NCBI RefSeq assembly: GCF_003334305.1
Contig: NZ_QOWS01000007.1
Length of the DNA: 64,000 nt
Origin: Escherichia coli
GTDB taxonomy: Bacteria; Pseudomonadota; Gammaproteobacteria; Enterobacterales; Enterobacteriaceae
Strand: one strand, 5' to 3'
Shown here: piece after piece, positions 1 through 64,000 of the stretch
Layout: each line of letters begins with the position of its first letter
How positions within the stretch are numbered: the stretch's first letter is position 1
Program-made: the position numbers and the translations under genes
The notes under the pieces: model-generated
Told to the model about the DNA's origin: nothing
What the model saw: only the letters and a program-made list of their open reading frames with translations
Databases searched by the model: none

Positions 1-82
1 GCAGTTCGTTGGCTTTAGCCAGCACCTCTTTTACATCCTTAAACTGATATACATTGCCGAACAATGTGGTCTTTAGTTTCAT
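1..82 (-). CDS. eutB: Ethanolamine ammonia-lyase large subunit EutB, N-terminal 27 codons only (gene runs off the window start)
   Basis: Reverse complement of 1..82 translates MKLKTTLFGNVYQFKDVKEVLAKANEL, matching the EutB N-terminus; start codon 12 bp downstream of the eutA stop. Confidence 0.8.
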   Translation of the reverse strand, partial: MKLKTTLFGNVYQFKDVKEVLAKANEL

Positions 83-93
83 AAGTCGTTCCC

Positions 94-1497
94 TCAGGAA
101 GGAAATGCGAGTGATTTCACCGTCACCGGCACAACCGATCCGCCAAAAAGAGGCGTACCAATGTCGATATAGTCCCCCGCGCGGACAATCACTTCGTCAA
201 TGACTGCCAACGGGAGTTGTTGTAGCTGTGGGCGCAACAACATGCCCAGAGCTTTACCAAAGTCCTGCCCGGCCACCACCAGCAGGGGATGCGGATTCGG
301 AAAACGCGCGACGAAATCGACCAGCGCGTTGATGACCGTCAGTACCGCGGCGTAACGCACAGGCAGCGAGGCGGGAAGCGCCAGCACGTACGCGTCAGTT
401 TTGGGATCAAGATCCAGCTGAAGCAGCGCCTGTTGCCAGGCACTCACCAGATCCGTTTCATCAATCGGGATCGCCACCGGCAAATTGCGCAGCGGCAGTT
501 GTACGCCCTCCAGCCAGATTGTGCTGCCAGAGAGCGAAAGGGTATGTGCACCCGCGCCAATCACCGTGGCGCGTACGGTTTGCGCCGGAAACTGCACATT
601 CATCTCACGCAGGCGCGGATGGTCATGCAGCGCCGTTGCCAGAAGTGGGCCAATATCGGCAAAACAGAACGGGTCGGCGGGCTGGTGGCGATAACATTCG
701 CCCACGCCTCCAGAAAGCGTAATGATTTCGGGCGTAACACCTGCGGGCAGCAAACCGGTTTGCATCAATGCCTGCGCGAGCGGCGAAAGCGTTCCGTCAA
801 TCACTTCGACAATCAGCGCCGCCATCCGCCGGGTAACCTGCACCAGCTGCGCGCCGGTCAGCGAACGGGCGTCAGTGCCTGCACCGAAGCACTCATCCAC
901 AATCATCTGCCCCGGTTTATGAGCGTAAACCACGCGCCCCTGGCTGTCGGTTTCCAGCAGGCGACCACCGACGTTGAGACAGGCAGTGCCGCTGATTTTT
1001 CCGGCATCGAACAGGGCGTAGTTCGCGGTGCCACCGCCGATGTCGATATTCAGTACCCGACACAGCCGTTGTTCAGAAAGGGTTTGCGCCCCAGCTCCGT
1101 GACCGGCGATCACGGATTCGAGGTGCGGCCCGGCGCTGGCAACGACAAAATCCCCCAGCGATTGAGAGAGCGCCATCACCGCCGGGCGAGCATTGCGGGT
1201 TTTCGCGCTTTCACCGGTGATGATGATGGCACCAGAATCAACGCTTTCCGGCGCAATACCCGCAGCCTGATATTGCTCGAGTATTAAGGTTTTCAGTTCC
1301 GCTTCTTTTAAACCGCCCTGTTTATCGACAGGGGTAAAGAACACCGGACTTTGCCAGCTAATTTCGCGTTTAATGAATTCGTAGCGCGGCACCTGCGACA
1401 CCGCCGCACGGTTAACCAGCTCCAGGTGGGAGAAAATCACCTGGGTGGTGGTGGTGCCGATATCGATACCGACGCTCAATAGCTGGCGAGTGTTCAC
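94..1497 (-). CDS. eutA: Ethanolamine ammonia-lyase reactivating factor EutA
   Basis: 467-aa ORF, recognised EutA sequence; position in eut operon. Confidence 0.92.
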   Translation of the reverse strand: MNTRQLLSVGIDIGTTTTQVIFSHLELVNRAAVSQVPRYEFIKREISWQSPVFFTPVDKQGGLKEAELKTLILEQYQAAGIAPESVDSGAIIITGESAKTRNARPAVMALSQSLGDFVVASAGPHLESVIAGHGAGAQTLSEQRLCRVLNIDIGGGTANYALFDAGKISGTACLNVGGRLLETDSQGRVVYAHKPGQMIVDECFGAGTDARSLTGAQLVQVTRRMAALIVEVIDGTLSPLAQALMQTGLLPAGVTPEIITLSGGVGECYRHQPADPFCFADIGPLLATALHDHPRLREMNVQFPAQTVRATVIGAGAHTLSLSGSTIWLEGVQLPLRNLPVAIPIDETDLVSAWQQALLQLDLDPKTDAYVLALPASLPVRYAAVLTVINALVDFVARFPNPHPLLVVAGQDFGKALGMLLRPQLQQLPLAVIDEVIVRAGDYIDIGTPLFGGSVVPVTVKSLAFPS

Positions 1498-2720
1498 GAT
1501 TGTGCCTCCGCTTCGGTTTTAGTCGCGGTCGCGTCTTCTTTTGGCACCAGCATCATCGCCACGCCAATCGCCGTTACGCCGCCGATCAACTTGCCGACAA
1601 TCATCGGGAAGATCATGGCGTTCATGTTGGCAGCGGCGAAGCCTAAGTGGTCGCCCAGGGCGAAAGCAGCGGAAACGGCGAAGGCGCAGTTGATGACTTT
1701 GCCGCGGGTATCCATCTGCTTCATCATGCCGAACATCGGGATGTTGTTGGCAAGCGTTGCCACCATGCCGGCTGCCGCGATGTTGTTCATATTCAGTACT
1801 TTACCGACGCTCATCAGCGGTTTTTCAAACCAGCGAGTCAGCAGCAGCACCATTGGATACGCCCCTAACAGCACGCAGGAGATAGAACCGATAACTTCAA
1901 TGGCGCGCATCACTTCACCGGGTTTATCGCCAGGGGCCATAAAGATAGGATCCAGACCGGGGATCAGTTCCCAGCCAAGCAGGAATTTCACTACCGCAGC
2001 GGCAAGACCGAGGGTGATCAATGCAACGAGGAATTTGGCGAAGATCTGGAAGCCGTTGATCATTTTTTCCGGGATGAATTTCAGCCCCAGCGCCACCAGA
2101 ATCGCAACAATGATCACCGGGATCATGTTCATCAGGATCAGGGCGAAAGTGAATTCCACCGGCTGACCGTTGATCTGCACACCGGAGTACATAGCAACCA
2201 GACCACCAGCAATACAGCCAATCGGAATGGTCACAATGCCCGCCAGCACGCCGAGCGCCAGATAACGACGATCAGAAGGTTCGATAATGCCGAGCGCCAC
2301 CGGAATGGAAAACACAATCGTTGGCCCCATCATCGACCCGAGAATTAACCCAGAGTATAGCCACGCTGCTACGTCGCCGCCCGCCAGCTCTTTGGCGAGG
2401 AAGAAGCCGCCCATATCGCACGCCAGCAGCGTTCCGGCGAACATTGACGGGTTTGCGCCGAGCATTTCGTAAACCGGGATAATTACCGGCCCGAGTACGT
2501 GAGCCAGTACCGGTGCCAGCGCGGTCATACCGACCATCGCCAGACCCAGAGCGCCCATTGCCATAAAGCCTTCTTCGAACTGACCGCCAGATCCTTCGAT
2601 ACTTTTACCGAACTTACCGAGGAAACGAGCAGAACCGCCGAACTGCGACAGGATCCTGTCTACGGCAGCTATCAGCATAAAGAACATCATGATGTACATG
2701 ATGATTTCGTTAATTCCCAT
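1494..2720 (-). CDS. eutH: Ethanolamine permease EutH
   Basis: 408-aa highly hydrophobic ORF, recognised EutH; 4-bp overlap with eutA. Confidence 0.92.
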   Translation of the reverse strand: MGINEIIMYIMMFFMLIAAVDRILSQFGGSARFLGKFGKSIEGSGGQFEEGFMAMGALGLAMVGMTALAPVLAHVLGPVIIPVYEMLGANPSMFAGTLLACDMGGFFLAKELAGGDVAAWLYSGLILGSMMGPTIVFSIPVALGIIEPSDRRYLALGVLAGIVTIPIGCIAGGLVAMYSGVQINGQPVEFTFALILMNMIPVIIVAILVALGLKFIPEKMINGFQIFAKFLVALITLGLAAAVVKFLLGWELIPGLDPIFMAPGDKPGEVMRAIEVIGSISCVLLGAYPMVLLLTRWFEKPLMSVGKVLNMNNIAAAGMVATLANNIPMFGMMKQMDTRGKVINCAFAVSAAFALGDHLGFAAANMNAMIFPMIVGKLIGGVTAIGVAMMLVPKEDATATKTEAEAQS

Positions 2721-2749
2721 CGCCTTTACTCCCTGTTAGTTGTTATTTA

Positions 2750-2836
<87 letters not shown>

Positions 2837-4024
2837 TTATTGCGCCGCTGCGTACAAGCCGACAATCTGCTCCAGGCTGGCGGTACGCGGGTTGCTGCGC
2901 AGACAAATATCTTCCTGCGCGGCCTGCGCCCATGCACCGTAATGCGCAGATGTCGCGCCAACATCGCCCAGTCGTTTACCAATCCCAACTTCCGCAATCA
3001 GCTCACTTACCGCGTTAATAGCGTCATGATCGTCGGATTTTTTAGTTCGCAGTGCCCGACCAATCTGACTAAAGCGTTCACGACAAACCATCCGGTTAAA
3101 TTCCATCACTGTTGGCAGCAACATGGCGTTCGCCAGACCGTGCGGAATATGCAGCGCCGCGCCCGGCTGATGCGCCATCGCGTGGCACAACCCAAGACCC
3201 GCACTGGAAAACGCCATTCCCGCCATACATGAAGCCAGCAACATGCTCTCGCGCGCGGCAAGGTCGTGACCGTAGCCCACCGCTTTCGGCAGCGATTTGC
3301 CAATCATCGCAATGGCACCAATCGCCAGACTGTCGGTAAACGGTGTAGCGTTCAGGGCGCTGTATGCTTCAATGGCATGGGTTAACGCATCAATGCCGGT
3401 CATCGCCGTGACATGCGACGGCACACCTTCGGTCAATGCGGCGTCGAGGATCGCCACATCCGGCATCAGCGAGGCATGGGCTAACACCTGCTTGCGCCCG
3501 CTCACCGCGTCGATAATCACCGTTACATTGGTGGTTTCAGAGCCGGTTCCGGCGGTAGTTGGAATGGCAATCAGCGGCAAGCGCGGTTGCAGAACGCTGG
3601 TTTCTGACATCTCTGCCAGCGTGCTATCCGGGTTCGTCACCAGCAACGCCACGGCTTTCGCCGCATCCAGCACCGAGCCGCCGCCAAATGCGATCACCCC
3701 GTCACAACCTGACTCACGCAACTGCGCCACGGCTGCACACACGTCGGTAATGCACGGTTCGCCCACCGGACATAGCCAGAGCGTCATGGCGATACCTTTA
3801 ACGGCCAGGCTACGCGTCAGCCCGGCGGTCATCCCTGCCTGATGCAAAAAGCTGTCTGCCATCACGAACAGATGTTTCAGCCCACGCGTTTGCGCTTGCT
3901 GTCCGCAACTGCTCACCGAGCCCGGACCGCAAAGCGTCACCGGTGGAACGCTAAATGTTTTTACCCGTTGCAGATTCAGGGTATCGAACGCCTGAAAGAG
4001 CGCGGTCTGCAATTCATTTTGCAT
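2837..4024 (-). CDS. eutG: Ethanolamine utilisation alcohol dehydrogenase EutG (iron-containing ADH family)
   Basis: Track ORF is 404 aa; start chosen at internal MQNELQTALFQ (395 aa), which overlaps the eutJ stop in typical operon fashion. Confidence 0.88.
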   Translation of the reverse strand: MQNELQTALFQAFDTLNLQRVKTFSVPPVTLCGPGSVSSCGQQAQTRGLKHLFVMADSFLHQAGMTAGLTRSLAVKGIAMTLWLCPVGEPCITDVCAAVAQLRESGCDGVIAFGGGSVLDAAKAVALLVTNPDSTLAEMSETSVLQPRLPLIAIPTTAGTGSETTNVTVIIDAVSGRKQVLAHASLMPDVAILDAALTEGVPSHVTAMTGIDALTHAIEAYSALNATPFTDSLAIGAIAMIGKSLPKAVGYGHDLAARESMLLASCMAGMAFSSAGLGLCHAMAHQPGAALHIPHGLANAMLLPTVMEFNRMVCRERFSQIGRALRTKKSDDHDAINAVSELIAEVGIGKRLGDVGATSAHYGAWAQAAQEDICLRSNPRTASLEQIVGLYAAAQ

Positions 4025-4850
4025 ATAGCCCCTCCGCTTTCTCTCGCCCACTACTGGCGATCGCCAGCGGGGTCATAAACAAACTGTGCTGCGGTAAATG
4101 CACCTGTAACGCCGGGAATTGTTTGCGAAACAGTTCCGCCACGCCCGGTTGCATACAAGAGCCGCCCGCCAGCCATAAATCAGTAATGCCCTGCCCTTCA
4201 ATATGCCGGGCGACAATGTCCGCCATTTTTTCGTACACCGGTTTCACCGCGGGCCAAATCTCGTCACCATGACCGCGCTTGTACTGCTCTGCCTCTTCCA
4301 GCGAAATACGACGATTTCCGGCGAGAGTCAGAGAGATGTGATGTCCGCCGGTGGCTTCATCCGCCGAGTACGTCACCTTGCCCTTTTTCACGATGGCAAT
4401 GCCGGTAGTGCCGCCGCCGATATCCACTACACCGGCGTTGTCCAGTTGCAGCAGATCCGCGACTGCGGTTGGCTCATCCAGCACATGGCTCACTTCCAGC
4501 CCGGCAGATTCCAGCACGTTGATGGAAATACGCGGGTCCGTACCTGGAGGAAATGAAGTCGCCGCATGGCTAAAACGAAGACCGAATTGCTGCTCAAGAG
4601 TGTCGAGATGGCGACGAACAATGGTGACCGCACCGAAGAAATCCCAGACGATGCCGTCGCGGACCACATCGGCCCAGTCGAGGCATACCGCCACCGGCTG
4701 ACCGTCGCGGTCAACAACCATCGACACCACATCGCAGGTGCCCAGATCCACCCCCAGCCACAGCGGAGATTCCGTCGCGGCAGGCGTCTGGTTACACAGC
4801 GTTGCCGCCGTTTGCAGACGTGGGGTGAGCCATTGTTCGTCGTGCGCCAT
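4014..4850 (-). CDS. eutJ: Ethanolamine utilisation chaperone-like protein EutJ (actin/Hsp70 fold)
   Basis: 278-aa ORF, recognised EutJ. Confidence 0.9.
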   Translation of the reverse strand: MAHDEQWLTPRLQTAATLCNQTPAATESPLWLGVDLGTCDVVSMVVDRDGQPVAVCLDWADVVRDGIVWDFFGAVTIVRRHLDTLEQQFGLRFSHAATSFPPGTDPRISINVLESAGLEVSHVLDEPTAVADLLQLDNAGVVDIGGGTTGIAIVKKGKVTYSADEATGGHHISLTLAGNRRISLEEAEQYKRGHGDEIWPAVKPVYEKMADIVARHIEGQGITDLWLAGGSCMQPGVAELFRKQFPALQVHLPQHSLFMTPLAIASSGREKAEGLYAK

Positions 4851-4860
4851 CGGTTACTCC

Positions 4861-6264
4861 TTAAACAATGCGAAACGCATCGACTAATACACAGCGACGC
4901 AGACGGACAAACGTCCGCGCGCTGGTTACCCCTTCACCGGTTGGCGTGGTGATGGTCATGGTGGTCCAGCCTTCCCCGCCCAGCCCCAGCCCGGCAATGC
5001 ACGGTCCGTTCTTAACGAAAATGCTGGTATCAATGGCGTTCGCCATCTGGTTCATGTTTTCGATATTGCGCGAGTGCATTGCCGCCGTGTGGTGGCAACC
5101 GCCCTCCAGTTTCACCGCCAGCGCAATGGCATCCGCCACGTTGGCGACGCGCACGACGGGCAGCACCGGCATCATCAGTTCGGTCACGGCAAACGGATGT
5201 TCTGCAGTGGTTTCCACAAACAGCAAACGCGTTTCTTGCGGCACGTTCAGGCCGATTGCCGCCGCGATTTTCGCCGCATCGCGACCAACCCAGTCACGGC
5301 TGACGGTGCCTTTTCCGCGCTCGTCGATATTTTTCAGCAACACCGGTTGCAGCTGCTGCGCCTGTTCTGCGGTCAGTTTCACCGCGTGCTGGCCTTCCAT
5401 CAGACGCATCAGTTCATCGGCTACGCTATCAACAACAATCAGTACCTTTTCGTCGGCACAAATGATGTTGTTATCGAAAGAAGCGCCTTTGACGATGGAC
5501 TGAGCGGCACGGGCGAGGTCGGCGGTTTCATCCACCACTACCGGCGGGTTGCCAGCGCCTGCGGCAATCAGACGTTTATTGGTGTGTTTACGCGCCGCTT
5601 CTACTACCGCTTCGCCGCCGGTTACCACCAGCAGGCCGATACCCGGAAACTTGAACAAGCGTTGCGCGGTTTCGATATCCGGATTTGCCACAGTAACCAG
5701 TAAGTTTTCCGGCCCACCTGCGGCAACAATCGCCTGGTTGAGCAGCGTAATCGCCCGCTGGGAGACTTTTTTCGCCGCCGGATGCGGGGCAAAAATGACG
5801 CTGTTGCCCGCGGCAATCAGGCTGATGGCGTTATTAATTACGGTTGCCGCCGGGTTAGTGGACGGAGTTACCGAAGCCACCACGCCCCAGGGTGCGTTTT
5901 CAATTAGGGTCAGGCCGTTGTCGCCAGTCAGCACTTGCGGAGAGAGGCACTCAACGCCTGGTGTGCCGCGCGCCTGAGCGACGTTTTTTGCAAATTTATC
6001 TTCAACGCGCCCCATGCCGGTTTCACTGACGGCAAGTTCCGCTAAATCTCTGGCGTGTTTTTCGCCTGCTTCACGAATGGCAGCAATGGCTAACTGGCGC
6101 ATTGCCACGCTTTTTAACCCTTGCTGGGCGACTTTGGCTGCCGCAACGGCGTCATCCAGGGACGCGAAAACGCCCATCTCATGAACGGCGGCGGACGGCG
6201 TGTCACTGCTTTGCATTTTCAGCAGTACCGCTTTCACCACCTGTTCAATATCCTGTTGATTCAT
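4861..6264 (-). CDS. eutE: Acetaldehyde dehydrogenase (acetylating) EutE
   Basis: 467-aa ORF, aldehyde dehydrogenase family, recognised EutE. Confidence 0.92.
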   Translation of the reverse strand: MNQQDIEQVVKAVLLKMQSSDTPSAAVHEMGVFASLDDAVAAAKVAQQGLKSVAMRQLAIAAIREAGEKHARDLAELAVSETGMGRVEDKFAKNVAQARGTPGVECLSPQVLTGDNGLTLIENAPWGVVASVTPSTNPAATVINNAISLIAAGNSVIFAPHPAAKKVSQRAITLLNQAIVAAGGPENLLVTVANPDIETAQRLFKFPGIGLLVVTGGEAVVEAARKHTNKRLIAAGAGNPPVVVDETADLARAAQSIVKGASFDNNIICADEKVLIVVDSVADELMRLMEGQHAVKLTAEQAQQLQPVLLKNIDERGKGTVSRDWVGRDAAKIAAAIGLNVPQETRLLFVETTAEHPFAVTELMMPVLPVVRVANVADAIALAVKLEGGCHHTAAMHSRNIENMNQMANAIDTSIFVKNGPCIAGLGLGGEGWTTMTITTPTGEGVTSARTFVRLRRCVLVDAFRIV

Positions 6265-6275
6265 GATGTTCTGCC

Positions 6276-6563
6276 TTATTTGTGGAAAATTACCTGACCG
6301 CCAGACACCACCTCATCGACAATGCCAATCACGCACAGATCGACCGGTGACGTTTCGCTTTTATGCGCCTGGCGGGCGGAACTGCCACTCACCAGTAACA
6401 CCCACTCCCCGGTTCCCGCGCCAATATTGTCGATGGCGACGGCGCATTGCCCGTCAGGATTACCTTGTGGATCAATCATTTCCACCATCAGCAATTTGTC
6501 ATGCGCCAGTCCGTGATGGCGTACGGTACAAACAATTTGTCCAGTGACGACTGCCAGTTTCAT
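6276..6563 (-). CDS. eutN: Microcompartment vertex (pentamer) protein EutN
   Basis: 95-aa ORF, recognised EutN. Confidence 0.9.
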   Translation of the reverse strand: MKLAVVTGQIVCTVRHHGLAHDKLLMVEMIDPQGNPDGQCAVAIDNIGAGTGEWVLLVSGSSARQAHKSETSPVDLCVIGIVDEVVSGGQVIFHK

Positions 6564-6669
6564 ACCCGCCTCCGTGGCGTATTTCAGGTAAAAGCTCCCC
6601 CTACCCTCCGCAGAAGGTAAAATGAAAAAGGAGAGAGCGTGACGCCCGAATCGACGTCACACAGGGTGA

Positions 6670-6963
6670 TTACAGGTTGCTGCTATCGCCTTTCAGGCCG
6701 ATCGGGAAGACTTCTTCCAGGTCGCCGTGCGGACGCGGGATAACGTGTACAGATACCAGCTCGCCGATACGCTGTGCCGCTGCGGCACCTGCATCGGTCG
6801 CGGCTTTACAGGCTGCAACATCACCACGAACCATGGCAGTACACAGGCCGCCGCCAATCTGCTTAACACCAACCAGCTTGACGCGCGCAGCTTTCACCAT
6901 CGCGTCAGAAGCCTCAATCAGTGCAACCAGGCCCCGGGTTTCGATCATTCCTAATGCTTCCAT
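6670..6963 (-). CDS. eutM: Microcompartment shell protein EutM (BMC domain)
   Basis: Track ORF is 111 aa; start chosen at [22 protein letters not shown] (97 aa), canonical BMC-domain N-terminus. Confidence 0.9.
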
Positions 6964-7001
6964 TGTGCTTTCCTCTTTATCAGGGTCCAGAACGGGACCG
7001 T

Positions 7002-8018
7002 TCATTCAACCAGTGTTTGTAAACTGCTTTCGCGGTTCACTTCTGTCTGACGCGGCACAGCTGCCACCAGCGCCAGCTCGATAATTTCCTGCACGCTACA
7101 ACCACGAGAGAGATCGTGCATCGGCGCGGCAAGTCCTTGTATCAGTGGCCCGACGGCACGATATCCGCCGAGTCGTTGTGCGATTTTGTAACCAATATTT
7201 CCGGCTTCCAGCGACGGAAAAACCATCACATTGGCCTTGCCCTGTAGCGGGCTGGCAGGCGCTTTTTGCGCCGCCACTTCCGGCACGAAGGCGGCGTCAA
7301 ACTGTAACTCGCCATCCACCACCAGCTTTGGTGCGCGCTCACGGACGATTTCTGTCGCCTGCTGGACGTTAGCAACACAGGGGTGACGGGCGCTACCATT
7401 GCTGGAAAACGACAGCATCGCCACGCGCGGCTCTTCTCCGGTGATGGCGCGCCAGGTTTCGGCACTGGCAAGCGCGATATCCGCCAGCTGCGCCGCCGTC
7501 GGCTGTGGCACCACGCTGCAATCGGCAAAGCCCAACGCCGGGCCGCTGTACTGTGGCAACATCAGGAAAATGGAAGAGAGCGTTTTACAGCCTGGCTGCA
7601 AGCCGATAATGCGTAATCCGGCACGCAGCACATTTGCCGTGGAAGAGAGGTTGCCCGCGATACAGACATCCGCTTTACCGGCGCTGACCATTGCTGCGGC
7701 GAACATCAGAGGGTCGGTAAGTTTTTCCAGCGCATCCGGCGGCGTTTTTTCGCCCGCGCGGGCCAGCCAGCGATGAGCAAATTCTTCCCGCATTGCGAGG
7801 TTGCCATGCGGATCAATCACCTGTAGCCCGTCCATCGCCACGCCGTGACTGAGCGCAAACTGACGAAGTTCAAACGGATTGGCGACCAGAATGGGCGTTG
7901 CCAGACCTTGTTGATGTAAATATTGCGCGGCTTTCAGCACACGTTGGTCTAACGCATCCGGAAAAACCACTCTGGCGGGCGCTCGCAACGCCAGTTCACG
8001 ACAACGTTCAATAATCAT
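7002..8018 (-). CDS. eutD: Phosphotransacetylase EutD
   Basis: 338-aa ORF, recognised EutD. Confidence 0.92.
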
Positions 8019-8818
8019 TGCGTTTCCCCCAGTCGTTGTTGGATCTGCTTCACCGTTAGCGGCTGCTTCGTTACGCTCAGGATCATCATCACGTAGACCG
8101 TGCTGGAAAGGCGGTTCAGCGCCTGCAAAATGTCCGGGCGTAATACTTCAAAGCTGCGGGTGATAAACACCTGCGCCGCTACGGTTTCGGTTTCCCGCAC
8201 TTTGGTACGTAGCAGATTGAGCAACGCCGCATCGCGCCCGTGGCTGGCTTCCGGCACCAGATGATCGTGGTCGAGATAGCGCAGCGGCTGGTGAGAAAGT
8301 CGATGCAGATCTTCGTCAGAAAGCCCGACAATCGCCTGGCAGCCCAGCGGTTCACCCAGCGCATCGGCGCGCATAATGTTGCCAAGACGCGAACGGATAT
8401 CCGCCAGCCACGGCTGCCACGGTTCCGCCAGTTCAATTTGCAGCCACACTGCCAGCGCAATGGTGCTGTCGAGAACCGCGCGAAAACCCAGACGCGGATC
8501 GCTTTTGGCGACCATTTTTTCCGCCGACAGGTGAGTCAGCGTATCCGGCTTTTTTGCCACCGGCTGGCGGCACAGTTCGCAGCACGCCTGCGGATGTTCA
8601 TCGCTACTGGTCAGCCCATGAACGGGCTGCGGCTGCTGCTGTTCATCGTCAACAAACAGGCGGCCCTGCTCGTCAATAAACTTGATGCGCAGATGGCGGC
8701 TTTCCAGTAACTCCCGGGCAGAGGGCGTCAGGCGACTGTCCGCAGGGAGATGGATCTCTGCGCCTTCGCTGAGCGTATGGTTCGCTCTTAGCCATGCTTC
8801 GGTGATGAAATCTTTCAT
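8015..8818 (-). CDS. eutT: Cobalamin adenosyltransferase EutT
   Basis: 267-aa ORF, recognised EutT; 4-bp overlaps with flanking genes. Confidence 0.9.
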
Positions 8819-9516
8819 AGGGATTGCCAGTTAGCCGGCCAGGCGACATACAGGAATTTCACGCTGGATGTCGTACCAAATTCGATACTGGAGCCTTTCG
8901 GGATAAACATCACGTCACCCGCTTTGGCGATCATGGTTTCGCCTTCGTGGCGAACATGCAGCTCCCCTTCCAGCACCATGTCGATTTCGTCGTAGTTCAG
9001 GGTCCACGGGAAGAATGCGTTCTCCCACTGCATAAAACCAGCGGCCATGCTGCTGCCGTCGTCTCCGGTCACAAGATCAGTCAAGCCCACGCAATGCGGC
9101 TCTGCGCCGTCGAAACGACCAAACTTGACGCTGCTGCCATCAATCACTTTGATGCCGCCTTTGCCGGTCACCGATTTGAAGCTCGGCTGCATTGCGCCCT
9201 GCTCCAGCGACTGTTTTTCCTTCATCACTTTTTCCATCAGCTGTGCGACCAGGCTTTCGGTAAACTGGCCTTCCGGCAGCTGGGCAATGATGGTTTCGCG
9301 GATGCGCTGGCTTTCGGTTTTGTCGGCTGGCACGCTGGCGGGCACGGACGCCGTTACCGGGATCGATTCATCACATTCGGTGATGGTAAAACCCAGTAGA
9401 TCCGCCACTTCACGGGCTTCCGGGGTAATAATGCTGGCGCGCAGAACCACGGACATTGCCTGTTCGCCGCGCGCGTGTGCTTCACGAATATCATTCGCTG
9501 TGATGAGTTTTTTCAC
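8815..9516 (-). CDS. eutQ: Ethanolamine utilisation protein EutQ (cupin, acetate kinase activity)
   Basis: 233-aa ORF, recognised EutQ. Confidence 0.9.
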   Translation of the reverse strand: MKKLITANDIREAHARGEQAMSVVLRASIITPEAREVADLLGFTITECDESIPVTASVPASVPADKTESQRIRETIIAQLPEGQFTESLVAQLMEKVMKEKQSLEQGAMQPSFKSVTGKGGIKVIDGSSVKFGRFDGAEPHCVGLTDLVTGDDGSSMAAGFMQWENAFFPWTLNYDEIDMVLEGELHVRHEGETMIAKAGDVMFIPKGSSIEFGTTSSVKFLYVAWPANWQSL

Positions 9517-9970
9517 CTGCTTCCTCCTGTTTGGTGAGAGATGCCAGATAATCCACCAGTTGCTGCACGCTTTGCGGGTCGTGGCTGTTTAGCTCGAAAA
9601 TCGGCTCTTCGAAACCCGTCTCAAGCAATAACTTTCGCGTTGCGGCGACGTCAGCATCTGGCATGTCCGTTTTACTGATGACGGCGATTTGCCGTTTGCT
9701 GACGCCAATATCCAGCAACCCGGCAGGCAACCGACTTTCCGGGTCATTTGCGCCATGGACATAGATCAGCATGTCTACATCCTGTAGCGTGGTAATTAAG
9801 GCGTGATACCAGCGGGGATGGCTAAAATATTCACCCGGCGTATCAATATCGCCCTTATCATTAAATTCCACGGCCTGTGTTTTTCTGGCGAGGGTATAAT
9901 TCCCCTGCAACGCATTAAATAACGTTGTTTTTCCTGCCCCGACGGTACCCACAAACGCAATTCGTTTCAT
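9491..9970 (-). CDS. eutP: Ethanolamine utilisation protein EutP (P-loop NTPase)
   Basis: 159-aa ORF with Walker A GTVGAGKTT, recognised EutP. Confidence 0.9.
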   Translation of the reverse strand: MKRIAFVGTVGAGKTTLFNALQGNYTLARKTQAVEFNDKGDIDTPGEYFSHPRWYHALITTLQDVDMLIYVHGANDPESRLPAGLLDIGVSKRQIAVISKTDMPDADVAATRKLLLETGFEEPIFELNSHDPQSVQQLVDYLASLTKQEEAGEKTHHSE

Positions 9971-9982
9971 GAATGCCTCGTA

Positions 9983-10318
9983 TTAACTTTTGGTCATTTC
10001 ACAAAGCGTATAATTTAATAAGCGACCTAAACCGCTGACGGTTTGTGATAACGCTTCTTCTACTGCGCCCACCGAGCCATAAATCACCAATGCACCGCTG
10101 AAGCGGTCGAGAAAACCGATATGCACATCAGCGGCTTTCAGCGCTAAATCACCGGCGATCATCGCCGTTTCGCCGGGAGTTAGCGTCATAATGCCAATTG
10201 CGCCCGCATCCGGAACGCCGATTTTCTTCGCCAGTTCCTCACCGGGATGCGCGATGAGATGCGCCAGTGTGACCTGTTTGCCGGGCACAAATTCCTGAAT
10301 GATGCGTTCTTTATCCAT
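9983..10318 (-). CDS. eutS: Microcompartment shell protein EutS
   Basis: Track ORF is 135 aa; start chosen at [15 protein letters not shown] (111 aa). Confidence 0.87.
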
Positions 10319-10567
10319 GAGTCGCCGCCTGTGAAAAACTTTCGTGTATCGTGACAATTTTTCGTCAGAGTAAATAACAAAATTCGGCAAGCGCGTTTAA
10401 AAGGTGAGGTAGATCACTAAGAATGGAGAGATATTCGCTGTGGTGCATAAACTTTCATATGCAACGCATGAATATAAATAAAATAATATCGAGATATTAT
10501 ATAGACTGCTTTTTTTATTATTCGCAAACTCAGTAATAAGCTTTACTAATATATTGCAGCCAAACCG

Positions 10568-10591
10568 CTTACCCTGAATATTCAGGGTAAG
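10568..10591 (-). terminator. Perfect 24-bp hairpin just downstream of maeB stop; possible maeB terminator, no strong U-tract
   Basis: cttaccctgaatattcagggtaag is a perfect inverted repeat 20 bp past the maeB stop. Confidence 0.3.
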
Positions 10592-10610
10592 CGTGAGAGT
10601 TAAAAAAGAA

Positions 10611-12890
10611 TTACAGCGGTTGGGTTTGCGCTTCAACCACGGCCAGCGCCACCATGTTGACGATACGACGCACCGATGCGATCGGCGTTAACACGTGAAC
10701 CGGTTTCGCCACGCCCATCAGCACCGGACCGACAGTCACACCTTCCGAGCTGGAAACGCGCAGTAAGTTGTAACTAATGCGGGCAGCTTCCATGTTCGGC
10801 ATCACCAGAATATTGGCAGAACCTTTCAAAGGGCTGTCCGGCATACGGTCGTTGCGAATCGCTTCCACCAGCGCTGCATCGCCGTGCATTTCACCATCAA
10901 TCATCAGATCTGGCGCACGATCCCTGACCAGTTCCAGCGCCTGACGCATTTTGCTCGACGACGGGCAGTCAGAAGAACCAAAGTTGGAGTGCGACAACAG
11001 AGCAACGCGCGGCTCAATACCAAAACGACGGACAGTTTCTGCCGCCATCAAGGTGATCTCCGCCAGCTCTTCTGCGTCTGGTTCGTCATTGACGTAGGTA
11101 TCGGCAATAAAGGTGTTACCACTCGGCAGCAGCAGCGCGTTCATTGCACCTGCGGTGTGAACGCCATCGCGATAACCAAAGACATTTTTCACCACGCTAA
11201 AATGTTCATGATAATCGCCCACCGTACCGCAGATCATTGCATCGGCTTCCCCACGCTGAACCATGATCGCGCCGATCACTGTCGGGTTACTGATCAGCGC
11301 CCGCTGCGCCTGTTCCTGAGTGACACCGCGACGCTTCATGATCTGGAAGTATTCGGTCCAGTACTCTTTAAAGCGCGGATCGGATTCGTTATTGACGATC
11401 TCAAAATCAACGCCCGCTTTGATCTGCAAGCCCAGTTTCTGAATGCGCATTTCGATCACGTTCGGACGACCGATAAGGATCGGTTTCGCCAGTCCCAGCG
11501 TTACCAGTTCCTGAGTGGCATGCAGAACGCGCGCCTCTTCCCCTTCTGGCAGAACAACGCGCTTCGGCGCTTTGCGAGCCTGGGAGAAAATCGGCTTCAT
11601 AAACAGGTTGGTTTTGTAAACGAACTCAGTCAGCTTGTCGATGTAGACGTCGAAATCAGCAATCGGACGCGTCGCCACGCCCGACTCCATCGCGGCTTTA
11701 GCGACCGCAGGAGCGATCTTAACGATCAAGCGCGGATCAAACGGTTTTGGAATGATGTATTCCGGACCAAAGCTCAGATCCTGATCGCCATACGCTGAAG
11801 CCACCACTTCGCTCTGTTCGGCGTGGGCCAGTTCCGCAATCGCGCGTACCGCCGCCAGTTTCATCTCTTCATTGATAGCCGTTGCGCCAACATCCAGCGC
11901 GCCACGGAAGATAAACGGGAAGCAAAGGACGTTGTTGACCTGGTTTGGATAGTCAGAACGACCGGTGCAAATGATGGCATCCGGACGCACTTCTTTCGCC
12001 AGCGGCGGCAGAATTTCCGGTTCCGGGTTCGCCAGCGCCAGGATCATTGGCGCACGAGCCATTTTCTTCACCATTTCCTGGGTCAGCACTTTCGGGCCGG
12101 AACATCCAAGGAAAATATCCGCGCCTTCAATCACATCATCGAGGGTACGTTTGCCGTCATCCACCACCGCATATGCGGCTTTGGTTTCCGCCATGTTTGG
12201 CTCACGGCCCTGATAGATAACGCCTTTTGAATCGCAAACCACGATGTTATGTTTTTGCAGACCCAGCGCTACCAGCAGGTTCATACAGGCGATTGCTGCG
12301 GCACCCGCGCCGGAAACCACCATCCGCACGTCGGAGATGTTTTTCTCCACCACGCGCAAGCCGTTGAGGATGGCGGCAGTGCTGATGATTGCCGTGCCGT
12401 GCTGATCGTCGTGGAATACCGGAATATTCATCCGCTCGCGCAGTTTCTGTTCAATATAGAAACATTCTGGCGCTTTAATGTCTTCGAGGTTGATTCCGCC
12501 GAAGGTCGGTTCGAGCGCAGCGACAACTTCAATAAATTTGTCCGGGTCGAGTTCATCAACTTCAATGTCAAATACATCAATCCCGGCGAATTTCTTAAAC
12601 AGAACGCCCTTGCCTTCCATCACCGGTTTGCCAGCCAGCGCGCCAATGTTGCCTAACCCCAGCACCGCCGTACCGTTAGAGATCACCGCCACCAGGTTAC
12701 CGCGCGCGGTATATTTGTAGGCTTTTAACGGGTCTTTTTCGATTTCAAGACAAGGTGCGGCAACGCCTGGTGAGTAGGCCAGCGCCAGATCGCGCTGCGT
12801 TGCCAGAGGCTTGGTTGGAGAAACCTGGATTTTCCCTGGAACTGGAAATTCATGGAAATCAAGTGCACTTTGTTTTAACTGGTCATCCAT
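10611..12890 (-). CDS. maeB: NADP-dependent malic enzyme MaeB
   Basis: 759-aa ORF with malic enzyme domain plus C-terminal PTA-like domain, recognised MaeB. Confidence 0.95.
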
Positions 12891-13178
12891 TTGGTTGTTC
12901 CTTTCACGTAACGTTCACAAATAAAGTGTGTGGGCAACAGCCCCTGCCCACAACGTGGCGCACATTATTACCCTGCCGGAGTCTTCAGACTTTGAGCAAG
13001 TCCAAACTCTCACCATTAATATAATGTTTTGGTAATAATCCTATAACACTGATGTTACCTGCTTAATCCAGCAATACCATGCCTGTCTGCTATGCTTTTT
13101 TGATGCGTTTAGCGAAATTTCTCAGAAGTGTGAATTAACGCACTCATCTAACACTTTACTTTTCAAGGAGTATTTCCT

Positions 13179-14129
13179 ATGAACGAGTTAGACGGCATCA
13201 AACAGTTCACCACTGTCGTGGCAGACAGCGGCGATATTGAGTCCATTCGCCATTATCATCCCCAGGATGCCACCACCAATCCTTCGCTGTTACTCAAGGC
13301 TGCCGGATTATCACAATATGAGCATTTAATAGACGATGCTATCGCCTGGGGTAAAAAAAATGGCAAGACCCAGGAACAACAGGTGGTCGCAGCGTGTGAC
13401 AAACTGGCGGTCAATTTCGGTGCTGAAATCCTCAAAATCGTACCCGGTCGCGTGTCAACAGAAGTTGATGCACGCCTCTCTTTTGATAAAGAAAAGAGTA
13501 TTGAGAAGGCGCGCCATCTGGTGGACTTGTATCAGCAACAAGGCGTTGAGAAATCACGCATTTTGATCAAACTGGCTTCGACCTGGGAAGGCATTCGCGC
13601 GGCCGAAGAGCTGGAAAAAGAAGGTATTAACTGCAACCTGACGCTGCTGTTTTCTTTTGCCCAGGCGCGGGCCTGTGCAGAAGCGGGCGTTTTTCTGATT
13701 TCGCCGTTTGTCGGGCGTATTTATGACTGGTATCAGGCACGCAAGCCGATGGACCCGTATGTGGTGGAAGAAGATCCGGGCGTTAAATCGGTGCGCAATA
13801 TCTACGACTACTATAAGCAACACCACTATGAAACCATTGTGATGGGCGCGAGCTTCCGTCGCACCGAACAAATCCTCGCCTTAACCGGCTGCGATCGACT
13901 GACTATCGCACCGAATTTGCTGAAGGAGCTGCAGGAAAAAGTTTCGCCAGTGGTACGTAAATTAATCCCGCCTTCTCAGACGTTCCCACGCCCAGCACCC
14001 ATGAGCGAAGCGGAGTTCCGTTGGGAGCACAATCAGGATGCGATGGCGGTAGAAAAACTGTCTGAAGGCATTCGTCTGTTCGCCGTTGATCAACGCAAAC
14101 TGGAAGATCTTCTTGCCGCCAAACTATAA
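13179..14129 (+). CDS. talA: Transaldolase A
   Basis: 316-aa ORF, recognised TalA. Confidence 0.95.
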
Positions 14130-14148
14130 ACCAGCCACGGAGTGTTAT

Positions 14149-16152
14149 ATGTCCCGAAAAGACCTTGCCAATGCGATTCGCGCACTCAGTATGGATGCGG
14201 TACAAAAAGCCAATTCTGGTCATCCCGGCGCGCCGATGGGCATGGCTGATATTGCCGAAGTGCTGTGGAACGATTTTCTTAAACATAACCCTACCGACCC
14301 AACCTGGTATGATCGCGACCGCTTTATTCTTTCCAACGGTCACGCGTCGATGCTGCTCTACAGTTTGCTACATCTGACCGGTTACGACCTGCCGCTGGAA
14401 GAACTGAAGAACTTCCGTCAGTTGCATTCGAAAACCCCAGGCCACCCGGAGATTGGCTATACGCCAGGCGTTGAAACCACCACCGGCCCGCTTGGACAAG
14501 GTTTGGCGAACGCCGTCGGGCTGGCGATAGCGGAACGTACATTGGCGGCGCAGTTTAACCAGCCAGACCATGAGATCGTCGATCACTTCACCTATGTGTT
14601 TATGGGCGACGGCTGCCTGATGGAAGGTATTTCCCACGAAGTCTGTTCGCTGGCAGGCACGCTGGGACTGGGCAAGCTGATTGGTTTTTACGATCACAAC
14701 GGTATTTCCATCGACGGTGAAACAGAAGGCTGGTTTACCGACGATACGGCAAAACGTTTTGAAGCCTATCACTGGCATGTGATCCATGAAATCGACGGTC
14801 ACGATCCGCAGGCGGTGAAGGAAGCGATCCTTGAAGCGCAAAGCGTGAAAGATAAGCCGTCGCTGATTATCTGCCGTACGGTGATTGGCTTTGGTTCGCC
14901 GAATAAAGCAGGTAAGGAAGAGGCGCACGGCGCACCACTGGGGGAAGAAGAAGTGGCGCTGGCACGGCAAAAACTGGGCTGGCACCATCCGCCATTTGAG
15001 ATCCCTAAAAAGATTTATCACGCCTGGGATGCCCGTGAAAAAGGCGAAAAAGCGCAGCAGAGCTGGAATGAGAAGTTTGCCGCCTATAAAAAGGCTCATC
15101 CGCAACTGGCAGAAGAGTTTACCCGACGGATGAGCGGTGGTTTACCGAAGGACTGGGAGAAAACGACTCAGAAATATATCAATGAGTTACAGGCAAATCC
15201 GGCGAAAATCGCTACCCGTAAGGCTTCGCAAAATACGCTTAACGCTTACGGGCCGATGCTGCCTGAGTTGCTCGGCGGTTCGGCGGATCTGGCTCCCAGC
15301 AACCTGACCATCTGGAAAGGTTCTGTTTCGCTGAAGGAAGATCCAGCGGGCAACTACATTCACTACGGGGTGCGTGAATTTGGCATGACCGCTATCGCCA
15401 ACGGCATCGCGCACCACGGCGGCTTTGTGCCGTATACCGCGACGTTCCTGATGTTTGTTGAATACGCCCGTAACGCCGCGCGGATGGCGGCACTGATGAA
15501 AGCGCGGCAGATTATGGTTTATACCCACGACTCAATTGGCCTGGGCGAAGATGGTCCGACGCACCAGGCTGTTGAGCAACTGGCCAGCCTGCGCTTAACG
15601 CCAAATTTCAGCACCTGGCGACCGTGCGATCAGGTGGAAGCGGCGGTGGGCTGGAAGCTGGCGGTTGAGCGCCACAACGGACCGACGGCACTGATCCTCT
15701 CAAGGCAGAATCTGGCCCAGGTGGAACGTACGCCGGATCAGGTTAAAGAGATTGCTCGTGGCGGTTATGTGCTGAAAGACAGCGGCGGTAAGCCAGATAT
15801 TATTTTGATTGCCACCGGTTCAGAGATGGAAATTACCCTGCAAGCGGCAGAGAAATTAGCAGGAGAAGGTCGCAATGTACGCGTAGTTTCCCTGCCCTCG
15901 ACCGATATTTTCGACGCCCAGGATGAGGAATATCGGGAGTCGGTGTTGCCTTCTAACGTTGCGGCTCGCGTGGCGGTGGAAGCAGGTATTGCCGATTACT
16001 GGTACAAGTATGTTGGTCTGAAAGGGGCAATTGTCGGGATGACGGGTTACGGGGAATCTGCTCCGGCGGATAAGCTGTTCCCGTTCTTTGGCTTTACCGC
16101 CGAGAATATTGTGGCAAAAGCGCATAAGGTGCTGGGAGTGAAAGGTGCCTGA
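14149..16152 (+). CDS. tktB: Transketolase 2
   Basis: Track ORF is 688 aa; start chosen at [27 protein letters not shown] (667 aa), 20 bp after the talA stop. Confidence 0.93.
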
Positions 16153-16157
16153 TGGTG

Positions 16158-16232
16158 ATCGCCGGATGCTGATTGCCGGATGCGACGCTGACGCGTCTTA
16201 TCCGGCCTACAGCGTCTTATCCGGCCTACATG
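16158..16232. repeat. REP/BIME cluster between convergent tktB and ypfG
   Basis: Repeated gccggatg / cttatccggcctaca units. Confidence 0.6.
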
Positions 16233-16247
16233 TCCCCGCAATTTTGT

Positions 16248-17291
16248 TTAACGGGTGATCCACAACGTGGGCCAGGCGTCTGGCCCATGCCAGTTATCGC
16301 AGGTGGGTTCTGCGGCATAACGCACCAGGCGAAAACGCTGACCGTCAAAGCGCCAGCGCGCCTGAATGCCACAATCGCTTAATCCGCGCCCTTTCGCTAA
16401 GGTCACCAGTTCACGCGATTTCTCATCAAATGTTGCGTTCATCAGTTCCAGTTCATTCGTCTCCTGACCGTTGTTGAACGGCAAACGCAACCGAACCGGG
16501 CGCGAGGCTAGTGGCTTTTTACGCGACACAATCCATGCCAAATCAATGGTGTTATAGGCCCCTGCCTCACAGCTAATCATCATCAGCGCTTTATCATCAG
16601 TCAGCGCAGTGACATTCACCTCACGACGTAACGGATCAAGCGAGCAGCGCAGACCATTCATCCGCCAGTTTCCATAATCCAGCAAATCGTTGCGTTCTTC
16701 GAGTGAGAGTGGCGTCGGCGTTGGGTTAACCACCGCGACCTCTTTCAGCGCAGGCGCGGGCGGTACGCTGAGCGGCGGTTCGTCCCCTTTCTTGATCCAC
16801 GCGGTTTCACTGCCAACGCGCTTTTGCTGAGCATCAATAAACAACAACGCCGCTTTTAAGCCACTCAGAGAAATGGTCTGATTGCCGTCGCGTAAGGTGA
16901 TCGCCTTCCCTTCCTGAATCATCTGCAAAAACGCGGTGATGGTTGCCGTATCATCGGTTACTAATAACCATGGTGAAATCCGCCACTTGTCACCACTTAA
17001 CGCCAACGGCTCACCATCTAACAGCAGCCGTGGCGCTATCTCTCCTTCAGACGCATCCGGCGACTTCAACCCGCCGCGCTCAATACGTAAAACGGCATCG
17101 GTATGCGCCCCGGCGCTGCGGCTCAGGGTCATCACCAGTCCATTATGATCGCCCGTATTGCGCGCCACGCAGAAGTTTTGGTTATTACAGGTGACCTGCC
17201 AGTCGGAAAACGCCCGTTGCGCTGGTGCCGCCCACACCAAAGACGTCGGCAACAAAGCGAAAAAAAAGAGAAGGAAAATGCGATAGCGCAT
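16248..17291 (-). CDS. ypfG: DUF1176 protein YpfG, signal peptide-bearing
   Basis: 347-aa ORF with N-terminal hydrophobic signal sequence, recognised YpfG. Confidence 0.88.
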   Translation of the reverse strand: MRYRIFLLFFFALLPTSLVWAAPAQRAFSDWQVTCNNQNFCVARNTGDHNGLVMTLSRSAGAHTDAVLRIERGGLKSPDASEGEIAPRLLLDGEPLALSGDKWRISPWLLVTDDTATITAFLQMIQEGKAITLRDGNQTISLSGLKAALLFIDAQQKRVGSETAWIKKGDEPPLSVPPAPALKEVAVVNPTPTPLSLEERNDLLDYGNWRMNGLRCSLDPLRREVNVTALTDDKALMMISCEAGAYNTIDLAWIVSRKKPLASRPVRLRLPFNNGQETNELELMNATFDEKSRELVTLAKGRGLSDCGIQARWRFDGQRFRLVRYAAEPTCDNWHGPDAWPTLWITR

Positions 17292-17416
17292 GGACGGTAC
17301 GACCCCAGAAGTTCAAACAAACAGCACAAGTCGTATCTTCGTTGCGCAGGTAGCGCGGCTCAATCAGATTTGTCGGATTGAGCCAATAATAAACAACGAA
17401 ATATTATTGTTATTTT

Positions 17417-17992
17417 TCAGTCCATTAAATGTGACGTTTGCAAATAGTTAAGCAATAACACCGTCTTACCGTCACGTATCTCGCCGGTTTTGATCATCTC
17501 CAGCGCCTGGCTGAACGGCAGCTCGAGCACTTCAATATCTTCATCTTCAACACCGCCACCGGCGTTAGCGCGCTGATTGTCACTGTATTCGGCGATAAAA
17601 AAGTGGATTAGCTCAGTCACACCGCCAGGCGACATATACAGTTCAAATAATTTGCGCACTTCGCCCACTTCATAGCCCGTCTCTTCAATCGCTTCTTTAC
17701 GAATGCACACTTCCGGTTCGTCGTTATCCAGCAGCCCGGCGCAGGTTTCAATCAGCTGCCCGCTTTCATTGCCATTAACCCAGGTAGCGACACGGAACTG
17801 ACGAATCAGAACCACGGTCTTTTTCTTCGCGTTGTACAGGAGGATCGTCGCACCATTACCGCGATCGTAAACTTCACGTTTATGGCGGATAACTTCGCCA
17901 TCTTTGCGCGTGAGATCGTAAGTAATGTTGTGCAGGGTGAAATAGTTATCGGAGAGAATTTTGTCTTTAATGAGGGTGATTTGTTGCGTCAT
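17417..17992 (-). CDS. nudK: GDP-mannose pyrophosphatase NudK (Nudix hydrolase)
   Basis: Track ORF is 200 aa; start chosen at [15 protein letters not shown] (191 aa); Nudix box present. Confidence 0.87.
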
Positions 17993-18059
17993 ACCGACTC
18001 CACAGCGCGAAATGAACAATTATATTACGCTGTGAAGTCGGGTTTGTCTGCGCAGGCTA

Positions 18060-20039
18060 TCAGTGAGATTTGACTGATTTTACCCCCAGCCAGTCAATAA
18101 TCCCCTGTGCCGCATGACGTCCTTCTGCCATTGCGGTAACCACCAGATCCGCACCACGCACGGCGTCGCCACCGGCGAAGATTTTCGGATTGGTGGTCTG
18201 GTAACGGTACTGGCTTTCCACATCCGCGATGATGCGGCCCCATTTGTCTACCGTTACACCGTGCGACTCCAGCCACGGCATCCCGTGTGGATTGAAGCCA
18301 AACGCCATAATCACCGCATCGGCTGGCATGACAAATTCACTGCCCTCAATCGGTACAGGTCGCCGACGCCCCTGGGCATCCGGCTCGCCAAGACGCGTGC
18401 GCAGGAAACGAATCCCGCAGACGTGACCTTGTTCATTCAGCTCAAGCGCCACCGGCTGGACGTTAAATTCGAAGTTGGCCCCCTCTTCGCGGGCGTTCCT
18501 CACCTCTTTCTTCGAGCCTGGCATGTTAGCTTCATCACGACGATAAGCGCAGGTGACGTTACTCGCGCCGTGGCGCAGCGCAGTACGCACACAGTCCATC
18601 GCGGTGTCGCCGCCGCCCAGTACCACGACGTTAAGTCCGGCGGTATTGATAAACGGCTCTTCCGGTAGCTCTTCGAGCCCCATCACCTGTTTAGTGTTGG
18701 CAATGAGGAACGGCAGCGCGTCATAAACGCCCGGCGCATCTTCATTGGGTAAACCCGCTTTCATGGAACGGTAAGTGCCTACGCCAACGAAGACCGCGTC
18801 GTATTGTTCCAAAAGCGAATCCAAAGAGACATCTTTACCCACTTCACAATTGAGTTCGAAGTGAATCCCCATCGCGCTGAAGATTTCCCGACGGCGTGCC
18901 AGCAGGGATTTATCCAGTTTGAAAGAAGGAATGCCGAAAGTGAGCAAGCCACCGATTTCTGGATGGCGATCGTACACCATCACCCCCACGCCATTGCGGG
19001 TCAGAACATCCGCACAGGCCAGCCCTGCCGGACCTGCACCGATAATCGCCACCCGCTTGTCCACTTTGGTGACATGGCTTAAGTCAGGACGCCAACCTTT
19101 CGCCAACGCCTGATCTGAAATGTAGCGTTCAATGTTGCCGATAGTTACCGCGCCGTGCTCATCGCGAATAGTACAGGCACCTTCACACAAACGGTCTTGC
19201 GGACAAACGCGTCCGGTAATTTCCGGCAGGGTGTTGGTCTGGTGAGAAAGCTCGACGGCGGCGTCGATGTTTCCGGCTTTCACCAGTTCAATCCACTGCG
19301 GTATATGGTTATGCAGCGGGCAGGTCCATTCACAAACGCTGTGCTCGCCGCACTTAAGGCAGCGCGAGGCTTCCCGTTGTGCCTGGTCGGCGCGAAATGG
19401 CAGATAAATTTCATCAAAACCGGTTTTGCGCGCTTCAATCGCCAGTTTATCCGGCTCGCCACGCGCGGGCGTTGCCTGCATTTGTTCGACTTTACTCATT
19501 ACCGGCATTTCTTGCGCCGCGGTACTGGCATGCCACGGTTGATGTTCCTGACGCGCGGTGCGCAAGCGGCGGGATTTCGCCATGCCGGAGAGTGCGACGT
19601 CAGTGACCAGTTGCAGCGCGTCCGCCGGGCAATTCTCAACACAGGCAGGACCGTTTTCGCGCCCCGCACAAAGGTCGCATTTATGCGCCGTGGCTTTTAC
19701 TTTTCCTGCCGCGACGGGTGTCAGGACGATTTGCATCGTACCAAAAGGACAGGCCACCACGCAGGATTTACAGCCAATACACTTTTGCTGATTGACCTGA
19801 ATGCTGTCATCAACGTGGCTGATTGCGCCATTAGGGCAGCTACGGGCGCAGGGCGCATCTTCACAATGGTGACAGGTCACTGCACTACGTTGCTGTTGAT
19901 GTTTGATAACCGTAATTCGGGGATGAAAATGGTGTTGGCTCAGGACATGTTGCTCATCATTGTGAGCCATGACACAGGCGATTTCACAAGCATGACAACC
20001 CAGACATTGCTGACTGTTGGCCATAATAAAACGATTCAT
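18060..20039 (-). CDS. aegA: Putative Fe-S/FAD oxidoreductase AegA (GltD-like with ferredoxin-type Cys clusters)
   Basis: 659-aa ORF with multiple CxxCxxCxxxCP motifs and a GltD-like NAD(P)-binding domain, recognised AegA. Confidence 0.9.
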   Translation of the reverse strand: MNRFIMANSQQCLGCHACEIACVMAHNDEQHVLSQHHFHPRITVIKHQQQRSAVTCHHCEDAPCARSCPNGAISHVDDSIQVNQQKCIGCKSCVVACPFGTMQIVLTPVAAGKVKATAHKCDLCAGRENGPACVENCPADALQLVTDVALSGMAKSRRLRTARQEHQPWHASTAAQEMPVMSKVEQMQATPARGEPDKLAIEARKTGFDEIYLPFRADQAQREASRCLKCGEHSVCEWTCPLHNHIPQWIELVKAGNIDAAVELSHQTNTLPEITGRVCPQDRLCEGACTIRDEHGAVTIGNIERYISDQALAKGWRPDLSHVTKVDKRVAIIGAGPAGLACADVLTRNGVGVMVYDRHPEIGGLLTFGIPSFKLDKSLLARRREIFSAMGIHFELNCEVGKDVSLDSLLEQYDAVFVGVGTYRSMKAGLPNEDAPGVYDALPFLIANTKQVMGLEELPEEPFINTAGLNVVVLGGGDTAMDCVRTALRHGASNVTCAYRRDEANMPGSKKEVRNAREEGANFEFNVQPVALELNEQGHVCGIRFLRTRLGEPDAQGRRRPVPIEGSEFVMPADAVIMAFGFNPHGMPWLESHGVTVDKWGRIIADVESQYRYQTTNPKIFAGGDAVRGADLVVTAMAEGRHAAQGIIDWLGVKSVKSH

Positions 20040-20244
20040 AACGACCTTCTTTTTTGGTTGTAAAAACCTTATTCTTTATATGAGTGTTGTTATTACCCGA
20101 CTTACAGGGGAATCGGCAATGTTCATGTGCCCAGAATAAGTAACTATTTCGCTATAAACTGTGGCAGATCAAATAATCCCATCACTGACTAAATTGTGTT
20201 TCAGCGAACTGGAACATTAATGATTTTTTGTGGAGAAGACGCGT

Positions 20245-21945
20245 GTGATTGTTAAACGACCCGTCTCGGCCAGTCTGGCCCGGGCCTTTTTTTACATTGT
20301 GCTGCTGTCGATTCTTTCCACGGGTATCGCTCTGCTAACTCTGGCGAGCAGTTTGCGCGACGCTGAGGCTATCAATATTGCCGGATCGCTGCGTATGCAG
20401 AGTTACCGCCTGGGCTACGACTTGCAAAGTGGCAGTCCACAACTCAATGCACATCGCCAGTTGTTTCAGCAGGCACTGCATTCACCGGTATTAACCAATC
20501 TCAACGTCTGGTATGTGCCAGAAGCAGTAAAAACTCGCTATGCGCATCTGAATGCCAACTGGCTGGAGATGAATAATCGGCTCAGCAAGGGCGATTTGCC
20601 GTGGTATCAGGCCAATATTAATAATTATGTTAATCAGATAGACCTGTTCGTGCTGGCTTTACAGCACTACGCTGAACGCAAAATGCTGCTGGTGGTGGCG
20701 ATTTCCCTGGCTGGCGGTATCGGTATTTTCACGCTGGTCTTTTTTACTTTGCGCCGCATACGCCATCAGGTGGTTGCCCCGCTGAATCAGCTGGTTACCG
20801 CCAGTCAGCGTATTGAACACGGACAGTTCGACTCGCCGCCGCTGGATACCAGTCTGCCGAATGAGCTTGGTCTGCTTGCAAAAACCTTTAACCAGATGTC
20901 GAGCGAGCTGCATAAATTGTACCTTTCGCTGGAGGCGTCAGTAGAAGAAAAGACCCGCGATCTCCACGAGGCCAAGCGTCGTCTGGAGGTGTTGTATCAA
21001 TGTTCCCAGGCGCTGAACACCAGCCAGATTGATGTGCATTGTTTCCGCCATATTTTGCAGATTGTTCGCGACAATGAAGCGGCTGAATATCTGGAGTTAA
21101 ATGTCGGTGAAAACTGGCGGATTAGCGAAGGGCAACCAAACCCGGAATTGCCGATGCAGATTTTACCGGTGACAATGCAAGAGACGGTTTACGGCGAACT
21201 GCACTGGCAAAATAGTCACGTTTCATCATCAGAACCGCTGCTTAACAGCGTTTCGTCGATGCTGGGACGCGGTTTGTACTTTAATCAGGCGCAGAAGCAT
21301 TTTCAGCAGTTATTGTTGATGGAAGAACGTGCAACCATCGCCCGCGAATTGCACGACTCGCTGGCTCAGGTACTTTCTTACTTACGTATCCAGTTGACGT
21401 TACTGAAGCGTTCGATACCGGAAGATAACGCCACCGCACAAAGTATCATGGCCGATTTTTCCCAGGCGTTGAATGATGCTTATCGGCAGTTACGCGAGCT
21501 GTTGACTACTTTCCGCCTGACGCTGCAGCAGGCGGATCTCCCCTCCGCGTTGAGGGAAATGCTGGATACGTTACAAAATCAAACCAGCGCCAAACTGACC
21601 CTCGACTGCCGTCTGCCAACCCTGGCGCTGGATGCGCAAATGCAGGTGCATTTGTTGCAAATTATTCGCGAAGCGGTGCTGAATGCGATGAAGCACGCCA
21701 ACGCCAGCGAAATCGCCGTCAGTTGCGTCACCGCGCCGGACGGCAATCACACGGTTTATATCCGTGATAACGGGATTGGCATCGGTGAACCGAAAGAGCC
21801 CGAAGGTCATTATGGTCTGAATATCATGCGCGAACGCGCGGAACGGCTGGGTGGGACGCTGACTTTTTCACAACCTTCCGGCGGCGGCACGTTAGTGAGT
21901 ATTAGCTTTCGCTCCGCGGAGGGTGAGGAAAGTCAGCTGATGTAA
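20245..21945 (+). CDS. narQ: Nitrate/nitrite sensor histidine kinase NarQ
   Basis: Track ORF begins at GTG 20230; start chosen at in-frame GTG 20245 (MIVKRPVS, 566 aa), matching the recalled NarQ N-terminus. Confidence 0.88.
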   Translation: MIVKRPVSASLARAFFYIVLLSILSTGIALLTLASSLRDAEAINIAGSLRMQSYRLGYDLQSGSPQLNAHRQLFQQALHSPVLTNLNVWYVPEAVKTRYAHLNANWLEMNNRLSKGDLPWYQANINNYVNQIDLFVLALQHYAERKMLLVVAISLAGGIGIFTLVFFTLRRIRHQVVAPLNQLVTASQRIEHGQFDSPPLDTSLPNELGLLAKTFNQMSSELHKLYLSLEASVEEKTRDLHEAKRRLEVLYQCSQALNTSQIDVHCFRHILQIVRDNEAAEYLELNVGENWRISEGQPNPELPMQILPVTMQETVYGELHWQNSHVSSSEPLLNSVSSMLGRGLYFNQAQKHFQQLLLMEERATIARELHDSLAQVLSYLRIQLTLLKRSIPEDNATAQSIMADFSQALNDAYRQLRELLTTFRLTLQQADLPSALREMLDTLQNQTSAKLTLDCRLPTLALDAQMQVHLLQIIREAVLNAMKHANASEIAVSCVTAPDGNHTVYIRDNGIGIGEPKEPEGHYGLNIMRERAERLGGTLTFSQPSGGGTLVSISFRSAEGEESQLM

Positions 21946-22020
21946 TGCCTCCTACTGACCAAAGAATACTTGCACTTAAGGTTCAGTATAAAAGGGCATG
22001 ATAATTTACATTAACTCCTT

Positions 22021-22038
22021 TTTTTCTCCACGATTGGC
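22021..22038 (+). promoter_or_regulatory. BaeR-box-like site upstream of acrD
   Basis: tttttctccacgattggc matches the published BaeR consensus TTTTTCTCCATDATTGGC, about 70 bp upstream of the acrD start. Confidence 0.5.
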
Positions 22039-22108
22039 TCGTACCTTGCCGCTACAGTGAAGCAAGTCAAGCCTACAACGATACGCAGAAACACGAGGTC
22101 CTCTTTTA

Positions 22109-25100
22109 ATGGCGAATTTCTTTATTGATCGCCCCATTTTTGCCTGGGTGCTGGCAATCCTGTTGTGTCTGACAGGTACCCTGGCGATTTTCTCATTGCC
22201 CGTTGAACAATACCCCGATCTCGCGCCACCGAATGTGCGAGTGACCGCTAACTATCCCGGCGCATCGGCCCAGACGCTGGAAAACACCGTGACCCAGGTT
22301 ATCGAGCAAAATATGACCGGCCTCGATAATCTCATGTATATGTCATCTCAGAGCAGTGGCACCGGTCAGGCATCTGTCACTTTAAGTTTTAAAGCAGGCA
22401 CCGATCCGGACGAAGCCGTGCAGCAAGTACAAAACCAGCTGCAATCAGCCATGCGAAAGTTACCGCAGGCGGTGCAAAATCAGGGCGTGACGGTGCGTAA
22501 AACCGGCGATACCAATATTCTGACCATTGCTTTCGTCTCTACCGATGGTTCGATGGATAAACAGGATATTGCCGATTATGTTGCCAGTAATATTCAGGAC
22601 CCGTTAAGCCGCGTGAATGGCGTCGGGGATATCGATGCCTATGGTTCGCAATATTCCATGCGTATCTGGCTGGACCCGGCGAAACTCAACAGTTTCCAGA
22701 TGACGGCTAAAGATGTCACTGATGCCATTGAGTCACAGAACGCGCAGATTGCGGTTGGGCAACTTGGTGGTACACCTTCCGTCGATAAGCAGGCGCTCAA
22801 CGCCACCATTAACGCCCAGTCACTGCTGCAAACACCAGAACAGTTCCGCGATATCACCTTGCGGGTGAATCAAGACGGCTCAGAGGTAAGGCTGGGCGAT
22901 GTCGCCACCGTCGAAATGGGGGCGGAGAAATACGATTATCTTAGCCGCTTCAATGGTAAGCCAGCCTCCGGGCTGGGGGTAAAACTGGCCTCCGGCGCAA
23001 ACGAAATGGCGACAGCGGAGCTGGTGCTCAATCGTCTCGACGAGCTGGCGCAGTACTTCCCGCACGGACTGGAATACAAGGTGGCGTATGAAACCACCTC
23101 GTTTGTTAAAGCCTCCATTGAAGACGTGGTGAAAACGCTGCTGGAAGCTATCGCTCTGGTTTTCCTCGTTATGTATCTGTTCCTGCAAAACTTCCGCGCC
23201 ACGCTGATACCCACTATCGCCGTGCCGGTGGTGTTGATGGGAACCTTCTCCGTACTTTACGCCTTTGGTTACAGCGTCAACACCTTAACCATGTTCGCGA
23301 TGGTGCTGGCGATCGGTCTGCTGGTGGATGACGCCATCGTGGTGGTGGAAAACGTCGAACGTATTATGAGTGAGGAAGGACTCACTCCTCGCGAAGCCAC
23401 ACGTAAATCGATGGGGCAGATCCAGGGGGCACTGGTCGGGATTGCGATGGTTCTTTCGGCGGTATTTGTACCAATGGCCTTCTTCGGCGGCACCACCGGT
23501 GCCATCTATCGCCAGTTCTCTATTACCATTGTTGCGGCGATGGTGCTGTCAGTACTGGTAGCGATGATCCTCACTCCGGCTCTGTGTGCCACACTACTTA
23601 AGCCACTGAAAAAAGGTGAGCATCACGGGCAAAAAGGCTTTTTTGCCTGGTTTAACCAGATGTTTAACCGCAACGCCGAACGCTACGAAAAAGGGGTGGC
23701 GAAAATTCTCCACCGTAGCCTGCGCTGGATTGTGATTTATGTCCTGCTGCTTGGCGGCATGGTGTTCCTGTTCCTGCGTTTGCCGACGTCGTTCTTACCG
23801 CTGGAAGACCGTGGCATGTTTACTACCTCGGTACAATTGCCCAGCGGTTCAACCCAACAACAGACCCTGAAAGTCGTTGAGCAAATCGAGAAATATTACT
23901 TCACCCATGAAAAAGACAACATCATGTCGGTGTTTGCCACTGTTGGTTCTGGCCCCGGGGGTAACGGGCAAAACGTGGCGCGAATGTTTATCCGCCTGAA
24001 AGACTGGAGCGAACGCGACAGTAAGACCGGCACCTCGTTTGCCATTATCGAGCGTGCAACAAAGGCGTTTAACAAGATTAAAGAAGCTCGCGTTATCGCC
24101 AGCAGCCCGCCAGCAATTAGCGGTCTTGGTAGTTCTGCGGGTTTTGATATGGAGTTGCAGGACCACGCTGGAGCAGGTCACGATGCGCTGATGGCAGCAC
24201 GTAACCAGTTGCTGGCGCTGGCGGCGGAAAACCCGGAGCTAACCCGTGTGCGCCATAACGGCCTCGACGACAGTCCGCAGTTGCAGATTGATATCGACCA
24301 GCGTAAAGCTCAGGCGCTGGGCGTTGATATCGACGATATTAACGACACACTGCAAACCGCCTGGGGTTCGAGCTATGTTAATGACTTTATGGATCGCGGT
24401 CGCGTGAAGAAAGTCTATGTGCAGGCAGCTGCGCCGTATCGCATGCTGCCAGATGACATTAATCTCTGGTATGTCCGAAATAAAGATGGCGGCATGGTGC
24501 CCTTCTCTGCTTTCGCGACCTCACGCTGGGAGACAGGCTCGCCGCGTCTGGAACGCTATAACGGTTATTCTGCGGTTGAGATTGTTGGGGAAGCCGCACC
24601 GGGGGTCAGTACCGGTACGGCGATGGATATTATGGAATCGTTAGTGAAGCAGTTGCCAAACGGCTTTGGTCTGGAGTGGACGGCGATGTCGTATCAGGAG
24701 CGGCTTTCCGGCGCGCAGGCTCCGGCGCTGTACGCCATTTCCTTGCTGGTAGTATTCCTGTGTCTGGCGGCATTGTATGAAAGCTGGTCGGTACCGTTCT
24801 CGGTAATGCTGGTCGTGCCGCTGGGGGTTATCGGCGCGCTGCTGGCAACCTGGATGCGCGGGCTGGAAAACGACGTTTACTTCCAGGTGGGCCTGTTAAC
24901 GGTCATTGGTTTATCGGCGAAAAACGCCATCCTGATCGTCGAGTTTGCTAACGAGATGAACCAAAAAGGCCACGACCTGTTTGAAGCGACGCTCCACGCC
25001 TGCCGTCAGCGTTTACGCCCGATTCTGATGACCTCGCTGGCATTTATCTTCGGCGTATTGCCAATGGCAACCAGCACGGGTGCCGGTTCCGGTGGTCAGC

Positions 25101-25222
25101 ATGCGGTGGGTACTGGCGTAATGGGCGGGATGATTTCAGCTACTATTCTGGCTATTTACTTCGTGCCGCTGTTCTTTGTGCTGGTGCGCCGCCGCTTCCC
25201 GCTGAAGCCGCGCCCGGAATAA
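22109..25222 (+). CDS. acrD: RND-family aminoglycoside/multidrug efflux pump AcrD
   Basis: 1037-aa ORF with 12-TM RND architecture, recognised AcrD. Confidence 0.95.
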
Positions 25223-25228
25223 GCAATA

Positions 25229-25262
25229 AAAAAGGCGACATGCCAATGTGTCGCCTTTTTCA
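25229..25262 (+). terminator. Rho-independent terminator after acrD
   Basis: Hairpin ggcgacatgccaatgtgtcgcc followed by a T-run (tttttc). Confidence 0.7.
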
Positions 25263-25320
25263 ACTTTCCGATTAAGAACCTGCTCAGCGGGTTCTTGCTG
25301 TTTATACTTTGTCTCGGGAA

Positions 25321-25380
25321 TTACTTACGAAGCATAACTTCGATAAAGTCTTTCCAGTTCCCCAGTTCACGTTCAATCAT
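25321..25380 (-). CDS. ypfM: Small protein YpfM (19 aa)
   Basis: Reverse complement encodes MIERELGNWKDFIEVMLRK*, identical to the recalled YpfM; not in the ORF track (below its size cutoff). Confidence 0.6.
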   Translation of the reverse strand: MIERELGNWKDFIEVMLRK

Positions 25381-25742
25381 AACAACCTCTCTTATAATTA
25401 TGGGTATTCTACGGAAACAATATACCGTGGTGAAGCTAATTTACTCGATTGCTGCGATGACTACCTCCGGGGGACAAACCTTATGTAAATACTATGGTCC
25501 TGCGGTGATAATTTGTATGTGATACACAGCAACATTTCGAGATATTCATACGGCATCTAATACTGATTTAATTCTGGTTAAAATACAGACAGATAACAAG
25601 ATGAATATTCTTAATGTTTACGTTAAAAATGTTTAATATTATTTAATAGTTGTTAATTTGAATACTTCGATAATGTTATATTTCCTGATAATCATTTGCA
25701 GGCAAAATGTTTTCACCCTTAAATGAGTATTTATTCTCATAA

Positions 25743-26117
<375 letters not shown>

Positions 26118-26120
26118 TCT

Positions 26121-27248
26121 ATGTCGTGCCCGGTTATTGAGCTGACACAACAGCTTATTCGCCGCCCTTCCCTGAGTCCTGATGACGCAGGATGCCAGGC
26201 TTTGTTGATTGAACGTTTGCAGGCGATCGGTTTTACCGTTGAACGCATGGACTTTGCCGATACGCAGAATTTTTGGGCATGGCGTGGGCAGGGTGAAACG
26301 TTAGCCTTTGCCGGGCATACCGACGTGGTGCCGCCTGGCGACGCCGATCGTTGGATCAATCCGCCGTTTGAACCAACCATTCGTGACGGCATGTTATTCG
26401 GGCGCGGTGCGGCAGATATGAAAGGCTCGCTGGCGGCGATGGTGGTAGCGGCAGAACGTTTTGTCGCACAACATCCCAACCATACGGGGCGACTGGCATT
26501 TCTGATCACTTCTGATGAAGAAGCTAGTGCCCACAACGGTACGGTAAAAGTCGTCGAAGCGTTAATGTCGCGTAATGAGCGTCTCGATTACTGCCTGGTC
26601 GGCGAACCGTCGAGTATCGAAGTGGTTGGTGATGTGGTGAAAAATGGTCGTCGCGGATCGTTAACCTGCAACCTTACCATTCATGGCGTTCAGGGGCATG
26701 TGGCCTACCCGCATCTGGCTGACAATCCAGTACATCGCGCAGCACCTTTCCTTAATGAATTAGTGGCTATTGAGTGGGATCAGGGCAATGAATTTTTCCC
26801 GGCGACCAGTATGCAGATTGCTAATATTCAGGCGGGAACGGGCAGTAACAACGTTATTCCGGGTGAACTGTTTGTGCAGTTTAACTTCCGCTTCAGCACC
26901 GAACTGACTGATGAGATGATCAAAGCGCAGGTGCTTGCCCTGCTTGAAAAACATCAACTGCGTTATACGGTGGACTGGTGGCTTTCCGGGCAGCCATTTT
27001 TGACCGCGCGCGGTAAACTGGTGGATGCGGTCGTTAACGCGGTTGAGCACTATAATGAAATTAAACCGCAGCTACTGACCACAGGCGGAACGTCCGACGG
27101 GCGCTTTATTGCCCGCATGGGGGCGCAGGTGGTGGAACTCGGGCCGGTCAATGCCACTATTCATAAAATTAATGAATGTGTGAACGCTGCCGACCTGCAG
27201 CTACTTGCCCGTATGTATCAACGTATCATGGAACAGCTCGTCGCGTGA
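26121..27248 (+). CDS. dapE: Succinyl-diaminopimelate desuccinylase DapE
   Basis: 375-aa ORF, M20 peptidase family, recognised DapE. Confidence 0.95.
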
Positions 27249-27275
27249 TGAGTGGTTCTGCAAGAGGAAATAAGC

Positions 27276-27476
27276 ATGGACTGGCTGGCTAAATATTGGT
27301 GGATTCTGGTGATTGTCTTTTTGGTAGGCGTCCTGCTGAACGTGATTAAAGATCTCAAGCGCGTCGACCATAAGAAATTTCTCGCCAACAAGCCGGAGCT
27401 TCCCCCGCATCGTGATTTCAACGATAAGTGGGACGATGACGACGACTGGCCGAAAAAGGATCAACCGAAGAAGTAA
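27276..27476 (+). CDS. ypfN: UPF0370 small membrane protein YpfN
   Basis: Track ORF is 74 aa; start chosen at [15 protein letters not shown] (66 aa). Confidence 0.82.
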
Positions 27477-27481
27477 GCTGA

Positions 27482-27552
27482 GTGGCCGGATAAGGCGTTC
27501 ACGCCACATCCGGCCATGATGCCTGATACAGTCTTATCAGGCCTACCCGGCT
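27482..27552. repeat. REP/BIME cluster between convergent ypfN and ypfH
   Basis: gccggataaggcgttcacgccacatccggc and cttatcaggcctac units. Confidence 0.6.
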
Positions 27553-27556
27553 ATTA

Positions 27557-28255
27557 TTACATCATTTCAATCACATCATCATCGCCAGGCTTACCGCCAC
27601 TTAGCGCTTCGTCGAAATAATGTTTCGGAATGGTATAACGCAAGTGATCCAGGGCAAATTGCATACTGCGATTGTCGATCGCATGGCCTAAATCCTCCAC
27701 GATATCCAGCGTCACGTCACCACCGGCACTGATTAACGCTTCCTGCGCCGCAACCGCATGCGCCAGATCGATAACCGGATCTTCACCGCCATGAATCAGG
27801 TGAATTGTCGTGGCTGTAGACGCAGTTTCCGGCAGGCTCGCATAGCGTCCGTTAAAAGCAATGACGCGTGAAGCAAGGCCCGGTTCGGCTTTAATGCTCT
27901 CCAGCGCCATAATCGCGCCTTGAGAGAAACCGATTAACGCCGTGGCGTTAGCCCCTACTCCGCTCTGTTTCTGCCAGTAGCGCACCGTCTCAATAAACGT
28001 CGGCATGATGGCATCCACACGCGCCTGGCGATTATCTTCCGTAATACCCTGCACTGAAAACCACTGACGCCCCGCCGGATTACCGCTCGGCTCCGCGCCA
28101 CCGACACTCACCACCAGCGCATCAGGAAACAGCGGTGCAAACCAGCTACCTATTTCCCCCATTGCCACCGGGTTATCCCCGACACCGTGGAAAAGCAGTA
28201 ACAACTGTTGCGCAGGTTTATCCGGGCTTTGAACAACAAAATGGTCATGTTTCAT
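27557..28255 (-). CDS. ypfH: Esterase YpfH (alpha/beta hydrolase)
   Basis: Track ORF is 240 aa; start chosen at MKHDHFVVQSPDKPAQQ (232 aa). Confidence 0.87.
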   Translation of the reverse strand: MKHDHFVVQSPDKPAQQLLLLFHGVGDNPVAMGEIGSWFAPLFPDALVVSVGGAEPSGNPAGRQWFSVQGITEDNRQARVDAIMPTFIETVRYWQKQSGVGANATALIGFSQGAIMALESIKAEPGLASRVIAFNGRYASLPETASTATTIHLIHGGEDPVIDLAHAVAAQEALISAGGDVTLDIVEDLGHAIDNRSMQFALDHLRYTIPKHYFDEALSGGKPGDDDVIEMM

Positions 28256-28328
28256 GGCGAACTCCTTAACTGATGTCATTAATTTTACGCCGCTGACTCA
28301 CAATGACCATGGGAGAAAATTGAAGGAG

Positions 28329-30344
28329 TCAGTGAAAAAATTGCCATTGCGTTATGCGATCGCGCAGACGCTCAGTGCGAACATCATTAAGTGCGAACAG
28401 CGCCTGCGCGGCCTCTTCCCGCTGACGGACCAGTAACATCTTGCGGCCTGAAAGTTTAAGTGTGGTACATAACTGCGCGTCGCTGACGTTTTTCTGTAAA
28501 CGCCCACGCAGCGCCGGTAATGCCAGTTCACTGGTTTGTAGCAGACGCAATAAGCAACCTAACGATGTTAATAGCGGACGATGAGCGAAAGCAAAACCGG
28601 CCAGTTCAAGCCAGTCGTCGTCAGAAAGGACGGCATCGTTTAGTGGATCAACAGGAAGCGTTTCGCCATTCCACTTTGCGAGAGCTTGCGCATCGCGACG
28701 TAAACGGTAATGCTCACGTTCAGCCAGTTGTTTACCCGCATTACTCATCGGTAACAGCGCCATCGCCGTATAGCAACCGCTGCTGGCTTCACGATGATTA
28801 CCCATCCGCACCAGCACAAAACCGCAGCGGTGCCAGAAACGCCATAACTCCCCGGTGTAACCAAAACTCACCGAAAGATAGTCGAGGTCACGCGTATATT
28901 GCAAAGCACCAGCAATAAGTTGCTGCCCTGTGCCTTCCCGCTGACGCGCCGGATGAACTGCTATCCGGCTGACCCGCCGTCCACGCAATGTCGCTGCCAG
29001 TGGATTGCTACCGTGCGCCGCCAGCGACTGGGCCACCAGATTACCCCGCGGGCGACGAAAACCTGCCCATACCGCCTGACTGAGTTGTTGAGATAATCCC
29101 CCCTCATCCACCAGCCACAGCGCTCCGGCAATCTCGTTTTCGCCAGCCGCCTGTAAAAAATGTTGCCCTGGTGCATCCATCATCCGGCGTAAATCCAGCG
29201 GCGAAGTCCGGTAGTGCGCACCAGACAATAACTGATAAACCTTTAACGGCGTTTCTGGCTCGCTTCGCCATAACGTTTGTTCAAATGCGGAAATGACGAT
29301 ATTGCCTTGTGGTGTATGGGTGAAGTTTTCATCGTCAAAAACCAGTGCCTCACTAACCATTTTTTCCAGCGGGCATCCCTGTGCCCAGCGGATCGGCTGT
29401 TGCAGTTCAAAACGGTGTAAATGCGGAAAGCGAGCGCAAAATTTCAGCAAAAAACCACGTCCGGTGCCTTCGTAGCCCTGCACCGTAGTGGTTAACAACG
29501 TTCGAGGAAAACGCGATACCAGTTGATGCAACAACGGCGCAGGTATGGCTGCGGCTTCGTCGACCACCAGCCAGTCGGCTTGCTCATCGCTGGCTAACAA
29601 GGCATCCGGTGCAATAAAGCGAAACTTCTCGCCCGCAAATTGTGCCAGTACATCCGTTGCCGCTTTTGCGGGCGCGGTGACAATCGCACTGCCCGCAATA
29701 CGAGAAATGAGTTGCCCTGCCAACGCCGACTTACCGCGCCCACGCGCAGCCGTTACCGCTGCCACGCCCGGAGGCATGGTCAGTAGCTGCTGTAAGAGTT
29801 GCTGTTGTTCTGGTTGTGGTGCGCCGGTCGCGGGGTGCCAGTCAGTACGGGGAGTAAAATGCGCCAACGAGAACGGCTGGTTTTGCCGCCAGAGGATAGC
29901 GTCGTTATCCGCCGTAAGTACGCGTTTGAGATGCTGGACAAAATGCGGCGTCGCAATAGGGTCAGGGCAATCACTCCAGCGCAGCGAATCGGCATCAGGT
30001 TGGTTTTCCCACTCTTCCCATACAGGGAGTAACAAAACCAGCCAGCTTCCCGCTTTCAACGTTCCGCTAAGTGCTGCAAAGGCAGCGGCATCAAAGCCGT
30101 GGCGGGCGTCGAATACCGCATGCCGGAACTCGCGCCCAAGTAAAGTTTGTAGCGCCGAGGGTGAACAGTGGTTTTCAGCATCTGGCTGCGGCGAAATCCA
30201 CAGCCAGTCGCCAGGTAAGGCATCACGCAACTTAAGCGCATGATCAAAACACCAACCCTCTTCCCCGCTCAACACCAGCAAGCGGCGGATCCCTTCACGT
30301 TTCATTTGCGCTGTTAATGTGTGAAGCGCAGTCAGTTCAGCCAT
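28329..30344 (-). CDS. tmcA: tRNA(Met) cytidine acetyltransferase TmcA
   Basis: 671-aa ORF with helicase-like P-loop (TAARGRGKSA) and GNAT domain, recognised TmcA/YpfI. Confidence 0.9.
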   Translation of the reverse strand: MAELTALHTLTAQMKREGIRRLLVLSGEEGWCFDHALKLRDALPGDWLWISPQPDAENHCSPSALQTLLGREFRHAVFDARHGFDAAAFAALSGTLKAGSWLVLLLPVWEEWENQPDADSLRWSDCPDPIATPHFVQHLKRVLTADNDAILWRQNQPFSLAHFTPRTDWHPATGAPQPEQQQLLQQLLTMPPGVAAVTAARGRGKSALAGQLISRIAGSAIVTAPAKAATDVLAQFAGEKFRFIAPDALLASDEQADWLVVDEAAAIPAPLLHQLVSRFPRTLLTTTVQGYEGTGRGFLLKFCARFPHLHRFELQQPIRWAQGCPLEKMVSEALVFDDENFTHTPQGNIVISAFEQTLWRSEPETPLKVYQLLSGAHYRTSPLDLRRMMDAPGQHFLQAAGENEIAGALWLVDEGGLSQQLSQAVWAGFRRPRGNLVAQSLAAHGSNPLAATLRGRRVSRIAVHPARQREGTGQQLIAGALQYTRDLDYLSVSFGYTGELWRFWHRCGFVLVRMGNHREASSGCYTAMALLPMSNAGKQLAEREHYRLRRDAQALAKWNGETLPVDPLNDAVLSDDDWLELAGFAFAHRPLLTSLGCLLRLLQTSELALPALRGRLQKNVSDAQLCTTLKLSGRKMLLVRQREEAAQALFALNDVRTERLRDRITQWQFFH

Positions 30345-30358
30345 CCCTGCCCCGGAAG

Positions 30359-31222
30359 TTAAATGCTTTTACCAAAAGTATTGCATTGTGCCGGATCGCC
30401 GCTGTCGAAACCACGTTTAAACCAGCTGTAGCGTTGCTGAGAAGTGCCATGTGTGAAACTATCTGGTACTACTCGCCCCTGACTTTGCTGTTGTAAACGG
30501 TCATCGCCGATGGCCTGCGCCGCGTTCAGCGCCTCTTCCAGATCGCCGGTTTCCAGAACGCCTTGCTGCTGCATGTTATGCCCCCAGACACCGGCAAAAC
30601 AGTCGGCCTGGAGTTCCATACGCACAGATAAGCGGTTCACTTCCGCCTGCGTCGCGTTTTGTTGCAGTTGACGAACTTTCGGCTCGATGCCTAACAGTTT
30701 CTGCACATGATGACCGACTTCATGGGCGATAACGTACCCCTGGGCAAAATCGCCATCCGCGCCAAGTTTGTCTTTCATGTCATCATAGAAGGAGAGATCG
30801 ATATAAACCGTGCCATCCGCCGGGCAATAGAACGGCCCCATTATGGACTGGCCCGCCCCGCATCCGGTACGCGTCATTCCACGGTACATGACCAGCTTCG
30901 GTTGCTGATAGGTCTTACCCATCTTCTCGAACTGTTGTCCCCAGGTGTCTTCCGTGGTTGCCAGAATCACCGAGGTGAATTTTGCGGCTTCGTCTTCATT
31001 AGGGCTAATTGACCGCGTTGATTGCTGTTGGGAAACCGGCTGCCCGGTCATCAACCCGGTTAAATCAACGCCATAGTAGCCTGCAACCAGCACGACTATC
31101 AGTAAAATCAGCCCGCCTTTACCGCTTGGCAGGCGAAAACCGGGACCGCCCATAGACGGACCACCAGAGCTGTTGCGCCTGTCTTCAACATTGTCACTTT
31201 CACGTCGTCCTTGCCAACGCAT
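30359..31222 (-). CDS. ypfJ: Putative zinc metalloprotease YpfJ (HExxH)
   Basis: 287-aa ORF with HEVGHHVQ motif and N-terminal TM segment, recognised YpfJ. Confidence 0.9.
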
Positions 31223-31368
31223 AGATACCTCAACAATATATTCATTATAGAAATGATCGTAGGTGGTTCAGAGGAAGATTACCACAGGAAAGCGGGATGA
31301 AATGGCGGAGGAATTAAGGCTTCATGCCACGTTATATAATTTACGAATGTTAGAAGTAAAAGAGAATG

Positions 31369-31767
31369 TTAGCTCCAATCTTCTAGTCTGATTCCCGCCA
31401 CTCGCTCAAACTCTCGGGTATTGTTGGTAACCACAATCAAACCGCGACTGCGAGCATGTCCCGCTATCATCTGGTCAAAAGGTCCAACAGGCCTTCCCTG
31501 CCGGGCAAGCTCGGCCCTGATTTGCCCGGTATGCGTCGCAGCAGCACTATCATAATCAAGCACTTCCAAACGAGATACGAAACCTTCAATCACCGCCAAA
31601 TTGCGTTCTGGCATCTGACTTTTTTCTGCCCCATAGATAAGCTCCATCAATGTTACAGAACTTATACACATCCGGCCAGAATTCAGGTTAAACCGCTCTC
31701 TGACATGTACTGGTTTATTCTTAATAGTGAAAATACAGATATTGGTATCCAGCATGAATTTCAGCAT
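31369..31767 (-). CDS. vapC: PIN-domain ribonuclease toxin, VapC family (closest recalled relatives Shigella MvpA / Salmonella VapC, which cleave initiator tRNA-fMet)
   Basis: 132-aa ORF beginning MLKFMLDTNICIF with conserved PIN acidic residues; near-identical in my recollection to enterobacterial VapC/MvpA; 1-nt ATGA overlap with the upstream antitoxin ORF. Confidence 0.85.
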   Translation of the reverse strand: MLKFMLDTNICIFTIKNKPVHVRERFNLNSGRMCISSVTLMELIYGAEKSQMPERNLAVIEGFVSRLEVLDYDSAAATHTGQIRAELARQGRPVGPFDQMIAGHARSRGLIVVTNNTREFERVAGIRLEDWS

Positions 31768-31994
31768 CAGAATGATTCCCTTTCCTGCATTGCGGGTTGA
31801 TCACGGATATCCATAAAATCCGCACTCACATTTTCGCCATCAAACCAACTGTCCCAGGACTCACCGGCGGGAGTGATGATTCTTGTACGACCAATCGCAA
31901 TAATTTCTACTTTCTTAACATCCTCTGGCAGAGCGACCGCTTTCGGTAATCTGACGGCCTGACTGCGATTACTTAAAAATACAGTAGTTTCCAT
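31767..31994 (-). CDS. vapB: VapB-type antitoxin (AbrB/SpoVT/MazE swapped-hairpin DNA-binding domain)
   Basis: Track ORF is 88 aa; start chosen at METTVFLSNRSQAVRLPKAV (75 aa), preceded by a G-rich SD; stop overlaps the vapC start. Confidence 0.8.
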   Translation of the reverse strand: METTVFLSNRSQAVRLPKAVALPEDVKKVEIIAIGRTRIITPAGESWDSWFDGENVSADFMDIRDQPAMQERESF

Positions 31995-32060
31995 AGCCCC
32001 CCCTTTTTTGGGATATACGTCATGTATATACATATTGGCCTGTTATTACTTTCCTGTCAA
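31995..32060 (-). promoter_or_regulatory. Putative vapBC promoter/operator
   Basis: On the minus strand ttgaca (-35-like) precedes a 12-bp perfect palindrome atgtatatacat and tatac direct repeats directly upstream of the vapB start. Confidence 0.4.
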
Positions 32061-32148
32061 AGGGAGATAATGCGAAGTATTGTAGCGGGGGTATCGAAGA
32101 CATTTAGCCGGAGTACCCTCCGGCTAAATAAACAAGCAACCAGAAAAA

Positions 32149-32871
32149 TCAGTCCAGCTGTACACCCAGGCGGCGGGCGACGGCTTCATAGGCCTCGATC
32201 AGGCCACCGAGGCTCTGGCGGAAACGGTCTTTGTCCATTTTCTCCAGTGTTTCTTTGTCCCACAGGCGGCTGCCGTCCGGGGAGAACTCATCGCCCAGTA
32301 CCACTTCACCTTTGTACAGACCAAACTCCAGCTTGAAGTCGACCAGAATCAGACCAGCATCATCGAACAGTTTTTTCAGCACGTCGTTCGCTTTGTAGGT
32401 CAGCTCTTTCATACGCGCCAGGTTCTCTTTGCTCACCCAGCCAAAGGTTTCGCAGTAAGATTCGTTGACCATCGGATCGTGCATGGCGTCGTTTTTCAGG
32501 AACAGATCGAACAGCGGCGGGTTCAGCTCAATACCTTCTTCGATTCCAAGACGTTTCACCAGAGAGCCAGCAGCACGGTTACGCACGACACACTCAACCG
32601 GCACCATATCCAGCTTTTTCACCAGACATTCGGTATCGGAGAGCAGACGCTCCATTTGAGTCGGGATACCCGCTTCAGCCAGTTTGCTCATAATGAAGTA
32701 GTTGAACTTGTTGTTCACCATACCTTTGCGATCAAACTGCTCAATGCGCGCGCCATCCCCTGCTGACGTATCATTGCGGAATTCGAGCACCAACAGGTCC
32801 GGGTTTTCCGTGCTGTATACGGTTTTCGCTTTACCACGATACAACTCAGCTTGCTTTTGCATCTTTATCAC
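32149..32871 (-). CDS. purC: SAICAR synthetase PurC
   Basis: Track ORF is 240 aa (237-aa PurC if translation begins at the internal [16 protein letters not shown]); recognised PurC. Confidence 0.93.
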
Positions 32872-32913
32872 TCCTGGGTGTGAATTAACGTTTTAAAATC
32901 TTTTGCTGTCTGG

Positions 32914-32970
<57 letters not shown>

Positions 32971-33015
32971 AACAAATTTCGTGCGAATTACCGCTAAAAT
33001 CGCGTTTTCCTGCCG

Positions 33016-33031
33016 ACGCACACGTTTGCGT
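33016..33031. promoter_or_regulatory. PurR operator (PUR box) for purC
   Basis: acgcacacgtttgcgt matches the palindromic PUR-box consensus ACGCAAACGTTTGCGT at 15/16, about 145 bp upstream of the purC start. Confidence 0.5.
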
Positions 33032-33074
33032 ATCATATCAGAAAAAAGGGCCGGATGATTCCAGCCCTGTATTT

Positions 33075-34109
33075 TTACTTGCTAAACGCAGCCTGGAAGA
33101 CAGCTACCAGCGCGTCGTTCTGACTCTGAGTCAGAGTATGACCTTTCGGATCGATGAACTGTAGGCTGCTGCGGTTATCTAAATCGCCAACCTGCAGTTT
33201 ATAGTCACCGGATGCTAGGCCTGGATCGCTCGCGCCCAGTTCCTGCCAGTCGCTGTCAGACAGCGGCTTATAAGTTACGGCCATGTTGCCCTGCGAACGG
33301 GTGCTGTCGGTCACTTTCATGCCCACTTTTTCCAGCGCCGCTGGCAGACGTTGCCAAACCACATTGAACGGCCCGCGTACGACCAGCATTGGTAAACCGG
33401 TGTCATCAGCTGCACTTTGTACGTCCATAGTGGTGGAGGCACGATTTTGCGCAGCGTTCGCGGCGTCAGTGGCAGATTTATCCAGACCGGCGGAAATAAC
33501 GTTCATCATCTCCGTGCTGTAACGCTGCATGGAAGCCGCGTCTGCAACCGGTTTGCCCGCCTGTTCCAGGTTCAGCAGTTTAACCGTAACCGCCTGCTGA
33601 TAACCCTGCGGCTTAACAGAGATTTGATAACGACCACGATACTGCTCGTCTTCGTCCAGACGGTTCCATTGTACCCAATCGGTGGTCAGTGTCTGACCAG
33701 CATCATCACGTTGGGTGATGGTGTAGTTTTTCGCCTGCAGCACGCTAACCACCTGCGGCCACAGAGTATTGCCACGACCATTTTCCACCAGCAATGAAGC
33801 GGTATCGCCCGTGAACTGGGTACGCGCGCCAGAAACCAGTGCCAGCGGCTGGGCTGGTGGACGAATGTCCAGCGCCTTACCGACAGCACCACTACCGTTG
33901 GTCACCGGGATTGCATAATCACCGGAGGTCACCGGCAAAATCATTCCAGCCGGGGCATGAAGCTCCGCAAGCGGTGCCGCTTCCAGGTAGGCTTCATCAC
34001 CACTGACCTGACGCTTATAGCGTGAGTCAGAACTACAGGCAGCGAGTAATAAAACAAGCGAAACACCCGCAACCTTTGCCAGGCGCGACTTTTGAACAGA
34101 GTAAGCCAT
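33075..34109 (-). CDS. bamC: Outer-membrane assembly lipoprotein BamC
   Basis: 344 aa from the second Met; lipobox LLLAAC, recognised BamC/NlpB. Confidence 0.92.
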
Positions 34110-34125
34110 CAAATCTCCCTAAACT

Positions 34126-35004
34126 TTACAGCAAACCGGCATGCTTAAGCGCCGCTCTGACCGTCTCACGACCACTGTCGGTGATTGGTGTCATTGGCAG
34201 GCGCAGCGTATCGGTCGCCACAAGACCCAGTTCCTTACATGCCCATTTCACCGGGATTGGATTGGGTTCGACAAATAGTTTGTTGTGTAATGGCATCAGA
34301 CGCTGATTAATAACGCGTGCCTCGGCAAAATGCCCTTCTGCTGCCAGTTTGCACATCTGGGCCATATCACGCGCTGCGACGTTAGCCGTAACGGAAATAA
34401 CCCCATGACCGCCCAATTGCATGAAGTCCAGCGCGCTCGCATCATCGCCGCTCAGCAGAACAAAATCATCTGAAACCAGCTCTTTGATCTGGTTTACACG
34501 CGTTAAGTTCCCTGTTGCCTCTTTGATTCCGATAATATTTTTTACTTTCGCCAGACGGCCCACCGTTTCCGGGAGCAGATCGCAGCCAGTACGGGACGGC
34601 ACATTATACAGAATTTGCGGCAGGTCAGTATGCTCAGCGATGGCTTTGAAATGCTGATACAAACCTTCTTGCGACGGACGATTGTAGTAAGGGGTTACCG
34701 TCAGGCAGCCGACGATACCACTGTCATTGAAGCGCTGCGTCAGGCTAATGGCTTCCGCAGTAGCGTTAGCGCCGGTCCCGGCAATTACCGGAATGCGCCC
34801 ATCAGCCAGCTCCAGCGTCATCATCACCACATCAGCATGTTCGTCATGATTTAAGGTAGCGGACTCGCCAGTGGTGCCAACAGAAACGATCGCCGAAGTA
34901 CCGCTGGCGACATGATAATCAATCAGTTTTTTCAAGCTAGCCCGACAGACATTACCTTTTTCATCCATCGGAGTAACAATCGCGACAATACTTCCCGTGA
35001 ACAT
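34126..35004 (-). CDS. dapA: 4-hydroxy-tetrahydrodipicolinate synthase DapA
   Basis: Track ORF is 298 aa; start chosen at [17 protein letters not shown] (292 aa). Confidence 0.93.
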
Positions 35005-35149
35005 GGGCCATCCTCTGTGCAAACAAGTGTCTCAATGGTACGTTTGGTATGGCATTAAAAGCAAGCAGACAGAACCGTTCTGATTGTTGTATGCATGTTT
35101 TTTTTATGCTTTCCTTAAGAACAACTCACCCCTTAAAGGAATAACCAGT

Positions 35150-35722
35150 TTGACACTGTCATCGCAACATTATCTGGTGATCACTGCGTTGGGTGCCGAT
35201 CGCCCTGGAATTGTGAACACCATCACCCGTCATGTCAGTAGTTGCGGCTGTAATATTGAAGACAGTCGCCTGGCGATGCTGGGAGAAGAGTTCACGTTTA
35301 TTATGCTGCTTTCCGGTTCATGGAATGCCATTACTCTGATTGAATCAACGTTACCGTTGAAAGGTGCCGAACTGGATCTTTTAATCGTGATGAAGCGCAC
35401 GACGGCGCGTCCGCGTCCGCCAATGCCAGCATCTGTCTGGGTTCAGGTCGATGTGGCAGACTCCCCGCATTTAATTGAACGCTTCACAGCACTTTTCGAC
35501 GCGCATCATATGAACATTGCGGAGCTGGTGTCGCGCACGCAACCTGCTGAAAATGAACGGGCTGCGCAGTTGCATATTCAGATAACCGCCCACAGCCCCG
35601 CATCTGCGGACGCAGCAAATATTGAGCAAGCGTTCAAAGCCCTATGTACAGAACTCAATGCACAAGGCAGTATTAACGTCGTCAATTATTCCCAACATGA
35701 TGAACAGGATGGAGTTAAGTAA
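35150..35722 (+). CDS. gcvR: Glycine cleavage system transcriptional repressor GcvR
   Basis: Track ORF starts at TTG 35084; start chosen at in-frame TTG 35150 (MTLSSQHYLVITALGADRPG, 190 aa) with SD aagga upstream; ACT-domain protein. Confidence 0.82.
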   Translation: MTLSSQHYLVITALGADRPGIVNTITRHVSSCGCNIEDSRLAMLGEEFTFIMLLSGSWNAITLIESTLPLKGAELDLLIVMKRTTARPRPPMPASVWVQVDVADSPHLIERFTALFDAHHMNIAELVSRTQPAENERAAQLHIQITAHSPASADAANIEQAFKALCTELNAQGSINVVNYSQHDEQDGVK

Positions 35723-36192
35723 TGAATCCACTGAAAGCCGGTGATATCGCACCGAAATTTAGCTTGCCGGATCAAGACGGAGAACAAGTTAATTTGACCG
35801 ACTTCCAGGGACAGCGTGTTCTGGTTTATTTCTACCCGAAAGCCATGACCCCCGGCTGTACCGTACAGGCCTGCGGCTTACGCGATAACATGGATGAGTT
35901 GAAAAAAGCGGGCGTTGATGTGCTGGGTATCAGCACCGATAAACCCGAAAAACTCTCCCGTTTTGCGGAAAAAGAGCTGCTTAACTTTACGCTCCTGTCT
36001 GATGAGGACCACCAGGTGTGCGAACAATTCGGCGTCTGGGGTGAAAAGTCCTTCATGGGCAAAACCTACGATGGCATTCATCGCATCAGCTTCCTGATTG
36101 ACGCTGATGGCAAAATCGAACATGTCTTTGACGATTTCAAAACCAGCAATCACCACGACGTTGTGCTGAACTGGCTGAAAGAACACGCCTGA
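35722..36192 (+). CDS. bcp: Thiol peroxidase Bcp (peroxiredoxin)
   Basis: 156-aa ORF, recognised Bcp; start overlaps the gcvR stop. Confidence 0.93.
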   Translation: MNPLKAGDIAPKFSLPDQDGEQVNLTDFQGQRVLVYFYPKAMTPGCTVQACGLRDNMDELKKAGVDVLGISTDKPEKLSRFAEKELLNFTLLSDEDHQVCEQFGVWGEKSFMGKTYDGIHRISFLIDADGKIEHVFDDFKTSNHHDVVLNWLKEHA

Positions 36193-36387
36193 TTACTTTG
36201 CTCCATTCCGTGCTGGCTGCGCTTGCGGCCAGCATACCTCACTTCTCGTGATCAAGATCACATTCTCGCTTTCCCCTGCGACACGGGTGTCGAATCCATT
36301 TTTTGCTGAACGTTAATGACCATCATTTTTGTACCGTTCAGAATCCAGTCAATACATAACTTATTGAATATATTGAGTTAATCAGAA

Positions 36388-36403
36388 TGGCATCCTTTAT
36401 GCA
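36388..36403 (+). promoter_or_regulatory. Sigma54 (-24/-12) promoter of the hyf operon
   Basis: TGGCATcctttaTGCA has the GG-N10-GC spacing of the TGGCAC-N5-TTGCA consensus, about 40 bp upstream of the hyfA ATG; the sigma54 activator hyfR lies in the same operon. Confidence 0.55.
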
Positions 36404-36444
36404 ATATGAAATGCAATGTTTCATATCATTTTCAAGGAGCCGAC

Positions 36445-37062
36445 ATGAACCGCTTTGTGGTGGCCGAACCACTGTGGTGTACAGGATGTAATACCTGTCT
36501 CGCTGCCTGTTCGGACGTGCATAAAACGCAAGGTTTACAGCAACACCCGCGCCTGGCCCTGGCGAAGACGTCAACACTCACTGCCCCTGTCGTGTGTCAT
36601 CACTGTGAGGAAGCCCCTTGCCTGCAGGTCTGCCCGGTTAATGCCATCTCCCAGAGGGATGATGCGATCCAACTCAACGAAAGCCTCTGTATTGGCTGCA
36701 AGCTTTGCGCCGTGGTCTGCCCATTTGGCGCAATCAGCGCTTCAGGAAGCCGTCCGGTGAATGCCCCTGCGCAATATGTTTTTCAGGCTGAAGGCTCACT
36801 CAAAGACGGCGAAGAAAACGTGCCGCCCCAACATGCATTGCTGCGCTGGGAACCGGGTGTCCAGACCGTCGCGGTGAAATGCGACCTGTGTGATTTCTTG
36901 CCAGAAGGTCCGGCCTGCGTTCGCGCTTGCCCGAATCAGGCGTTACGGCTGATCACCGACGATAGCCTGCAACGACAGATGAAAGAAAAACAGCGCCTTG
37001 CCGCAAGCTGGTTTGCCAATGGCGGGGAGGATCCCCTTTCCCTCACTCAGGAGCAACGCTAA
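36445..37062 (+). CDS. hyfA: Hydrogenase-4 ferredoxin-type subunit HyfA
   Basis: Track ORF is 218 aa; start chosen at MNRFVVAEPLWCTGCNTC (205 aa); multiple 4Fe-4S Cys motifs. Confidence 0.9.
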   Translation: MNRFVVAEPLWCTGCNTCLAACSDVHKTQGLQQHPRLALAKTSTLTAPVVCHHCEEAPCLQVCPVNAISQRDDAIQLNESLCIGCKLCAVVCPFGAISASGSRPVNAPAQYVFQAEGSLKDGEENVPPQHALLRWEPGVQTVAVKCDLCDFLPEGPACVRACPNQALRLITDDSLQRQMKEKQRLAASWFANGGEDPLSLTQEQR

Positions 37063-39080
37063 TGGATGCCCTGCAATTATTAACCTGGTCGCTGATCCTC
37101 TATCTGTTTGCCAGTCTGGCTTCGCTGTTTTTACTCGGTCTGGACAGACTGGCTATTAAGCTTTCCGGCATCACATCGCTGGTGGGCGGCGTGATTGGCA
37201 TCATCAGCGGAATTACGCAATTACATGCTGGTGTAACTTTAGTCGCCCGTTTTGCCACCCCTTTTGACTTTGCCGATTTTACCCTGCGAATGGATAGCCT
37301 CTCGGCATTTATGGTGCTGGTTATCTCCTTGCTGGTGGTGGTTTGTTCGCTCTATTCATTGACTTATATGCGCGAATACGAGGGCAAAGGCGCGGCGGCG
37401 ATGGGCTTCTTTATGAATCTTTTCATCGCATCGATGGTTGCCCTGCTGGTGATGGACAACGCTTTTTGGTTCATCGTGCTGTTTGAAATGATGTCGCTGT
37501 CTTCCTGGTTTCTGGTCATTGCCAGGCAGGATAAAACGTCGATCAACGCTGGCATGCTCTACTTTTTTATCGCCCACGCCGGATCGGTGCTGATTATGAT
37601 CGCCTTCTTGCTGATGGGGCGCGAAAGCGGCAGCCTCGATTTTGCCAGTTTCCGCACGCTTTCACTTTCTCCGGGGCTGGCGTCGGCGGTGTTCCTGCTG
37701 GCCTTTTTCGGTTTTGGCGCGAAAGCCGGGATGATGCCGTTGCACAGCTGGTTGCCGCGCGCTCACCCTGCCGCACCATCGCACGCTTCGGCGTTGATGT
37801 CTGGCGTAATGGTCAAAATCGGTATTTTCGGCATCCTGAAAGTAGCGATGGACCTGCTGGCGCAAACGGGTTTGCCGCTGTGGTGGGGCATTCTGGTGAT
37901 GGCGATCGGCGCAATCTCCGCGCTCCTGGGCGTGCTGTATGCGCTGGCGGAACAGGATATCAAACGGCTGCTGGCCTGGAGTACCGTCGAAAACGTCGGC
38001 ATTATTTTGCTGGCAGTCGGTGTGGCGATGGTCGGTCTGTCACTGCACGACCCGCTGCTCACCGTGGTTGGACTGCTCGGCGCACTGTTTCATCTGCTCA
38101 ACCATGCGCTGTTCAAAGGGCTGCTATTTCTCGGCGCGGGCGCGATTATTTCGCGTTTGCATACCCACGACATGGAAAAAATGGGGGCACTGGCGAAACG
38201 GATGCCGTGGACAGCCGCAGCATGCCTGATTGGTTGCCTCGCGATATCAGCCATTCCTCCGCTGAATGGTTTTATCAGCGAATGGTACACCTGGCAGTCG
38301 CTGTTCTCACTAAGTCGTGTGGAAGCCGTAGCGCTACAACTTGCGGGTCCTATTGCTATGGTAATGCTGGCAGTCACTGGTGGGCTGGCAGTAATGTGCT
38401 TCGTAAAAATGTACGGTATTACTTTCTGTGGTGCGCCGCGCAGTACACACGCTGAAGAGGCACAGGAAGTGCCAAATACGATGATCGTCGCCATGCTACT
38501 GCTCGCGGCACTCTGCGTATTAATTGCGCTTAGTGCCAGTTGGCTGGCACCGAAGATAATGCATATTGCCCATGCGTTTACCAATACCCCTCCCGTCACT
38601 GTCGCCAGCGGAATAGCACTTGTACCCGGCACGTTTCATACACAGGTCACCCCCTCATTACTGTTGCTGTTACTACTGGCGATGCCTTTGCTGCCTGGCC
38701 TTTACTGGCTGTGGTGTCGTTCGCGCCGCGCAGCGTTTCGTCGCACAGGAGATGCCTGGGCATGCGGCTACGGCTGGGAAAATGCGATGGCCCCGTCAGG
38801 CAATGGCGTGATGCAGCCGCTGCGTGTGGTCTTCTCTGCGTTATTTCGTCTACGACAACAGCTCGACCCTACGCTGAGGCTAAATAAAGGTTTTGCGCAC
38901 GTCACCGCCAGGGCTCAGAGCACAGAACCCTTCTGGGATGAGCGGGTGATCCGCCCCATCGTGAGCGCCACCCAACGGCTGGCCAAAGAAATACAGCATC
39001 TGCAAAGCGGCGACTTTCGTCTCTATTGCCTGTATGTGGTCGCCGCACTGGTTGTGCTGCTAATCGCTATTGCCGTCTAA
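37062..39080 (+). CDS. hyfB: Hydrogenase-4 membrane subunit HyfB (NuoL/M/N antiporter-like)
   Basis: 672-aa polytopic ORF with WLPxAH...KRLLAWSTVEN motifs. Confidence 0.92.
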   Translation: MDALQLLTWSLILYLFASLASLFLLGLDRLAIKLSGITSLVGGVIGIISGITQLHAGVTLVARFATPFDFADFTLRMDSLSAFMVLVISLLVVVCSLYSLTYMREYEGKGAAAMGFFMNLFIASMVALLVMDNAFWFIVLFEMMSLSSWFLVIARQDKTSINAGMLYFFIAHAGSVLIMIAFLLMGRESGSLDFASFRTLSLSPGLASAVFLLAFFGFGAKAGMMPLHSWLPRAHPAAPSHASALMSGVMVKIGIFGILKVAMDLLAQTGLPLWWGILVMAIGAISALLGVLYALAEQDIKRLLAWSTVENVGIILLAVGVAMVGLSLHDPLLTVVGLLGALFHLLNHALFKGLLFLGAGAIISRLHTHDMEKMGALAKRMPWTAAACLIGCLAISAIPPLNGFISEWYTWQSLFSLSRVEAVALQLAGPIAMVMLAVTGGLAVMCFVKMYGITFCGAPRSTHAEEAQEVPNTMIVAMLLLAALCVLIALSASWLAPKIMHIAHAFTNTPPVTVASGIALVPGTFHTQVTPSLLLLLLLAMPLLPGLYWLWCRSRRAAFRRTGDAWACGYGWENAMAPSGNGVMQPLRVVFSALFRLRQQLDPTLRLNKGFAHVTARAQSTEPFWDERVIRPIVSATQRLAKEIQHLQSGDFRLYCLYVVAALVVLLIAIAV

Positions 39081-39090
39081 GGAAATCACC

Positions 39091-40038
39091 ATGAGACAAA
39101 CTCTTTGCGACGGATATCTGGTTATTTTTGCGTTAGCACAGGCCGTGATTCTGCTGATGCTAACCCCACTTTTTACGGGTATTTCCCGGCAGATACGCGC
39201 GCGTATGCACTCCCGCCGCGGGCCGGGGATCTGGCAGGATTATCGCGATATCCACAAACTGTTTAAACGCCAGGAAGTTGCGCCGACATCTTCAGGTCTG
39301 ATGTTCCGCCTGATGCCGTGGGTATTAATCAGCAGCATGCTGGTGCTGGCGATGGCCTTACCACTGTTTATTACCGTTTCCCCTTTTGCGGGCGGCGGCG
39401 ATCTGATCACCCTTATCTATCTTCTTGCCCTGTTTCGTTTTTTCTTTGCTCTTTCCGGGCTGGATACCGGAAGTCCGTTTGCGGGAGTCGGTGCCAGTCG
39501 CGAGTTGACGCTCGGCATTCTGGTCGAACCAATGCTTATTCTCTCACTGCTGGTATTGGCGCTGATAGCAGGTTCCACGCATATCGAGATGATCAGCAAT
39601 ACGCTGGCGATGGGCTGGAACTCGCCGCTAACCACCGTACTGGCGTTACTGGCCTGTGGTTTTGCCTGCTTCATTGAGATGGGAAAAATTCCCTTTGATG
39701 TTGCTGAAGCAGAACAGGAATTACAGGAAGGCCCGCTGACCGAATATTCCGGTGCCGGGCTGGCGCTAGCGAAATGGGGGCTGGGGCTGAAACAGGTCGT
39801 GATGGCATCACTGTTTGTGGCCCTGTTTCTGTCCTTTGGGCGCGCGCAAGAACTTTCTCTCGCCTGCCTGCTGACTTCACTTGTCGTTACGCTGCTCAAG
39901 GTTTTGCTGATTTTTGTACTGGCCTCAATCGCGGAAAACACGCTGGCACGCGGGCGTTTTTTACTCATTCACCATGTGACCTGGCTTGGCTTCAGCCTTG
40001 CTGCGCTTGCATGGGTCTTCTGGTTAACCGGTCTGTAA
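39091..40038 (+). CDS. hyfC: Hydrogenase-4 membrane subunit HyfC (NuoH-like)
   Basis: Track ORF is 322 aa; start chosen at MRQTLCDGYLVIFALAQ (315 aa). Confidence 0.9.
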   Translation: MRQTLCDGYLVIFALAQAVILLMLTPLFTGISRQIRARMHSRRGPGIWQDYRDIHKLFKRQEVAPTSSGLMFRLMPWVLISSMLVLAMALPLFITVSPFAGGGDLITLIYLLALFRFFFALSGLDTGSPFAGVGASRELTLGILVEPMLILSLLVLALIAGSTHIEMISNTLAMGWNSPLTTVLALLACGFACFIEMGKIPFDVAEAEQELQEGPLTEYSGAGLALAKWGLGLKQVVMASLFVALFLSFGRAQELSLACLLTSLVVTLLKVLLIFVLASIAENTLARGRFLLIHHVTWLGFSLAALAWVFWLTGL

Positions 40039-40054
40039 GGAGCACTGACGGAAT

Positions 40055-41285
40055 ATGGAAAATCTTGCTCTGACGACGTTAATGCTGCCTTTTATCGGCG
40101 CACTGGTCGTTTCGTTTTCGCCACAACGTCGGGCCGCCGAATGGGGGTTTTGTTCGCCGCACTGACCACGCTGTGCATGTTGTCGCTGATCTCCGCGTTT
40201 TATCAGGCCGATAAAGTTGCCGTCACGTTGACGTTGGTCAACGTGGGGGATGTGGCATTGTTTGGCCTGGTCATTGATCGCGTGAGTACGCTGATTCTGT
40301 TTGTGGTGGTGTTTCTCGGTTTGCTGGTCACGATCTACTCCACGGGTTATCTGACGGATAAAAATCGCGAACACCCGCATAACGGCACGAATCGTTATTA
40401 CGCATTTTTGCTGGTGTTTATCGGCGCGATGGCGGGACTGGTACTCTCCTCGACGCTGCTCGGTCAGTTGTTGTTTTTTGAAATTACGGGCGGCTGCTCC
40501 TGGGCGTTGATCAGTTATTACCAGAGCGATAAAGCGCAGCGTTCAGCACTAAAAGCGTTGCTTATCACCCATATCGGTTCGTTGGGGTTGTATCTTGCCG
40601 CCGCCACGCTGTTTTTGCAGACCGGAACGTTTGTGCTTAGCGCGATGAGCGAGTTACATGGCGACGCACGTTATCTGGTTTATGGCGGCATCCTGTTTGC
40701 CGCGTGGGGGAAATCGGCCCAGCTACCGATGCAAGCGTGGCTACCGGACGCAATGGAAGCGCCAACACCGATCAGCGCCTATCTCCACGCCGCATCGATG
40801 GTGAAAGTGGGCGGCTGGCACTGGAGGGCAGCATCGCCTACATCGTCAACCACGCGTTCGCTAAAAGCCTGTTTTTCCTTGTAGCAGGTGCGCTGAGTTA
40901 CAGCTGCGGCACGCGCTTATTGCCGCGTCTGCGTGGCGTATTGCACACCCTGCCGTTGCCAGGCGTGGGTTTCTGCGTGGCAGCGCTGGCGATTACCGGT
41001 GTGCCGCCGTTCAACGGCTTCTTCAGTAAATTCCCGCTGTTTGCCGCCGGTTTTGCGTTGTCAGTGGAGTACTGGATCCTGCTGCCCGCCATGATTCTGC
41101 TGATGATTGAATCGGTCGCCAGTTTCGCCTGGTTTATTCGCTGGTTTGGTCGCGTTGTGCCTGGCAAACCGAGCGAGGCCGTCGCCGATGCCGCACCGCT
41201 GCCAGGGTCAATGCGCCTGGTGTTGATTGTACTGATTGTGATGTCGCTGATTTCCAGCGTAATCGCCGCGACCTGGTTGCAGTAA
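40055..41285 (+). pseudogene. hyfD: hyfD, hydrogenase-4 NuoL/M/N-like membrane subunit, disrupted by frameshift plus internal deletion
   Basis: Reading frame opens at ATG 40055 (MENLALTTLMLPFIGALVVSFSPQRRAAEW), hits a stop after 36 codons, resumes in another frame (track ORF 40141..40884) and again in a third frame (40704..41285); the conserved D-x-KRLLA-x-S motif present in hyfB and hyfF is absent; total span 1231 nt against about 1440 nt recalled for intact hyfD. Confidence 0.75.
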
Positions 41286-41296
41286 GGAGATGATGA

Positions 41297-41947
41297 ATGA
41301 CCGGTTCTATGATCGTAAATAATCTGGCGGGACTGATGATGCTGACATCGCTGTTTGTGATTAGCGTCAAAAGCTATCGCCTGTCATGCGGATTTTACGC
41401 CTGCCAGTCGCTGGTGCTGGTGTCTATTTTCGCCACTCTCTCGTGCCTGTTCGCCGCAGAGCAACTGCTGATCTGGTCCGCCAGCGCCTTTATCACCAAA
41501 GTGCTGCTGGTACCGTTAATCATGACTTACGCTGCACGAAATATTCCCCAGAACATCCCGGAAAAAGCGTTATTCGGTCCGGCAATGATGGCACTGCTCG
41601 CGGCGTTAATTGTCCTGCTTTGCGCATTTGTCGTTCAGCCCGTGAAGCTACCGATGGCTACCGGGCTGAAACCGGCGCTGGCGGTAGCGTTAGGTCATTT
41701 TCTGCTTGGCCTGCTGTGCATTGTCAGCCAGCGCAATATCCTGCGGCAAATTTTTGGTTACTGCCTGATGGAAAACGGCTCCCATCTGGTGCTGGCGCTT
41801 CTTGCCTGGCGAGCACCGGAACTGGTGGAAATAGGTATCGCTACCGACGCCATCTTCGCCGTCATTGTGATGGTGTTACTGGCAAGAAAAATATGGCGTA
41901 CCCACGGCACGCTGGACGTGAACAACTTGACCGCGCTGAAGGGATAA
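41297..41947 (+). CDS. hyfE: Hydrogenase-4 membrane subunit HyfE
   Basis: 216-aa hydrophobic ORF, recognised HyfE. Confidence 0.9.
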
Positions 41948-41951
41948 TGAG

Positions 41952-43532
41952 ATGAGTTATTCTGTGATGTTCGCTTTACTCCTGCTCACGCCGCTGCTTT
42001 TTTCGCTGCTCTGTTTTGCCTGCCGGAAACGGGGGCTCTCTGCGACTTGTACGGTGACTGTATTACATAGCTTAGGGATCACACTGCTGCTGATTCTGGC
42101 ACTCTGGGTGGTCCAAACTGCCGCTGATGCAGGAGAAATATTCGCTGCGGGACTGTGGCTTCATATTGATGGTCTGGGCGGTTTGTTCCTCGCCATTCTT
42201 GGTGTGATTGGCTTTCTCACCGGTGTTTACTCGATTGGCTACATGCGTCATGAAGTGGCACACGGCGAGCTTTCACCCGTTACACTGTGCGATTACTACG
42301 GTTTCTTCCATCTGTTTTTGTTCACCATGCTGCTGGTTGTTACCAGCAATAACCTGATTGTGATGTGGGCGGCGATCGAAGCCACCACCTTAAGCTCGGC
42401 GTTTCTGGTAGGCATTTACGGTCAGCGTTCATCGCTGGAATCAGCATGGAAGTACATCATTATTTGTACTGTTGGTGTCGCTTTTGGTCTGTTCGGTACC
42501 GTGCTGGTATACGCCAACGCCGCCAGCGTTATGCCGCAGGCAGAAATGGCGATATTCTGGAGCGAGGTTCTTAAGCAATCGTCCTTGCTTGACCCAACAT
42601 TAATGCTGTTGGCCTTTGTGTTTGTGCTAATTGGCTTTGGTACCAAAACCGGGCTATTTCCCATGCACGCCTGGCTGCCGGATGCTCACAGTGAAGCGCC
42701 GAGTCCGGTCAGCGCCCTGCTCTCCGCCGTATTGCTGAACTGCGCGCTGTTGGTGCTGATTCGCTATTACATCATTATTTGCCAAGCCATCGGCAGCGAT
42801 TTCCCCAACCGGTTGTTGCTCATCTTCGGCATGTTGTCGGTTGCCGTGGCGGCATTTTTCATTCTGGTACAGCGGGACATTAAGCGTCTGCTGGCGTACT
42901 CCAGCGTGGAGAACATGGGGCTGGTCGCGGTGGCGCTAGGCATTGGCGGGCCGCTGGGAATTTTTGCCGCGCTGCTGCACATCTTAAACCACAGTCTGGC
43001 AAAAACGCTGCTGTTCTGCGGTTCCGGCAATGTACTGCTCAAGTACGGCACGCGCGATCTCAACGTCGTCTGTGGGATGCTCAAAATCATGCCATTTACC
43101 GCCGTGCTGTTTGGCGGCGGTGCGCTGGCGCTGGCAGGGATGCCGCCCTACAACATTTTTCTTAGCGAATTTATGACCATTACCGCCGGACTGGCACGTA
43201 ATCACCTGCTGATTATCGTCCTGCTGTTATTGCTGTTAACGCTGGTGCTGGCGGGCCTGGTACGGATGGCAGCGCGGGTGTTAATGGCGAAACCGCCGCA
43301 GGCCGTTAACCGGGGTGATCTCGGCTGGTTGACCACCTCGCCAATGGTGATTCTGCTGGTCATGATGCTGGCGATGGGAACGCATATTCCACAACCTGTC
43401 ATCAGGATCCTGGCGGGCGCTTCCACTATAGTCCTCTCAGGGACGCACGACCTGCCTGCACAACGTAGCACCTGGCATGATTTTTTGCCTTCAGGCACCG
43501 CATCTGTTTCGGAGAAACACAGTGAACGTTAA
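41952..43532 (+). CDS. hyfF: Hydrogenase-4 membrane subunit HyfF (NuoL/M/N antiporter-like)
   Basis: 526-aa polytopic ORF with [17 protein letters not shown] and [11 protein letters not shown] motifs. Confidence 0.92.
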
Positions 43533-45237
43533 TTCATCGTCAAATCGTGGCGAAGCGATTCTCGCCGCCCTGAAAACGCAGTTCCCCGGCGCGGTGCTGG
43601 ATGAAGAGCGACAAACGCCTGAACAGGTCACCATTACGGTGAAAATCAATCTGCTGCCTGACGTTGTACATTATCTTTATTATCAACATGATGGCTGGCT
43701 TCCAGTCCTGTTTGGCAACGACGAGCGGACACTTAACGGTCATTACGCGGTTTATTATGCCCTTTCAATGGAAGGGGCCGAAAAATGCTGGATCGTGGTG
43801 AAGGCACTGGTCGATGCCGACAGTCGGGAGTTTCCGTCAGTCACACCGCGCGTCCCTGCCGCGGTCTGGGGCGAGCGAGAAATTCGCGATATGTACGGGC
43901 TGATTCCGGTTGGCCTGCCGGATCAGCGTCGCCTGGTGTTGCCCGATGACTGGCCGGAAGATATGCATCCGCTGCGCAAAGATGCGATGGATTATCGACT
44001 GCGCCCTGAACCGACGACAGATTCCGAAACGTATGCGTTTATCAATGAGGGCAACAGCGATGCGCGGGAGATCCCTGTCGGCCCGCTGCATATCACCTCC
44101 GATGAACCGGGTCACTTCCGCTTGTTTGTGGATGGCGAGCAAATTGTCGATGCTGATTACCGCCTGTTTTATGTCCATCGCGGCATGGAGAAACTGGCAG
44201 AAACGCGGATGGGCTACAACGAAGTGACCTTCTTATCGGACCGCGTGTGTGGGATTTGCGGTTTTGCCCACAGTGTGGCCTATACCAATTCGGTTGAAAA
44301 TGCACTGGGGATTGAGGTGCCGCAACGAGCACATACTATTCGCTCGATTCTGCTGGAAGTCGAACGGCTACACAGTCATTTGCTTAACCTTGGCCTCTCC
44401 TGCCATTTCGTTGGTTTTGATACCGGCTTTATGCAATTTTTCCGCGTGCGGGAAAAGTCGATGACGATGGCGGAATTGCTGATCGGGTCGCGTAAAACCT
44501 ACGGTCTGAATCTGATTGGTGGTGTTCGCCGCGATATTCTCAAAGAGCAACGTCTGCAAACGCTGAAACTGGTGCGCGAGATGCGCGCCGACGTGTCGGA
44601 GCTGGTAGAGATGCTGCTTGCCACGCCGAATATGGAACAACGCACTCAGGGCATTGGCATTCTCGACCGACAAATCGCCCGTGATTATAGCCCTGTAGGG
44701 CCGCTGATCCGCGGCAGTGGTTTTGCCCGTGATTTGCGCTTTGATCACCCCTACGCCGACTACGGCAATATTCCAAAAACACTGTTTACCTTTACCGGCG
44801 GCGATGTTTTCTCCCGCGTGATGGTCCGTGTCAAAGAGACGTTTGATTCGCTGGCAATGCTGGAATTTGCCCTCGACAACATGCCGGATACCCCACTGCT
44901 GACCGAAGGCTTTAGCTATAAACCTCACGCATTCGCGCTGGGCTTTGTTGAAGCGCCACGCGGTGAAGACGTGCACTGGAGCATGCTCGGTGATAACCAA
45001 AAATTGTTCCGCTGGCGCTGCCGTGCCGCCACCTACGCCAACTGGCCGGTGTTGCGTTACATGCTGCGCGGCAATACCGTTTCTGACGCACCGCTGATTA
45101 TCGGTAGCCTTGATCCCTGCTACTCCTGTACCGACCGTGTGACGCTGGTAGATGTGCGCAAGCGCCAGTCAAAAACCGTGCCGTATAAAGAGATCGAACG
45201 CTACGGCATTGATCGTAACCGTTCGCCGCTGAAGTAA
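43522..45237 (+). CDS. hyfG: Hydrogenase-4 large [NiFe] subunit HyfG (NuoC/D-like)
   Basis: Track ORF 43477..45237; start tentatively placed at GTG 43522 ([10 protein letters not shown]) with ggaga SD 6 nt upstream; CxxC Ni-binding motifs ([19 protein letters not shown]); exact start uncertain. Confidence 0.85.
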
Positions 45238-45246
45238 GGACAGAAG

Positions 45247-45786
45247 ATGCTGAAGTTACTGAAAACTATTATGCGCGCCGGAACCGCGACGGTGAAATAT
45301 CCCTTCGCGCCACTGGAGGTCAGCCCAGGCTTTCGCGGGAAACCGGACCTGATGCCCAGCCAATGTATTGCCTGCGGCGCCTGTGCTTGTCCGGCAAATG
45401 CGCTGACTATCCAGACCGACGACCAGCAAAATTCGCGCACCTGGCAGCTCTATCTGAGGCGTTGTATTTACTGCGGACGTTGTGAAGAAGTGTGCCCGAC
45501 CAGAGCCATCCAGCTTACCAATAACTTTGAACTGACCGTCACCAATAAAGCCGATCTCTATACCCGCGCGACGTTCCATCTACAACGTTGCAGCCGTTGC
45601 GAACGCCCGTTTGCCCCGCAAAAAACCGTCGCACTGGCTGCTGAATTGTTGGCACAGCAACAAAATGCGCCACAAAACCGCGAAATGTTGCGGGCGCAAG
45701 CGAGCGTCTGCCCGGAGTGCAAACAACGCGCGACGCTGATCAACGACGATACAGATGTACCGCTGGTGGCTAAGGAGCAGCTATGA
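45247..45786 (+). CDS. hyfH: Hydrogenase-4 ferredoxin-type subunit HyfH
   Basis: 179-aa ORF with two CxxCxxCxxxCP motifs. Confidence 0.9.
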
Positions 45787-46541
45787 GTCCAGTGCTTACA
45801 CAACATGTCAGCCAGCCCATCACGCTGAACGAGCAAACGCAAAAGATGAAGCGGCATTTGCTACAGGATATCCGTCGCTCGGCTTACGTTTATCGCGTCG
45901 ATTGCGGCGGCTGCAACGCCTGTGAAATCGAAATTTTTGCTGCCATCACACCCGTATTCGACGCAGAACGTTTTGGCATTAAGGTTGTTTCATCACCGCG
46001 TCACGCCGATATTTTGTTATTTACTGGCGCAGTCACCCGGGCGATGCGTATGCCTGCACTTCGGGCGTATGAGTCTGCCCCCGATCATAAAATCTGTGTT
46101 TCCTACGGCGCGTGCGGTGTCGGCGGCGGTATTTTCCACGATCTCTACAGCGTCTGGGGCGGCAGCGACACCATTGTCCCCATTGATGTTTGGATCCCCG
46201 GCTGCCCGCCAACACCGGCCGCCACCATTCACGGTTTCGCCGTGGCGCTCGGTTTGCTGCAACAGAAGATTCACGCTGTGGATTATCGCGATCCCACCGG
46301 GGTGACTATGCAACCGCTGTGGCCGCAAATCCCGCCATCACAACGTATCGCCATTGAGCGAGAAGCGCGGCGGCTGGCGGGCTATCGTCAGGGGCGAGAA
46401 ATTTGCGATCGGCTCCTGCGCCATTTAAGCGACGATCCTACAGGAAATCGGGTTAACACCTGGTTGCGCGATGCCGACGATCCACGTCTCAATAGTATCG
46501 TTCAGCAACTCTTTCGCGTACTCCGGGGGTTACATGACTGA
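45783..46541 (+). CDS. hyfI: Hydrogenase-4 small subunit HyfI (NuoB-like)
   Basis: 252-aa ORF with CGGCNACE and GCPP motifs. Confidence 0.9.
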
Positions 46542-46947
46542 AGAGTGCGGGGAAATTGTTTTCTGGACGCTGCGAAAAAAGTTTGTCGCCAGTAGCGACG
46601 AGATGCCGGAACACAGCTCTCAGGTAATGTATTACTCGCTGGCTATCGGTCATCACGTTGGCGTGATTGATTGTCTGAATGTCGCCTTCCGCTGCCCACT
46701 GACGGAATACGAAGATTGGCTTGCACTGGTCGAAGAGGAACAAGCCCGACGTAAGATGCTGGGGGTGATGACTTTTGGTGAGATTGTTATTGACGCCAGC
46801 CACACCGCCCTGTTGACCCGGGCATTCGCGCCACTGGCAGATGACGCGACGTCTGTGTGGCAGGCGCGTAGCATTCAATTCATTCATCTGTTGGATGAAA
46901 TTGTGCAGGAACCGGCCATCTATCTGATGGCCAGAAAAATTGCGTGA
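46534..46947 (+). CDS. hyfJ: Hydrogenase-4 component HyfJ (HycH-like maturation factor)
   Basis: Track ORF is 158 aa; start chosen at [17 protein letters not shown] (137 aa), overlapping the hyfI stop. Confidence 0.85.
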
Positions 46948-46976
46948 GAAGGATTTCTCATTAATAAGGACTGTTG

Positions 46977-48989
46977 ATGGCTATGTCAGACGAGGCGATG
47001 TTTGCCCCGCCACAAGGAATAACAATTGAAGCGGTAAACGGAATGCTCGCGGAGCGGTTAGCACAGAAACACGGTAAGGCGTCTTTATTACGCGCCTTCA
47101 TCCCGATGCCGCCGCCGTTCAGCCCGGTACAACTTATTGAACTGCATGTTCTCAAAAGCAACTTCTATTACCGCTACCATGATGATGGCAGCGATGTGAC
47201 GGCAACAACAGAGTATCAGGGCGAGATGGTCGATTATTCGCGTCACGCCGTCCTTCTCGGCAGTAGTGGAATGGCGGAGCTACGCTTTATTCGCACCCAC
47301 GGCAGCCGTTTTACTCCCCAGGATTGCACACTGTTTAACTGGCTGGCGCGGATAATCACCCCGGTTCTGCAATCATGGCTCAATGATGAAGAACAGCAGG
47401 TGGCGCTGCGTTTGCTGGAGAAAGATCGCGATCATCATCGGGTACTGGTTGATATTACTAATGCAGTGCTGTCACATCTTGATCTCGACGATCTGATCGC
47501 TGACGTCGCTCGTGAGATCCATCATTTTTTCGGTCTGGCTTCAGTCAGTATGGTACTGGGCGATCATCGAAAGAACGAGAAGTTTAGCCTGTGGTGCAGC
47601 GATCTTTCTGCCTCACATTGTGCGTGTCTGCCACGCAATATGCCTGGCGACAGTGTATTGCTGACACAAACGCTACAAACCCGACAACCGACCTTGACGC
47701 ACCGTGCAGACGATCTGTTTCTCTGGCAACGCGACCCGTTATTACTCTTACTTGCATCTAACGGCTGCGAATCTGTGCTCCTTATACCGCTTACCTTTGG
47801 CAACCATACACCGGGTGCATTGTTGCTGGCGCATACCTCTTCCACTCTCTTTAGTGAGGAAAACTGCCAGCTACTACAACACATAGCCGATCGCATCGCT
47901 ATTGCCGTTGGCAATGCCGATGCCTGGCGTAGCATGACCGATTTGCAGGAAAGTTTGCAGCAAGAAAACCACCAGCTTAGCGAGCAGCTCCTTTCGAATC
48001 TGGGCATCGGTGACATTATCTATCAAAGCCAGGCAATGGAAGACCTGCTCCAGCAGGTAGATATTGTGGCGAAGAGCGACAGTACGGTGTTGATTTGCGG
48101 TGAAACCGGAACCGGCAAAGAGGTGATCGCCAGAGCGATCCATCAACTTAGCCCGCGACGCGACAAGCCGCTGGTCAAAATCAACTGCGCTGCCATCCCC
48201 GCCAGTCTTCTGGAAAGTGAGTTATTCGGTCATGACAAAGGGGCGTTTACTGGTGCGATTAATACCCATCGTGGTCGTTTTGAAATTGCCGATGGCGGCA
48301 CGTTGTTTCTCGATGAAATTGGCGATCTGCCGTTAGAACTTCAGCCTAAACTGCTGCGCGTATTGCAGGAACGGGAGATTGAGCGTCTCGGCGGGAGTAG
48401 AACGATCCCGGTAAATGTCAGAGTCATTGCCGCCACCAACCGTGATTTGTGGCAAATGGTTGAAGATCGCCAGTTTCGCAGCGATCTCTTTTATCGCCTG
48501 AATGTCTTCCCACTGGAATTGCCGCCGCTGCGCGACCGTCCGGAAGATATCCCTCTTTTAGCAAAGCATTTCACGCAAAAAATGGCGCGCCATATGAATC
48601 GTTCAATTGACGCCATCCCGACCGAGGCGCTACGCCAGTTGATGTCGTGGGACTGGCCGGGCAACGTGCGCGAGCTGGAAAACGTGATTGAGCGAGCGGT
48701 ACTGCTGACTCGCGGTAACAGTCTGAATTTACATCTTAATGTCCGACAAAGCCGTTTACTGCCGACGCTAAATGAAGATTCAGCGCTTCGCAGTTCAATG
48801 GCGCAGTTGCTGCACCCGACGACGCCAGAGAATGACGAAGAAGAACGTCAGCGCATTGTTCAGGTATTGCGAGAAACCAATGGCATTGTTGCCGGGCCCC
48901 GTGGCGCGGCGACACGATTAGGGATGAAGCGCACCACGCTGCTGTCACGAATGCAGCGTCTGGGAATCTCGGTTCGCGAGGTGTTGTAA
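46977..48989 (+). CDS. hyfR: Sigma54-dependent transcriptional activator HyfR (FhlA-like; GAF, AAA+ and HTH domains)
   Basis: 670 aa from the second Met; AAA+ Walker A GETGTGKE and GAFTGA sigma54-contact motif. Confidence 0.9.
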
Positions 48990-49010
48990 TCTGCTTTTGC
49001 AGGAGTATGC

Positions 49011-49859
49011 ATGAGAAACAAACTCTCTTTCGACTTGCAGTTGAGCGCCAGAAAAGCGGCAATCGCTGAACGGATTGCTGCCCATAAAATTGCCCGCAGT
49101 AAAGTGTCGGTCTTTTTAATGGCGATGTCCGCTGGCGTGTTTATGGCGATCGGATTTACTTTTTACCTTTCAGTTATCGCCGATGCCCCGTCTTCACAGG
49201 CATTAACCCATCTGGTGGGCGGCCTTTGCTTTACACTTGGCTTTATTTTGCTGGCGGTTTGCGGCACCAACCTGTTCACCTCGTCGGTAATGACGGTAAT
49301 GGCAAAAAGTCGGGGCGTTATTAGTTGGCGAACTTGGCTGATTAACGCACTTCTGGTGGCCTGCGGTAATCTGGCAGGTATTGCCTGTTTCAGTTTGTTA
49401 ATCTGGTTTTCCGGGCTGGTGATGAGTGAAAACGCGATGTGGGGAGTCGCGGTTTTACACTGCGCCGAGGGCAAAATGCATCATACATTTACTGAATCTG
49501 TCAGCCTCGGCATTATGTGCAATCTGATGGTTTGCCTGGCGCTGTGGATGAGTTATTGCGGGCGTTCGTTATGCGACAAAATCGTCGCCATGATTTTGCC
49601 CATCACCCTGTTTGTCGCCAGTGGCTTTGAGCACTATATCGCCAATTTGTTTGTGATTCCGTTCGCCATTGCCATTCGCCATTTCGCCCCTACCTCCTTC
49701 TGGCAACTGGCGCACAGTAGCGCAGACAATTTTCCGGCACTGACGGTCAGCCATTTTATTACCGCCAATCTGCTCCCGGTGATGCTGGGTAATATTATCG
49801 GCGGTGCAGTGCTGGTGAGTATTTGTTATCGGGCTATTTATTTACGTCAGGAATCCTGA
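49011..49859 (+). CDS. focB: Formate channel FocB (FNT family)
   Basis: 282-aa polytopic ORF, recognised FocB. Confidence 0.92.
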   Translation: MRNKLSFDLQLSARKAAIAERIAAHKIARSKVSVFLMAMSAGVFMAIGFTFYLSVIADAPSSQALTHLVGGLCFTLGFILLAVCGTNLFTSSVMTVMAKSRGVISWRTWLINALLVACGNLAGIACFSLLIWFSGLVMSENAMWGVAVLHCAEGKMHHTFTESVSLGIMCNLMVCLALWMSYCGRSLCDKIVAMILPITLFVASGFEHYIANLFVIPFAIAIRHFAPTSFWQLAHSSADNFPALTVSHFITANLLPVMLGNIIGGAVLVSICYRAIYLRQES

Positions 49860-49864
49860 AAAAT

Positions 49865-49892
49865 CAGCCCGGCGAAACAGTTCGTCGGGCTG
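49865..49892. terminator. Bidirectional terminator hairpin between convergent focB and perM
   Basis: cagcccggcgaaacagttcgtcgggctg stem-loop between the two stop codons. Confidence 0.55.
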
Positions 49893-49896
49893 AAGA

Positions 49897-50958
49897 TTAT
49901 TCTTGCGCGATTTGCCCATCGGGCCAGGCGTGGATCACGGCTTTGATCAGCGTCGCCAATGGAATGGCGAAGAATACGCCCCAGAATCCCCACAAACCAC
50001 CGAAGATCACCACCGATAAAATAATCACCAGCGGATGCAGGTTAACCGCTTCGGAGAACAACACCGGTACTAGCAGGTTGCCGTCCAGCGCCTGAATAAT
50101 CAGATACACCGCGAAGCAGCTCCAGAATTCCGTGCCTGCGCCAAACTGGAATAGCGCCACGCCAACCACCGGAATGGTCACCACAAATGCGCCAATGTAC
50201 GGAATAAGAACCGAGAAGCCGACCAGCACCGCCAGCAGCAGCGAATAGTTCAGCCCAAAGAGCAAGAACCCCAGCCAGGTGGCGATCCCCACCACGATCA
50301 TCTCCAGCACTTTGCCGCGGATATAGTTGGTGATTTGTTGATTCATCTCCTTCCACACCTGTCCTGCCAGTCCACGGTTGCGCGGCAGCACCCGACGAAC
50401 GGCGTTCAGCATCTGCTCTTTGTCTTTCAGCAGGAAGAAGACCATCAATGGCACCAGCACCAGATAGACGGCAATGGTCAGCAAACCGACCAGCGAGGCG
50501 AGGGAAATTTTCACCACCGAATCGCCCATGGTCAGCATCCGACTGCGCATATTTTCGGCCATTGCATCAATAATGCCCGCGTCCATTAACGCCGGATAGC
50601 GACGCGGCAACGTGGCGGCAAAGTCAGAAAGCTTATTGAGCATCCCCGGCATATCGCGGATTAAGTAGATGCCCTGTTGCCAGGCGATAGGCAGTACCAC
50701 GAACGCCATCAGTAGCAATATACCGACAAAAACCACCAATACAATCGACGTCGCCCAGCGGCGGGAGCAGCCAATAGATTGCAGGCGCACGGTTGGCCAT
50801 TCCAGCAAATAGGCCAGCACAATAGCCACCAGCAACGGAGCAAGCAGGCCACTAAAGAAAAAGATAATGCCAAATCCGGCAACTAAAATAACCAGCAAGG
50901 CAATCGCTTCCGGGTCGCTAAAACGGCGGCGATACCATTGCATCAACATTTCGAGCAT
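49897..50958 (-). CDS. perM: AI-2E family transporter PerM (YfgO)
   Basis: 353-aa polytopic ORF, recognised PerM. Confidence 0.9.
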   Translation of the reverse strand: MLEMLMQWYRRRFSDPEAIALLVILVAGFGIIFFFSGLLAPLLVAIVLAYLLEWPTVRLQSIGCSRRWATSIVLVVFVGILLLMAFVVLPIAWQQGIYLIRDMPGMLNKLSDFAATLPRRYPALMDAGIIDAMAENMRSRMLTMGDSVVKISLASLVGLLTIAVYLVLVPLMVFFLLKDKEQMLNAVRRVLPRNRGLAGQVWKEMNQQITNYIRGKVLEMIVVGIATWLGFLLFGLNYSLLLAVLVGFSVLIPYIGAFVVTIPVVGVALFQFGAGTEFWSCFAVYLIIQALDGNLLVPVLFSEAVNLHPLVIILSVVIFGGLWGFWGVFFAIPLATLIKAVIHAWPDGQIAQE

Positions 50959-51170
50959 AAAAACCTTCCCTGAACCTCAAGAGCGGGATTGCGATCCGCA
51001 ATTGTATCGAAATGTCACAAAAAAGACTTCGCTTTTTATGACGGATTCAGGAAACTGAAAAGTCATTTGAGTGGGCTAATCTTCGCCGTTACACTCAAAG
51101 GCGGCGCGGTGGGAACGATATTTAACAGTATCGGTCAAATGACTATCTTCAGAAATACAGGATAGAGGTT

Positions 51171-52634
51171 ATGTTCAGGCAGTTGAAAAAAAACCTGGTT
51201 GCAACCCTCATTGCTGCTATGACCATTGGTCAGGTAGCCCCGGCGTTTGCCGACAGCGCAGACACCTTGCCGGATATGGGAACCTCCGCAGGAAGCACGC
51301 TTTCCATTGGTCAGGAAATGCAGATGGGCGACTATTATGTCCGCCAGCTACGCGGCAGCGCGCCGTTAATTAATGACCCGCTGTTAACGCAATATATTAA
51401 TTCGCTGGGGATGCGTCTGGTTTCGCATGCCAATTCGGTTAAGACACCGTTTCATTTTTTTCTGATCAACAACGACGAAATTAACGCCTTTGCTTTCTTT
51501 GGCGGCAACGTGGTGCTGCACTCTGCCCTGTTCCGTTATTCCGATAACGAAAGTCAACTGGCTTCAGTTATGGCGCACGAAATCTCCCACGTCACCCAAC
51601 GTCACCTGGCGCGAGCGATGGAAGATCAACAACGCAGCGCGCCGCTGACCTGGGTCGGCGCGTTAGGTTCTATTTTACTGGCGATGGCCAGTCCGCAGGC
51701 GGGGATGGCGGCGCTGACCGGTACACTGGCGGGAACACGTCAGGGGATGATCAGTTTCACCCAGCAAAATGAACAGGAAGCGGACCGCATTGGTATTCAG
51801 GTGCTGCAACGCTCGGGATTCGATCCGCAGGCGATGCCAACCTTCCTCGAAAAATTACTCGATCAGGCGCGTTACTCCTCGCGCCCGCCGGAAATTTTAT
51901 TGACTCACCCGTTGCCGGAAAGTCGTCTGGCAGATGCCCGCAACCGTGCTAATCAGATGCGACCGATGGTGGTGCAGTCGTCGGAAGATTTCTATCTGGC
52001 GAAAGCGCGCACACTGGGGATGTATAATTCCGGACGTAACCAGCTCACCAGTGATTTGCTGGATGAATGGGCGAAAGGAAACGTTCGTCAGCAACGAGCG
52101 GCGCAATATGGTCGTGCTTTACAGGCGATGGAAGCCAATAAATACGACGAGGCGCGTAAAACGCTGCAACCGTTACTGGCGGCAGAACCTGGCAACGCAT
52201 GGTATCTCGATCTGGCTACCGATATCGATCTTGGGCAAAACAAAGCCAATGAGGCAATCAATCGCCTGAAAAATGCCCGTGATTTGCGCACCAATCCGGT
52301 GTTGCAGCTCAACCTGGCGAACGCTTATCTACAAGGCGGTCAACCACAAGAAGCGGCCAATATTCTCAATCGCTACACTTTTAACAATAAAGATGACAGC
52401 AACGGCTGGGATTTACTGGCACAGGCGGAAGCCGCGCTAAATAACCGCGATCAGGAACTGGCTGCGCGAGCAGAAGGTTATGCGCTCGCCGGGCGACTCG
52501 ATCAGGCCATTTCGCTGTTGAGTAGCGCCAGTTCGCAGGTGAAATTAGGCAGCCTGCAACAAGCGCGTTACGATGCGCGCATCGACCAGTTGCGCCAGCT
52601 GCAGGAACGCTTTAAGCCTTATACCAAGATGTAA
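51171..52634 (+). CDS. bepA: Periplasmic beta-barrel assembly-enhancing protease BepA (M48 peptidase plus TPR)
   Basis: 487-aa ORF with signal peptide and [10 protein letters not shown] zinc motif. Confidence 0.93.
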
Positions 52635-52654
52635 TTCGCATTAAAGGAAGAACA

Positions 52655-53014
52655 ATGACCAAACAGGTAAAAATCTACCATAACCCACGCTGTTCAAAGA
52701 GCCGGGAAACGCTGAACCTGCTGAAAGAAAACGGCGTGGAGCCAGAAGTGGTGCTCTACCTTGAGACACCCGCCGATGCGGCAACGCTGCGCGATTTGCT
52801 GAAAATGCTGGGGATGAATAGCGCCCGTGAATTGATGCGCCAGAAAGAGGATCTTTATAAAGAACTGAACCTGGCTGACAGTTCGCTTAGCGAAGAGGCG
52901 CTGATTCAGGCAATGGTGGATAATCCGAAGCTAATGGAGCGCCCGATTGTGGTCGCGAATGGCAAAGCGCGGATTGGTCGTCCACCGGAGCAGGTACTGG
53001 AAATCGTGGGTTAA
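52655..53014 (+). CDS. yfgD: ArsC-family protein YfgD
   Basis: 119-aa ORF, recognised YfgD. Confidence 0.9.
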   Translation: MTKQVKIYHNPRCSKSRETLNLLKENGVEPEVVLYLETPADAATLRDLLKMLGMNSARELMRQKEDLYKELNLADSSLSEEALIQAMVDNPKLMERPIVVANGKARIGRPPEQVLEIVG

Positions 53015-53044
53015 GATGTGCTCCATCGCTAGTTGAAGCACATT

Positions 53045-53139
53045 GCCGGATGCGACGCTTGCCACGTCTTATCCGGCCTACGAATACTATGGATTAACTT
53101 CGCGTAGTTCGGATAAGGCGTTCGCGCCGCATCCGACAA
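53045..53139. repeat. REP/BIME cluster between yfgD and hda
   Basis: Inverted gccggatgcgacgc...cttatccggcctac and ggataaggcgttcgcgccgcatccg units. Confidence 0.6.
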
Positions 53140-53151
53140 TAAACACCTTAT

Positions 53152-53853
53152 CTACAACTTCAGAATTTCTTTCACAAACGGAATGGTCAGCTTACGTTGC
53201 GCGGTAATCGACGCACGATCCAACTGATCCAACGTCATAAATAGCGTGCGCATTTCTCTGTCGAGCCGCTTCAGCAAGAAACGCCCCACATCTTCCGGCA
53301 GTTCAAAACCACGCAAACGCGCGCGTAACTGTAGCGCCTGCAACTTATCTTCATCAGAAAGTGGCTGCAATTTGTAGATCTGCCCCCAGTCGAGTCGCGA
53401 CGCGAGATCCGGTAACCCCAGATTCAACTGCCGCGGTGGACGATCGCCGGTGATCAACAATCGTGTTTTGCCCGATTCCAGAATTCGATTGTAGAGATCG
53501 AAAATCGCCATCTCCCACAACTCATCGCCTGCAATACACTCAATGTTGTCGATACAGACCAGCGACAAATGCTCCATACCGTCGAGCACTTCCGGAACAA
53601 ACCAGGTGCGTTTATCCAGCGGGACATAGCCCACCGCATCGCCACGCTGCGACAATTCCGCGCAAGCCGCGTGCAGCAGATGGCTGCGCCCCGCGCCTTC
53701 GCGTGCCCAGAGATAGATGTAACCGCTATGTTCCTGACGCAGCACGTTTTGCAGCGCAGCCAGTAAAGAGGAGTTATCCCCCGGCCAGAAACTTGCAAAG
53801 GTTTCGTCGTCAGGAAGATAAAGTGGCAAAGAGAGCTGTGCCGGTGTGTTCAG
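53152..53853 (-). CDS. hda: DnaA-inactivating (RIDA) protein Hda, with non-AUG (CTG) start
   Basis: Track ORF is 248 aa from an upstream ATG; functional Hda is reported to begin at a CTG giving [19 protein letters not shown] (233 aa); AAA+ domain. Confidence 0.8.
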
Positions 53854-53947
53854 AGATACCTCAACCAGGATTTCACAAAATCGCGAGAAGTTTACCACAG
53901 AATCCCATGATGTTTGAACCGGGCAGCAACACTGCCCGGTCGGTACA

Positions 53948-55237
53948 TTATTTGTCTGTTATATCCGCGTCTTCTGCGTCCAGCACCACTTCTTCAGGGC
54001 GCAGCACACTAATCAGTTTGAAGATCAAACTTAAGCCGATACCGACGATGGTCGCCAGCGCCATACCTTTTAACTCCGCCGCGCCGATGTTTACCTTCGC
54101 GCCACTGACGCCGATGATCAAAATCACGGAAGTCAGGATCAGGTTCTGTGCTTTGTTGTAATCCACTTTCGATTCGATCAAAACACGAATACCGGAAGCA
54201 CCGATGACACCATAAAGCAGCAGCGAAACGCCGCCCATCACCGGCAATGGGATCATCTGGATAGCGGCAGCCAGTTTACCGACGCAGGAAAGCAGGATAG
54301 CGAAAATCGCCGCCCCGCCGATAACCCAGGTACTGTAAACACGGGTGATCGCCATCACGCCAATGTTTTCTCCGTAAGTGGTATTTGGCGTGGAGCCAAA
54401 GAAGCCGGAGATCACGGTCGACAGGCCGTTAGCAAACATCGAACGGTGCAGACCTGGATCGCGCAGCAGATCTTTTTTGACGATATTAGCCGTTACTACC
54501 AGGTGCCCTACGTGTTCGGCAATAACCACTAATGCCGCTGGCAGAATAGTCAGAATGGCAAACCACTCGAAGCGCGGCGTATAGAGGGTTGGCAGCGCAA
54601 ACCAGTGAGCATTAATAATCGGCGTGGTATCGACAATTCCCATTGCGAAAGAGAGCGCGTACCCCACCAGCACGCCAATTAAAATCGGGATAATTGCCAG
54701 GAAACCACGGAACAGCACGGAACCTAAAACCGTGACCGCCAGGGTGGTAATAGAGATGATGATGGTTTTGGAGTCTGGCGTTTGCCCTTCAGCCGGGAGT
54801 AAACCCGCCATACCGGCAGCTACGCCCGCCAGCTCCAGACCGATGACGGCAACGATTGCGCCCATTGCCGCAGGTGGAAACAGCACGTCCAGCCAGCCGG
54901 TCCCCGCTTTCTTCACGATAAAAGAAACCAGGCAGAACAGCACGCCGCACATAATAAAGCCGCCCAGCGCGACTTCATACCCCAACGGCAACAGTAACAA
55001 TACCGGTGAAATAAAGGCAAAGCTGGAACCAAGATAAGCCGGAATTTTCCCTTTACAGATGAAGAGATACAGCAGCGTTCCAATACCGTTAAATAACAGT
55101 ACAGTCGCCGGGTTAATATGAAATAAGACGGGCACCAGGACGGTTGCACCAAACATGGCGAACAAATGTTGCAAACTAAGCGGGATTGTCTGTAAAAGTG
55201 GCGGTCTTTCACTCACCCCGATAGCACGGCGCGTCAT
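53948..55237 (-). CDS. uraA: Uracil:proton symporter UraA
   Basis: Track ORF is 443 aa; start chosen at [16 protein letters not shown] (429 aa). Confidence 0.92.
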
Positions 55238-55279
55238 AGTATTATCCTCTGTATTATGTGTTATAGGCGCTTTACTCAA

Positions 55280-55308
55280 AAAAAAGCCGACTCTTAAAGT
55301 CGGCTTTA
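55280..55308 (-). terminator. Intercistronic rho-independent terminator/attenuator between upp and uraA
   Basis: On the minus strand, hairpin aaagccgactttaagagtcggcttt followed by an 8-T run. Confidence 0.6.
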
Positions 55309-55322
55309 ATTATTTTTATTCT

Positions 55323-55949
55323 TTATTTCGTACCAAAGATTTTGTCACCGGCATCGCCGAGGCCCGGAATAATGTATCCGTGCTCGTTCAGTCCCTGGTC
55401 AATCGATGCGGTATACAGTTCGACGTCCGGGTGCGCTTTTTCCAGCGCAGCGATACCTTCTGGCGCAGCTACCAGCACCAGAACTTTGATGCTGCTGCAG
55501 CCCGCTTTTTTCAGCAGGTCGATGGTCGCGATAACGGAACCACCGGTTGCCAGCATTGGGTCAACGATCAGCGCCATACGCTCATCGATGTTAGAAACCA
55601 GTTTCTGGAAGTACGGTACCGGCTCCAGCGTTTCTTCATTACGGTACATACCGACAACGCTGATGCGCGCGCTCGGAACATTTTCCAGTACACCGTCCAT
55701 CATCCCCAGACCGGCACGCAGAATTGGCACAACGGTAATTTTCTTACCTTTGATCTGGTCGATTTCTACCGGGCCGTTCCAGCCTTCGATAGTTACTTTT
55801 TCCGTTTCGAGGTCGGCGGTCGCTTCGTAAGTCAGCAGGCTACCCACTTCGGAAGCGAGTTCGCGAAAGCGCTTGGTGCTGATATCTTGCTCACGCATCA
55901 GTCCCAGCTTGTGTTTGACGAGTGGGTGTTTGACTTCCACGATCTTCAT
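55323..55949 (-). CDS. upp: Uracil phosphoribosyltransferase Upp
   Basis: Track ORF is 217 aa; start chosen at [16 protein letters not shown] (208 aa). Confidence 0.93.
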
Positions 55950-56194
55950 ACTCTTTCTCCTTTGAGGGGCAGCCACAAAAAAAATCGACGGATTATACCT
56001 CCTTTCTTCAAGGCGGCAATATTCTTTTCGTTGACTTTAGTCAAAATGATAACGGTTTGAGATAAAGTTATTTTATATTCAAATGGTTATGAAAGAAGAT
56101 TATTCCATCCGAAAACTAACCTTTGCCCTGGCACAAGTCTTCTTTCGCCGCGCGTCTGGGGAAAAGACGTGCAAAAAGGTTGTGTAAAGCAGTC

Positions 56195-56210
56195 TCGCAA
56201 ACGTTTGCTT
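56195..56210. promoter_or_regulatory. PurR operator (PUR box) of purMN
   Basis: tcgcaaacgtttgctt matches the PUR-box consensus at 14/16, about 65 bp upstream of the purM start. Confidence 0.6.
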
Positions 56211-56255
56211 TCCCTGTTAGAATTGCGCCGAATTTTATTTTTCTACCGCAAGTAA

Positions 56256-57310
<1,055 letters not shown>

Positions 57311-57311
<1 letters not shown>

Positions 57312-57949
57312 TGAATATTGTGGTGCTTATTTCCGGCAACGGAAGTAATTTACAGGCAATTATTGACGCCTGTAAAACTAACAAAATTAAAGGCACCGTA
57401 CGGGCAGTTTTCAGCAATAAGGCCGACGCGTTCGGCCTTGAACGCGCCCGCCAGGCGGGTATTGCAACGCATACGCTCATCGCCAGCGCGTTTGACAGTC
57501 GTGAAGCCTATGACCGGGAGTTGATTCATGAAATCGACATGTACGCACCCGATGTGGTCGTGCTGGCTGGTTTTATGCGCATTCTCAGCCCGGCGTTTGT
57601 CTCCCACTATGCCGGGCGTTTGCTGAACATTCACCCTTCTCTGCTGCCGAAATATCCCGGATTACACACCCATCGTCAAGCGCTGGAAAATGGTGATGAA
57701 GAGCACGGTACATCGGTGCATTTCGTCACCGATGAACTGGACGGTGGCCCGGTTATTTTACAGGCGAAAGTCCCGGTATTTGCTGGTGATACGGAAGATG
57801 ACATCACCGCCCGCGTGCAAACCCAGGAACACGCTATTTATCCACTGGTGATTAGCTGGTTTGCCGATGGTCGTCTGAAAATGCACGAAAACGCCGCGTG
57901 GCTGGATGGTCAACGTCTGCCGCCGCAGGGCTACGCTGCCGACGAGTAA
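57311..57949 (+). CDS. purN: Phosphoribosylglycinamide formyltransferase PurN
   Basis: 212-aa ORF, recognised PurN; start overlaps the purM stop. Confidence 0.95.
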
Positions 57950-57964
57950 TGCCCCGTAGTTAAA

Positions 57965-57990
57965 GCGCCAGCTCTGCCGCTGGCGTTTTT
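57965..57990 (+). terminator. Rho-independent terminator after purN
   Basis: gcgccagctctgccgctggcg hairpin followed by ttttt. Confidence 0.7.
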
Positions 57991-58119
57991 CAATTCACCT
58001 GTAAATCGCAAGCTCCAGCAGTTTTTTTCCCCCTTTTCTGGCATAGTTGGACATCTGCCAATATTGCTCGCCATAATATCCAGGCAGTGTCCCGTGAATA
58101 AAACGGAGTAAAAGTGGTA

Positions 58120-61732
<3,613 letters not shown>

Positions 61733-61737
61733 TGCTT

Positions 61738-61764
61738 TGCGGGCCGACGAGAAATGTCGGCCCG
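61738..61764. terminator. Bidirectional terminator hairpin between convergent ppx and pdeF
   Basis: gcgggccgacgagaaatgtcggcccgc stem-loop. Confidence 0.6.
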
Positions 61765-61770
61765 CATTAT

Positions 61771-64000
61771 TCAGGCACTTTCGCGAATGGGTTCGATTTC
61801 ATTCAGCGTATCAATTAACGGTTGCGGCTTACCAATAAGATAACCCTGCATATAATCGATCCCCAAAGAGAGCACCGCCTCGCGGATCTCTTCGTTTTCA
61901 ACGTACTCTGCCACTACCCGCATTTTCTTCATTCGCGCCAGGTGGCAAATCGATGCCACTATCTGATAATCCAGACTATTTGACACAATATTGCGGATAA
62001 AACTGCCGTCAATTTTAAGCAGATCGGCATTCACATTTTTAAGCCGCGCATAGCTGGCGTAGCCGGTGCCGAAATCATCAATCGCAATCTGGCAGCCTAA
62101 TTCCTGAAGATGCTGCAAGGTGATTTGCGCCTGCTTAACATTGGTCAGAGCATTACTTTCGGTGACTTCAAAAATAAGTTGCCACGCTTCAATCTGATAT
62201 TTATCCAGCAACTGACTGACTTCAACAGGAAAACGAGCCTGACATACCGAGGTTGGAGACAGATTAATAGCAAAACGGTGAGCGGGCATCTTCGCTCTGT
62301 TTTCAGCCATAAATTGCAGCGTATGCTCAATGACCCACATGTCGATACTCGACGATAAACCAAATTCGTGCGCGACCGGCAAGAAGCTATCGGGGCCGAT
62401 CAGTTCATCATTCTCACCTTTCATGCGCAGAAGAATTTCATGGTAAACATCACCACGCATACCGGTAATCGGCTGGGCCATCAGGAAAAAATGGTTGTGT
62501 TCCAGCGCCTGCTGTAGTCGATTCATCATCGCGACTTTATCTTTCAATTCGCGTTGCAAATACATTGCCCCGCGACGCTGCATATTTTCCGGGGCGTTGG
62601 TCACGATGGAAAGTTCGGCGACCGTATTTAGCTCTCCCAGCAGCAGGTAGATATGATTCACTGGCGAGCGCACATAGCAGTAACTGACGCCAATCTGCGG
62701 TTGCATCGGCATGCCATCCCAAAAGAAACGAAATTGCTTGAGATGGCTATCCAGTGCGGTAATGCGCTCCTGGTGCGATTCTGTATTCAGCCGCAGCGCG
62801 AGATCGTTACCCGAAAGCTGATAAACATCTTCACCCGGTTCCAGCAAGGGTGACAGCCAGTGAGAAAGTTTTTGCTTGTATTGAATCCGCAGCATGATGC
62901 CATAGTTCTTAACCAGCATTTCCATGCCAGGGATGCGTAAATAACAAAGCGCAGACCAGGGGGCATCACGCAACGCGCGATTCAGGGCGCGAACATTTGG
63001 CAGATGAACCACCGGGTCCACATACGCAAGCCGCTGAATGCGTCTGACTACCGCTCGCTGACGAGTTGCCAGTACAGCCATATAATTGACAATAAAAGAG
63101 AATACCAGATAACTGGAGGAGGTTATGGTCAGCTGCGTGGTATAGCCAGGATAAATGGGAATGTAATTTTGATAGCTGTGGATGCTGATCATCAACACGA
63201 CCGCCCAGAGCAGCGAAATCAGCTTATAACCATAGCGCATCGCTCCCCACATCATCAGGGGCAGCAATAATGACAAGGTATAATTGGTGCTAAAAATTGT
63301 GCTTTTTTCATTTAACGGCATGCATAACAGCAACAATAAAGCACCTAATGCCAGTAGCCAGAGCGCGAACTCTTTTTTGGTGACTTTGGCATCAACCTGC
63401 TGTTTTAATTGCGAATAATAGCTACGTAAATAAAATGGATTTCGCACTACCCGAATGATGAAGTAGCACAGCGGGACACCGATCAGATTACCCACCAGTA
63501 AGGCCTGATAATTGATTAAAGTCCCGAGGTTAAAAGGCATGACACCGACCAGATTTTCTCTGCTCGCCAGCAATCCTACAAATGCAGCAAACTGGAAAAG
63601 TATCAGAAACAGCGTTGCAGGAAACACTATCTGCCAGAATATACGCTGGGAAATTAAACGGGTATCACCATGTGAAACGTTGTTACGCCGGGGAGTAAAG
63701 ACCCTGTAACCGCCCCAACAGAGAATGATAATGATAATAAAATTAGCCGTTAATGAGAGCGTTTCGTAAAAACCCAGCTCTGCATATTTGCGGACAAAAA
63801 TCCCTAAGGTGATCCCTGGCAATGCCGCCCAGCTGAAAAACATCATCATGCTGATCATCAGTGCCAAAGGCAGATAAAAGAGAAAAACCTCACCGGAAGA
63901 AATATGCGCGAAAGTATTAATGTGGGCGAAAATGGGCAAGATTAAAGAAGGCAGGAACAGCGGAAGCCCCCACCATTTATCACGTATTTTTATATAAGTT
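61771..64000 (-). CDS. pdeF: c-di-GMP phosphodiesterase PdeF (YfgF); N-terminal about 25 codons lie beyond the window end
   Basis: Reading frame stays open from the stop at 61771 to position 64000; multi-TM N-terminal region, degenerate GGDEF and EAL domain; the track's TTG start at 63939 is internal. Confidence 0.85.
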   Translation of the reverse strand, partial: TYIKIRDKWWGLPLFLPSLILPIFAHINTFAHISSGEVFLFYLPLALMISMMMFFSWAALPGITLGIFVRKYAELGFYETLSLTANFIIIIILCWGGYRVFTPRRNNVSHGDTRLISQRIFWQIVFPATLFLILFQFAAFVGLLASRENLVGVMPFNLGTLINYQALLVGNLIGVPLCYFIIRVVRNPFYLRSYYSQLKQQVDAKVTKKEFALWLLALGALLLLLCMPLNEKSTIFSTNYTLSLLLPLMMWGAMRYGYKLISLLWAVVLMISIHSYQNYIPIYPGYTTQLTITSSSYLVFSFIVNYMAVLATRQRAVVRRIQRLAYVDPVVHLPNVRALNRALRDAPWSALCYLRIPGMEMLVKNYGIMLRIQYKQKLSHWLSPLLEPGEDVYQLSGNDLALRLNTESHQERITALDSHLKQFRFFWDGMPMQPQIGVSYCYVRSPVNHIYLLLGELNTVAELSIVTNAPENMQRRGAMYLQRELKDKVAMMNRLQQALEHNHFFLMAQPITGMRGDVYHEILLRMKGENDELIGPDSFLPVAHEFGLSSSIDMWVIEHTLQFMAENRAKMPAHRFAINLSPTSVCQARFPVEVSQLLDKYQIEAWQLIFEVTESNALTNVKQAQITLQHLQELGCQIAIDDFGTGYASYARLKNVNADLLKIDGSFIRNIVSNSLDYQIVASICHLARMKKMRVVAEYVENEEIREAVLSLGIDYMQGYLIGKPQPLIDTLNEIEPIRESA

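Follow-up and report, generated by a model that had tools for sequence, protein, structure and literature searches.

An uninterrupted eutA-eutB junction in the eut operon of an Escherichia coli chromosome outside the MG1655 lineage

The first 100 bases of the Escherichia coli DNA analyzed here (a stretch of 64,000 nt, referred to as the window) almost certainly represent the eutA-eutB junction of the 17-gene E. coli eut operon in its normal, unoccupied state, carried by a chromosome other than that of K-12. The anatomy of the sequence, the frequency of this arrangement in the population, the duplication of a short core at occupied sites and the intact state of the genes were all observed directly. 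Ethanolamine is a nutrient in the gut and the urinary tract and has been linked to the competitive fitness of E. coli. The insertion of the cryptic prophage CPZ-55 at this site, the accompanying 8-bp duplication, the prevalence of interrupted sites, the designation of the site as a hot spot and the associated phenotype are all already known. The finding is therefore of little significance in itself, as it describes the default state of the species and indicates a sequence that is not derived from MG1655 and a strain that probably uses ethanolamine.

Junction anatomy and operon content

On the minus strand, direct reading of the window gives the eutA stop codon TGA (96..94), an 11-nt spacer (83..93) and the eutB start codon ATG (82..80), in the arrangement CTTCC-TGA-GGGAACGACTT-ATG. 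The original prediction placed eutB 12 bp after the eutA stop, which holds as an offset, since the A of the ATG is the twelfth base after the stop, but the gap itself measures 11 nt. The annotated gap is also 11 nt in strains SK1144, A7 and W3110. A Shine-Dalgarno-like GAGG motif (95..92) lies 9 nt ahead of the eutB ATG, partly within the eutA stop codon, and is a putative ribosome-binding site for eutB. The 5' end of eutB, which codes for the large subunit of ethanolamine ammonia-lyase, spans 1..82 on the minus strand and comprises 27 codons before the window edge, as identified by translation and by the RefSeq annotation of identical DNA. Translated from 82 to 1 on the minus strand, this segment reads MKLKTTLFGNVYQFKDVKEVLAKANEL, the N-terminus of EutB. 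Neither an integrase nor an att duplication nor any foreign or prophage DNA was found between eutA and eutB in the window.

Twelve complete genes, all intact and on the minus strand, lead from eutS to eutA. The first gene of the operon is eutS (9983..10318; 111 aa), followed by eutP (9491..9970; 159 aa), eutQ (8815..9516; 233 aa, GTG start), eutT (8015..8818; 267 aa), eutD (7002..8018; 338 aa, annotated as pta in RefSeq), eutM (6670..6963; 97 aa), eutN (6276..6563; 95 aa), eutE (4861..6264; 467 aa), eutJ (4014..4850; 278 aa), eutG (2837..4024; 395 aa), eutH (1494..2720; 408 aa, without amino acid differences from K-12) and eutA (94..1497; 467 aa, GTG start), which codes for the ethanolamine ammonia-lyase reactivase and differs from its K-12 counterpart at 7 amino acids. 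The description of a 17-gene-type operon visible in this DNA is an overstatement, as the window contains these 12 genes and 27 codons of eutB, and the remainder of eutB as well as eutC, eutL, eutK and eutR lie outside it.

The missing part can be read from a genome of identical sequence. All 64,000 of the 64,000 window bases match E. coli strain A7, an isolate from orangutan faeces (NZ_CP028767.1, 3394825..3458824), with 0 mismatches, and the first 25 kb are 100% identical to many E. coli chromosomes. In A7, eutA is directly followed by intact eutB (453 aa), eutC, eutL, eutK and eutR, and then by hemF. The order eutS-P-Q-T-D-M-N-E-J-G-H-A-B-C-L-K-R is thus found on a single strand, from eutS to the start of eutB in the window and from eutB to eutR in A7. 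The signature enzyme EutBC, the reactivase EutA and the shell proteins EutS, EutM, EutN, EutL and EutK are all present according to the RefSeq annotation of the identical DNA. All 17 Eut proteins of A7 have the K-12 lengths, 0 internal stops and 0-7 amino acid differences, and EutB shows 0 differences over its 453 aa. The upstream region, whose extension had been suggested as a check, contains full-length eutBCLKR in A7.

As the window stops 82 bases into eutB, it would by itself also be compatible with an operon that is truncated or rearranged just upstream, the eutB piece being a remnant. Decayed eut operons do exist, as exemplified by strains Res13-Lact-PEB21-38-A and LF3-1, yet both of these carry an island at the junction, which the window does not. 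Moreover, in the 64-kb-identical A7 genome, eutB is not a remnant followed by prophage genes, and eutC, eutL, eutK and eutR are equally intact. Among other genomes with a contiguous junction, the sampled ones have eutB annotated with no pseudogene flag reported. A truncated operon is, therefore, extremely improbable.

The intergenic gaps of the eut genes in A7 equal those in K-12 with two exceptions, namely eutA-eutB (11 vs. 6,801 nt) and eutG-eutH (116 vs. 216 nt). The eutH-eutG spacer of the window (2721..2836, 116 nt) contains one REP/BIME unit, while K-12 and SK1144 contain two tandem units (216 nt). This difference is ordinary copy-number variation inside the operon.

An integration site shared by different islands

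In MG1655 (NC_000913.3), the feature annotated as “cryptic prophage CPZ-55” occupies 2558691..2565480 (6,790 bp; 5692..12481 of the extracted locus) between eutB (b2441) and eutA (b2451), in agreement with the position given for it in the original prediction. It carries intZ and yffL to yffS in the direction opposite to eut. The sequence TCAGGAAG forms a direct repeat at both ends of CPZ-55, on the eutB side and on the eutA side, and is found in the window as one copy of 8 bp (94..101, without strand assignment) that covers the eutA stop codon. Because there is one copy instead of the two in MG1655, the window represents an empty integration site. The same 8-bp core flanks three different islands on either side: the 6.8-kb island of MG1655 and, in two unrelated strains, a 9.3-kb island of ETEC1731 (10700..20000 of the extracted locus) and a 13.0-kb island of BMH-17-0027 (14000..26990 of the extracted locus). 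For all three, attL (left flank and core) and attR (core and right flank) rebuild positions 60..130 of the window exactly. Two other strains harbor IntZ-type islands at the same core (7380..16000 and 16100..26750 of the extracted loci). Since different islands use the same 8-bp repeat, positions 94..101 can be assigned as the empty attB core, i.e., the crossover core, for a family of IntZ-type tyrosine integrase islands that includes CPZ-55. Both the 8-bp duplication of TCAGGAAG and the integration beside the eutA stop codon have been published (PMC6379469), and the eutA/eutB site has been drawn as a “prophage insertion hot spot,” with a UPEC isolate that carries a novel prophage there (PMC6652756).

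In the proposed mechanism, IntZ-type tyrosine integrases would insert small phage-like islands at the TCAGGAAG core, with CPZ-55 being one of them. As the core includes the eutA stop codon, both coding sequences stay intact after insertion. CPZ-55 spares the eutA and eutB coding sequences as well as the eutB ribosome-binding region, and places 6.8 kb of oppositely oriented DNA into the eut transcription unit.

Among the genes carried by the other IntZ-type islands are those for helix-turn-helix regulators, an HNH endonuclease and a hypothetical protein of 726 aa. In two strains, both with partial eut deletions, the islands contain gadC-like and murI-like genes together with IS elements. The junction of Res13-Lact-PEB21-38-A is occupied by an island and eutBCLK are lost; in LF3-1, the junction is likewise occupied, eutQ to eutA are lost and eutB contains an internal stop. 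Decay of eut genes at occupied loci would fit a loss of selection after interruption of the operon. For CPZ-55 itself, a PHROGs scan of its nine proteins identified one integrase and, for YffO (9112..9528 of the extracted MG1655 locus), a match to phrog_1482, a family of phage terminase small subunits (E = 5.5e-13). Three further hits, which passed the E-value threshold of 0.001 by a small margin, connected YffL with two replication-protein (replication-initiator) families and YffS with a transcriptional-regulator family. CPZ-55 may, as far as these protein matches indicate, be a degraded phage satellite and not a prophage remnant; none of the papers searched links CPZ-55 with satellites.

A census of 5,426 complete E. 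coli genomes in RefSeq, queried with positions 1..400 of the window, revealed an uninterrupted junction, seen as one match, in 4,965 genomes (91.5%). The uninterrupted junction is the norm of the species. About 459 genomes showed a non-contiguous match over the query, and the sampled cases break at 94 or 101, i.e., at the core. Full-length CPZ-55 was detected in 213 genomes, of which the sampled ones were mostly K-12 laboratory derivatives, and in about 200 more genomes an intZ-like gene (80-90% identity) is accompanied by other cargo. The interrupted share of 8.5% agrees with the 8% reported for 638 genomes (PMC6379469). The different integrase-bearing islands, each with the same duplicated 8-bp core, identify the occupied states as derived. 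Together with the 4,965 of 5,426 genomes in which the site is empty, this supports, by inference, the proposal that the contiguous arrangement is ancestral.

K-12 lineages and the history of the empty site

The window aligns to MG1655 with 98.1-99.4% identity across its length and several indels (BLAST). It shows neither CPZ-55 nor the near-100% identity to NC_000913 that would place it in the MG1655 lineage, and the earlier statement that the sequence is not MG1655 is borne out by the absence of the insert and by the degree of divergence. The situation is different for K-12 as a whole. W3110 (NC_007779) exhibits a contiguous eutA-eutB arrangement without CPZ-55 (gap at 14127..14137 of the extracted locus) and matches the window at each of the 71 bases compared (60..130). 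Consequently, an empty junction excludes MG1655 and derivatives such as BW25113 but not all of K-12, a useful correction, as the empty eutA-eutB junction is no marker of “non-K-12.” Over the eut genes, the window and W3110 share 98.2-98.9% identity. As judged by sequence comparison, the exclusion of K-12 rests on this 1-2% nucleotide divergence and not on the junction.

W3110 and MG1655 are 100% identical from eutA to eutS and differ at the junction, which implies that, within the K-12 laboratory lineage, the island was either acquired or precisely excised. This raises the question of whether an IntZ-type island once occupied the junction of the window as well and was precisely excised, an event that would regenerate a perfect attB. 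The presence or absence of the island differs between relatives as close as MG1655 (occupied) and W3110 (empty), the empty state of W3110 is scarless, and islands with the same core are scattered over strains. However, the window contains no trace of an island, the empty state is that of the large majority of genomes, and, among the matches listed, the closest genomes (100% identity over 25 kb) run unbroken through the junction. A site restored by precise excision and one that was never occupied would be indistinguishable by sequence. A never-occupied site is the simpler reading, because the empty state is very common and the closest genomes listed match through the junction, and restoration is accordingly considered very unlikely. 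The functional conclusion is the same for a never-occupied and for a restored site.

Expression, neighboring sequence and known eut systems

In a EUT1-type operon, transcription would be expected to proceed as one unit from a promoter upstream of eutS that depends on EutR, ethanolamine and B12. A consensus scan for promoters and terminators over positions 1..11000 of the window did not rise above chance overall, with 1 promoter-like match vs. 5.8 expected and 15 terminator-like matches vs. 13.3 expected, and yielded no strong sigma-70 match upstream of eutS. A weak sigma-70 match is expected at an activator-dependent promoter, so that this result argues neither for nor against a promoter at this position. 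Aligned with K-12, the maeB-eutS intergenic region (10319..10610, minus strand), the presumed site of the main eut promoter region, shows no differences other than two indels of one base each and three substitutions, which are confined to the maeB-proximal part. Work in Salmonella and E. coli has located the main promoter PI upstream of eutS (PMC7617246). With only 11 nt, the gap between eutA and eutB has no room for a terminator. A plus-strand hairpin at 8..23 was considered as a terminator candidate; it lies within eutB in antisense orientation and was taken as a chance occurrence.

RNA polymerase starting from the promoter upstream of eutS would be expected to read through eutA into eutBCLKR, and ribosomes ending eutA would sit next to the eutB start. 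The consequences of an interruption have been described for the CPZ-55 carrier BW25113, in which ethanolamine elicits a response from eutS and eutR, whereas eutB is not induced and no microcompartments are formed (PMC7617246). With ethanolamine as nitrogen source, BW25113 fails to grow; scarless deletion of the prophage restores growth, and the resulting strain, “BW25113 eut+,” behaves like the eut+ strain W3110 (PMC11334477). The 17 intact genes in A7, the near-identity to K-12 upstream of eutS and these prophage-removal experiments in BW25113 indirectly support the view that the eut operon of the window is likely functional as one transcription unit. By extension from the literature on other strains, transcription as a single unit and growth on ethanolamine are both probable. 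Ethanolamine use also needs genes for B12 uptake and adenosylation, which lie outside the window.

In the eutM-eutN spacer (6564..6669, 106 nt, the same length as in K-12), a 10-bp GC-rich hairpin (6662..6637, minus strand) is followed by a T-rich run and has a terminator-like appearance. It could lower the expression of genes downstream of eutM, a lead to be read against a scan total at chance level.

A further reading is a switch at the 8-bp core, which overlaps the eutA stop and the putative eutB ribosome-binding site: by inserting into this core and leaving it precisely, IntZ-type islands could turn ethanolamine catabolism off and on in a heritable and reversible way, in the manner of “active lysogeny.” In that event, the window would represent the ON state. 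Several points are compatible with a switch: MG1655 and W3110 differ at the locus only by the island, the empty site is scarless, eut genes have decayed in some occupied strains, and scarless removal of the prophage restores growth (PMC11334477). Such a switch is nevertheless regarded as improbable.

Outside the eut operon, the window deviates from K-12 at several loci. A vapB-vapC type II toxin-antitoxin pair is located between ypfJ and purC (31315..32140), where 826 bp replace 67 bp of K-12; the pair occurs in 1,615 of the 5,426 complete genomes surveyed. The gene hyfD, coding for subunit D of hydrogenase 4 (40055..41285), carries a 209-bp internal deletion relative to K-12, with the deletion point near 40811..40813. 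In A7, whose sequence is identical, the gene is annotated as frameshifted, and other genomes share the deletion junction, for example those of strain H15 and the O103:H2 strain FWSEC0007. Owing to the deletion and frameshift in hyfD, hydrogenase 4 may be inactive in this lineage. In addition, hyfG exceeds its K-12 counterpart by 48 bp (1,716 vs. 1,668 bp), and the BLAST alignment to K-12 breaks at about 44686..44725. No Rfam family was detected at gathering thresholds in the whole 64-kb window.

Among known eut systems, the closest counterpart is the EUT1-type 17-gene operon found in Salmonella enterica LT2 and in the majority of E. coli, including Nissle 1917, W3110 and CFT073, where the comparison with Salmonella draws on general knowledge as well as on PMC7617246 and PMC11334477. 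The genes occur in the same order and orientation and with the same overlaps, and the 11-nt eutA-eutB spacer and the intact state of all genes are shared. The junction is 100% identical to those of CFT073, SK1144 and W3110. Nothing substantial sets the window apart from this type, as the differences amount to one REP/BIME unit in eutH-eutG instead of the two in K-12 and a few amino acid substitutions. With UPEC U71, ETEC1731 and BMH-17-0027, which carry IntZ-integrase islands at the eutA/eutB hot spot, the window shares the site as an unoccupied target; its attB core is the core used in ETEC1731 and BMH-17-0027, while these two carry 9-13 kb of other cargo. The eut locus of MG1655 and BW25113 has the same flanking genes and 8-bp core as the window, and in neither arrangement is the eutA or the eutB coding sequence affected. 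MG1655-type strains are ethanolamine-negative (PMC11334477, PMC7617246). In MG1655, a 6,790-bp insert separates two copies of TCAGGAAG, whereas the window retains a single core and no insert.

Follow-up and report, generated by a model that had tools for sequence, protein, structure and literature searches.

Conserved hairpins between eutM and eutN in the Escherichia coli ethanolamine utilisation operon and their proposed REP-like role

The gap between the shell protein genes eutM and eutN of Escherichia coli holds a structured RNA module of the polycistronic eut mRNA, and on balance we think that this module most likely acts in the way intercistronic REPs do. As we picture it, the module comprises a conserved hairpin just past the eutM stop codon, a second hairpin present in the Escherichia/Citrobacter lineage, an A/U-rich linker and the eutN ribosome-binding site. 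An upstream RNA species that contains eutD-eutM and is more abundant would have its 3’ boundary at the hairpins, so that the eutM message would exceed that of eutN and the downstream genes. The element is unannotated and was not described before at this site, and the kind of mechanism that we propose is ordinary operon fine-tuning.

The window that we analysed, a stretch of 64,000 nucleotides, carries the eut operon of 17 genes on its minus strand, and positions 6564-6669 are exactly the 106-nt eutM-eutN spacer, which corresponds to MG1655 2572041-2572146. The spacings along the operon are 12, -26, -4, -4, 38, 106, 11, 10, -11, 216, -4, 11, 20, 9, 12 and 45 nt. The original prediction had called the eutM-eutN gap unusually long, and this is correct: it ranks second in length of the 16 junctions, although it is not unique, since the eutG-eutH gap, which contains REPs, is longer (216 nt). 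The features of the region, in the order in which they are transcribed, are as follows:

6670-6963, minus strand: eutM
6670-6672, minus strand: eutM stop codon UAA; hairpin 1 follows after 7 nt if the extended stem is counted, after 9 nt if only the core stem is
6637-6662, minus strand: hairpin 1, GUGUGACGUC[GAUUCG]GGCGUCACGC, 10 bp, ΔG -16.2 kcal/mol
6620-6636, minus strand: pyrimidine-rich tract UCUCUCCUUUUUCAUUU, which is the 5’ arm of hairpin 2 and doubles as a weak U-tract-like tail of hairpin 1
about 6594-6635, minus strand: hairpin 2, with outer helix CUCUCC/GGGGAG and inner hairpin UACCUUC[UGCG]GAGGGUA
6580-6593, minus strand: A/U-rich linker UUUUACCUGAAAUA, predicted to be single-stranded (unpaired in the MFE structure)
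6561-6573, minus strand: eutN start region, with the SD GGAGG at 6569-6573, a 5-nt spacer and the AUG at 6561-6563; CGGAGG is invariant
6276-6563, minus strand: eutN

In the mRNA sense the gap, up to and with the eutN AUG, reads UCACCCU-GUGUGACGUC[GAUUCG]GGCGUCACGC-UCUCUCCUUUUUCAUUU-UACCUUC[UGCG]GAGGGUA-GGGGGAG-CUUUUACCUGAAAUACGCCAC-GGAGG-CGGGU-AUG. The stem-loop that had been predicted in the gap, gtgacgcccgaatcgacgtcac, is located at 6639-6660 on the plus strand. In the mRNA sense it corresponds to the 8-bp core of hairpin 1, GUGACGUC[GAUUCG]GGCGUCAC, which includes one U-G pair. The prediction was thus right about this stem-loop, but it had read the sequence on the non-coding strand and had overlooked the second hairpin. 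The full 10-bp stem of hairpin 1 contains 6 G-C pairs and is only moderately stable (-16 kcal/mol); hairpin 2 has a ΔG of about -16.8 kcal/mol, with an inner stem of 7 bp and a UGCG loop. The gap as a whole folds at -43 kcal/mol (z = -3.17), a value equalled by 2 of 200 shuffles, and a compact hairpin as stable as hairpin 1 was found in 10 of 300 dinucleotide shuffles (3%). On single-sequence evidence, hairpin 1 is modestly unusual. Among the compact 30-nt hairpins in 10.4 kb of eut mRNA it ranks third in stability, and it is the sole strong non-REP hairpin that lies outside coding sequence. The most stable non-REP compact hairpin of this mRNA, GCGCGCGGACG...CGUCUGCGUCGC (-18.5 kcal/mol), lies in the 3’ coding end of eutE (4893-4922, minus strand), ~30-60 nt ahead of the eutE stop codon. 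GGA motifs, which might be read as CsrA sites, occur at the tip of hairpin 2 and in an ACGGA loop that covers the eutN SD, but they are inseparable from the SD itself.

The evidence from the single sequence is modest, and it is conservation and covariation across genera that make the stem-loop convincing. A scan with EutN, using one genome per species, gave 48 loci, and the eutM-eutN gap could be delimited in 43 of these. The gap is always long (52-211 nt) and strongly structured, in 43 of 43 loci. Hairpin 1 is present in 24 of the 43, spread over six genera, and in all 24 it begins 5-9 nt past the eutM stop codon; it is carried by Escherichia, by the Citrobacter freundii complex and the R56 group, and by Klebsiella spallanzanii, Buttiauxella, Yokenella and Entomohabitans. 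The core arms have the form (G/A)UGACG(U/C)C ... G(G/A)CGUCA(C/U), with GUGACG...CGUCAC in all carriers but Yokenella (AUGACG...CGUCAU). The stability of the orthologues ranges from -13 to -19 kcal/mol, and their loops, of 4-23 nt, differ in sequence. Seven pairs of the core are invariant and one covaries (CG:9, UG:6, UA:5). Hairpin 2 is confined to Escherichia, the C. freundii group, the R56 group and K. spallanzanii. RNAalifold recovered both hairpins from 16 gaps of Escherichia, Citrobacter and K. spallanzanii, and the consensus shows compensatory changes at three pairs of hairpin 2 (CG to GC, AU to GC and CG to UA). The linker UUUUACCUGAAAUA is invariant in Escherichia, Citrobacter and K. 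spallanzanii, and UACCUGAA is retained from it in Buttiauxella and Entomohabitans. Long, very strongly structured gaps of another kind separate eutM from eutN in distant eut operons, those of Pseudomonas nitroreducens (L042), Rhodocyclaceae (L045/L046) and Intestinirhabdus (L032); these span 78-211 nt, fold at -38 to -111 kcal/mol and are unrelated in sequence both to hairpin 1 and to the enterobacterial REPs.

In an alignment of 21 sequences, 90.8% of cells are paired, compared to 45-60% when the partner columns are slid, and 11 pairs show double-sided changes compared to 2 in each slid control, counts that overstate the number of independent events because the sequences are phylogenetically related and the Buttiauxella rows are badly aligned around hairpin 2. 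With indels counted, the E. coli gap shares 78-86% identity with that of Citrobacter or K. spallanzanii, compared to 56-66% at the four-fold degenerate sites of eutM and eutN in the same species pairs; unrelated REP-type gaps under the same scoring reach 51-59% aligned identity. The gap is more conserved than the flanking four-fold sites, and this noncoding sequence is thus under purifying selection.

A 451-nt query around the site matched 5,409 of 5,426 complete E. coli genomes, in which the genes are annotated as eutM and eutN. The 106-nt gap itself is present in 5,408 of the 5,426 and is covered to at least 80% in 5,407 (sensitive blastn); the 5,408 genomes with a match have it at a median of one place each (range 1-2), and the element is unannotated there. 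Full-text literature searches found no description of a eutM-eutN hairpin element. The Escherichia variants that we sampled affect the loops of the hairpins, gap position 6 (which precedes hairpin 1) and, in hairpin 2, the internal loop and two positions of the outer helix, where two E. coli strains have single mismatches; no substitution in the hairpin 1 stem was found among these E. coli and Escherichia variants. E. coli strain 90-1 (L053, NZ_CP050047.1) carries an IS911-family insertion in the linker (window 6592-6594, with a CTT target duplication), which cuts eutN and all downstream genes off from the operon promoter.

REPs and hairpin 1 are mutually exclusive in the eutM-eutN gap. REP/BIME sequences occupy it in 15 of the 43 loci, all without hairpin 1: in Salmonella enterica subsp. 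diarizonae and arizonae, in K. pneumoniae, K. oxytoca, K. michiganensis and K. grimontii, in C. koseri, C. amalonaticus and C. sedlakii, and in Pluralibacter and Pseudocitrobacter. Matches to Rfam naRNA4 lie inside the gaps of C. koseri, K. michiganensis and K. pneumoniae, and the REP consensus (of the GCCGGATG...CTTATCCGGCCTAC type) is absent from every hairpin-type gap. Rfam covariance models at E <= 1 gave no match in the gap of E. coli, C. werkmanii, Buttiauxella or K. spallanzanii. Elsewhere in the window, REPs were detected as sub-threshold naRNA4 matches at 2742-2860, in the eutG-eutH gap, and at 16154-16207. A covariance model of the E. coli-type element (R1) matched only the eutM-eutN gap when run over the window and 32 loci (227 kb), with weak matches in Buttiauxella and Entomohabitans and none in the REP-type loci. 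A REP or other repeated or mobile element was therefore rejected for the E. coli gap, by the lack of the consensus and by the single copy number, and a known RNA family was similarly rejected, as Rfam at E <= 1 gave only REP-derived naRNA4 matches elsewhere.

Because the more distant genera carry it, hairpin 1 is probably ancestral, and the REPs would then be later replacements. A bolder version of this reading, which we put forward tentatively and regard as less probable than its opposite, is that the junction holds an ancestral locus-specific stabiliser or attenuator RNA that was repeatedly and independently replaced by REP/BIME elements. The replacing lineages would be Salmonella, Klebsiella, the C. 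koseri/amalonaticus group and Pluralibacter/Pseudocitrobacter. The presence of REPs in the same gap could instead reflect a preference of REPs for insertion there and not functional equivalence. K. spallanzanii (L043) combines an E. coli-like hairpin-type gap with an E. coli-like EutM C-terminus (GDSSNL), whereas the other Klebsiella (L029-L031, L036) have REP-type gaps and an EutM ending in ...GDSNI, which suggests that this part of the operon has recombined or been exchanged horizontally.

Published expression data bear on what the gap does to the eut message. In AIEC LF82 the RPKM values in minimal medium/bile salts are 20/76 for eutS, 39/166 for eutP, 24/192 for eutQ, 13/83 for eutT, 108/357 for eutD, 55/177 for eutM, 5/62 for eutN, 14/149 for eutE, 13/147 for eutJ, 35/168 for eutG and 106/514 for eutH (PMC6379400, Table 1). 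From eutM to eutN the signal drops 11-fold uninduced and 2.9-fold with bile salts, in one table of values without coverage profiles (PMC6379400). The eutD-eutM segment stands above both of its neighbours (PMC6379400), a pattern that, in this one table, would be expected of an RNA species with its 3’ boundary at the hairpins. The profile along the operon is non-monotonic and climbs again at eutH and eutB (PMC6379400). Across the REP-filled eutG-eutH gap RPKM goes up (35/168 to 106/514), opposite to the step between eutM and eutN (PMC6379400). Uninduced eutD and eutM (108 and 55 RPKM) are also several-fold above eutT (13) (PMC6379400), the eutT-eutD boundary being at window ~8015-8020. Transcription may thus start internally, or a processed eutD-eutM species may be stable; our scan gave no promoter-like site upstream of eutD on the minus strand. 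Term-seq of MG1655 in LB and M63 glucose shows no sense-strand 3’ end in the gap, an absence that is uninformative because the operon is not induced in these media, and the Cappable-seq supplementary data hold no coordinates in the gap interval.

At the protein level the difference between the two shell proteins is far larger. In E. coli K-12 grown on ethanolamine with B12, the relative iBAQ values are 100 for EutQ, 96 for EutM, 39 for EutL, 37 for EutB, 27 for EutE, 24 for EutC, 11 for EutS, 10 for EutD, 8 for EutK and 1 for EutN (PMC11334477). EutM:EutN is thus ~96:1 as protein (PMC11334477) compared to 3-11:1 as mRNA (PMC6379400), and EutE, which is encoded downstream of eutN, reaches 27 times the EutN level (PMC11334477). 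Since the protein ratio far exceeds the mRNA ratio and EutE is 27-fold over EutN, the low level of EutN must be set mainly by translation. The protein data show no clean step, which counts against the REP-like reading: EutE, EutB and EutL, all downstream, are abundant, and EutD, upstream, is only at 10. The opening energy of the eutN start region, 13.1 kcal/mol, is the third highest among the 17 eut genes (eutM 4.5, eutE 4.6). Occlusion of the ribosome-binding site by the gap was rejected as a cause, because the native gap leaves the eutN start more accessible than shuffled gaps do, with a lower opening energy in nearly all loci. The proposal that the hairpin sets the relative amounts of the shell proteins could therefore explain no more than part of the protein ratio.

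The fall in mRNA across the gap (PMC6379400) is also what would be expected of a canonical partial intrinsic terminator, in which hairpin 1 and a U-rich tail release a fixed fraction of the polymerases and lower the transcription of eutN-eutR. Hairpin 1 is the top-ranked terminator-like site in 12 kb; however, terminator-like matches are not enriched in the region (17, compared to 14.6 +/- 4.9 expected from shuffles), and the tract at 6620-6636 fits a simple terminator pattern only marginally. The HUB model defines a terminator by a G+C-rich hairpin, a ~7-nt U-tract, a bubble-edge GC at -11/-10 and an RU dinucleotide at -2/-1. Hairpin 1 supplies the stable G+C-rich hairpin (10 bp, 6 G-C, -16.2 kcal/mol) and its extended stem ends in GC, the bubble-edge feature, but the UCUCUCC that directly follows the stem in E. 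coli has only 3 U in 7, a five-U run comes only past it, and the dinucleotide after the 7-nt tract is UU and not RU; the phasing of these dinucleotides is uncertain. On a TransTermHP-style tail score from our own script, E. coli scores -3.15, Yokenella -1.5 and B. noackiae -4.5, compared to an ideal of -7.15. Buttiauxella does have 6 U in 7 after the stem, whereas Yokenella has kept the stem without a U-tract, and the pyrimidine tract is equally explained as the 5’ arm of hairpin 2. That the stem is conserved and the U-tract is not speaks for the hairpin itself as the functional part, more than for canonical termination, and we consider a canonical terminator quite improbable. Another reading, which we hold to be unlikely but not negligible, is a translational insulator. 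Here the hairpin behind the eutM stop and the long spacer would keep ribosomes from sliding on and re-initiating, and would thereby uncouple eutN from the heavily translated eutM. The vertex pentamer EutN would then depend on a start site of its own that is poorly accessible, and would be made at ~1% of EutM. The excess of the protein ratio over the mRNA ratio, the high opening energy at eutN, the onset of the hairpin 5-9 nt past the stop codon in all hairpin-type loci and the fact that most other eut junctions overlap or span <=20 nt are all consistent with it. Against this, the hairpins do not occlude the ribosome-binding site, the native gap being more accessible than shuffled ones, and iBAQ is imprecise for a protein of 95 residues. 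Insulation is moreover compatible with a REP-like stabiliser and does not exclude it.

The original prediction had offered an internal promoter as another possibility, and this found no support. Scans of 6000-7300 and 1-12000 gave no sigma-70-like site in the gap on the eut strand, where -35/-10 hexamers at 16-18 nt spacing are absent from 6564-6669, and mRNA drops and does not rise across the gap (PMC6379400). The only eut-strand sigma-70-like match in 12 kb lies inside eutN (6475-6502, minus strand, ATGACA-16-AATGAT, 9 of 12), and matches such as this are no commoner than in shuffles. Three observations would speak for an antisense transcript or small ORF that begins in the gap. Published Term-seq places an RNA 3’ end of low score on the strand antisense to eutM, at MG1655 2572217 (Adams et al. 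2021, suppl. file 1), the equivalent of window 6740 on the plus strand; the plus strand also has a TAAAAT at 6618-6623 and a AAGGAGAGAGC-GTG that opens a 34-codon ORF at 6639-6743. An RNA antisense to the 3’ end of eutM (6680-6740, plus strand) might start in the gap, but the TAAAAT has no -35 partner and reads TAATGT or CATTGC in Citrobacter, where neither hexamer nor ORF is conserved. The frame and length of the antisense ORF shift between species (21-62 codons) because the loop lengths differ by non-multiples of 3, and the gap lengths (105, 106, 110, 114, 120 and 121 nt) likewise differ by other than multiples of 3. Small ORFs on either strand (19 codons from the stem GTG in the sense direction, 34 codons antisense) were rejected for their unconserved reading frames. 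Altogether, we regard a promoter, antisense transcript or ORF starting in the gap as extremely unlikely. A spacer without function is in our judgement very doubtful. On this reading the hairpin would be left over from, for example, an old terminator or a mobile-element scar, and REPs and ISs would land in the gap simply because insertions are tolerated there. The several takeovers by REPs, the IS911 copy in strain 90-1, the modest single-sequence significance and the outer-helix mismatches of hairpin 2 in two E. coli strains would all suit a relic. However, a relic would not account for a gap that is better conserved than the synonymous sites of its flanking genes, for pairs that covary while loops vary freely, for a hairpin position fixed across six genera, or for retention in 5,408 of 5,426 E. 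coli genomes. We also rejected a DNA palindrome serving as a site for a dimeric protein, including a CRP-like TGTGA...TCAC site, since its arms are 4 bp apart in some species and up to 23 bp in others, which makes a fixed dimer site unlikely.

Intercistronic stabilising hairpins are familiar from the Rhodobacter puf operon and from E. coli papBA, where segmental mRNA stability gives unequal amounts of protein from one operon, and malE-malF is an example of an intercistronic REP/BIME. For puf and papBA the processed species and their half-lives were measured, whereas for eutM-eutN we infer them. The eut operons of Firmicutes contain EutV/ANTAR dual-hairpin antiterminator sites; these overlap a terminator, and both of their hexaloops have A as the first and G as the fourth base. 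The E. coli gap similarly has two tandem hairpins in an intergenic region of an ethanolamine utilisation operon; however, its loops are GAUUCG and the tetraloop UGCG, and an ANTAR-type dual hairpin was rejected because these do not fit. The regulator of enterobacterial eut is EutR, and this operon has no gene for an ANTAR protein. The partial intrinsic terminators in ABC-transporter operons of cellulolytic Clostridia likewise place a hairpin and a pyrimidine- or U-rich stretch between much-needed and less-needed products (PMC9045158). Unlike these, the E. coli element has a poor U-tract (3 of 7 U) that is not conserved in orthologues.

REP325 in the yjdMN operon stabilises the upstream mRNA and attenuates the downstream gene (bioRxiv 10.64898/2026.03.23.713779). 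Like the REP/BIME at yjdM-yjdN, the eut element consists of stable stem-loops in a long intra-operon gap after a highly expressed cistron. In one published RPKM table the mRNA of the upstream gene also exceeds that of the downstream one (PMC6379400), and REPs fill the same gap in Salmonella, most Klebsiella and several Citrobacter. The E. coli element nevertheless lacks the REP consensus and any naRNA4/REP match, is single-copy and has a covariance model that hits one locus. Most likely, then, it works like a REP but is not one; this is the function that we propose from the comparison.

In the REP-like mechanism that we propose, the two hairpins would block 3’-to-5’ exonucleases after an endonucleolytic cut in the linker UUUUACCUGAAAUA, and would in this way protect the upstream RNA. 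The linker at 6580-6593 is a candidate endonuclease (RNase E-type) site and/or ribosome loading region. The hairpins may also stop a fraction of the RNA polymerases, through weak intrinsic or Rho-assisted attenuation, and the physiological consequence would be the excess of eutM message over that of eutN and the genes beyond it. The idea of an mRNA processing or stability element thus gains from the conservation of the hairpins, the purifying selection, the REPs in the same gap of related genera and the drop in RPKM from eutM to eutN in one dataset, while the function itself is one that we infer.

The mechanism belongs to a well known class, and the gain in understanding is therefore incremental; the wider interest lies in the repeated exchange of a dedicated hairpin module and REPs at one operon junction. 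Microcompartment shells need very unequal parts, with the facet hexamer EutM at ~100 times the vertex pentamer EutN, both encoded in one 17-gene operon. A conserved RNA structure at the EutM/EutN boundary offers a mutable handle for testing how this ratio is set, and may be of use in the design of synthetic Eut shell operons. The junction also provides a natural test of whether REPs can functionally substitute for dedicated intercistronic hairpins. Should an ancestral element indeed have been replaced repeatedly, the REP replacements would amount to natural swap experiments in which REPs were recruited as functional substitutes for such hairpins, and selection would be keeping a structured 3’ boundary behind the major shell gene, tuning the composition of the microcompartment.

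Follow-up and report, generated by a model that had tools for sequence, protein, structure and literature searches.

BaeR controls a small regulon that, according to the literature, includes acrD, the gene of an RND pump exporting aminoglycosides and some beta-lactams. Four BaeR binding sites have been reported, acrD among them (PMC2731931), and a passage of PMC10052836, citing Hirakawa 2005, states that acrD is regulated directly by phosphorylated BaeR. In Erwinia, BaeR shifts a fragment upstream of acrD (EMSA) and raises acrD expression 3.8-fold (PMC3915751). In E. coli and Enterobacter, alterations of baeS increase acrD together with mdtABC, and temocillin resistance rests on BaeSR-driven acrD overexpression (PMC10904727). 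The sequence that is recognised has been described as an 18-mer consensus, TTTTTCTCCATDATTGGC, which PMC3915751 and PMC3799227 credit to Nishino et al. 2005, and as a half-site, TCTNCANAA, by Yamamoto et al. 2008 (quoted in PMC3799227).

The acrD box and the published consensus

The window (i.e. the whole 64-kb stretch of DNA analysed here) belongs to the E. coli chromosome: of the 5426 complete E. coli genomes, 5425 match a 701-nt query spanning the site, with narQ and acrD annotated. A string search of the window places the 18-mer, tttttctccacgattggc, at 22021-22038 (+), which is 88 to 71 nt 5' of the acrD ATG and within the 163-nt gap between narQ and acrD (Table 1). The surrounding 60 nt (22003-22062) are identical in 5335 of the 5426 complete genomes. 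For narQ, the CDS in RefSeq counts 1701 nt and starts 15 nt later than the open reading frame given in the table.

Table 1. Features of the narQ-acrD region, with the information content of alignment columns among 57 acrD orthologues
Feature	Position	Strand	Information content	Remarks
narQ ORF, 5' neighbour	20230..21945	+		from first in-frame GTG; same strand as acrD
Literature-listed CpxR site of acrD, GTATAAAAGGGCATG	21986..22000	+		Table S1 of PMC9600279; present in window
Flanks	before 21996, after 22060		0-0.3 bit	
Conserved block TAATTTACATTA	22002..22013	+		TTTACA in 56/57 orthologues
TTTACA	22005-22010		1.6-1.9 bits	
Upstream half-site ACTCCTTTTTT	22014..22024	+		CTCC 11 bp before core CTCC
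(T)CTCCT	22014-22019		1.3-1.9 bits	
Reported BaeR box TTTTTCTCCACGATTGGC	22021..22038	+		17/18 to TTTTTCTCCATDATTGGC; sole window match
TTTCTCCACGwTT	22023-22035		1.7-2.0 bits	A/T-degenerate 22033: 0.7
Downstream half-site TCTCCACGATT	22025..22035	+		conserved box core; at -35 position of inferred promoter
GGC	22036-22038		0.1-0.5 bit	
TACAGT, inferred -10 hexamer	22053..22058	+		17 nt from core; predicted start ~22064-22066
TAnAGT	22053-22058		1.5-2.0 bits	n: 0.6
acrD CDS, regulated gene	22109..25222	+		1037 aa; ORF list, annotated homologues

The earlier note on this DNA had claimed a match to the BaeR consensus at all defined positions upstream of acrD. The box is indeed there, but the match extends to 17 of the 18 positions, as the site carries C at 22031 where the consensus (position 11) has T. 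No other site in the 64 kb comes within three mismatches of TTTTTCTCCATDATTGGC; for such sites, shuffled sequences give an expectation of 0.16 per window, falling to 0.01 at one mismatch or fewer, and the 17/18 match is well beyond chance.

Nevertheless, this match is partly circular. The published consensus follows exactly, by majority rule, from the K-12 boxes of mdtA (TTTTTCTCCCTTATTGGC) and spy (TTTTTCTCCATAATTGGC), both taken from MG1655, and of acrD, so that the acrD site appears to be one of the sequences behind the consensus, and agreement with it is, alone, no evidence. What should count as evidence instead is that 15 of the 18 positions (TTTTTCTCC...ATTGGC) are common to the boxes of three unlinked promoters (acrD, mdtABCD-baeSR and spy), all of them upstream of envelope-stress genes. 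Although ycaC is cited as the fourth BaeR site (PMC2731931), the best match to the 18-mer in its upstream region (the MG1655 ycaC-ycaD intergenic region, 2059-2371 of the extracted locus L085) has seven mismatches, which means that ycaC was no contributor to the consensus. Whatever its nature, the BaeR target at ycaC differs from the 18-mer box.

Conservation and anatomy of the site

For the comparison between species, GTDB species genomes were scanned with the first 400 aa of AcrD, which yielded 80 loci: 57 orthologues (L004-L060; 75-100% identity) from Enterobacterales such as Escherichia, Erwinia, Serratia, Yersinia, Pectobacterium and Hafnia, and 23 AcrB-like paralogues (L061-L083; 62-65% identity), which served as controls. 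A 13-nt core, TTTCTCCACGWTT, was searched for with at most two mismatches and up to 450 nt 5' of the ATG. It was present in 56 of the 57 orthologues (Budvicia being the exception) and in none of the 23 paralogues, the best of which reached three mismatches. The column values in Table 1 come from an ungapped alignment of the 57 orthologues anchored on this core. Judged against both the controls and the flanks, the site is under purifying selection in acrD-bearing species, except for its 3' GGC, whose conservation is confined to close relatives. The C at 22031 that counts as a mismatch to the consensus is in fact the conserved acrD state (54/57 orthologues).

The conserved unit extends a further 19 nt in the 5' direction beyond the reported box, and contains a direct repeat, (T)CTCC-N6-TCTCCACGWTT, with a period of 11 bp (22014-22035). 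Its CTCC elements, at 22015 and 22026, lie exactly 11 bp apart and both copies are conserved in the orthologues, dividing the site into two 11-nt units, ACTCC-TTTTTT and TCTCC-ACGATT. In each, a specific 5' part gives way to an A/T-rich tail, as is usual for tandem sites of the OmpR/PhoB family, and the spacing found here agrees with the 10-11 bp between the two direct repeats of such operators. The site would thus work like an OmpR/PhoB-type tandem operator. In the downstream half-site, the successive positions are kept in 56 (T), 56 (C), 57 (T), 54 (C), 57 (C), 57 (A), 54 (C), 57 (G), 53 (W), 57 (T) and 55 (T) of the 57 orthologues, and upstream, at offset -11, the CTYC element is conserved (C 55, T 56, C 45 or T 12, C 56). 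At 22014, where 54 of the 57 orthologues have T (TCTCC), E. coli has A (ACTCC; 5335/5426 genomes), a lineage-specific change that might weaken BaeR binding to the upstream half-site.

The published 18-mer therefore takes in the downstream half-site, three non-conserved bases and, of the upstream half-site, no more than the T-tract. It is mis-framed with respect to the conserved unit, since the upstream CTCC repeat and CACG are conserved, whereas the 3' GGC is not. This is relevant to scans of other genomes for BaeR sites, of which the 18-mer alignment for E. amylovora is an example. The Erwinia acrD orthologues (L031, L034 and L040) have an exact core, TTTCTCCACGATT, at about -155 from the ATG, and the 18-mer given for E. 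amylovora in PMC3915751, TTCTTCACGATTACTGGC, was apparently aligned a few bases off this core, because the non-conserved GGC served as anchor.

Downstream of the repeat, every orthologue has the hexamer TAnAGT exactly 17 nt 3' of the core (T 57, A 56, n, A 53, G 52 and T 56 of 57), while the sequence of the spacer and the length of the leader vary. A fixed gap of 17 nt filled with non-conserved sequence is how the spacing between a -35 position and a -10 element would be expected to behave. Likewise, the internal spacing of the module is constant among the orthologues, but its position relative to the ATG varies between -80 and -349, as would be expected of a promoter module. From this we infer that TAnAGT is a -10 element, with transcription starting near 22065. 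If TACAGT occupies -12 to -7, the repeats would extend from about -51 to -30 (centre near -40.5) and the TTTACA block from -58 to -53. A scan of 21800-22250 gave no sigma-70 -35/-10 pair, which is as expected if the promoter depends on an activator. The fixed spacing to a conserved TAnAGT and the lack of a -35 match would fit the pattern of class II activation, and a putative class II (-35-overlapping) geometry, with the start at the predicted position, is plausible at acrD.

The TTTACA block is out of phase with the repeat, its distance to the next half-site being 9 bp instead of 11, and TAATTTACATTA fits none of the consensuses tried (CpxR, EvgA, usable -35). Read as a -35, TTTACA would have to pair with one of the hexamers 16-18 nt downstream (CACGAT, ACGATT or CGATTG), which by eye are poor -10s, and worse in species with CACGTT. 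The block is also missing from the mdtA and spy promoters.

A start site of acrD near the box was not found in the start-site datasets that could be reached (Kim 2012, and Cappable-seq supplements without matching coordinates). The only start assigned to acrD by Kim et al. 2012 has 3 reads and lies 624 nt 5' of the ATG, inside narQ (U00096.2 2584993); in the window, it corresponds to about 21485 (+). In the scan of 21800-22250, no terminator-like site was found between narQ and the box. Basal acrD transcripts may thus come from read-through.

BaeR and the rival readings of the site

The earlier note took the box to be consistent with the reported induction of acrD by BaeSR, and this reading is supported by the literature, where the site is listed, and by its conservation in the orthologues as opposed to the controls. 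It lies at -88 to -71, upstream of a gene whose BaeSR dependence is known from the literature. Very probably, therefore, the site is the already published operator of the acrD promoter to which phosphorylated BaeR (BaeR-P) binds. By analogy with the OmpR/PhoB family, envelope stress (indole, Cu, Zn, tungstate and others) would lead BaeS to phosphorylate BaeR, and BaeR-P would bind head-to-tail as a dimer at 22014-22035, with one winged-helix domain per half-site. The tandem would then sit over the -35 position, in place of the missing -35 hexamer, and could recruit RNA polymerase to a promoter that is presumably nearly silent on its own. CpxR, for which a site is listed at 21986-22000, reportedly enhances the activation by BaeR.

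The main rival explanation accepts the conserved element as genuine, but holds that in vivo it is bound by CpxR, another OmpR-family regulator or RNA polymerase, while BaeR acts indirectly. It stems mainly from BaeR ChIP-exo of MG1655 under ethanol stress, in which only acrD gave no peak, unlike mdtA and spy. The gene also falls outside the BaeR iModulon, and the ChIP-exo authors concluded that its regulation is indirect. However, this dataset, the only genome-wide one found for BaeR, is limited to a single condition (ethanol), and the negative result may reflect a weaker site, given the A at 22014 and an upstream half-site that is poor by TCTNCANAA. Regulation of acrD has been reported for CpxR and EvgA as well. 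For CpxR, whose listed site GTATAAAAGGGCATG is a poor match to the CpxR consensus and only weakly conserved among the orthologues (0.0-1.1 bits), the effect on acrD is strictly BaeR-dependent (PMC2731931), and nothing in the acrD intergenic region matches GTAAA-N5-GTAAA with two mismatches or fewer. The best EvgA box in that region has five mismatches. The acrD-specific TTTACA block adjoining the repeat, to which no factor is assigned, leaves some room for another protein. Nonetheless, the same 13-15 nt recur in two other BaeR-regulated promoters, the literature lists the site as that of BaeR, and the Erwinia EMSA favours BaeR too. All in all, binding by something other than BaeR seems improbable.

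The ChIP-exo result could also be accommodated by a composite promoter of three parts, a proposal that we put forward with considerable doubt. Here, the TAATTTACA block (22002-22013) would dock a second regulator or the alpha subunit of RNA polymerase, unlike at mdtA and spy, and the T-to-A change at 22014 would weaken the upstream half-site. Together these could explain how ChIP-exo came to miss BaeR occupancy at acrD and why E. coli in particular needs help from CpxR.

Chance resemblance without function, in an intergenic region that is T-rich like the pattern itself, could be suspected because the consensus was partly built from the acrD site. It is, however, hardly credible at an expectation of 0.01 per window, and it is effectively refuted by the conservation profile, in which a core near-invariant in 56/57 orthologues stands between unconserved flanks and is lacking in the paralogue controls.

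That the 3' end of the box would belong to a sigma-54 promoter, TGGCTCGTACCTTGCC at 22035-22050, which resembles TGGCACG-N4-TTGCW (two mismatches to the 16-mer, with correctly spaced GG and GC elements), can practically be dismissed, as such matches are no more frequent in the window than by chance (13 found versus 17.5 expected), the GG lacks conservation (26/57 and 17/57 orthologues have G at the two positions) and the searchable supplementary tables of a sigma-54 ChIP-seq study (PMC4591121) contain no match for acrD. The same study does report a sigma-54 site within narQ, in antisense orientation (U00096.2 2584411), which, computed from the acrD offset, lies at about 20903 (-) in the window.

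Comparison with other BaeR boxes and related operators

As the BaeR box of acrD was already known, the site is no new member of anything. What is added is modest, namely the re-framed conserved unit, a TTTACA block specific to acrD and the constant distance to TAnAGT.

Compared with the two other boxes that make up the consensus, the acrD site shares with both a TAnnnT hexamer, 15-17 nt after the core. It differs in the CACG that is conserved among its orthologues, where spy has CATA and mdtA CCTT, and in the distance to a second CTCC upstream, which is 11 bp in acrD, 10 bp in mdtA and 22 bp in spy. The spy promoter (782-745 of the extracted locus L002, minus strand) reproduces the acrD geometry (22023-22058), in that a TTTCTCC...ATT core is followed after 17 nt by TACA(C/G)T, in this case TACACT. 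This suggests a BaeR-dependent start about 110 nt 5' of the spy ATG; a literature search found no start site for spy. In mdtA, the arrangement is different, with TATCAT at 15 nt as the best -10 candidate and a repeat spacing of 10 bp.

Measured against the half-site of Yamamoto et al. 2008, the downstream half-site of acrD (TCTCCACGA) fits at six of the seven defined positions, with the CTNCA element in common, whereas the upstream half-site (ACTCCTTTT) fits at only three of seven (hand count). An exact TCTNCANAA is not found in the acrD intergenic region, the best match being TCTCCACGA with one mismatch, nor is the direct repeat that Yamamoto et al. 2008 describe. In the window as a whole, TCTNCANAA occurs at chance frequency (9 versus 6.6).

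DzrR, also a response regulator of this type, offers a similar layout: it footprints on TTCTCCATCATATCTCCATATT, and among its homologues the best characterised is AdeR, at 52% identity (PMC10052836). The DzrR box (of desAB in Dickeya/Burkholderia) contains two CTCCAT repeats 11 bp apart, the same period as in acrD, and likewise lies 5' of an RND efflux operon while being bound by a BaeR/AdeR-like regulator of the OmpR family. Relative to its CTCCA-type repeats, the upstream repeat of acrD has degenerated to CTCCT. The comparison has its limits, as DzrR is another regulator, from other organisms, and is reported to be active without phosphorylation. AdeR of Acinetobacter also recognises a direct repeat, which can be likened to that of acrD.

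In its promoter architecture, the acrD site would resemble the pho box of PhoB, where tandem 11-bp repeats, composed of a specific 7-mer and a 4-mer rich in A/T, take the place of the -35 element and make the promoter activator-dependent, even though the recognition sequences of the two are unrelated. The pho box lies at about -40 to -23. Provided that TAnAGT is indeed the -10 element, the BaeR repeat, at -51 to -30, would be located approximately one helical turn further upstream.

Follow-up and report, generated by a model that had tools for sequence, protein, structure and literature searches.

The described systems closest to ypfM of Escherichia coli are the small protein and RNA pairs AzuC/AzuCR, SgrT/SgrS and SpfP/Spot 42. 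In these, as in ypfM, a very short ORF lies on a short transcript that ends at a terminator and associates with Hfq, and AzuC has in common with YpfM an amphipathic helix, which in the case of YpfM is predicted. They differ in that ypfM has no known or conserved base-pairing seed or target, and in that YpfM is net-neutral and probably soluble. AcrZ resembles YpfM in its small size and in being connected, by genomic position or regulation, with an RND efflux gene; AcrZ is a transmembrane helix of 49 amino acids, whereas YpfM has eight charged residues among its 19, no transmembrane segment, and a linkage to acrD that is broken in Dickeya. Characterised bacterial microproteins usually act by docking on a larger protein.

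At the RNA level, the counterpart of ypfM is STnc250 of Salmonella. This transcript was found by Sittka et al. (2008) in Hfq co-immunoprecipitates with 24 reads against 6 in the control, i.e. a 4-fold enrichment, gave a stable and growth-phase-dependent Northern band of about 220 nt, and was reclassified by its discoverers as the small ypfM mRNA (PMC2515195). In RNA-seq of S. Typhi, no other mapped Hfq-bound RNA was as abundant as STnc250 (PMC2704369). It shares locus and strand with ypfM and is orthologous by synteny, and its Rfam model comprises the final six codons together with the 3'UTR and the terminator; Rfam classes the entry as an sRNA, whereas the transcript is a small mRNA. Regarding the protein, intact YpfM was observed by top-down mass spectrometry with 100% coverage and carrying N-formyl-methionine in a 2025 proteomics study, and it was also detected by DIA and by PRM, the latter reproducibly in low-Mn M63 medium only (PMC12529367). 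The gene has been called 'of unknown function' (PMC12093975). No partner, phenotype, localisation or function of YpfM was found in the literature examined, and a full-text search with the peptide sequence returned no papers.

The locus studied here lies in the window, by which we mean the whole 64-kb stretch of E. coli DNA that was analysed. The sequence-only reading had proposed that the reverse strand from 25380 to 25321 encodes the small protein YpfM, in an ORF below the size cutoff of the ORF track. The translation of this segment is exactly MIERELGNWKDFIEVMLRK followed by a stop, the peptide is the same as the one proposed, and RefSeq annotates precisely this ORF as ypfM ('protein YpfM', WP_001386977.1) between acrD and yffB, with 19/19 residues identical to those of the window. 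As for the size cutoff, the lowest floor of the ORF lister is 20 amino acids, so that the 19-residue ypfM was missed and only spurious overlapping frames were displayed in its place. The proposed intergenic placement is likewise right: the ORF lies between an acrD ORF of 1037 amino acids (22109..25222, plus strand) and a yffB ORF of 118 amino acids (25761..26117, plus strand). The gene ypfM has been annotated since the early sRNA screens. NCBIfam holds a 19-position equivalog model for YpfM (NF033843, small_YpfM, cutoff 33 bits), and the window ORF, which agrees with YpfM in sequence, position and strand without any difference, is the founding member of this family. When this model was scanned against family members, a 30-residue variant from Lelliottia, which shares 17 of its first 18 residues with the window peptide, scored 50.2 bits, and the distant Yersinia homologue scored 32.1 bits, slightly below the cutoff. 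The ypfM region was present in all 5426 complete RefSeq E. coli genomes (megablast). We are practically certain that the ORF is ypfM and codes for protein. It is thus an already known, curated small-protein gene whose product has been detected by mass spectrometry. The coordinates of its features are collected in Table 1.

Table 1. Sequence features of the ypfM locus, in positions of the window.
Feature	Position	Strand	Evidence
ypfM coding sequence, 19 codons and TAA stop, encoding MIERELGNWKDFIEVMLRK	25321..25380	-	translation, annotation, conservation
Sigma-70 -35 hexamer of ypfM, TTCACC	25429..25434	-	consensus scan; cTTCAC kept in register across genera; also PMC3946193
-10 hexamer of ypfM, TAGAAT	25406..25411	-	consensus scan, cross-genus conservation; also PMC3946193
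Shine-Dalgarno sequence of ypfM, AAGAGAGG	25386..25393	-	read from sequence, 5 nt upstream of ATG
Additional stem-loop in the Escherichia ypfM 3'UTR (CAAGAACCCGCUGAGCAGGUUCUUA), 11-bp stem	25273..25297	-	folding
Intrinsic terminator of ypfM, stem of 12-14 bp followed by UUUUUUAUU	25222..25262	-	hairpin search, folding, comparison
AT-rich divergent promoter spacer between ypfM and yffB	25381..25760	.	GC content

A short ORF alone is not unusual: ATG-started ORFs of 15-30 codons number 246 in the window, and 12 of them have a Shine-Dalgarno sequence. Among these 246, ypfM is alone in combining a Shine-Dalgarno sequence with a downstream hairpin and T-run terminator. What places ypfM far beyond chance is codon-level conservation across species, which the sequence-only reading had suggested as a check within Enterobacteriaceae. 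For this comparison, 80 syntenic loci anchored on yffB were sampled from Enterobacterales, one per species. A YpfM ORF was found upstream of yffB and on the opposite strand in 73 of these 80 species, covering Escherichia, Citrobacter, Enterobacter, Klebsiella, Kosakonia and Cedecea and reaching as far as Yersinia, Dickeya and an Erwinia-like lineage. Together with the window this gives 74 sequences, all of which start with ATG and 72 of which are exactly 19 codons long; all three stop codons occur. Across the 53 distinct coding sequences, entropy was 0.20 at codon positions 1 and 2 and 0.69 at position 3, and variation affected the third position of 15 of the 19 codons, the first position of 8 and the second position of 5. 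The summed pN/pS was 0.154 in frame (the check thus came out in favour of coding), compared to 1.83 and 1.69 in the shifted frames, and on the same genomes ypfM had a lower value than yffB (0.128 against 0.243). Nine residues stay the same over the whole range from E. coli to Yersinia and Dickeya. Mean pairwise identity was highest in the ORF (0.89), followed by the 5'UTR (0.77), the promoter (0.61), the far upstream region (0.51) and the initial 45 nt of the 3'UTR (0.49); outside the coding sequence, conservation is confined to the promoter, the 5'UTR bearing the Shine-Dalgarno sequence and the terminator. Altogether, ypfM is under strong purifying selection at the amino acid level.

The strand opposite to ypfM also carries an open frame, listed in the window as a TTG-started ORF of 75 amino acids (25295..25522, plus strand). 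This frame stays open in every species compared, with a length that ranges from 35 to 109 amino acids, which is what chance openness would produce; we therefore regard it as spurious.

A profile search against 1.84 billion representative proteins gave 250 matches. The best 150 of these 250 were inspected and consisted of standalone peptides of about 19 amino acids, or else of miscalls at the same locus, stop-loss variants and rare internal duplications; none of these best 150 was a domain of a larger protein or belonged to a recognisably different family. The stop-loss variants include the Lelliottia nimipressuralis protein (locus L031, 2111..2022, minus strand), in which a K19N change extends YpfM to 30 amino acids. 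A second, non-identical YpfM of 31 amino acids (P0039) has a similar tail (NDIQQELQEHLIS), and as two non-identical sequences carry it, the C-terminal extension seems to persist in a lineage. Within E. coli, the 226-nt ypfM region of strain EC93 aligns as two pieces over 249 nt, which suggests an insertion or duplication of about 23 nt, and in another strain the contiguous part makes up only 65% of the region, which also aligns to a second place in that record (the two genomes concerned are H16, NZ_CP061329.1, and H29, NZ_CP062815.1). One reported copy of the ypfM region is carried by a plasmid.

The gene is an independently transcribed, monocistronic unit, with its own sigma-70 promoter, a strong Shine-Dalgarno sequence and a terminator that it shares back-to-back with acrD. 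The cTTCAC and TAGAAT motifs and the Shine-Dalgarno sequence keep a constant spacing to the ATG across genera, and the Shine-Dalgarno sequence is conserved in nearly all 74 sequences and unpaired in the centroid fold. The same promoter, TTCACC-17-TAGAAT, was listed for ypfM in an in vitro genomic SELEX with the RpoD holoenzyme (PMC3946193). From the promoter geometry we infer a transcription start near 25399, a 5'UTR of about 19 nt and, with the 3'UTR of about 100 nt in the window, a transcript of about 180 nt. The distance from the stop codon to the end of the T tract varied between 57 and 126 nt among the ypfM sequences. The terminator hairpin, located at 25262-25227 in the window, has an A-run on one side and a T-run on the other, making it bidirectional, and it ends both acrD and ypfM, which are convergent. 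A terminator-like hairpin with a T-run was present within 140 nt past the ypfM stop in 61 of 74 sequences, its stem varying on both arms (GCGACC/GGTCGC, GGCGGC/GCCGCC, AGCGCC/GGCGCT). Since this strong terminator follows ypfM and the convergent acrD comes next, there is no downstream gene in the transcription unit, and ypfM cannot be a leader peptide or upstream regulatory ORF. The terminator hairpin also gave weak matches, at chance level, to CsrC-type Rfam models at their terminator ends. The additional stem-loop in the 3'UTR is not conserved outside Escherichia and is missing from the Rfam consensus of STnc250.

On the other side of ypfM, the AT-rich stretch of 380 bp that the sequence-only reading had pointed out was borne out by its composition: GC content is 31.1% over 25381-25760 and 25.1% in its core (25530-25760), compared to 52.9% for the whole window. 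Among species, this spacer between ypfM and yffB measures 202 to 1540 bp, with a median of 389 bp, and it has been flagged as bound by H-NS (PMC3946193). Several candidate regulatory links were discarded. A Fur box in the spacer (TGATAATCATT, 25686-25696, within 25681-25699) matches the consensus at 13/19 positions, a value reached by 26% of shuffles, and its position is not conserved across genera. A CRP site over the -35 hexamer was rejected as well, its left half-site matching, by eye, at about 1/5 positions. Lastly, an RpoS SELEX peak listed beside ypfM is located inside acrD and is uninformative on ypfM.

Turning to the peptide, YpfM contains four basic and four acidic residues and has a net charge of zero. 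Its Eisenberg hydrophobicity averages -0.12, and it has no stretch of the length needed to cross a membrane; a single-pass membrane small protein similar to AcrZ, or a type I toxin, was rejected for want of a hydrophobic transmembrane helix. The hydrophobic moment at 100 degrees is 0.546, which 2.8% of shuffles reach. The invariant or near-invariant residues I2, E5, L6, W9, I13, M16 and L17 follow a 4-3-4-3 spacing along a hydrophobic face. Two positions are hypervariable, 4 (R/H/T/I/V) and 15 (V/G/D/A/N/Q/L/S), and both are on the polar face. AlphaFold2, when given the natural 30-residue Lelliottia stop-loss variant with the family alignment, modelled residues 2-29 as one helix, at pLDDT values of 90 and 96 for the first two blocks of ten residues. 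YpfM is thus predicted to be a single amphipathic alpha-helix, and is probably soluble; the lone helix of 19 residues may be disordered until bound. In the Lelliottia variant the extension is predicted to continue the helix. A PDB profile search with the YpfM family yielded one chance match (E = 1.4) and no related structure, and YpfM had no match among the PADLOC defence models.

At the RNA level, the Rfam STnc250 model (RF01409) matches 25222-25341 on the ypfM strand with 37.3 bits (E = 6.6e-06), model positions 1-94 being fully covered. The gathering threshold of 42 bits is not reached by the E. coli locus because of the additional hairpin in its 3'UTR, where 37 nt stand in place of 13 in the model. 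Synonymous divergence of ypfM is somewhat reduced (pS 0.405; 18-codon windows of yffB and dapE average 0.62, and only 3.6% of them are as low), which leaves room for RNA-level constraint besides coding. Synonymous sites are almost frozen across 50 genomes at codons 5-10 (25351-25368, minus strand; GAA CTG GGG AAC TGG AAA). These codons hold the direct 7-mer GAACTGG twice, and rare public YpfM variants carry in-frame duplications exactly at this repeat, e.g. MIERELGNWGTGELGNWKDFIEVMLRK (P0003) and a triple version (P0006). In most genera, the first 14 or so nucleotides after the stop (25307-25320, minus strand) are complementary to codons 8-11 (CUGGAAAG, 25348-25359). The longest match averaged 5.8 nt, compared to 3.55 nt in control windows located further along these 3'UTRs and 3.73 nt in shuffles, and reached at least 5 nt in 59 of 71 sequences. 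When each sequence was folded by itself (MFE), 4 nt or more of codons 5-10 were paired to the 30 nt that follow the stop in 52 of 71 sequences, in most cases enclosing an inner hairpin over codons 12-19. Such pairing together with the inner hairpin would put the ypfM stop codon inside a composite stem-loop of which the ORF side is invariant. The inner hairpin was set aside as support for an RNA function: it is 93.5% paired with 0 compensatory changes, the same as the shuffle control, and gives no independent support because conservation of the peptide can by itself bring about the pairing. An ungapped RNAalifold run on the 5'UTR, the ORF and 30 nt found no consensus structure, owing to indels after the stop. 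Lastly, the 25 nt upstream of the ATG (ATAATAATAAGAGAGG, L004-L081) are conserved more than the Shine-Dalgarno sequence alone requires.

In our preferred explanation, ypfM would be a peptide-encoding, monocistronic gene that acts through partner docking, and we consider this account as a whole reasonably likely. The selected product would be the peptide itself. With its invariant hydrophobic face (I2, L6, W9, I13, M16 and L17, with E5 and F12 at the flanks), YpfM would dock on a larger protein, whose activity or stability it would modulate. The binding mechanism taken by itself, for which the conservation pattern and the analogy with other microproteins speak, has in our estimate an even chance of being right.

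Many small proteins of E. coli are membrane-associated, and a helix with the strong amphipathicity and the confident prediction of YpfM could also sit at the cytoplasmic surface of the inner membrane and act there, in the way of AzuC with GlpD, instead of being a soluble peptide that binds a partner. YpfM and AzuC moreover share their single reproducible PRM condition, low-Mn M63 medium (PMC12529367). However, such a role is less likely for YpfM because it is net-neutral and rather polar, with a zero net charge, an Eisenberg value of -0.12, 8/19 charged residues and no basic flank for anionic lipid. On the Eisenberg plot, this composition falls under the boundary for surface-seeking helices, and we hold the membrane-surface location to be unlikely. 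The neighbourhood raises a different membrane connection, namely that YpfM modulates the adjacent RND pump AcrD as AcrZ does AcrB. Expression of acrZ is regulated by MarA, Rob and SoxS. The two genes co-occur strikingly: in 71 loci acrD and ypfM converge on a common terminator, the 7 loci without ypfM all lack acrD beside yffB as well, and a MarA ChIP peak falls in the Salmonella spacer between ypfM and yffB, although the MarA motif there is weak (p = 3.7e-05) and the final table column leaves the site unflagged (PMC10268841). The co-absence could, however, mean that a single contiguous DNA block was lost or gained. In Dickeya oryzae (L080), ypfM is still divergent to yffB but acrD is absent, and a cspE-like gene and crcB lie downstream instead; because of this, and because YpfM, unlike AcrZ, has no transmembrane character, we regard a part in efflux as very improbable.

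The remaining alternatives concern the transcript. The ypfM RNA could in addition be an Hfq-dependent base-pairing regulator, in the manner of SgrS/SgrT, Spot 42/SpfP and AzuCR/AzuC. Runs of ARN triplets are a known Hfq distal-face motif, and at least four such triplets across the Shine-Dalgarno sequence occur in 30 of 55 distinct 5'UTRs, compared to 5% of shuffles; the E. coli 5'UTR, however, has two only, because of an A-to-T change. The long U-tract of the terminator, the match of the ypfM strand to STnc250, an 'Hfq binding RNA' model, the abundance of the transcript in S. Typhi (PMC2704369) and its enrichment with Salmonella Hfq (PMC2515195) point in the same direction, as do the mildly reduced synonymous divergence and the almost frozen codons 5-10. 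Against this, a 4-fold enrichment from 24 reads is modest and equally fits the ypfM mRNA being a target of Hfq, the original authors themselves arrived at a small mRNA (PMC2515195), and the first 18 codons of dapE have an equally low pS (0.372). In the cross-genus alignment no conserved, accessible seed beyond coding needs was found in the 3'UTR, which between stop and terminator has an identity of 0.49 and a variable length. Base-pairing regulation by the ypfM transcript therefore seems doubtful to us, and the same low probability applies when a second RNA-level function is framed more broadly, either as an Hfq-dependent regulator or as a self-regulating mRNA in which a conserved helix would control translation or stability. 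In the self-regulating version, this helix would be formed by codons 8-11 and the first nucleotides after the stop. More radically, the peptide could be irrelevant, its frame being open by chance or translated only for an effect in cis on the RNA, e.g. on its stability. ORFs of similar size are common in the window, as the 246 counted above attest, and the 3' half of ypfM is complementary to the sequence directly past its stop, so that translation could remodel the RNA. However, the conservation pattern already contradicts this: pN/pS is 0.15, length and start codon are fixed, and nine residues do not vary from E. coli to Yersinia and Dickeya. YpfM also accumulates to levels detectable by mass spectrometry (PMC12529367), and we give an irrelevant peptide next to no probability.

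As a discovery, ypfM adds nothing, since the gene is annotated, its family model curated and its peptide seen by mass spectrometry. It is instead a good positive control, in which a reader working from the letters of the DNA recovered a real gene that is invisible to standard ORF tracks. A second RNA function, if true, would explain the near-frozen codons 5-10 and the Hfq association. YpfM itself is among the shortest conserved and abundant bacterial proteins without a known function, and its conservation map, in which the hydrophobic face is invariant, two polar positions are free to vary and a C-terminal extension is tolerated in a Lelliottia lineage, is a concrete basis for mutagenesis and partner searches.

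Follow-up and report, generated by a model that had tools for sequence, protein, structure and literature searches.

The two copies of the 9-bp direct repeat GAATGTTAG found at the 3' end of the toxin gene vapC most probably represent a chance coincidence (we set the probability at roughly 0.88) in the AT-rich non-coding stretch downstream of this gene, and are neither a duplication, nor a junction marker, nor a detectable cis-element. The gene belongs to a vapBC type II toxin-antitoxin (TA) cassette situated between ypfJ and purC in the window (the whole stretch of Escherichia coli DNA analysed, 64 kb). The junctions of the segment carrying vapBC are placed away from the repeat, they are not accompanied by any duplication, and the frequency of the repeat is at chance level. 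The vapBC islet would have arrived in the ypfJ-purC spacer by illegitimate recombination, and would then have spread in E. coli by homologous recombination through its flanks.

Organization of the ypfJ-purC locus

The genes present in the window around this locus were tmcA, ypfJ, vapC, vapB, purC and bamC, and the same genes are annotated by RefSeq in identical E. coli chromosomes. A TA cassette between ypfJ and purC had already been recognised in a preliminary description of this DNA, and its identity as vapBC was established by PF01850, NF010285, NF040493 and the overlapping gene order. VapC matched NF010285, "tRNA(fMet)-specific endonuclease VapC", with 291.3 bits (cut-off 143), matched PF01850 as well, and has all the acidic residues of the PIN domain (D7, E42, D98, E119); VapB matched NF040493 with 113.8 bits (cut-off 60). 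Cleavage of the initiator tRNA by this toxin and its neutralisation by VapB are predicted from the family assignment and from the 92-93% identity to VapC clusters of Shigella and Salmonella plasmids. The longest mechanical vapB ORF (to 32033) runs past the RefSeq start at 31994. The features of the locus are as follows (positions are those of the window):

30359..31222, minus strand: ypfJ, neutral zinc metallopeptidase, left backbone gene (ORF/annotation)
31223..31314, minus strand: ypfJ upstream region, 92 nt, backbone common to the empty-site genomes and untouched by the insertion
31315..32140, no strand: cassette segment, 826 bp, restricted to E. coli carrying the cassette (occupied sites aligned with empty ones)
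31315..31368, no strand: left flank of the segment, 54 bp, holding all of copy 1 plus 5 nt of copy 2
31345..31353, no strand: repeat copy 1 (GAATGTTAG), 16-24 nt downstream of the vapC stop, within the inserted segment
31364..31372, no strand: repeat copy 2 (GAATGTTAG), spanning the vapC stop codon and reaching one base into the terminal Ser codon
31369..31767, minus strand: vapC, PIN-domain tRNA(fMet)-specific endonuclease toxin, 132 aa (RefSeq, PF01850, NF010285)
31767..31994, minus strand: vapB antitoxin, 75 aa (NF040493), its stop overlapping the vapC start
31995..32069, minus strand: vapBC promoter/operator region, with the palindromic motif GGATATAC..GTATATAC and homology to plasmid vapBC loci
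32070..32140, no strand: right flank of the segment, about 70 bp, with a perfect 12-bp-stem hairpin (32102-32113 / 32118-32129)
32149..32862, minus strand: purC, right backbone gene (ORF/annotation)

The repeat was borne out as originally reported: GAATGTTAG occurs at 31345-31353 and at 31364-31372 with 10 nt between the copies, and the second copy does overlap the toxin stop codon (TAA, minus strand, 31369-31371). The match between the copies is exact over the 9 nt and can be extended on neither flank.

Junctions of the inserted segment

The occupied alleles (the window and a second occupied strain) were aligned with the empty sites of K-12/W3110, ST131, O157:H7 and YPE12 in six-way and pairwise alignments. 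Identity with the empty sites reached 31314 (…GGAGGAAT), interrupted by isolated SNPs only, which places the left junction at 31314/31315; it restarted at 32141 (CAGAAAAATCAG…), 8 nt beyond the purC stop, which places the right junction at 32140/32141. The 826-bp segment enclosed by these junctions occupies the place of roughly 66 bp, hairpin included, in the ancestral ypfJ-purC spacer; since 66 bp were swapped for 826 bp, the event was a substitution and not a clean insertion. The distance from the left junction is 30 bp for copy 1 of the repeat and 49 bp for copy 2, both copies being inside the acquired segment.

Comparison of the two ends of the segment disclosed no common direct or inverted repeat of at least 7 nt, hence no target-site duplication; a string similar to GAATGTTAG (up to two mismatches) was likewise absent near the right end (32040-32165). 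The 9-mer was also absent from the empty spacers of W3110, ST131, O157:H7, YPE12, E. albertii and Escherichia sp. MOD1; the nearest string in the empty sites is GAGAATGGTTG of O157, a derived variant of the ancestral GAGAGCGGTTG present in K-12, ST131, E. albertii and Escherichia sp. None of the three marks of a target-site duplication (a copy at each end, copies lying at the break points, a single copy in the empty site) was observed. The 826-bp segment is devoid of mobility genes, terminal repeats and recombination-site signatures, and contains only vapB, vapC and short flanks.

The preliminary description had proposed that the repeat might mark the junction between the cassette and the backbone, with mere coincidence as its fallback, and had suggested aligning the region with cassette-free genomes, accepting that junctions mapping elsewhere would speak against the proposal. 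This alignment placed the junctions elsewhere, with both copies on one side and inside the insert, and revealed no duplication; the marker idea was consequently abandoned. The fallback agrees with the junction positions and with the chance-level frequency reported below.

The 54-bp left flank was also considered as a diverged form of the ancestral spacer, which would assign copy 1 to the 'backbone' and copy 2 to the 'cassette'. Local and junction-anchored alignments of this flank against the replaced spacer, with shuffled controls, gave p values of 0.12-0.83, and this candidate was rejected. Two resemblances noted by eye (GCGTTCAATGC with GGCTTCATGC, and TTACGAGAATGGTTG of O157 with the repeat) were not upheld by the shuffle-controlled alignments; the O157 string is moreover a derived variant, E. 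albertii, K-12 and ST131 reading GAGAGCGG at this position.

The replaced 66 bp include the hairpin of the empty sites, TCTTGCCGTGC-N5-GCACGGCAAGA. Downstream of purC, the occupied alleles carry at 32102-32129 the hairpin ATTTAGCCGGAG..CTCCGGCTAAAT in place of this Escherichia-type structure, and on the purC strand no T-run follows the hairpin in either the occupied or the empty allele. The core of the occupied hairpin (AGCCGGAG/CTCCGGCT) resembles the hairpins found at the same position in Citrobacter and Salmonella (GAGCCGGAGAGCGATCGCCGGCTC; AACCGGAG..CTCCGGTT).

Frequency of the repeat

The 64-kb window contains 9 exact direct repeats that are 9 nt or longer and offset by no more than 30 nt; simulating it 100 times with a first-order Markov model gave 5.45 ± 2.19. 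The 9-mer itself is not enriched: allowing up to one mismatch, GAATGTTAG has 7 occurrences in the window where 11.1 ± 3.4 would be expected. The pair is thus no more frequent than chance. Shuffling only the 153-nt spacer (37% G+C) gave P = 0.015 for a close 9-bp repeat, a value that overstates the significance because the spacer was picked post hoc, after a screen of the 64 kb. Two of the nine close repeats cluster at 16161-16230 of the window (GCCGGATGC and the 19-bp GCGTCTTATCCGGCCTACA), and by their appearance these look like extragenic palindromes of the REP/BIME type.

Occupied and empty sites across genomes

The cassette was present in 1615-1620 of the 5426 complete E. coli genomes (about 30%), the backbone flanks matching in all 5426. 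Among 80 enterobacterial loci with YpfJ, sampled at the species level, vapBC was found in two, both of E. coli, while purC and ypfJ were adjacent without vapBC in the 76-77 non-E. coli loci having both genes (two of the 80 loci lacked a visible purC, the contig being cut in at least one of them). The cassette-free loci include those of E. albertii, another Escherichia species, Citrobacter, Salmonella arizonae, Enterobacter and Klebsiella, and their purC-ypfJ spacer measures 109-263 nt in most cases. E. albertii and the other Escherichia species have an empty spacer of 167 nt, the same as K-12. Given this K-12-type empty spacer in two Escherichia species other than E. coli, and the adjacency of purC and ypfJ elsewhere, the sequences compared place the empty spacer as the ancestral state.

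The 101 bp around the repeat showed at least 99% identity in 1609 of 1621 records; since this whole neighbourhood is nearly invariant, its conservation is uninformative on function. Both copies of GAATGTTAG were intact in L007 and L008, the most divergent of the occupied alleles and from divergent E. coli lineages, which have a few SNPs nearby. These alleles showed four SNPs in the 30 nt left of the repeat against none in the 28-nt repeat region, a contrast that is not significant (p about 0.1 by a rough estimate). Just left of the junction (the equivalent of window 31295-31314) their backbone has GGGAGGAAATGATGGAGGAAT, as against GGGATGAAATGGCGGAGGAAT in the window and in those E. coli empty sites that were examined. 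The three linked SNPs suggest that a flank hitch-hiked with the cassette, and also that homologous recombination, its crossover points varying, spread the islet.

A third spacer allele, of 290 bp, was present in two of the 5426 genomes: E. coli HH97 (NZ_CP116409.1; locus L087, 2424-2713) and strain HH45 (H112). It keeps the window sequence 31223-31336 exactly, the first 22 nt of the insert included, and continues with 24 unmatched nt, 41 nt identical to vapC (31508-31548), about 80 G/T-rich nt and a variant of the right-hand hairpin. This allele contains neither copy of GAATGTTAG; its appearance is that of a vapBC islet in decay, an assembly problem being another possibility. Other occupants of the purC-ypfJ spacer were a 1.6-kb segment in Siccibacter colletis (L070, 900-2500) with ORFs of 311 and 144 aa, to the eye NmrA-like and of the HxlR regulator type; a spacer of 606 bp, devoid of any obvious gene, in an enterobacterial MAG (L083, 1894-2500); and REP-like palindromes in Kluyvera ascorbata (L023). 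The purC-ypfJ spacer may be a recurrent landing site.

Relatives of the cassette

A donor was searched for in a plasmid collection, in 5.8 billion proteins together with the genomic contexts of the closest VapC clusters, and in the 80 enterobacterial species. The closest relatives were the vapBC pairs of F-like and pINV-type plasmids (71-77% identity in DNA, 85-93% in the toxin protein), which adjoin traD and lie mostly within the traD-traI spacer. Homology to the plasmid loci begins at 31368-31374, at the vapC stop codon, and its far end is at 32037 in most of them, at 32069 in Pantoea and at 31994 in the Salmonella plasmid locus L092. The stretch 32011-32037 (GGGATATACGTCATGTATATACATAT), just upstream of vapB, aligns to the plasmid vapBC operators in both orientations with 89% identity, which points to a palindromic VapB operator-like site conserved between the chromosomal and the plasmid cassettes. 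The GAATGTTAG string was absent downstream of vapC in all the plasmid relatives found. These searches yielded no donor with the same 54-bp and ~70-bp flanks, all the close relatives being in F-type tra regions with unrelated flanks. Three PLSDB records filed as plasmids carry the chromosomal tmcA-ypfJ-vapCB-purC-bamC-dapA block or are chromosome-sized (NZ_CP019906.1, 29 kb; NZ_OL790696.1, 4.8 Mb; CP061244.1, 1.4 Mb); they are probably mislabelled chromosomal contigs, and not evidence for a plasmid-borne cassette.

Search for functional elements at the repeat

The repeat sits in the 146-nt space between the co-oriented genes vapC and ypfJ. Consensus scans of 31315-31380 found no promoter-like or terminator-like site, no G+C-rich hairpin followed by a T-run was found at the repeat, and Rfam gave no match there at E <= 1. 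The folding energy of the vapC-strand transcript at the repeat (-15.9 kcal/mol, z = -1.65) is not unusual. Parts of the 92 nt upstream of ypfJ recur in other sampled genera, and as these 92 nt are outside the insert, ypfJ would retain its own upstream region intact.

Alternative explanations for the repeat

A target-site duplication produced by insertion of the cassette into the E. coli ypfJ-purC spacer, the main idea of the preliminary description, is hardly credible. Nine bp is a typical length for such duplications, and the closeness of the repeat to one end of the cassette is the sole observation in its favour; against it, both copies lie on the same side of the junctions, the empty sites hold no copy, and the approximately 66 bp of ancestral DNA were replaced, not duplicated. 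An event preceding the entry into E. coli fares somewhat better, although it is still very unlikely: the repeat would be the footprint of an earlier capture, in which foreign DNA became attached to a plasmid-type vapBC core (31369 to ~32070) in a donor outside the sampled genomes, a step that would have created or exploited microhomology or a brief duplication on the vapC-distal side, with the whole 826 bp entering E. coli later. This reading would account for copy 2 straddling the point at which homology to all plasmid vapBC loci ends (31368/31369), no source match was found for the 54-bp flank holding copy 1, and the mode of TA integration was called still unelucidated in a review (PMC7167474). 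However, a true duplication would flank the core, and there is no similar 9-mer near 32040-32165; the copies have nothing in common beyond the 9 nt; and at 71-77% identity the homology is expected to fade at the stop codon anyway, because non-coding DNA diverges faster. That the 9-mer pair itself is the relic of that first join between the vapBC core and foreign DNA, left by microhomology or a short duplication at the vapC-distal end in an unsampled donor, is a shade less probable again; if true, it would be a first sequence clue to the integration of 'naked' TA cassettes.

A cis-element would consist of two direct regulator sites or of a signal for RNA 3'-end formation or stability, acting on vapBC or on read-through into ypfJ, and we give it the same slender chance as such a relic. 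It would suit the position of the repeat between two co-oriented genes with no predicted terminator, the ypfJ start being 123-150 nt further on the same strand, and the copies are intact in all the occupied alleles sampled. Nevertheless, the near-invariance of the whole segment leaves this conservation without signal, neither the vapBC operator region nor any of the homologous cassettes contains the motif, the scans, hairpin search and Rfam comparison were negative, and the conserved 92 nt upstream of ypfJ are outside the repeat. Chance coincidence is thus preferred, and none of the points raised against it (the P value of 0.015, the edge of homology at copy 2 and the SNPs of L007 and L008) stands above what post hoc selection from a 64-kb window can produce.

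Comparison with known toxin-antitoxin islets

The useful result is a negative one, precise in its terms: the islet is bounded at 31315-32140, about 66 bp were replaced, there are no duplications, terminal repeats or mobility genes, and the 9-bp repeat is unsuited as a junction marker. The repeat resembles target-site duplications in being a short exact direct repeat of 9 bp near the edge of acquired DNA; unlike the duplications left by transposons and integrative cassettes, its copies do not flank the acquired DNA, and neither terminal inverted repeats nor a transposase or integrase accompany them. No paper on the ypfJ-purC site came up when the literature was searched for vapBC in combination with ypfJ or purC.

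The cassette shares with the plasmid VapBC (MvpAT) systems of F-like plasmids and Shigella pINV the gene order, the stop/start overlap, the palindromic operator region and the NF010285 assignment, and differs from them in its DNA (71-77% identity), in the restriction of homology to 31369-32037/32069 and in its unrelated flanks. Several TA genomic islets have been described: ccdO157 in folA-apaH (a 77-bp spacer in K-12), mazEF in relA-mazG, and parE/yiaG in nadR-attA (PMC7232551); intergenic spacers are regarded as plastic, and the mechanism of TA integration "remains unelucidated" (PMC7167474). The vapBC cassette in the ypfJ-purC spacer is a TA genomic islet of this known kind, with genes already annotated in RefSeq and nothing unusual about it, and it fits the picture of TA cassettes entering conserved spacers without a transposition signature (PMC7167474). 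Like the ccdO157, mazEF and parE/yiaG islets, it is a strain-variable two-gene TA cassette found between the same conserved housekeeping genes and lacking a mobility gene, and, as with ccdO157, the empty spacer is short (77 bp for folA-apaH, 167 nt for ypfJ-purC). It departs from the ccdO157 and mazEF islets in its family, VapBC instead of CcdAB or MazEF, and in the spacer occupied, ypfJ-purC; and it is set apart from the known TA islets by the replacement of about 66 bp, the ancestral hairpin included, by a segment that brought a hairpin of its own.

What the first reader, a model, noticed from the sequence alone, without database searches (positions are those of the whole stretch)
31369..32060. 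VapBC-type toxin-antitoxin module inserted between ypfJ and purC
A PIN-domain toxin ORF (132 aa) and an AbrB/SpoVT-type antitoxin ORF (75 aa) overlap by one nucleotide (ATGA) on the minus strand, the classic type II TA architecture. The toxin looks near-identical, as far as I can recall, to Shigella MvpA / Salmonella VapC, which cleave initiator tRNA-fMet. The rest of the window is gene-for-gene syntenic with K-12, where I recall no gene between ypfJ and purC, so this is the clearest accessory element here. It sits beside tmcA (which acetylates elongator tRNA-Met) and purC, an intriguing neighbourhood for a tRNA-fMet nuclease.
Basis: partly seen in the sequence, partly recalled or inferred. 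Interest (0 to 1): 0.6.

Follow-up and report, generated by a model that had tools for sequence, protein, structure and literature searches.

The report
Chromosomal VapBC toxin-antitoxin pair, already annotated
This is an intact, ordinary VapB-VapC toxin-antitoxin gene pair, whose toxin is expected to cut initiator tRNA, sitting between ypfJ and purC in about 30% of complete E. coli genomes and already annotated as such in public records.

Summary
On the minus strand, vapB (31767-31994, 75 aa) precedes vapC (31369-31767, 132 aa) with a 1-nt overlap. The overlap reads TGATG, not ATGA.

VapC is a PIN-domain protein, 91-93% identical to the VapC/MvpA proteins of Shigella pINV, F-type and Salmonella plasmids. 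D7, E42, D98 and E119 are all present. VapB keeps the AbrB-type N-terminus and every residue known to plug the VapC active site.

K-12 has only a 167-bp ypfJ-purC spacer. Here an 826-bp segment replaces 67 bp of it. The segment is present in 1617 of 5426 complete E. coli genomes and absent in 3806. RefSeq already names it "tRNA(fMet)-specific endonuclease VapC / antitoxin VapB".

It is not a recent plasmid integration. DNA identity to the plasmid copies is only about 75%, and synonymous sites are saturated while dN is 0.06-0.11.

The same module occupies the same site in two divergent Escherichia genomes. There its dS is 3-5 times lower than that of ypfJ and bamC, which suggests spread by homologous recombination.

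The proposed link to tmcA is not supported: ypfJ lies between them, and 78 homologous loci in other genera have none of these neighbours.

Verdict: correct call, known system, low novelty.

The parts
31369..31767 (-). vapC, the PIN-domain toxin (132 aa), predicted to be a tRNA(fMet)-specific endonuclease
   Evidence: ORF found. Pfam PIN at 1.9e-21. Matches PDB 6SD6, 3TND and 9H6A at about 1e-79. NCBIfam NF010285 scores 291 bits against a cut-off of 143. D7, E42, D98 and E119 are present. RefSeq protein WP_000911329.1 at this position carries the name vapC.
31767..31994 (-). vapB, the AbrB/MazE-type antitoxin (75 aa). Its stop codon overlaps the vapC start by 1 nt (TGATG).
   Evidence: Pfam MazE_antitoxin at 8e-5. 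NCBIfam TA_anti_VapB scores 113.8 bits against a cut-off of 60. Matches PDB VapB chains at 3e-40. W47, W50, F51, F60, R64 and Q66 are conserved (compared with PMC3384007). RefSeq protein is WP_000450524.1.
32011..32060 (-). Putative vapBC promoter and operator. It holds the -35 hexamer TTGACA (32060-32055), a 17-nt spacer, a weak -10 CAATAT (32037-32032), the palindrome ATGTATATACAT (32033-32022) and a second GTATATCC repeat (32020-32011).
   Evidence: The sequence is shown and the palindrome is repeat I15. The region aligns column for column with the promoter regions of pINV and IncF plasmid vapBC, including the invariant TTGACA and the ATATAC/ATATCC motifs. Operators overlapping -10 and -35 were shown experimentally only for the Salmonella homologue (PMC3378870). 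The simple promoter scan did not call this site because the -10 is weak. The assignment is inferred.
31995..32010 (-). Leader with an A6 G7 tract that supplies the Shine-Dalgarno-like G run 3 nt before the vapB ATG. The A-run length varies among alleles.
   Evidence: Sequence. The tract is A5, A6 or A8 in three E. coli alleles, and reads AAAGAAGG(A/G)GGGG in two divergent Escherichia genomes.
32102..32129 (-). Perfect 12-bp stem with a 4-nt loop just 3' of purC, specific to the vapBC-bearing haplotype. It is probably the 3' end hairpin of purC mRNA.
   Evidence: Inverted repeat I6. RNA fold of -24.1 kcal/mol, z = -4.7. There is no U-tract, so it is not a canonical intrinsic terminator. The K-12 haplotype has a different, non-homologous 11-bp hairpin at the same place.
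31315..32140 (.). The whole haplotype-specific segment (826 bp) that replaces 67 bp of the K-12 ypfJ-purC spacer
   Evidence: Shown by pairwise and multiple alignments and by blastn of the window against K-12. GC is 43-47% here against 52-57% in the flanks. No IS element, integrase, tRNA gene or terminal repeats are present.
31345..31372 (-). vapC 3' end with a 9-bp direct repeat, CTAACATTC twice with starts 19 bp apart. One copy overlaps the vapC stop codon.
   Evidence: Repeat family D7, conserved in all five vapBC-bearing Escherichia sequences. Its significance is unknown. My estimate is that a repeat this close arises by chance about 8% of the time.

Best explanation
A functional type II toxin-antitoxin operon of the enteric VapBC (MvpAT) family, carried at a fixed chromosomal site as a presence/absence polymorphism.

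Proposed mechanism:
- vapB and vapC are transcribed from their own promoter. VapB is translated first and VapC is translationally coupled through the TGATG overlap.
- VapB's C-terminal tail (W47, W50, F51, F60, R64, Q66) wraps the VapC PIN domain and occupies the metal sites of the D7/E42/D98/E119 active centre.
- The VapB-VapC complex, presumably a hetero-octamer, binds through the AbrB-type N-termini of VapB to the GTATATAC/GTATATCC repeats that overlap the promoter, and so represses its own operon.
- When VapB is degraded (Lon in the homologues), free VapC cleaves initiator tRNA(fMet) in the anticodon stem-loop. This blocks translation initiation and stops growth reversibly.

Shown here: gene structure, domains, catalytic and inhibitory residues, conservation of the promoter region, purifying selection, and distribution.

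Inferred from 91-93% identical characterised homologues: the tRNA(fMet) target, Lon lability, the octamer and autoregulation.

The module is old and distinct from the plasmid copies. It appears to move between Escherichia lineages by homologous recombination of its flanks, not by any mobile-element machinery.
For: Domain and family matches:
- VapC hits Pfam PIN at 1.9e-21 and VapB hits MazE/AbrB at 8e-5.
- VapC matches solved tRNA(fMet)-specific VapC structures 6SD6, 3TND, 9H6A and 5ECD at 1e-78 to 1e-80 over its full length. VapB matches at 3e-40.
- NCBIfam NF010285 scores 291 bits (cut-off 143) and TA_anti_VapB scores 114 bits (cut-off 60).

Functional residues:
- D7, E42, D98 and E119 in VapC and W47, W50, F51, F60, R64 and Q66 in VapB are all conserved. 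Their roles are described in PMC3384007.
- The Lon cleavage sites after F51 and F60 reported in PMC11796401 are also conserved.

Promoter: the -35 hexamer and the repeat motifs align with the plasmid vapBC promoters.

Purifying selection:
- Against the plasmid copies, dN is 0.06-0.11 while synonymous sites are saturated.
- Against two divergent Escherichia genomes, dN/dS is 0-0.08.
- Both common E. coli alleles encode intact proteins, with an identical VapB, WP_000450524.1.

Architecture: vapB lies immediately upstream of vapC in all 80 related loci.

Distribution: the module is in 1617 of 5426 genomes, always chromosomal and single-copy, and is annotated vapB/vapC by PGAP.
Against: No experiment on this particular allele was found in the searchable literature.

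It differs from the characterised VapCs at 9-12 positions, among them V20, H21, S30, E67, S74, A123, I125 and L127. Target specificity is therefore assumed, not shown.

The -10 hexamer is weak (CAATAT), and only one of the two plasmid-type operator regions is clearly kept. The -35-proximal repeat is degenerate.

What physiological role a chromosomal copy plays remains open.
Confidence: 0.9

Rival explanations
1. The chromosomal module works mainly as an anti-addiction or cross-talk partner for the very similar vapBC carried by IncF and pINV plasmids. Chromosomal VapB would neutralise plasmid VapC, or co-repress the plasmid operon, and so change how strongly those plasmids are stabilised in hosts that carry it. 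This reading is compatible with the best explanation at the molecular level.
For: VapB is 84-87% and VapC 91-93% identical to the plasmid proteins.

All VapB residues that contact the VapC groove and active site are identical.

The operator-like repeats are similar.

Plasmid-type vapBC is common in E. coli: 770 plasmid places among 5426 genomes and 823 E. coli plasmids in PLSDB. Both types often share a cell. I derive at most about 354 genomes with both from the counts.
Against: Co-occurrence is not depleted. The plasmid type is found in up to about 22% of genomes with the chromosomal type, against about 11% of genomes without it (derived). That is the opposite of what simple anti-addiction predicts, although phylogeny and ecology confound the comparison and multi-copy genomes blur the count.

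There are no cross-neutralisation data.
Confidence: 0.2
2. The module is a recent integration of plasmid DNA (F or pINV derived) into the chromosome.
For: Closely related proteins are found mostly on conjugative IncF plasmids (1164 of 1283 plasmid hits are on conjugative plasmids). vapBC on an integrated F plasmid is known from K-12 derivatives (PMC11796401).
Against: DNA identity to every plasmid copy is only 71-75%, and synonymous sites are saturated.

There are no tra, rep or IS sequences in the 826-bp segment.

The site is identical in 1617 genomes and in two divergent Escherichia genomes.
Confidence: 0.01
3. The module is a decaying, non-functional relic.
For: Many chromosomal TA loci are degenerate. 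The -10 element is weak, and one operator repeat is degenerate relative to the plasmids.
Against: Both ORFs are intact in all five Escherichia alleles examined, with no frameshift in either gene.

The catalytic and inhibitory residues are kept.

dN/dS is 0.08 or lower.

PGAP annotates the pair as intact genes across the listed genomes.
Confidence: 0.04
4. The position next to tmcA and purC reflects a functional coupling between the toxin and tRNA(Met) modification or purine metabolism.
For: Only the physical proximity. tmcA lies two genes downstream on the same strand.
Against: ypfJ intervenes, and tmcA is still next to ypfJ in K-12, which lacks vapBC.

Homologues sit between traI and traD on IncF plasmids, or by an IS3 element on pINV.

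78 loci in other genera have none of these neighbours.

From established knowledge, TmcA acts on elongator tRNA(Met) whereas VapC targets initiator tRNA(fMet).
Confidence: 0.02

Closest known systems
VapBC (MvpAT) of the Shigella flexneri and S. sonnei virulence plasmid pINV (PDB 3TND, 6SD6, 5ECD)
   Same: The gene order, lengths (75 and 132 aa) and 1-nt TGATG overlap are the same. The PIN active site and the VapB inhibitory residues are the same. The -35 hexamer and the ATATAC/ATATCC repeats in the promoter are shared. VapC is 91% and VapB 84% identical.
   Different: It is chromosomal at a fixed core-genome site, not plasmid-borne, so it cannot act in plasmid post-segregational killing. DNA identity is only about 74% and synonymous sites are saturated. 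It has R32, as S. sonnei VapC does, and the wild-type Q12 in VapB. The -35-proximal operator repeat is degenerate.
VapBC of F and IncF plasmids, located between traI and traD (PDB 9H6A-D; PMC11796401)
   Same: VapC is 92-93% and VapB 85-87% identical, with the same compact module of about 700 bp.
   Different: The genomic context differs. No tolerance or plasmid-stability phenotype is known for the chromosomal copy.
Salmonella enterica LT2 VapBC (Winther and Gerdes, PMC3378870)
   Same: This homologue was used to establish Lon-dependent VapB decay, the two operators over -10 and -35, and conditional cooperativity. The architecture is the same, and the PDB Salmonella-type chain 6IFC matches at 1e-72.
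   Different: Regulation has not been tested for this allele, and only the -10-proximal operator is clearly conserved.
More distant VapBC modules: Leptospira VapBC, Haemophilus VapBC-1 (6NKL) and Rickettsia VapBC (3ZVK)
   Same: All pair a PIN toxin with an AbrB-type antitoxin. NCBIfam VapCLeptosp scores 172 bits against a cut-off of 140.
   Different: The sequence identity is much lower. They serve only as family-level relatives.

Membership tests
VapBC type II toxin-antitoxin, enteric tRNA(fMet)-specific subgroup (MvpAT / NF010285) | The toxin is a single PIN domain with four conserved acidic residues | tested here: met
   Pfam PF01850 at 1.9e-21 over residues 5-125. D7, E42, D98 and E119 are present. 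It is 91-93% identical to solved VapC structures.
VapBC type II toxin-antitoxin, enteric tRNA(fMet)-specific subgroup (MvpAT / NF010285) | The antitoxin has an AbrB/SpoVT (MazE-like) N-terminal DNA-binding domain and a C-terminal tail that binds the toxin | tested here: met
   Pfam PF04014 at 8e-5. NF040493 scores 113.8 bits against a cut-off of 60. W47, W50, F51, F60, R64 and Q66 are conserved.
VapBC type II toxin-antitoxin, enteric tRNA(fMet)-specific subgroup (MvpAT / NF010285) | Bicistronic operon, antitoxin first, with overlapping or abutting genes | tested here: met
   vapB 31767-31994 and vapC 31369-31767 share one base. The same arrangement is seen in 80 of 80 related loci.
VapBC type II toxin-antitoxin, enteric tRNA(fMet)-specific subgroup (MvpAT / NF010285) | The whole-protein score exceeds the curated family threshold | tested here: met
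   NF010285 scores 291.3 bits against a cut-off of 143. The Leptospira equivalog NF047863 scores 172.6 against 140.
VapBC type II toxin-antitoxin, enteric tRNA(fMet)-specific subgroup (MvpAT / NF010285) | Autorepression through operators that overlap the promoter | tested here: inconclusive
   The palindrome ATGTATATACAT and the GTATATCC repeat over and just downstream of the -10 align with the plasmid promoter motifs. The -35-side repeat is degenerate. No binding data exist.
VapBC type II toxin-antitoxin, enteric tRNA(fMet)-specific subgroup (MvpAT / NF010285) | [quoted passage not shown] | not testable with these tools
   Inferred from 91-93% identity to the enzymes named tRNA(fMet)-specific endonuclease in the PDB and from the literature (PMC5175351 abstract).
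VapBC type II toxin-antitoxin, enteric tRNA(fMet)-specific subgroup (MvpAT / NF010285) | The toxin arrests growth, the cognate antitoxin neutralises it, and the antitoxin is protease-labile | not testable with these tools
   Indirect only. There is strong purifying selection on both genes, and the F51 and F60 Lon sites are conserved.

The most novel reading that the evidence does not exclude
The chromosomal VapB cross-neutralises, or co-regulates with, the 91-93% identical VapC encoded by IncF and pINV-type plasmids. On this reading, the roughly 30% of E. coli that carry the ypfJ-purC module differ systematically from the rest in how firmly vapBC-stabilised resistance and virulence plasmids are held, and in vapBC-linked antibiotic tolerance.

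A related point is that the module spreads between Escherichia lineages by flank-mediated homologous recombination. Its dS of 0.08-0.14 compares with 0.36-0.53 for ypfJ and bamC.
Probability: 0.3. Interest if true: 0.45.

Novelty: already known. Interest (0 to 1): 0.15.

Why it matters
As a gene call it adds nothing. RefSeq already annotates this exact protein pair in more than 1600 complete E. coli genomes, and the family is among the best-characterised toxin-antitoxin systems, both structurally and biochemically.

Its modest value is as a clean natural polymorphism. About 30% of E. coli, including O104:H4 and O111 strains, carry a chromosomal tRNA(fMet) nuclease module that K-12 lacks. Many of those strains also carry the plasmid version. 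That makes cross-talk between chromosomal and plasmid VapBC, with effects on plasmid stability and antibiotic tolerance, directly testable.

Tried and rejected
1. The simple sigma-70 and terminator scan found no promoter upstream of vapB. The promoter was instead assigned by alignment to the plasmid promoters, and it remains inferred.

2. I looked for vapBC remnants in the K-12 spacer. The pairwise aligner scattered K-12 bases across vapBC. In the multiple alignment they collapse into one unrelated 67-bp block with its own hairpin. I read this as no remnant, and which state is ancestral stays unresolved.

3. I looked for mobile-element signatures. No IS, integrase, tRNA or terminal inverted repeats turned up. 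The only repeat of note is a 9-bp direct repeat at the vapC stop.

4. Rfam found nothing in the segment.

5. Literature searches for this locus (vapBC with ypfJ, "chromosomal vapBC" with E. coli, vapBC with purC, and phylogroup B1 with vapC) returned nothing specific. The purC hits were the word "purchased".

6. Mapping by phylogroup could not be done quantitatively, because the tool lists at most 60 of the matching genomes. I note only that listed carriers include O104:H4, O111:NM, O78:H51 and ECOR29, while listed non-carriers include K-12, an ST1193 strain and an O18 strain.

7. Structure prediction was not run. At 91-93% identity to several crystal structures it would add nothing.

8. NG86 gave pS above 0.75 against the plasmids. 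I treat this as saturation, not as a measurable distance.

Full report
**Observation.** The six-frame ORF list shows a 132-aa ORF at 31369..31767 on the minus strand, and upstream of it on the same strand an ORF ending at 31767. The longest version of the upstream ORF starts at the ATG at 32033 (88 aa). The start that matches every homologue and the RefSeq annotation is the ATG at 31994, which gives 75 aa beginning METTVFLS. The two genes share one base. The finding therefore spans the operon plus its likely promoter.

**Identity of the toxin.** It matches Pfam PIN (PF01850) at 1.9e-21 over residues 5-125. It aligns end to end with solved chains named "tRNA(fMet)-specific endonuclease VapC": 6SD6 and 3TND from Shigella pINV, 9H6A from the F plasmid, and 5ECD, at E-values of 1e-78 to 1e-80. 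By tblastn it is 91-93% identical to four plasmid VapCs. NCBIfam NF010285 (tRNA(fMet)-specific endonuclease VapC) scores 291 bits against a curated cut-off of 143. D7, E42, D98 and E119 are all present.

**Identity of the antitoxin.** It matches Pfam MazE_antitoxin (AbrB-like) at 8e-5, NCBIfam TA_anti_VapB at 114 bits against a cut-off of 60, and solved VapB chains at 3e-40. The residues that the Shigella crystal structure shows inserting into the VapC hydrophobic groove (W47, W50, F51, F60) and into the active site (R64, Q66) are all conserved (PMC3384007). The two reported Lon cleavage positions, after F51 and F60, are conserved too (PMC11796401).

**Promoter region.**
- Upstream of vapB the sequence reads TTGACA (32060-32055), then 17 nt, then CAATAT (32037-32032).
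- A perfect palindrome, ATGTATATACAT (32033-32022), follows, and then ACGTATATCC (32020-32011).
- This stretch aligns with the promoter regions of pINV and IncF vapBC. TTGACA and the ATATAC and ATATCC motifs are invariant in the alignment. The repeat on the -35 side is degenerate here.
- For the Salmonella homologue, two inverted-repeat operators overlapping -10 and -35, Lon-dependent VapB decay and conditional cooperativity were shown experimentally (PMC3378870).
- For this allele regulation is inferred only, and the generic promoter scan did not call the site.

**Accessory status and boundaries.**
- K-12 MG1655 has ypfJ and purC adjacent with a 167-bp spacer.
- blastn of the whole window against K-12 2563000-2632000 shows colinearity from eutA to pdeF at 98-99% identity. 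The break is at window 31315-32140 (826 bp), against K-12 2596830-2596896 (67 bp).
- Multiple alignment fixes the left junction right after the purC stop plus TTTTTCT, and the right junction at ...AT|TCCTCCGCC, 92 bp upstream of ypfJ.
- The two haplotypes carry unrelated sequence between these points. Each has its own stable hairpin 3' of purC.
- Divergence from K-12 is raised just next to the junctions, at 91-97% against 98-100% further out. This fits two old haplotypes better than a fresh insertion.
- The segment is lower in GC than its flanks, at 43-47% against 52-57%.
- It has no IS, integrase, tRNA or terminal repeats.

**Distribution in E. coli.** Among 5426 complete genomes, 1617 hold at least 80% of the vapBC segment, essentially always once and on the chromosome. 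Another 3806 hold the full K-12-type spacer. PGAP annotates the pair as vapB and vapC in the listed records. Two main alleles exist, at about 99-100% and about 98.4% identity to the window. They encode the identical VapB (WP_000450524.1) and two intact VapC proteins, WP_000911329.1 and WP_000911330.1. Listed carriers include O104:H4, O111:NM, O78:H51 and ECOR29. Listed non-carriers include K-12 strains, an ST1193 strain and an O18 strain. I could not tabulate phylogroups.

**Relation to the plasmid copies.**
- blastn against 72,556 plasmids finds 1283 with a homologue, of which 1164 are conjugative. They come mostly from Escherichia, Salmonella and Shigella.
- All are only 60-80% identical in DNA. 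The three exceptions at 95% or more include at least one chromosome-sized record (4.8 Mb) filed among the plasmids.
- On IncF plasmids the module sits between traI and traD. On pINV it lies next to an IS3 transposase.
- Nei-Gojobori counts give dN of 0.06-0.07 for vapC and 0.09-0.11 for vapB, with synonymous sites saturated.
- The chromosomal module is therefore an old, separately evolving lineage under strong purifying selection. It is not an integrated plasmid fragment and not a relic.

**Other genomes.**
- A scan of one genome per species found 365 relatives, of which the best 80 were kept. In all 80, vapB lies immediately upstream of vapC.
- Only two have the bamC-purC-vapBC-ypfJ-tmcA context. 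Both are labelled E. coli, but their flanks are about 10% diverged in DNA and TmcA is 91% identical.
- In those two genomes, vapB and vapC have dS of 0.08-0.14 and purC 0.08-0.15. The genes on either side have dS of 0.38-0.45 (ypfJ) and 0.36-0.53 (bamC).
- The module, perhaps together with purC, is therefore younger than the genomes it sits in. This points to exchange between Escherichia lineages by homologous recombination through the conserved flanks. Codon bias may explain the low dS of purC, but it is unlikely to explain that of vapBC.
- None of the other 78 loci has TmcA, YpfJ, PurC or BamC within 3 kb.

**Co-residence with plasmid vapBC.**
- A sensitive blastn search with the coding region finds 2051 genomes with any vapBC of this subgroup. 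There are 1619 records at 95% identity or more (the chromosomal type) and 2405 places in all, 770 of them on plasmids.
- From these counts, about 432 genomes have only the plasmid type and at most about 354 have both.
- The plasmid type thus occurs in up to about 22% of genomes with the chromosomal module, against about 11% of genomes without it. Independence would predict about 230 genomes with both.
- The figures are rough, because multi-copy genomes and phylogeny are uncorrected. Even so, there is no sign of mutual exclusion.
- The contact residues and operator motifs are shared, so cross-neutralisation or cross-regulation is plausible and untested. This is the only angle with some novelty.

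**Literature.** Searches of the open library found no paper dealing with this chromosomal locus. The family itself is thoroughly described.

**Verdict.** The element is an intact member of a well-known family and is already annotated in public genomes. Novelty is low.

Noticed in passing
window 40141-41285 (around 40812): Relative to K-12, the window lacks 205 bp of hyfD (K-12 2605571-2605775). This leaves two overlapping ORFs (40141..40884 and 40704..41285), so the hydrogenase-4 subunit D gene appears frameshifted in this strain.
   Followed up: partly
window 44687-44734: hyfG carries a 48-bp in-frame segment that K-12 lacks, bounded by a GCCCGTGATT direct repeat. K-12 looks like the deleted form.
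   Followed up: partly
window 1-93: The start of eutB lies directly next to eutA. This strain therefore lacks the CPZ-55 cryptic prophage that separates them in K-12.
   Followed up: partly
window 32915-32959 (-): There is a sub-threshold Rfam hit to naRNA4 (30.9 bits against a gathering score of 59.5, E = 0.006) in the purC-bamC spacer. It probably reflects a REP-type repeat.
   Followed up: no
window 32003-32010 and the matching positions in L087 and L088: The A-run between the operator-like repeats and the G-rich Shine-Dalgarno sequence of vapB varies in length among E. coli alleles (A5, A6, A8). It is interrupted (AAAGAA) in two divergent Escherichia genomes. An effect on vapB translation or promoter spacing is possible.
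   Followed up: partly
window 31345-31353 and 31364-31372: A 9-bp direct repeat, CTAACATTC (minus strand), occurs twice with starts 19 bp apart. One copy overlaps the vapC stop codon. It is conserved in all vapBC-bearing Escherichia sequences examined, and its meaning is unknown.
   Followed up: partly
window 32102-32129 and L001 4849-4875: The vapBC-bearing and the empty haplotypes each have a strong but unrelated hairpin immediately 3' of purC (z = -4.7 and -3.4). Neither has a U-tract.
   Followed up: partly
NZ_CP026085.1 (hit H10): A 4.83-Mb genome labelled 'DH5alpha' carries the vapBC segment at 100% identity, although K-12 lacks it. The strain label is probably wrong.
   Followed up: no
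L004, L005, L006 (IncF plasmids), positions about 1420-2134: On IncF plasmids the homologous vapBC is a compact cassette of about 715 bp wedged between the convergent 3' ends of traI and traD. It is another example of this module occupying a short intergenic gap without any mobile-element features.
   Followed up: partly

Follow-up and report, generated by a model that had tools for sequence, protein, structure and literature searches.

A predicted sigma-70 promoter and single operator of the chromosomal vapBC toxin-antitoxin operon in Escherichia coli

The window, by which we mean the whole stretch of 64,000 nucleotides analysed here, is E. coli chromosome with the minus-strand gene order bamC, purC, vapB, vapC, ypfJ and tmcA. 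On this strand, vapB (31767..31994) encodes a 75-aa AbrB/SpoVT-type antitoxin and repressor, and vapC (31369..31767) encodes a 132-aa PIN-domain tRNA(fMet) endonuclease and co-repressor. The operon is bicistronic, and the vapB stop codon overlaps the vapC start codon at 31767. The vapBC locus is found in about 1,616 of the 5,426 complete E. coli genomes (~30%). A literature search on this chromosomal locus returned nothing specific to it.

Both gene identities are secured by family models. VapB matches NCBIfam NF040493 with 113.8 bits against a cut-off of 60, and VapC matches NF010285 with 291.3 bits against a cut-off of 143. RefSeq annotates vapB and vapC with the same coordinates in a 100% identical genome. 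The VapB of the window is 84% identical to the Shigella flexneri pINV VapB over the full length. Its residues 1–24 are identical to those of the S. sonnei VapB in PDB 6SD6, so the DNA-binding domain is conserved with the characterised repressors. The identity includes Q12, whose substitution lowers promoter binding (PMC11796401).

Upstream of vapB, the minus strand reads from 32070 to 31992 as TTATCTCC CTTTGACA GGAAAGTAATAACAGGC CAATAT GTATATAC ATGAC GTATATCC C AAAAAA GGGGGGG CT ATG. The -35 hexamer TTGACA is read directly from the sequence at 32060..32055, where an earlier note, made from the same DNA, had pointed out a -35-like ttgaca ahead of the antitoxin. It is invariant in the alignment with five plasmid vapBC loci as well as in eight E. 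coli alleles. The -10 hexamer CAATAT (32032..32037, minus strand) follows 17 nt past it and is also invariant across the eight alleles.

The -10 hexamer is weak, agreeing with TATAAT at three of six bases, and for this reason a simple consensus scan left the vapBC promoter uncalled. We assigned the promoter by homology instead, the scan having missed it. The Shigella promoter has the same geometry of TTGACA, 17 nt, CACAAT and then the first operator box. From the promoter geometry only, transcription is predicted to start near 32025.

Two 8-bp boxes lie just 3′ of the -10 hexamer on the minus strand. Box 1, GTATATAC at 32024..32031, directly abuts the hexamer and spans the predicted transcription start. 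Box 2 is GTATATCC at 32011..32018, and the 5-nt spacer ATGAC lies between them at 32019..32023. The dyad GTATATAC-ATGAC-GTATATCC thus runs from 32031 to 32011 with its boxes 13 bp apart, and we refer to it as O1. The flanking tatac direct repeats of the earlier note are present on the plus strand, where ATATAC occurs at 32013–32018 and again, 13 bp away, at 32026–32031.

Two start codons have been considered for vapB. One is the METTV start at 31994, and the other is that of an 88-aa ORF whose ATG at 32033..32031 falls, as had been noticed before, inside a 12-bp palindrome, at the junction of the -10 hexamer and box 1. The shorter start had been preferred on this ground, and three lines agree with it. 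The RefSeq product WP_000450524.1 begins at the same codon, the NF040493 model covers VapB residues 3–75, and the homologues start at the codon equivalent to METTV behind a GGAGG-type ribosome-binding site.

The 88-aa start, in turn, lies upstream of the predicted transcription start and has no in-frame conservation in the homologues. The equivalent ATG of the plasmid homologues, located in CAATGGATATAC, is out of frame because it is 40 nt from the true start. Hence, METTV is the right vapB start.

Between the dyad and this start codon lies an A6G7 homopolymer tract (31997..32009, minus strand). Its G-run, which ends 2 nt short of the ATG, serves as ribosome-binding site, and the homologues carry AAGGAGG at its place. 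The tract varies in length among E. coli alleles with A5–A8 and G6–G7, or is interrupted (AAAGAAG7, AAAGAAGGAGGGG). Such variation could alter the 5′-UTR length or the ribosome-binding-site strength, and the expression of the operon could differ from strain to strain.

A well-characterised relative is the vapBC operon of Salmonella enterica LT2, described by Winther and Gerdes in 2012. There, DNase I footprinting places VapBC on two inverted repeats. One, vapO1, overlaps the -10 and the other, vapO2, the -35, and VapC greatly assists VapB in giving these footprints (PMC3378870). The affinity is higher at vapO1. Excess VapC frees the complex from DNA in conditional cooperativity, and a 36-bp fragment of vapO1 alone shows it (PMC3378870). 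VapB is degraded by Lon and the induction is Lon-dependent (PMC3378870).

The LT2 and window operons share an AbrB-type VapB, a tRNA(fMet)-cleaving VapC and an inverted repeat at the -10. They differ in that only LT2 has a further operator, vapO2, over the -35. Our link to LT2 rests on the text of PMC3378870 together with the Shigella sequences.

The Shigella sequences allow a direct comparison. A 2024 mBio paper on the S. sonnei pINV vapBC lists its binding oligonucleotides (PMC11796401). Among them, SH176, named 'EMSA: OS1', is the reverse complement of CCCACAATAGATATACACAAGACATATCCACAT, and SH180 is ATCATAAACGTATATCCCTTTGACATATCCCG. An 80-nt S. sonnei promoter DNA is described as holding both operator sites (PMC11796401).

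The window aligns without gaps with this 80-mer, and so with the Shigella pINV promoter, from the -35 through box 2. Both have TTGACA, a 17-nt spacer and a 5-nt gap between boxes, while CAATAT in the window stands for CACAAT at the -10. Box 1 is GTATATAC in the window and in register with AGATATAC of the OS1 oligonucleotide. Box 2 is GTATATCC in the window and ACATATCC in the 80-mer, and each pair of boxes agrees at six of eight positions. The -35/-10 spacer sequences are unrelated, with only 2 of 12 positions identical. The Shigella pINV vapBC (mvpAT of pMYSH6000; structures 3TND and 6SD6) also differs in being plasmid-borne with both sites OS1 and OS2, whereas the vapBC of the window is chromosomal, lies between purC and ypfJ and has the -10-proximal site only.

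We also aligned the vapB upstream region of the window with those of Shigella flexneri pINV, Serratia pQE32, EPEC pMAR2, a Salmonella plasmid and a Pseudomonas megaplasmid. Two blocks are conserved. One, GTATATCC-CnTTG-ACATATCC, is wrapped round the -35 TTGACA, and the other, GGATATAC-N5-GTATATCC, lies just 3′ of the -10.

A scan of a genome collection with one genome per species returned 80 loci, none of them from Salmonella. The pattern ATAT-N9-ATAT occurs 104 times in 84 non-redundant vapB upstream regions, as compared with 8 times in 386 kb of flanking DNA. Measured from the start codon, these sites form two narrow classes, one at -72 to -80 and one at -33 to -38. The proximal class is O1 and the distal one, O2, is constrained in sequence by the overlapping -35 hexamer. 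O2 and O1 keep a constant distance of 39 nt across the vapBC loci.

We scored 81 independent vapBC loci with matrices for the two sites. Ranging from Enterobacteria and Pseudomonas to Desulfobacteria and Spirochaetes, they comprise 31 with O1 and O2, 31 with O2 only, 18 with O1 only and one with neither. Thus, promoters with one and two operators are mixed throughout the family.

The window has no vapO2/OS2-type site overlapping its -35. A search with the O2 matrix, whose consensus is GTATATCCCTTTGACATATCC, gave its 21-mer TTATCTCCCTTTGACAGGAAA a score of -2.7 or -3.1 bits, against at least 21.5 for true sites. What stands around the -35 is a degenerate remnant, TTATCTCC-CTTTG-ACAGGAAA (32050..32070, minus strand), in register with the Shigella GTATATCC-CTTTG-ACATATCC and matching it at 6/8 in box 3 and 3/8 in box 4. 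With about -3 bits, a second operator over the -35 of the window is rejected.

We do not treat O2 as an essential feature of enteric VapBC operators, because the two LT2 sites are independent and vapO1 alone suffices (PMC3378870), and because 18 of the 81 loci have only O1 and 31 only O2.

The earlier note had drawn attention to a perfect 12-bp palindrome. The palindrome ATGTATATACAT is indeed there at 32022–32033; a pattern search confirmed it, whereas a generic repeat finder skips such short-unit runs. It consists of box 1 with two flanking bases on each side, one pair belonging to the -10 hexamer and the other to the O1 spacer. Its standing as the operator unit did not hold, for perfect 12-bp palindromes occur in the window at the chance frequency, 19 being found against 20.9 ± 4.7 in first-order Markov simulations. 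The palindromy therefore carries no weight as evidence.

An operator formed by this palindrome itself, with one antitoxin dimer bound symmetrically and the nearby TATAC copies incidental, would accord with its perfection, its invariance in the eight E. coli alleles and its overlap with the -10 and start region. We nevertheless think it quite improbable. The family consensus of box 1 is GGATATAC, found at 25 of the 44 related sites and not palindromic, and the window has the variant GTATATAC of 5 of the 44. The palindrome arises because box 1 is this minority variant rather than GGATATAC and has AT flanking it on each side.

Moreover, the spacer bases 3′ of the equivalent box are unconserved across the family, and what the family conserves is a second box at a distance of exactly 13 bp. 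The oligonucleotides of the Shigella binding assays and the half-site mutants made in Salmonella likewise concern two-arm sites. In the matrix, O1 is a true inverted repeat across the family with no information in the five spacer positions, 9–13. In the window, box 2 is the same as the right-hand consensus box, and its exact reverse complement is the left-hand one, GGATATAC. The recognition unit supported by these data is hence the pair of 8-bp boxes and not the 12-bp palindrome.

The two-box dyad was scored with a weight matrix built from 44 proximal sites, the lineage of the window being excluded. The site at 32011–32031 obtains 25.6–29.5 bits, around the training median of 27.2, and the runner-up 21-mer of the 64-kb window obtains 10.4 bits. 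The pattern GKATATMC-N5-GKATATMC occurs once in the 64 kb even with two mismatches allowed, against an expectation of 0.04. The distance between the dyad and the start of vapB recurs in dozens of vapBC loci unrelated to this one. Two 8-bp GKATATMC boxes with a 5-nt gap are thus found in the window where the family has them, at the -10 and start site.

Could the repeats be mere chance in an AT-rich promoter, serving no operator function, with vapBC unregulated or regulated elsewhere? Such repeats are common near promoters, and the simple scan gave no strong promoter here. Against this, the dyad is unique in the window, scores like true sites in a matrix trained on independent loci and keeps the exact 23-nt distance from the -35 seen across the family. 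A chance origin of the dyad is excluded by the family-wide register together with the matrix scores, and we regard the whole reading as very improbable.

Least credible is that the repeats act in RNA, as a 5′-UTR hairpin for translation or stability, or serve a different host regulator: the two boxes are complementary and pair in the predicted fold, but the fold is no stabler than shuffled sequences (z = -0.23; 77 of 200 shuffles fold as well), Rfam gives no match at E up to 1, and the predicted transcription start inside box 1 would leave most of the left arm out of the transcript. With this z score and no Rfam match, we rejected the RNA-structure role.

Within E. coli, the eight alleles of the intergenic region show no variation in the -35, the -10 or either box, and the substitutions fall in the -35/-10 spacer and the operator spacer (ATGAC versus ATAAC). 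By our own estimate, finding no variable site in the 28 functional positions has roughly P = 0.04 with these eight closely related alleles. The conservation weakly supports the operator elements, given the close relatedness of the alleles.

Taken together, 32011–32060 is very probably the sigma-70 promoter and single operator of the chromosomal E. coli vapBC type II toxin-antitoxin operon. The suggestion that an autoregulatory operator lies here is upheld at the sequence level by the register with the Shigella OS1, the matrix score and the uniqueness in the window. The operator matches the one mapped in the Salmonella and Shigella relatives, so it appears real but ordinary, its mechanism being already established there. 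For this locus, homology with the two relatives is the basis for inferring binding, repression, conditional cooperativity and a start near 32025.

By this homology, one swapped-hairpin (AbrB-type) dimer formed by N-terminal domains of VapB would sit on each 8-bp box, and VapC dimers would link the two VapB dimers into a VapB4VapC4 hetero-octamer. Covering the DNA from the -10 edge to about +15 (roughly -6 to +15), the complex would block RNA polymerase and shut off vapBC initiation. The VapC bridge would break when Lon degrades VapB or when VapC is in excess. The complex would then leave the DNA and transcription would rise, which is conditional cooperativity.

In sequence, the Rickettsia felis VapBC2-DNA complex (PDB 3ZVK) is a distant relative of the VapB of the window (E = 1.3e-5). 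It presents an AbrB-type VapB in a hetero-octamer, in contact with two neighbouring sites of a single DNA. An analogy of mechanism only is offered by FitAB of Neisseria gonorrhoeae and MazE of E. coli, where type II antitoxins likewise bind to repeats within the promoters of their own operons. FitA has a ribbon-helix-helix fold, and the operator sequences of FitAB and MazE differ from that of the window. The FitAB complex has antitoxin dimers bridged by toxin dimers, as described in PMC3378870.

With a single site of the high-affinity type, regulation should, by homology with LT2, still be conditional-cooperative. The repression strength may differ here because the -35-overlapping operator is missing, and it is perhaps weaker than at the two-site promoters. 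Tentatively, the chromosomal E. coli vapBC lineage could be a natural single-operator variant, in which the -35 site was lost and box 1 is now a perfect palindrome, though we consider this history rather doubtful. If the number of operators determines how strongly vapBC is repressed and at which VapC:VapB ratio it switches on, such natural variants would make a test series for how operator architecture tunes conditional cooperativity.

These results provide a promoter, operator and start-codon map for an operon that ~30% of the complete E. coli genomes carry. They correct the recognition unit to two 8-bp boxes in place of the palindrome and settle the vapB start codon. They bring little conceptual change since the mechanism is established in Salmonella and Shigella. 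Only two points are mildly new: this lineage has lost its -35 operator, and the family as a whole mixes promoters that have one operator with promoters that have two.

The edges of the vapBC cassette gave several side observations. As a whole, the cassette of ~758 bp (about 31356–32113 of the window) is present between purC and ypfJ in some E. coli genomes and missing from others. The empty site of O157:H7 TR01 also lacks the right arm of a 12-bp hairpin just after purC (32102–32129). Because of this missing arm, the empty state seems to have arisen by deletion across a short TACT(T)C microhomology and not to be ancestral. The other, vapC-distal edge of the cassette carries a 9-bp direct repeat, GAATGTTAG, at 31345–31353 and 31364–31372 on the plus strand, and its second copy includes the vapC stop codon.

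The hairpin itself has a perfect 12-bp stem and a 4-nt loop. It immediately follows purC, and the vapBC -35 lies 41 nt downstream of it. The hairpin has no clear T-run on either strand, and this makes its role as an insulator of vapBC from purC read-through uncertain.

Far from the cassette, another perfect palindrome, GCAAACGTTTGC, is located at 56197–56208. A purM-like ORF (56259–57311, plus strand), divergent from a upp-like ORF, begins about 50 nt downstream of it. Presumably, this palindrome is the known PurR operator of purMN, which it resembles.
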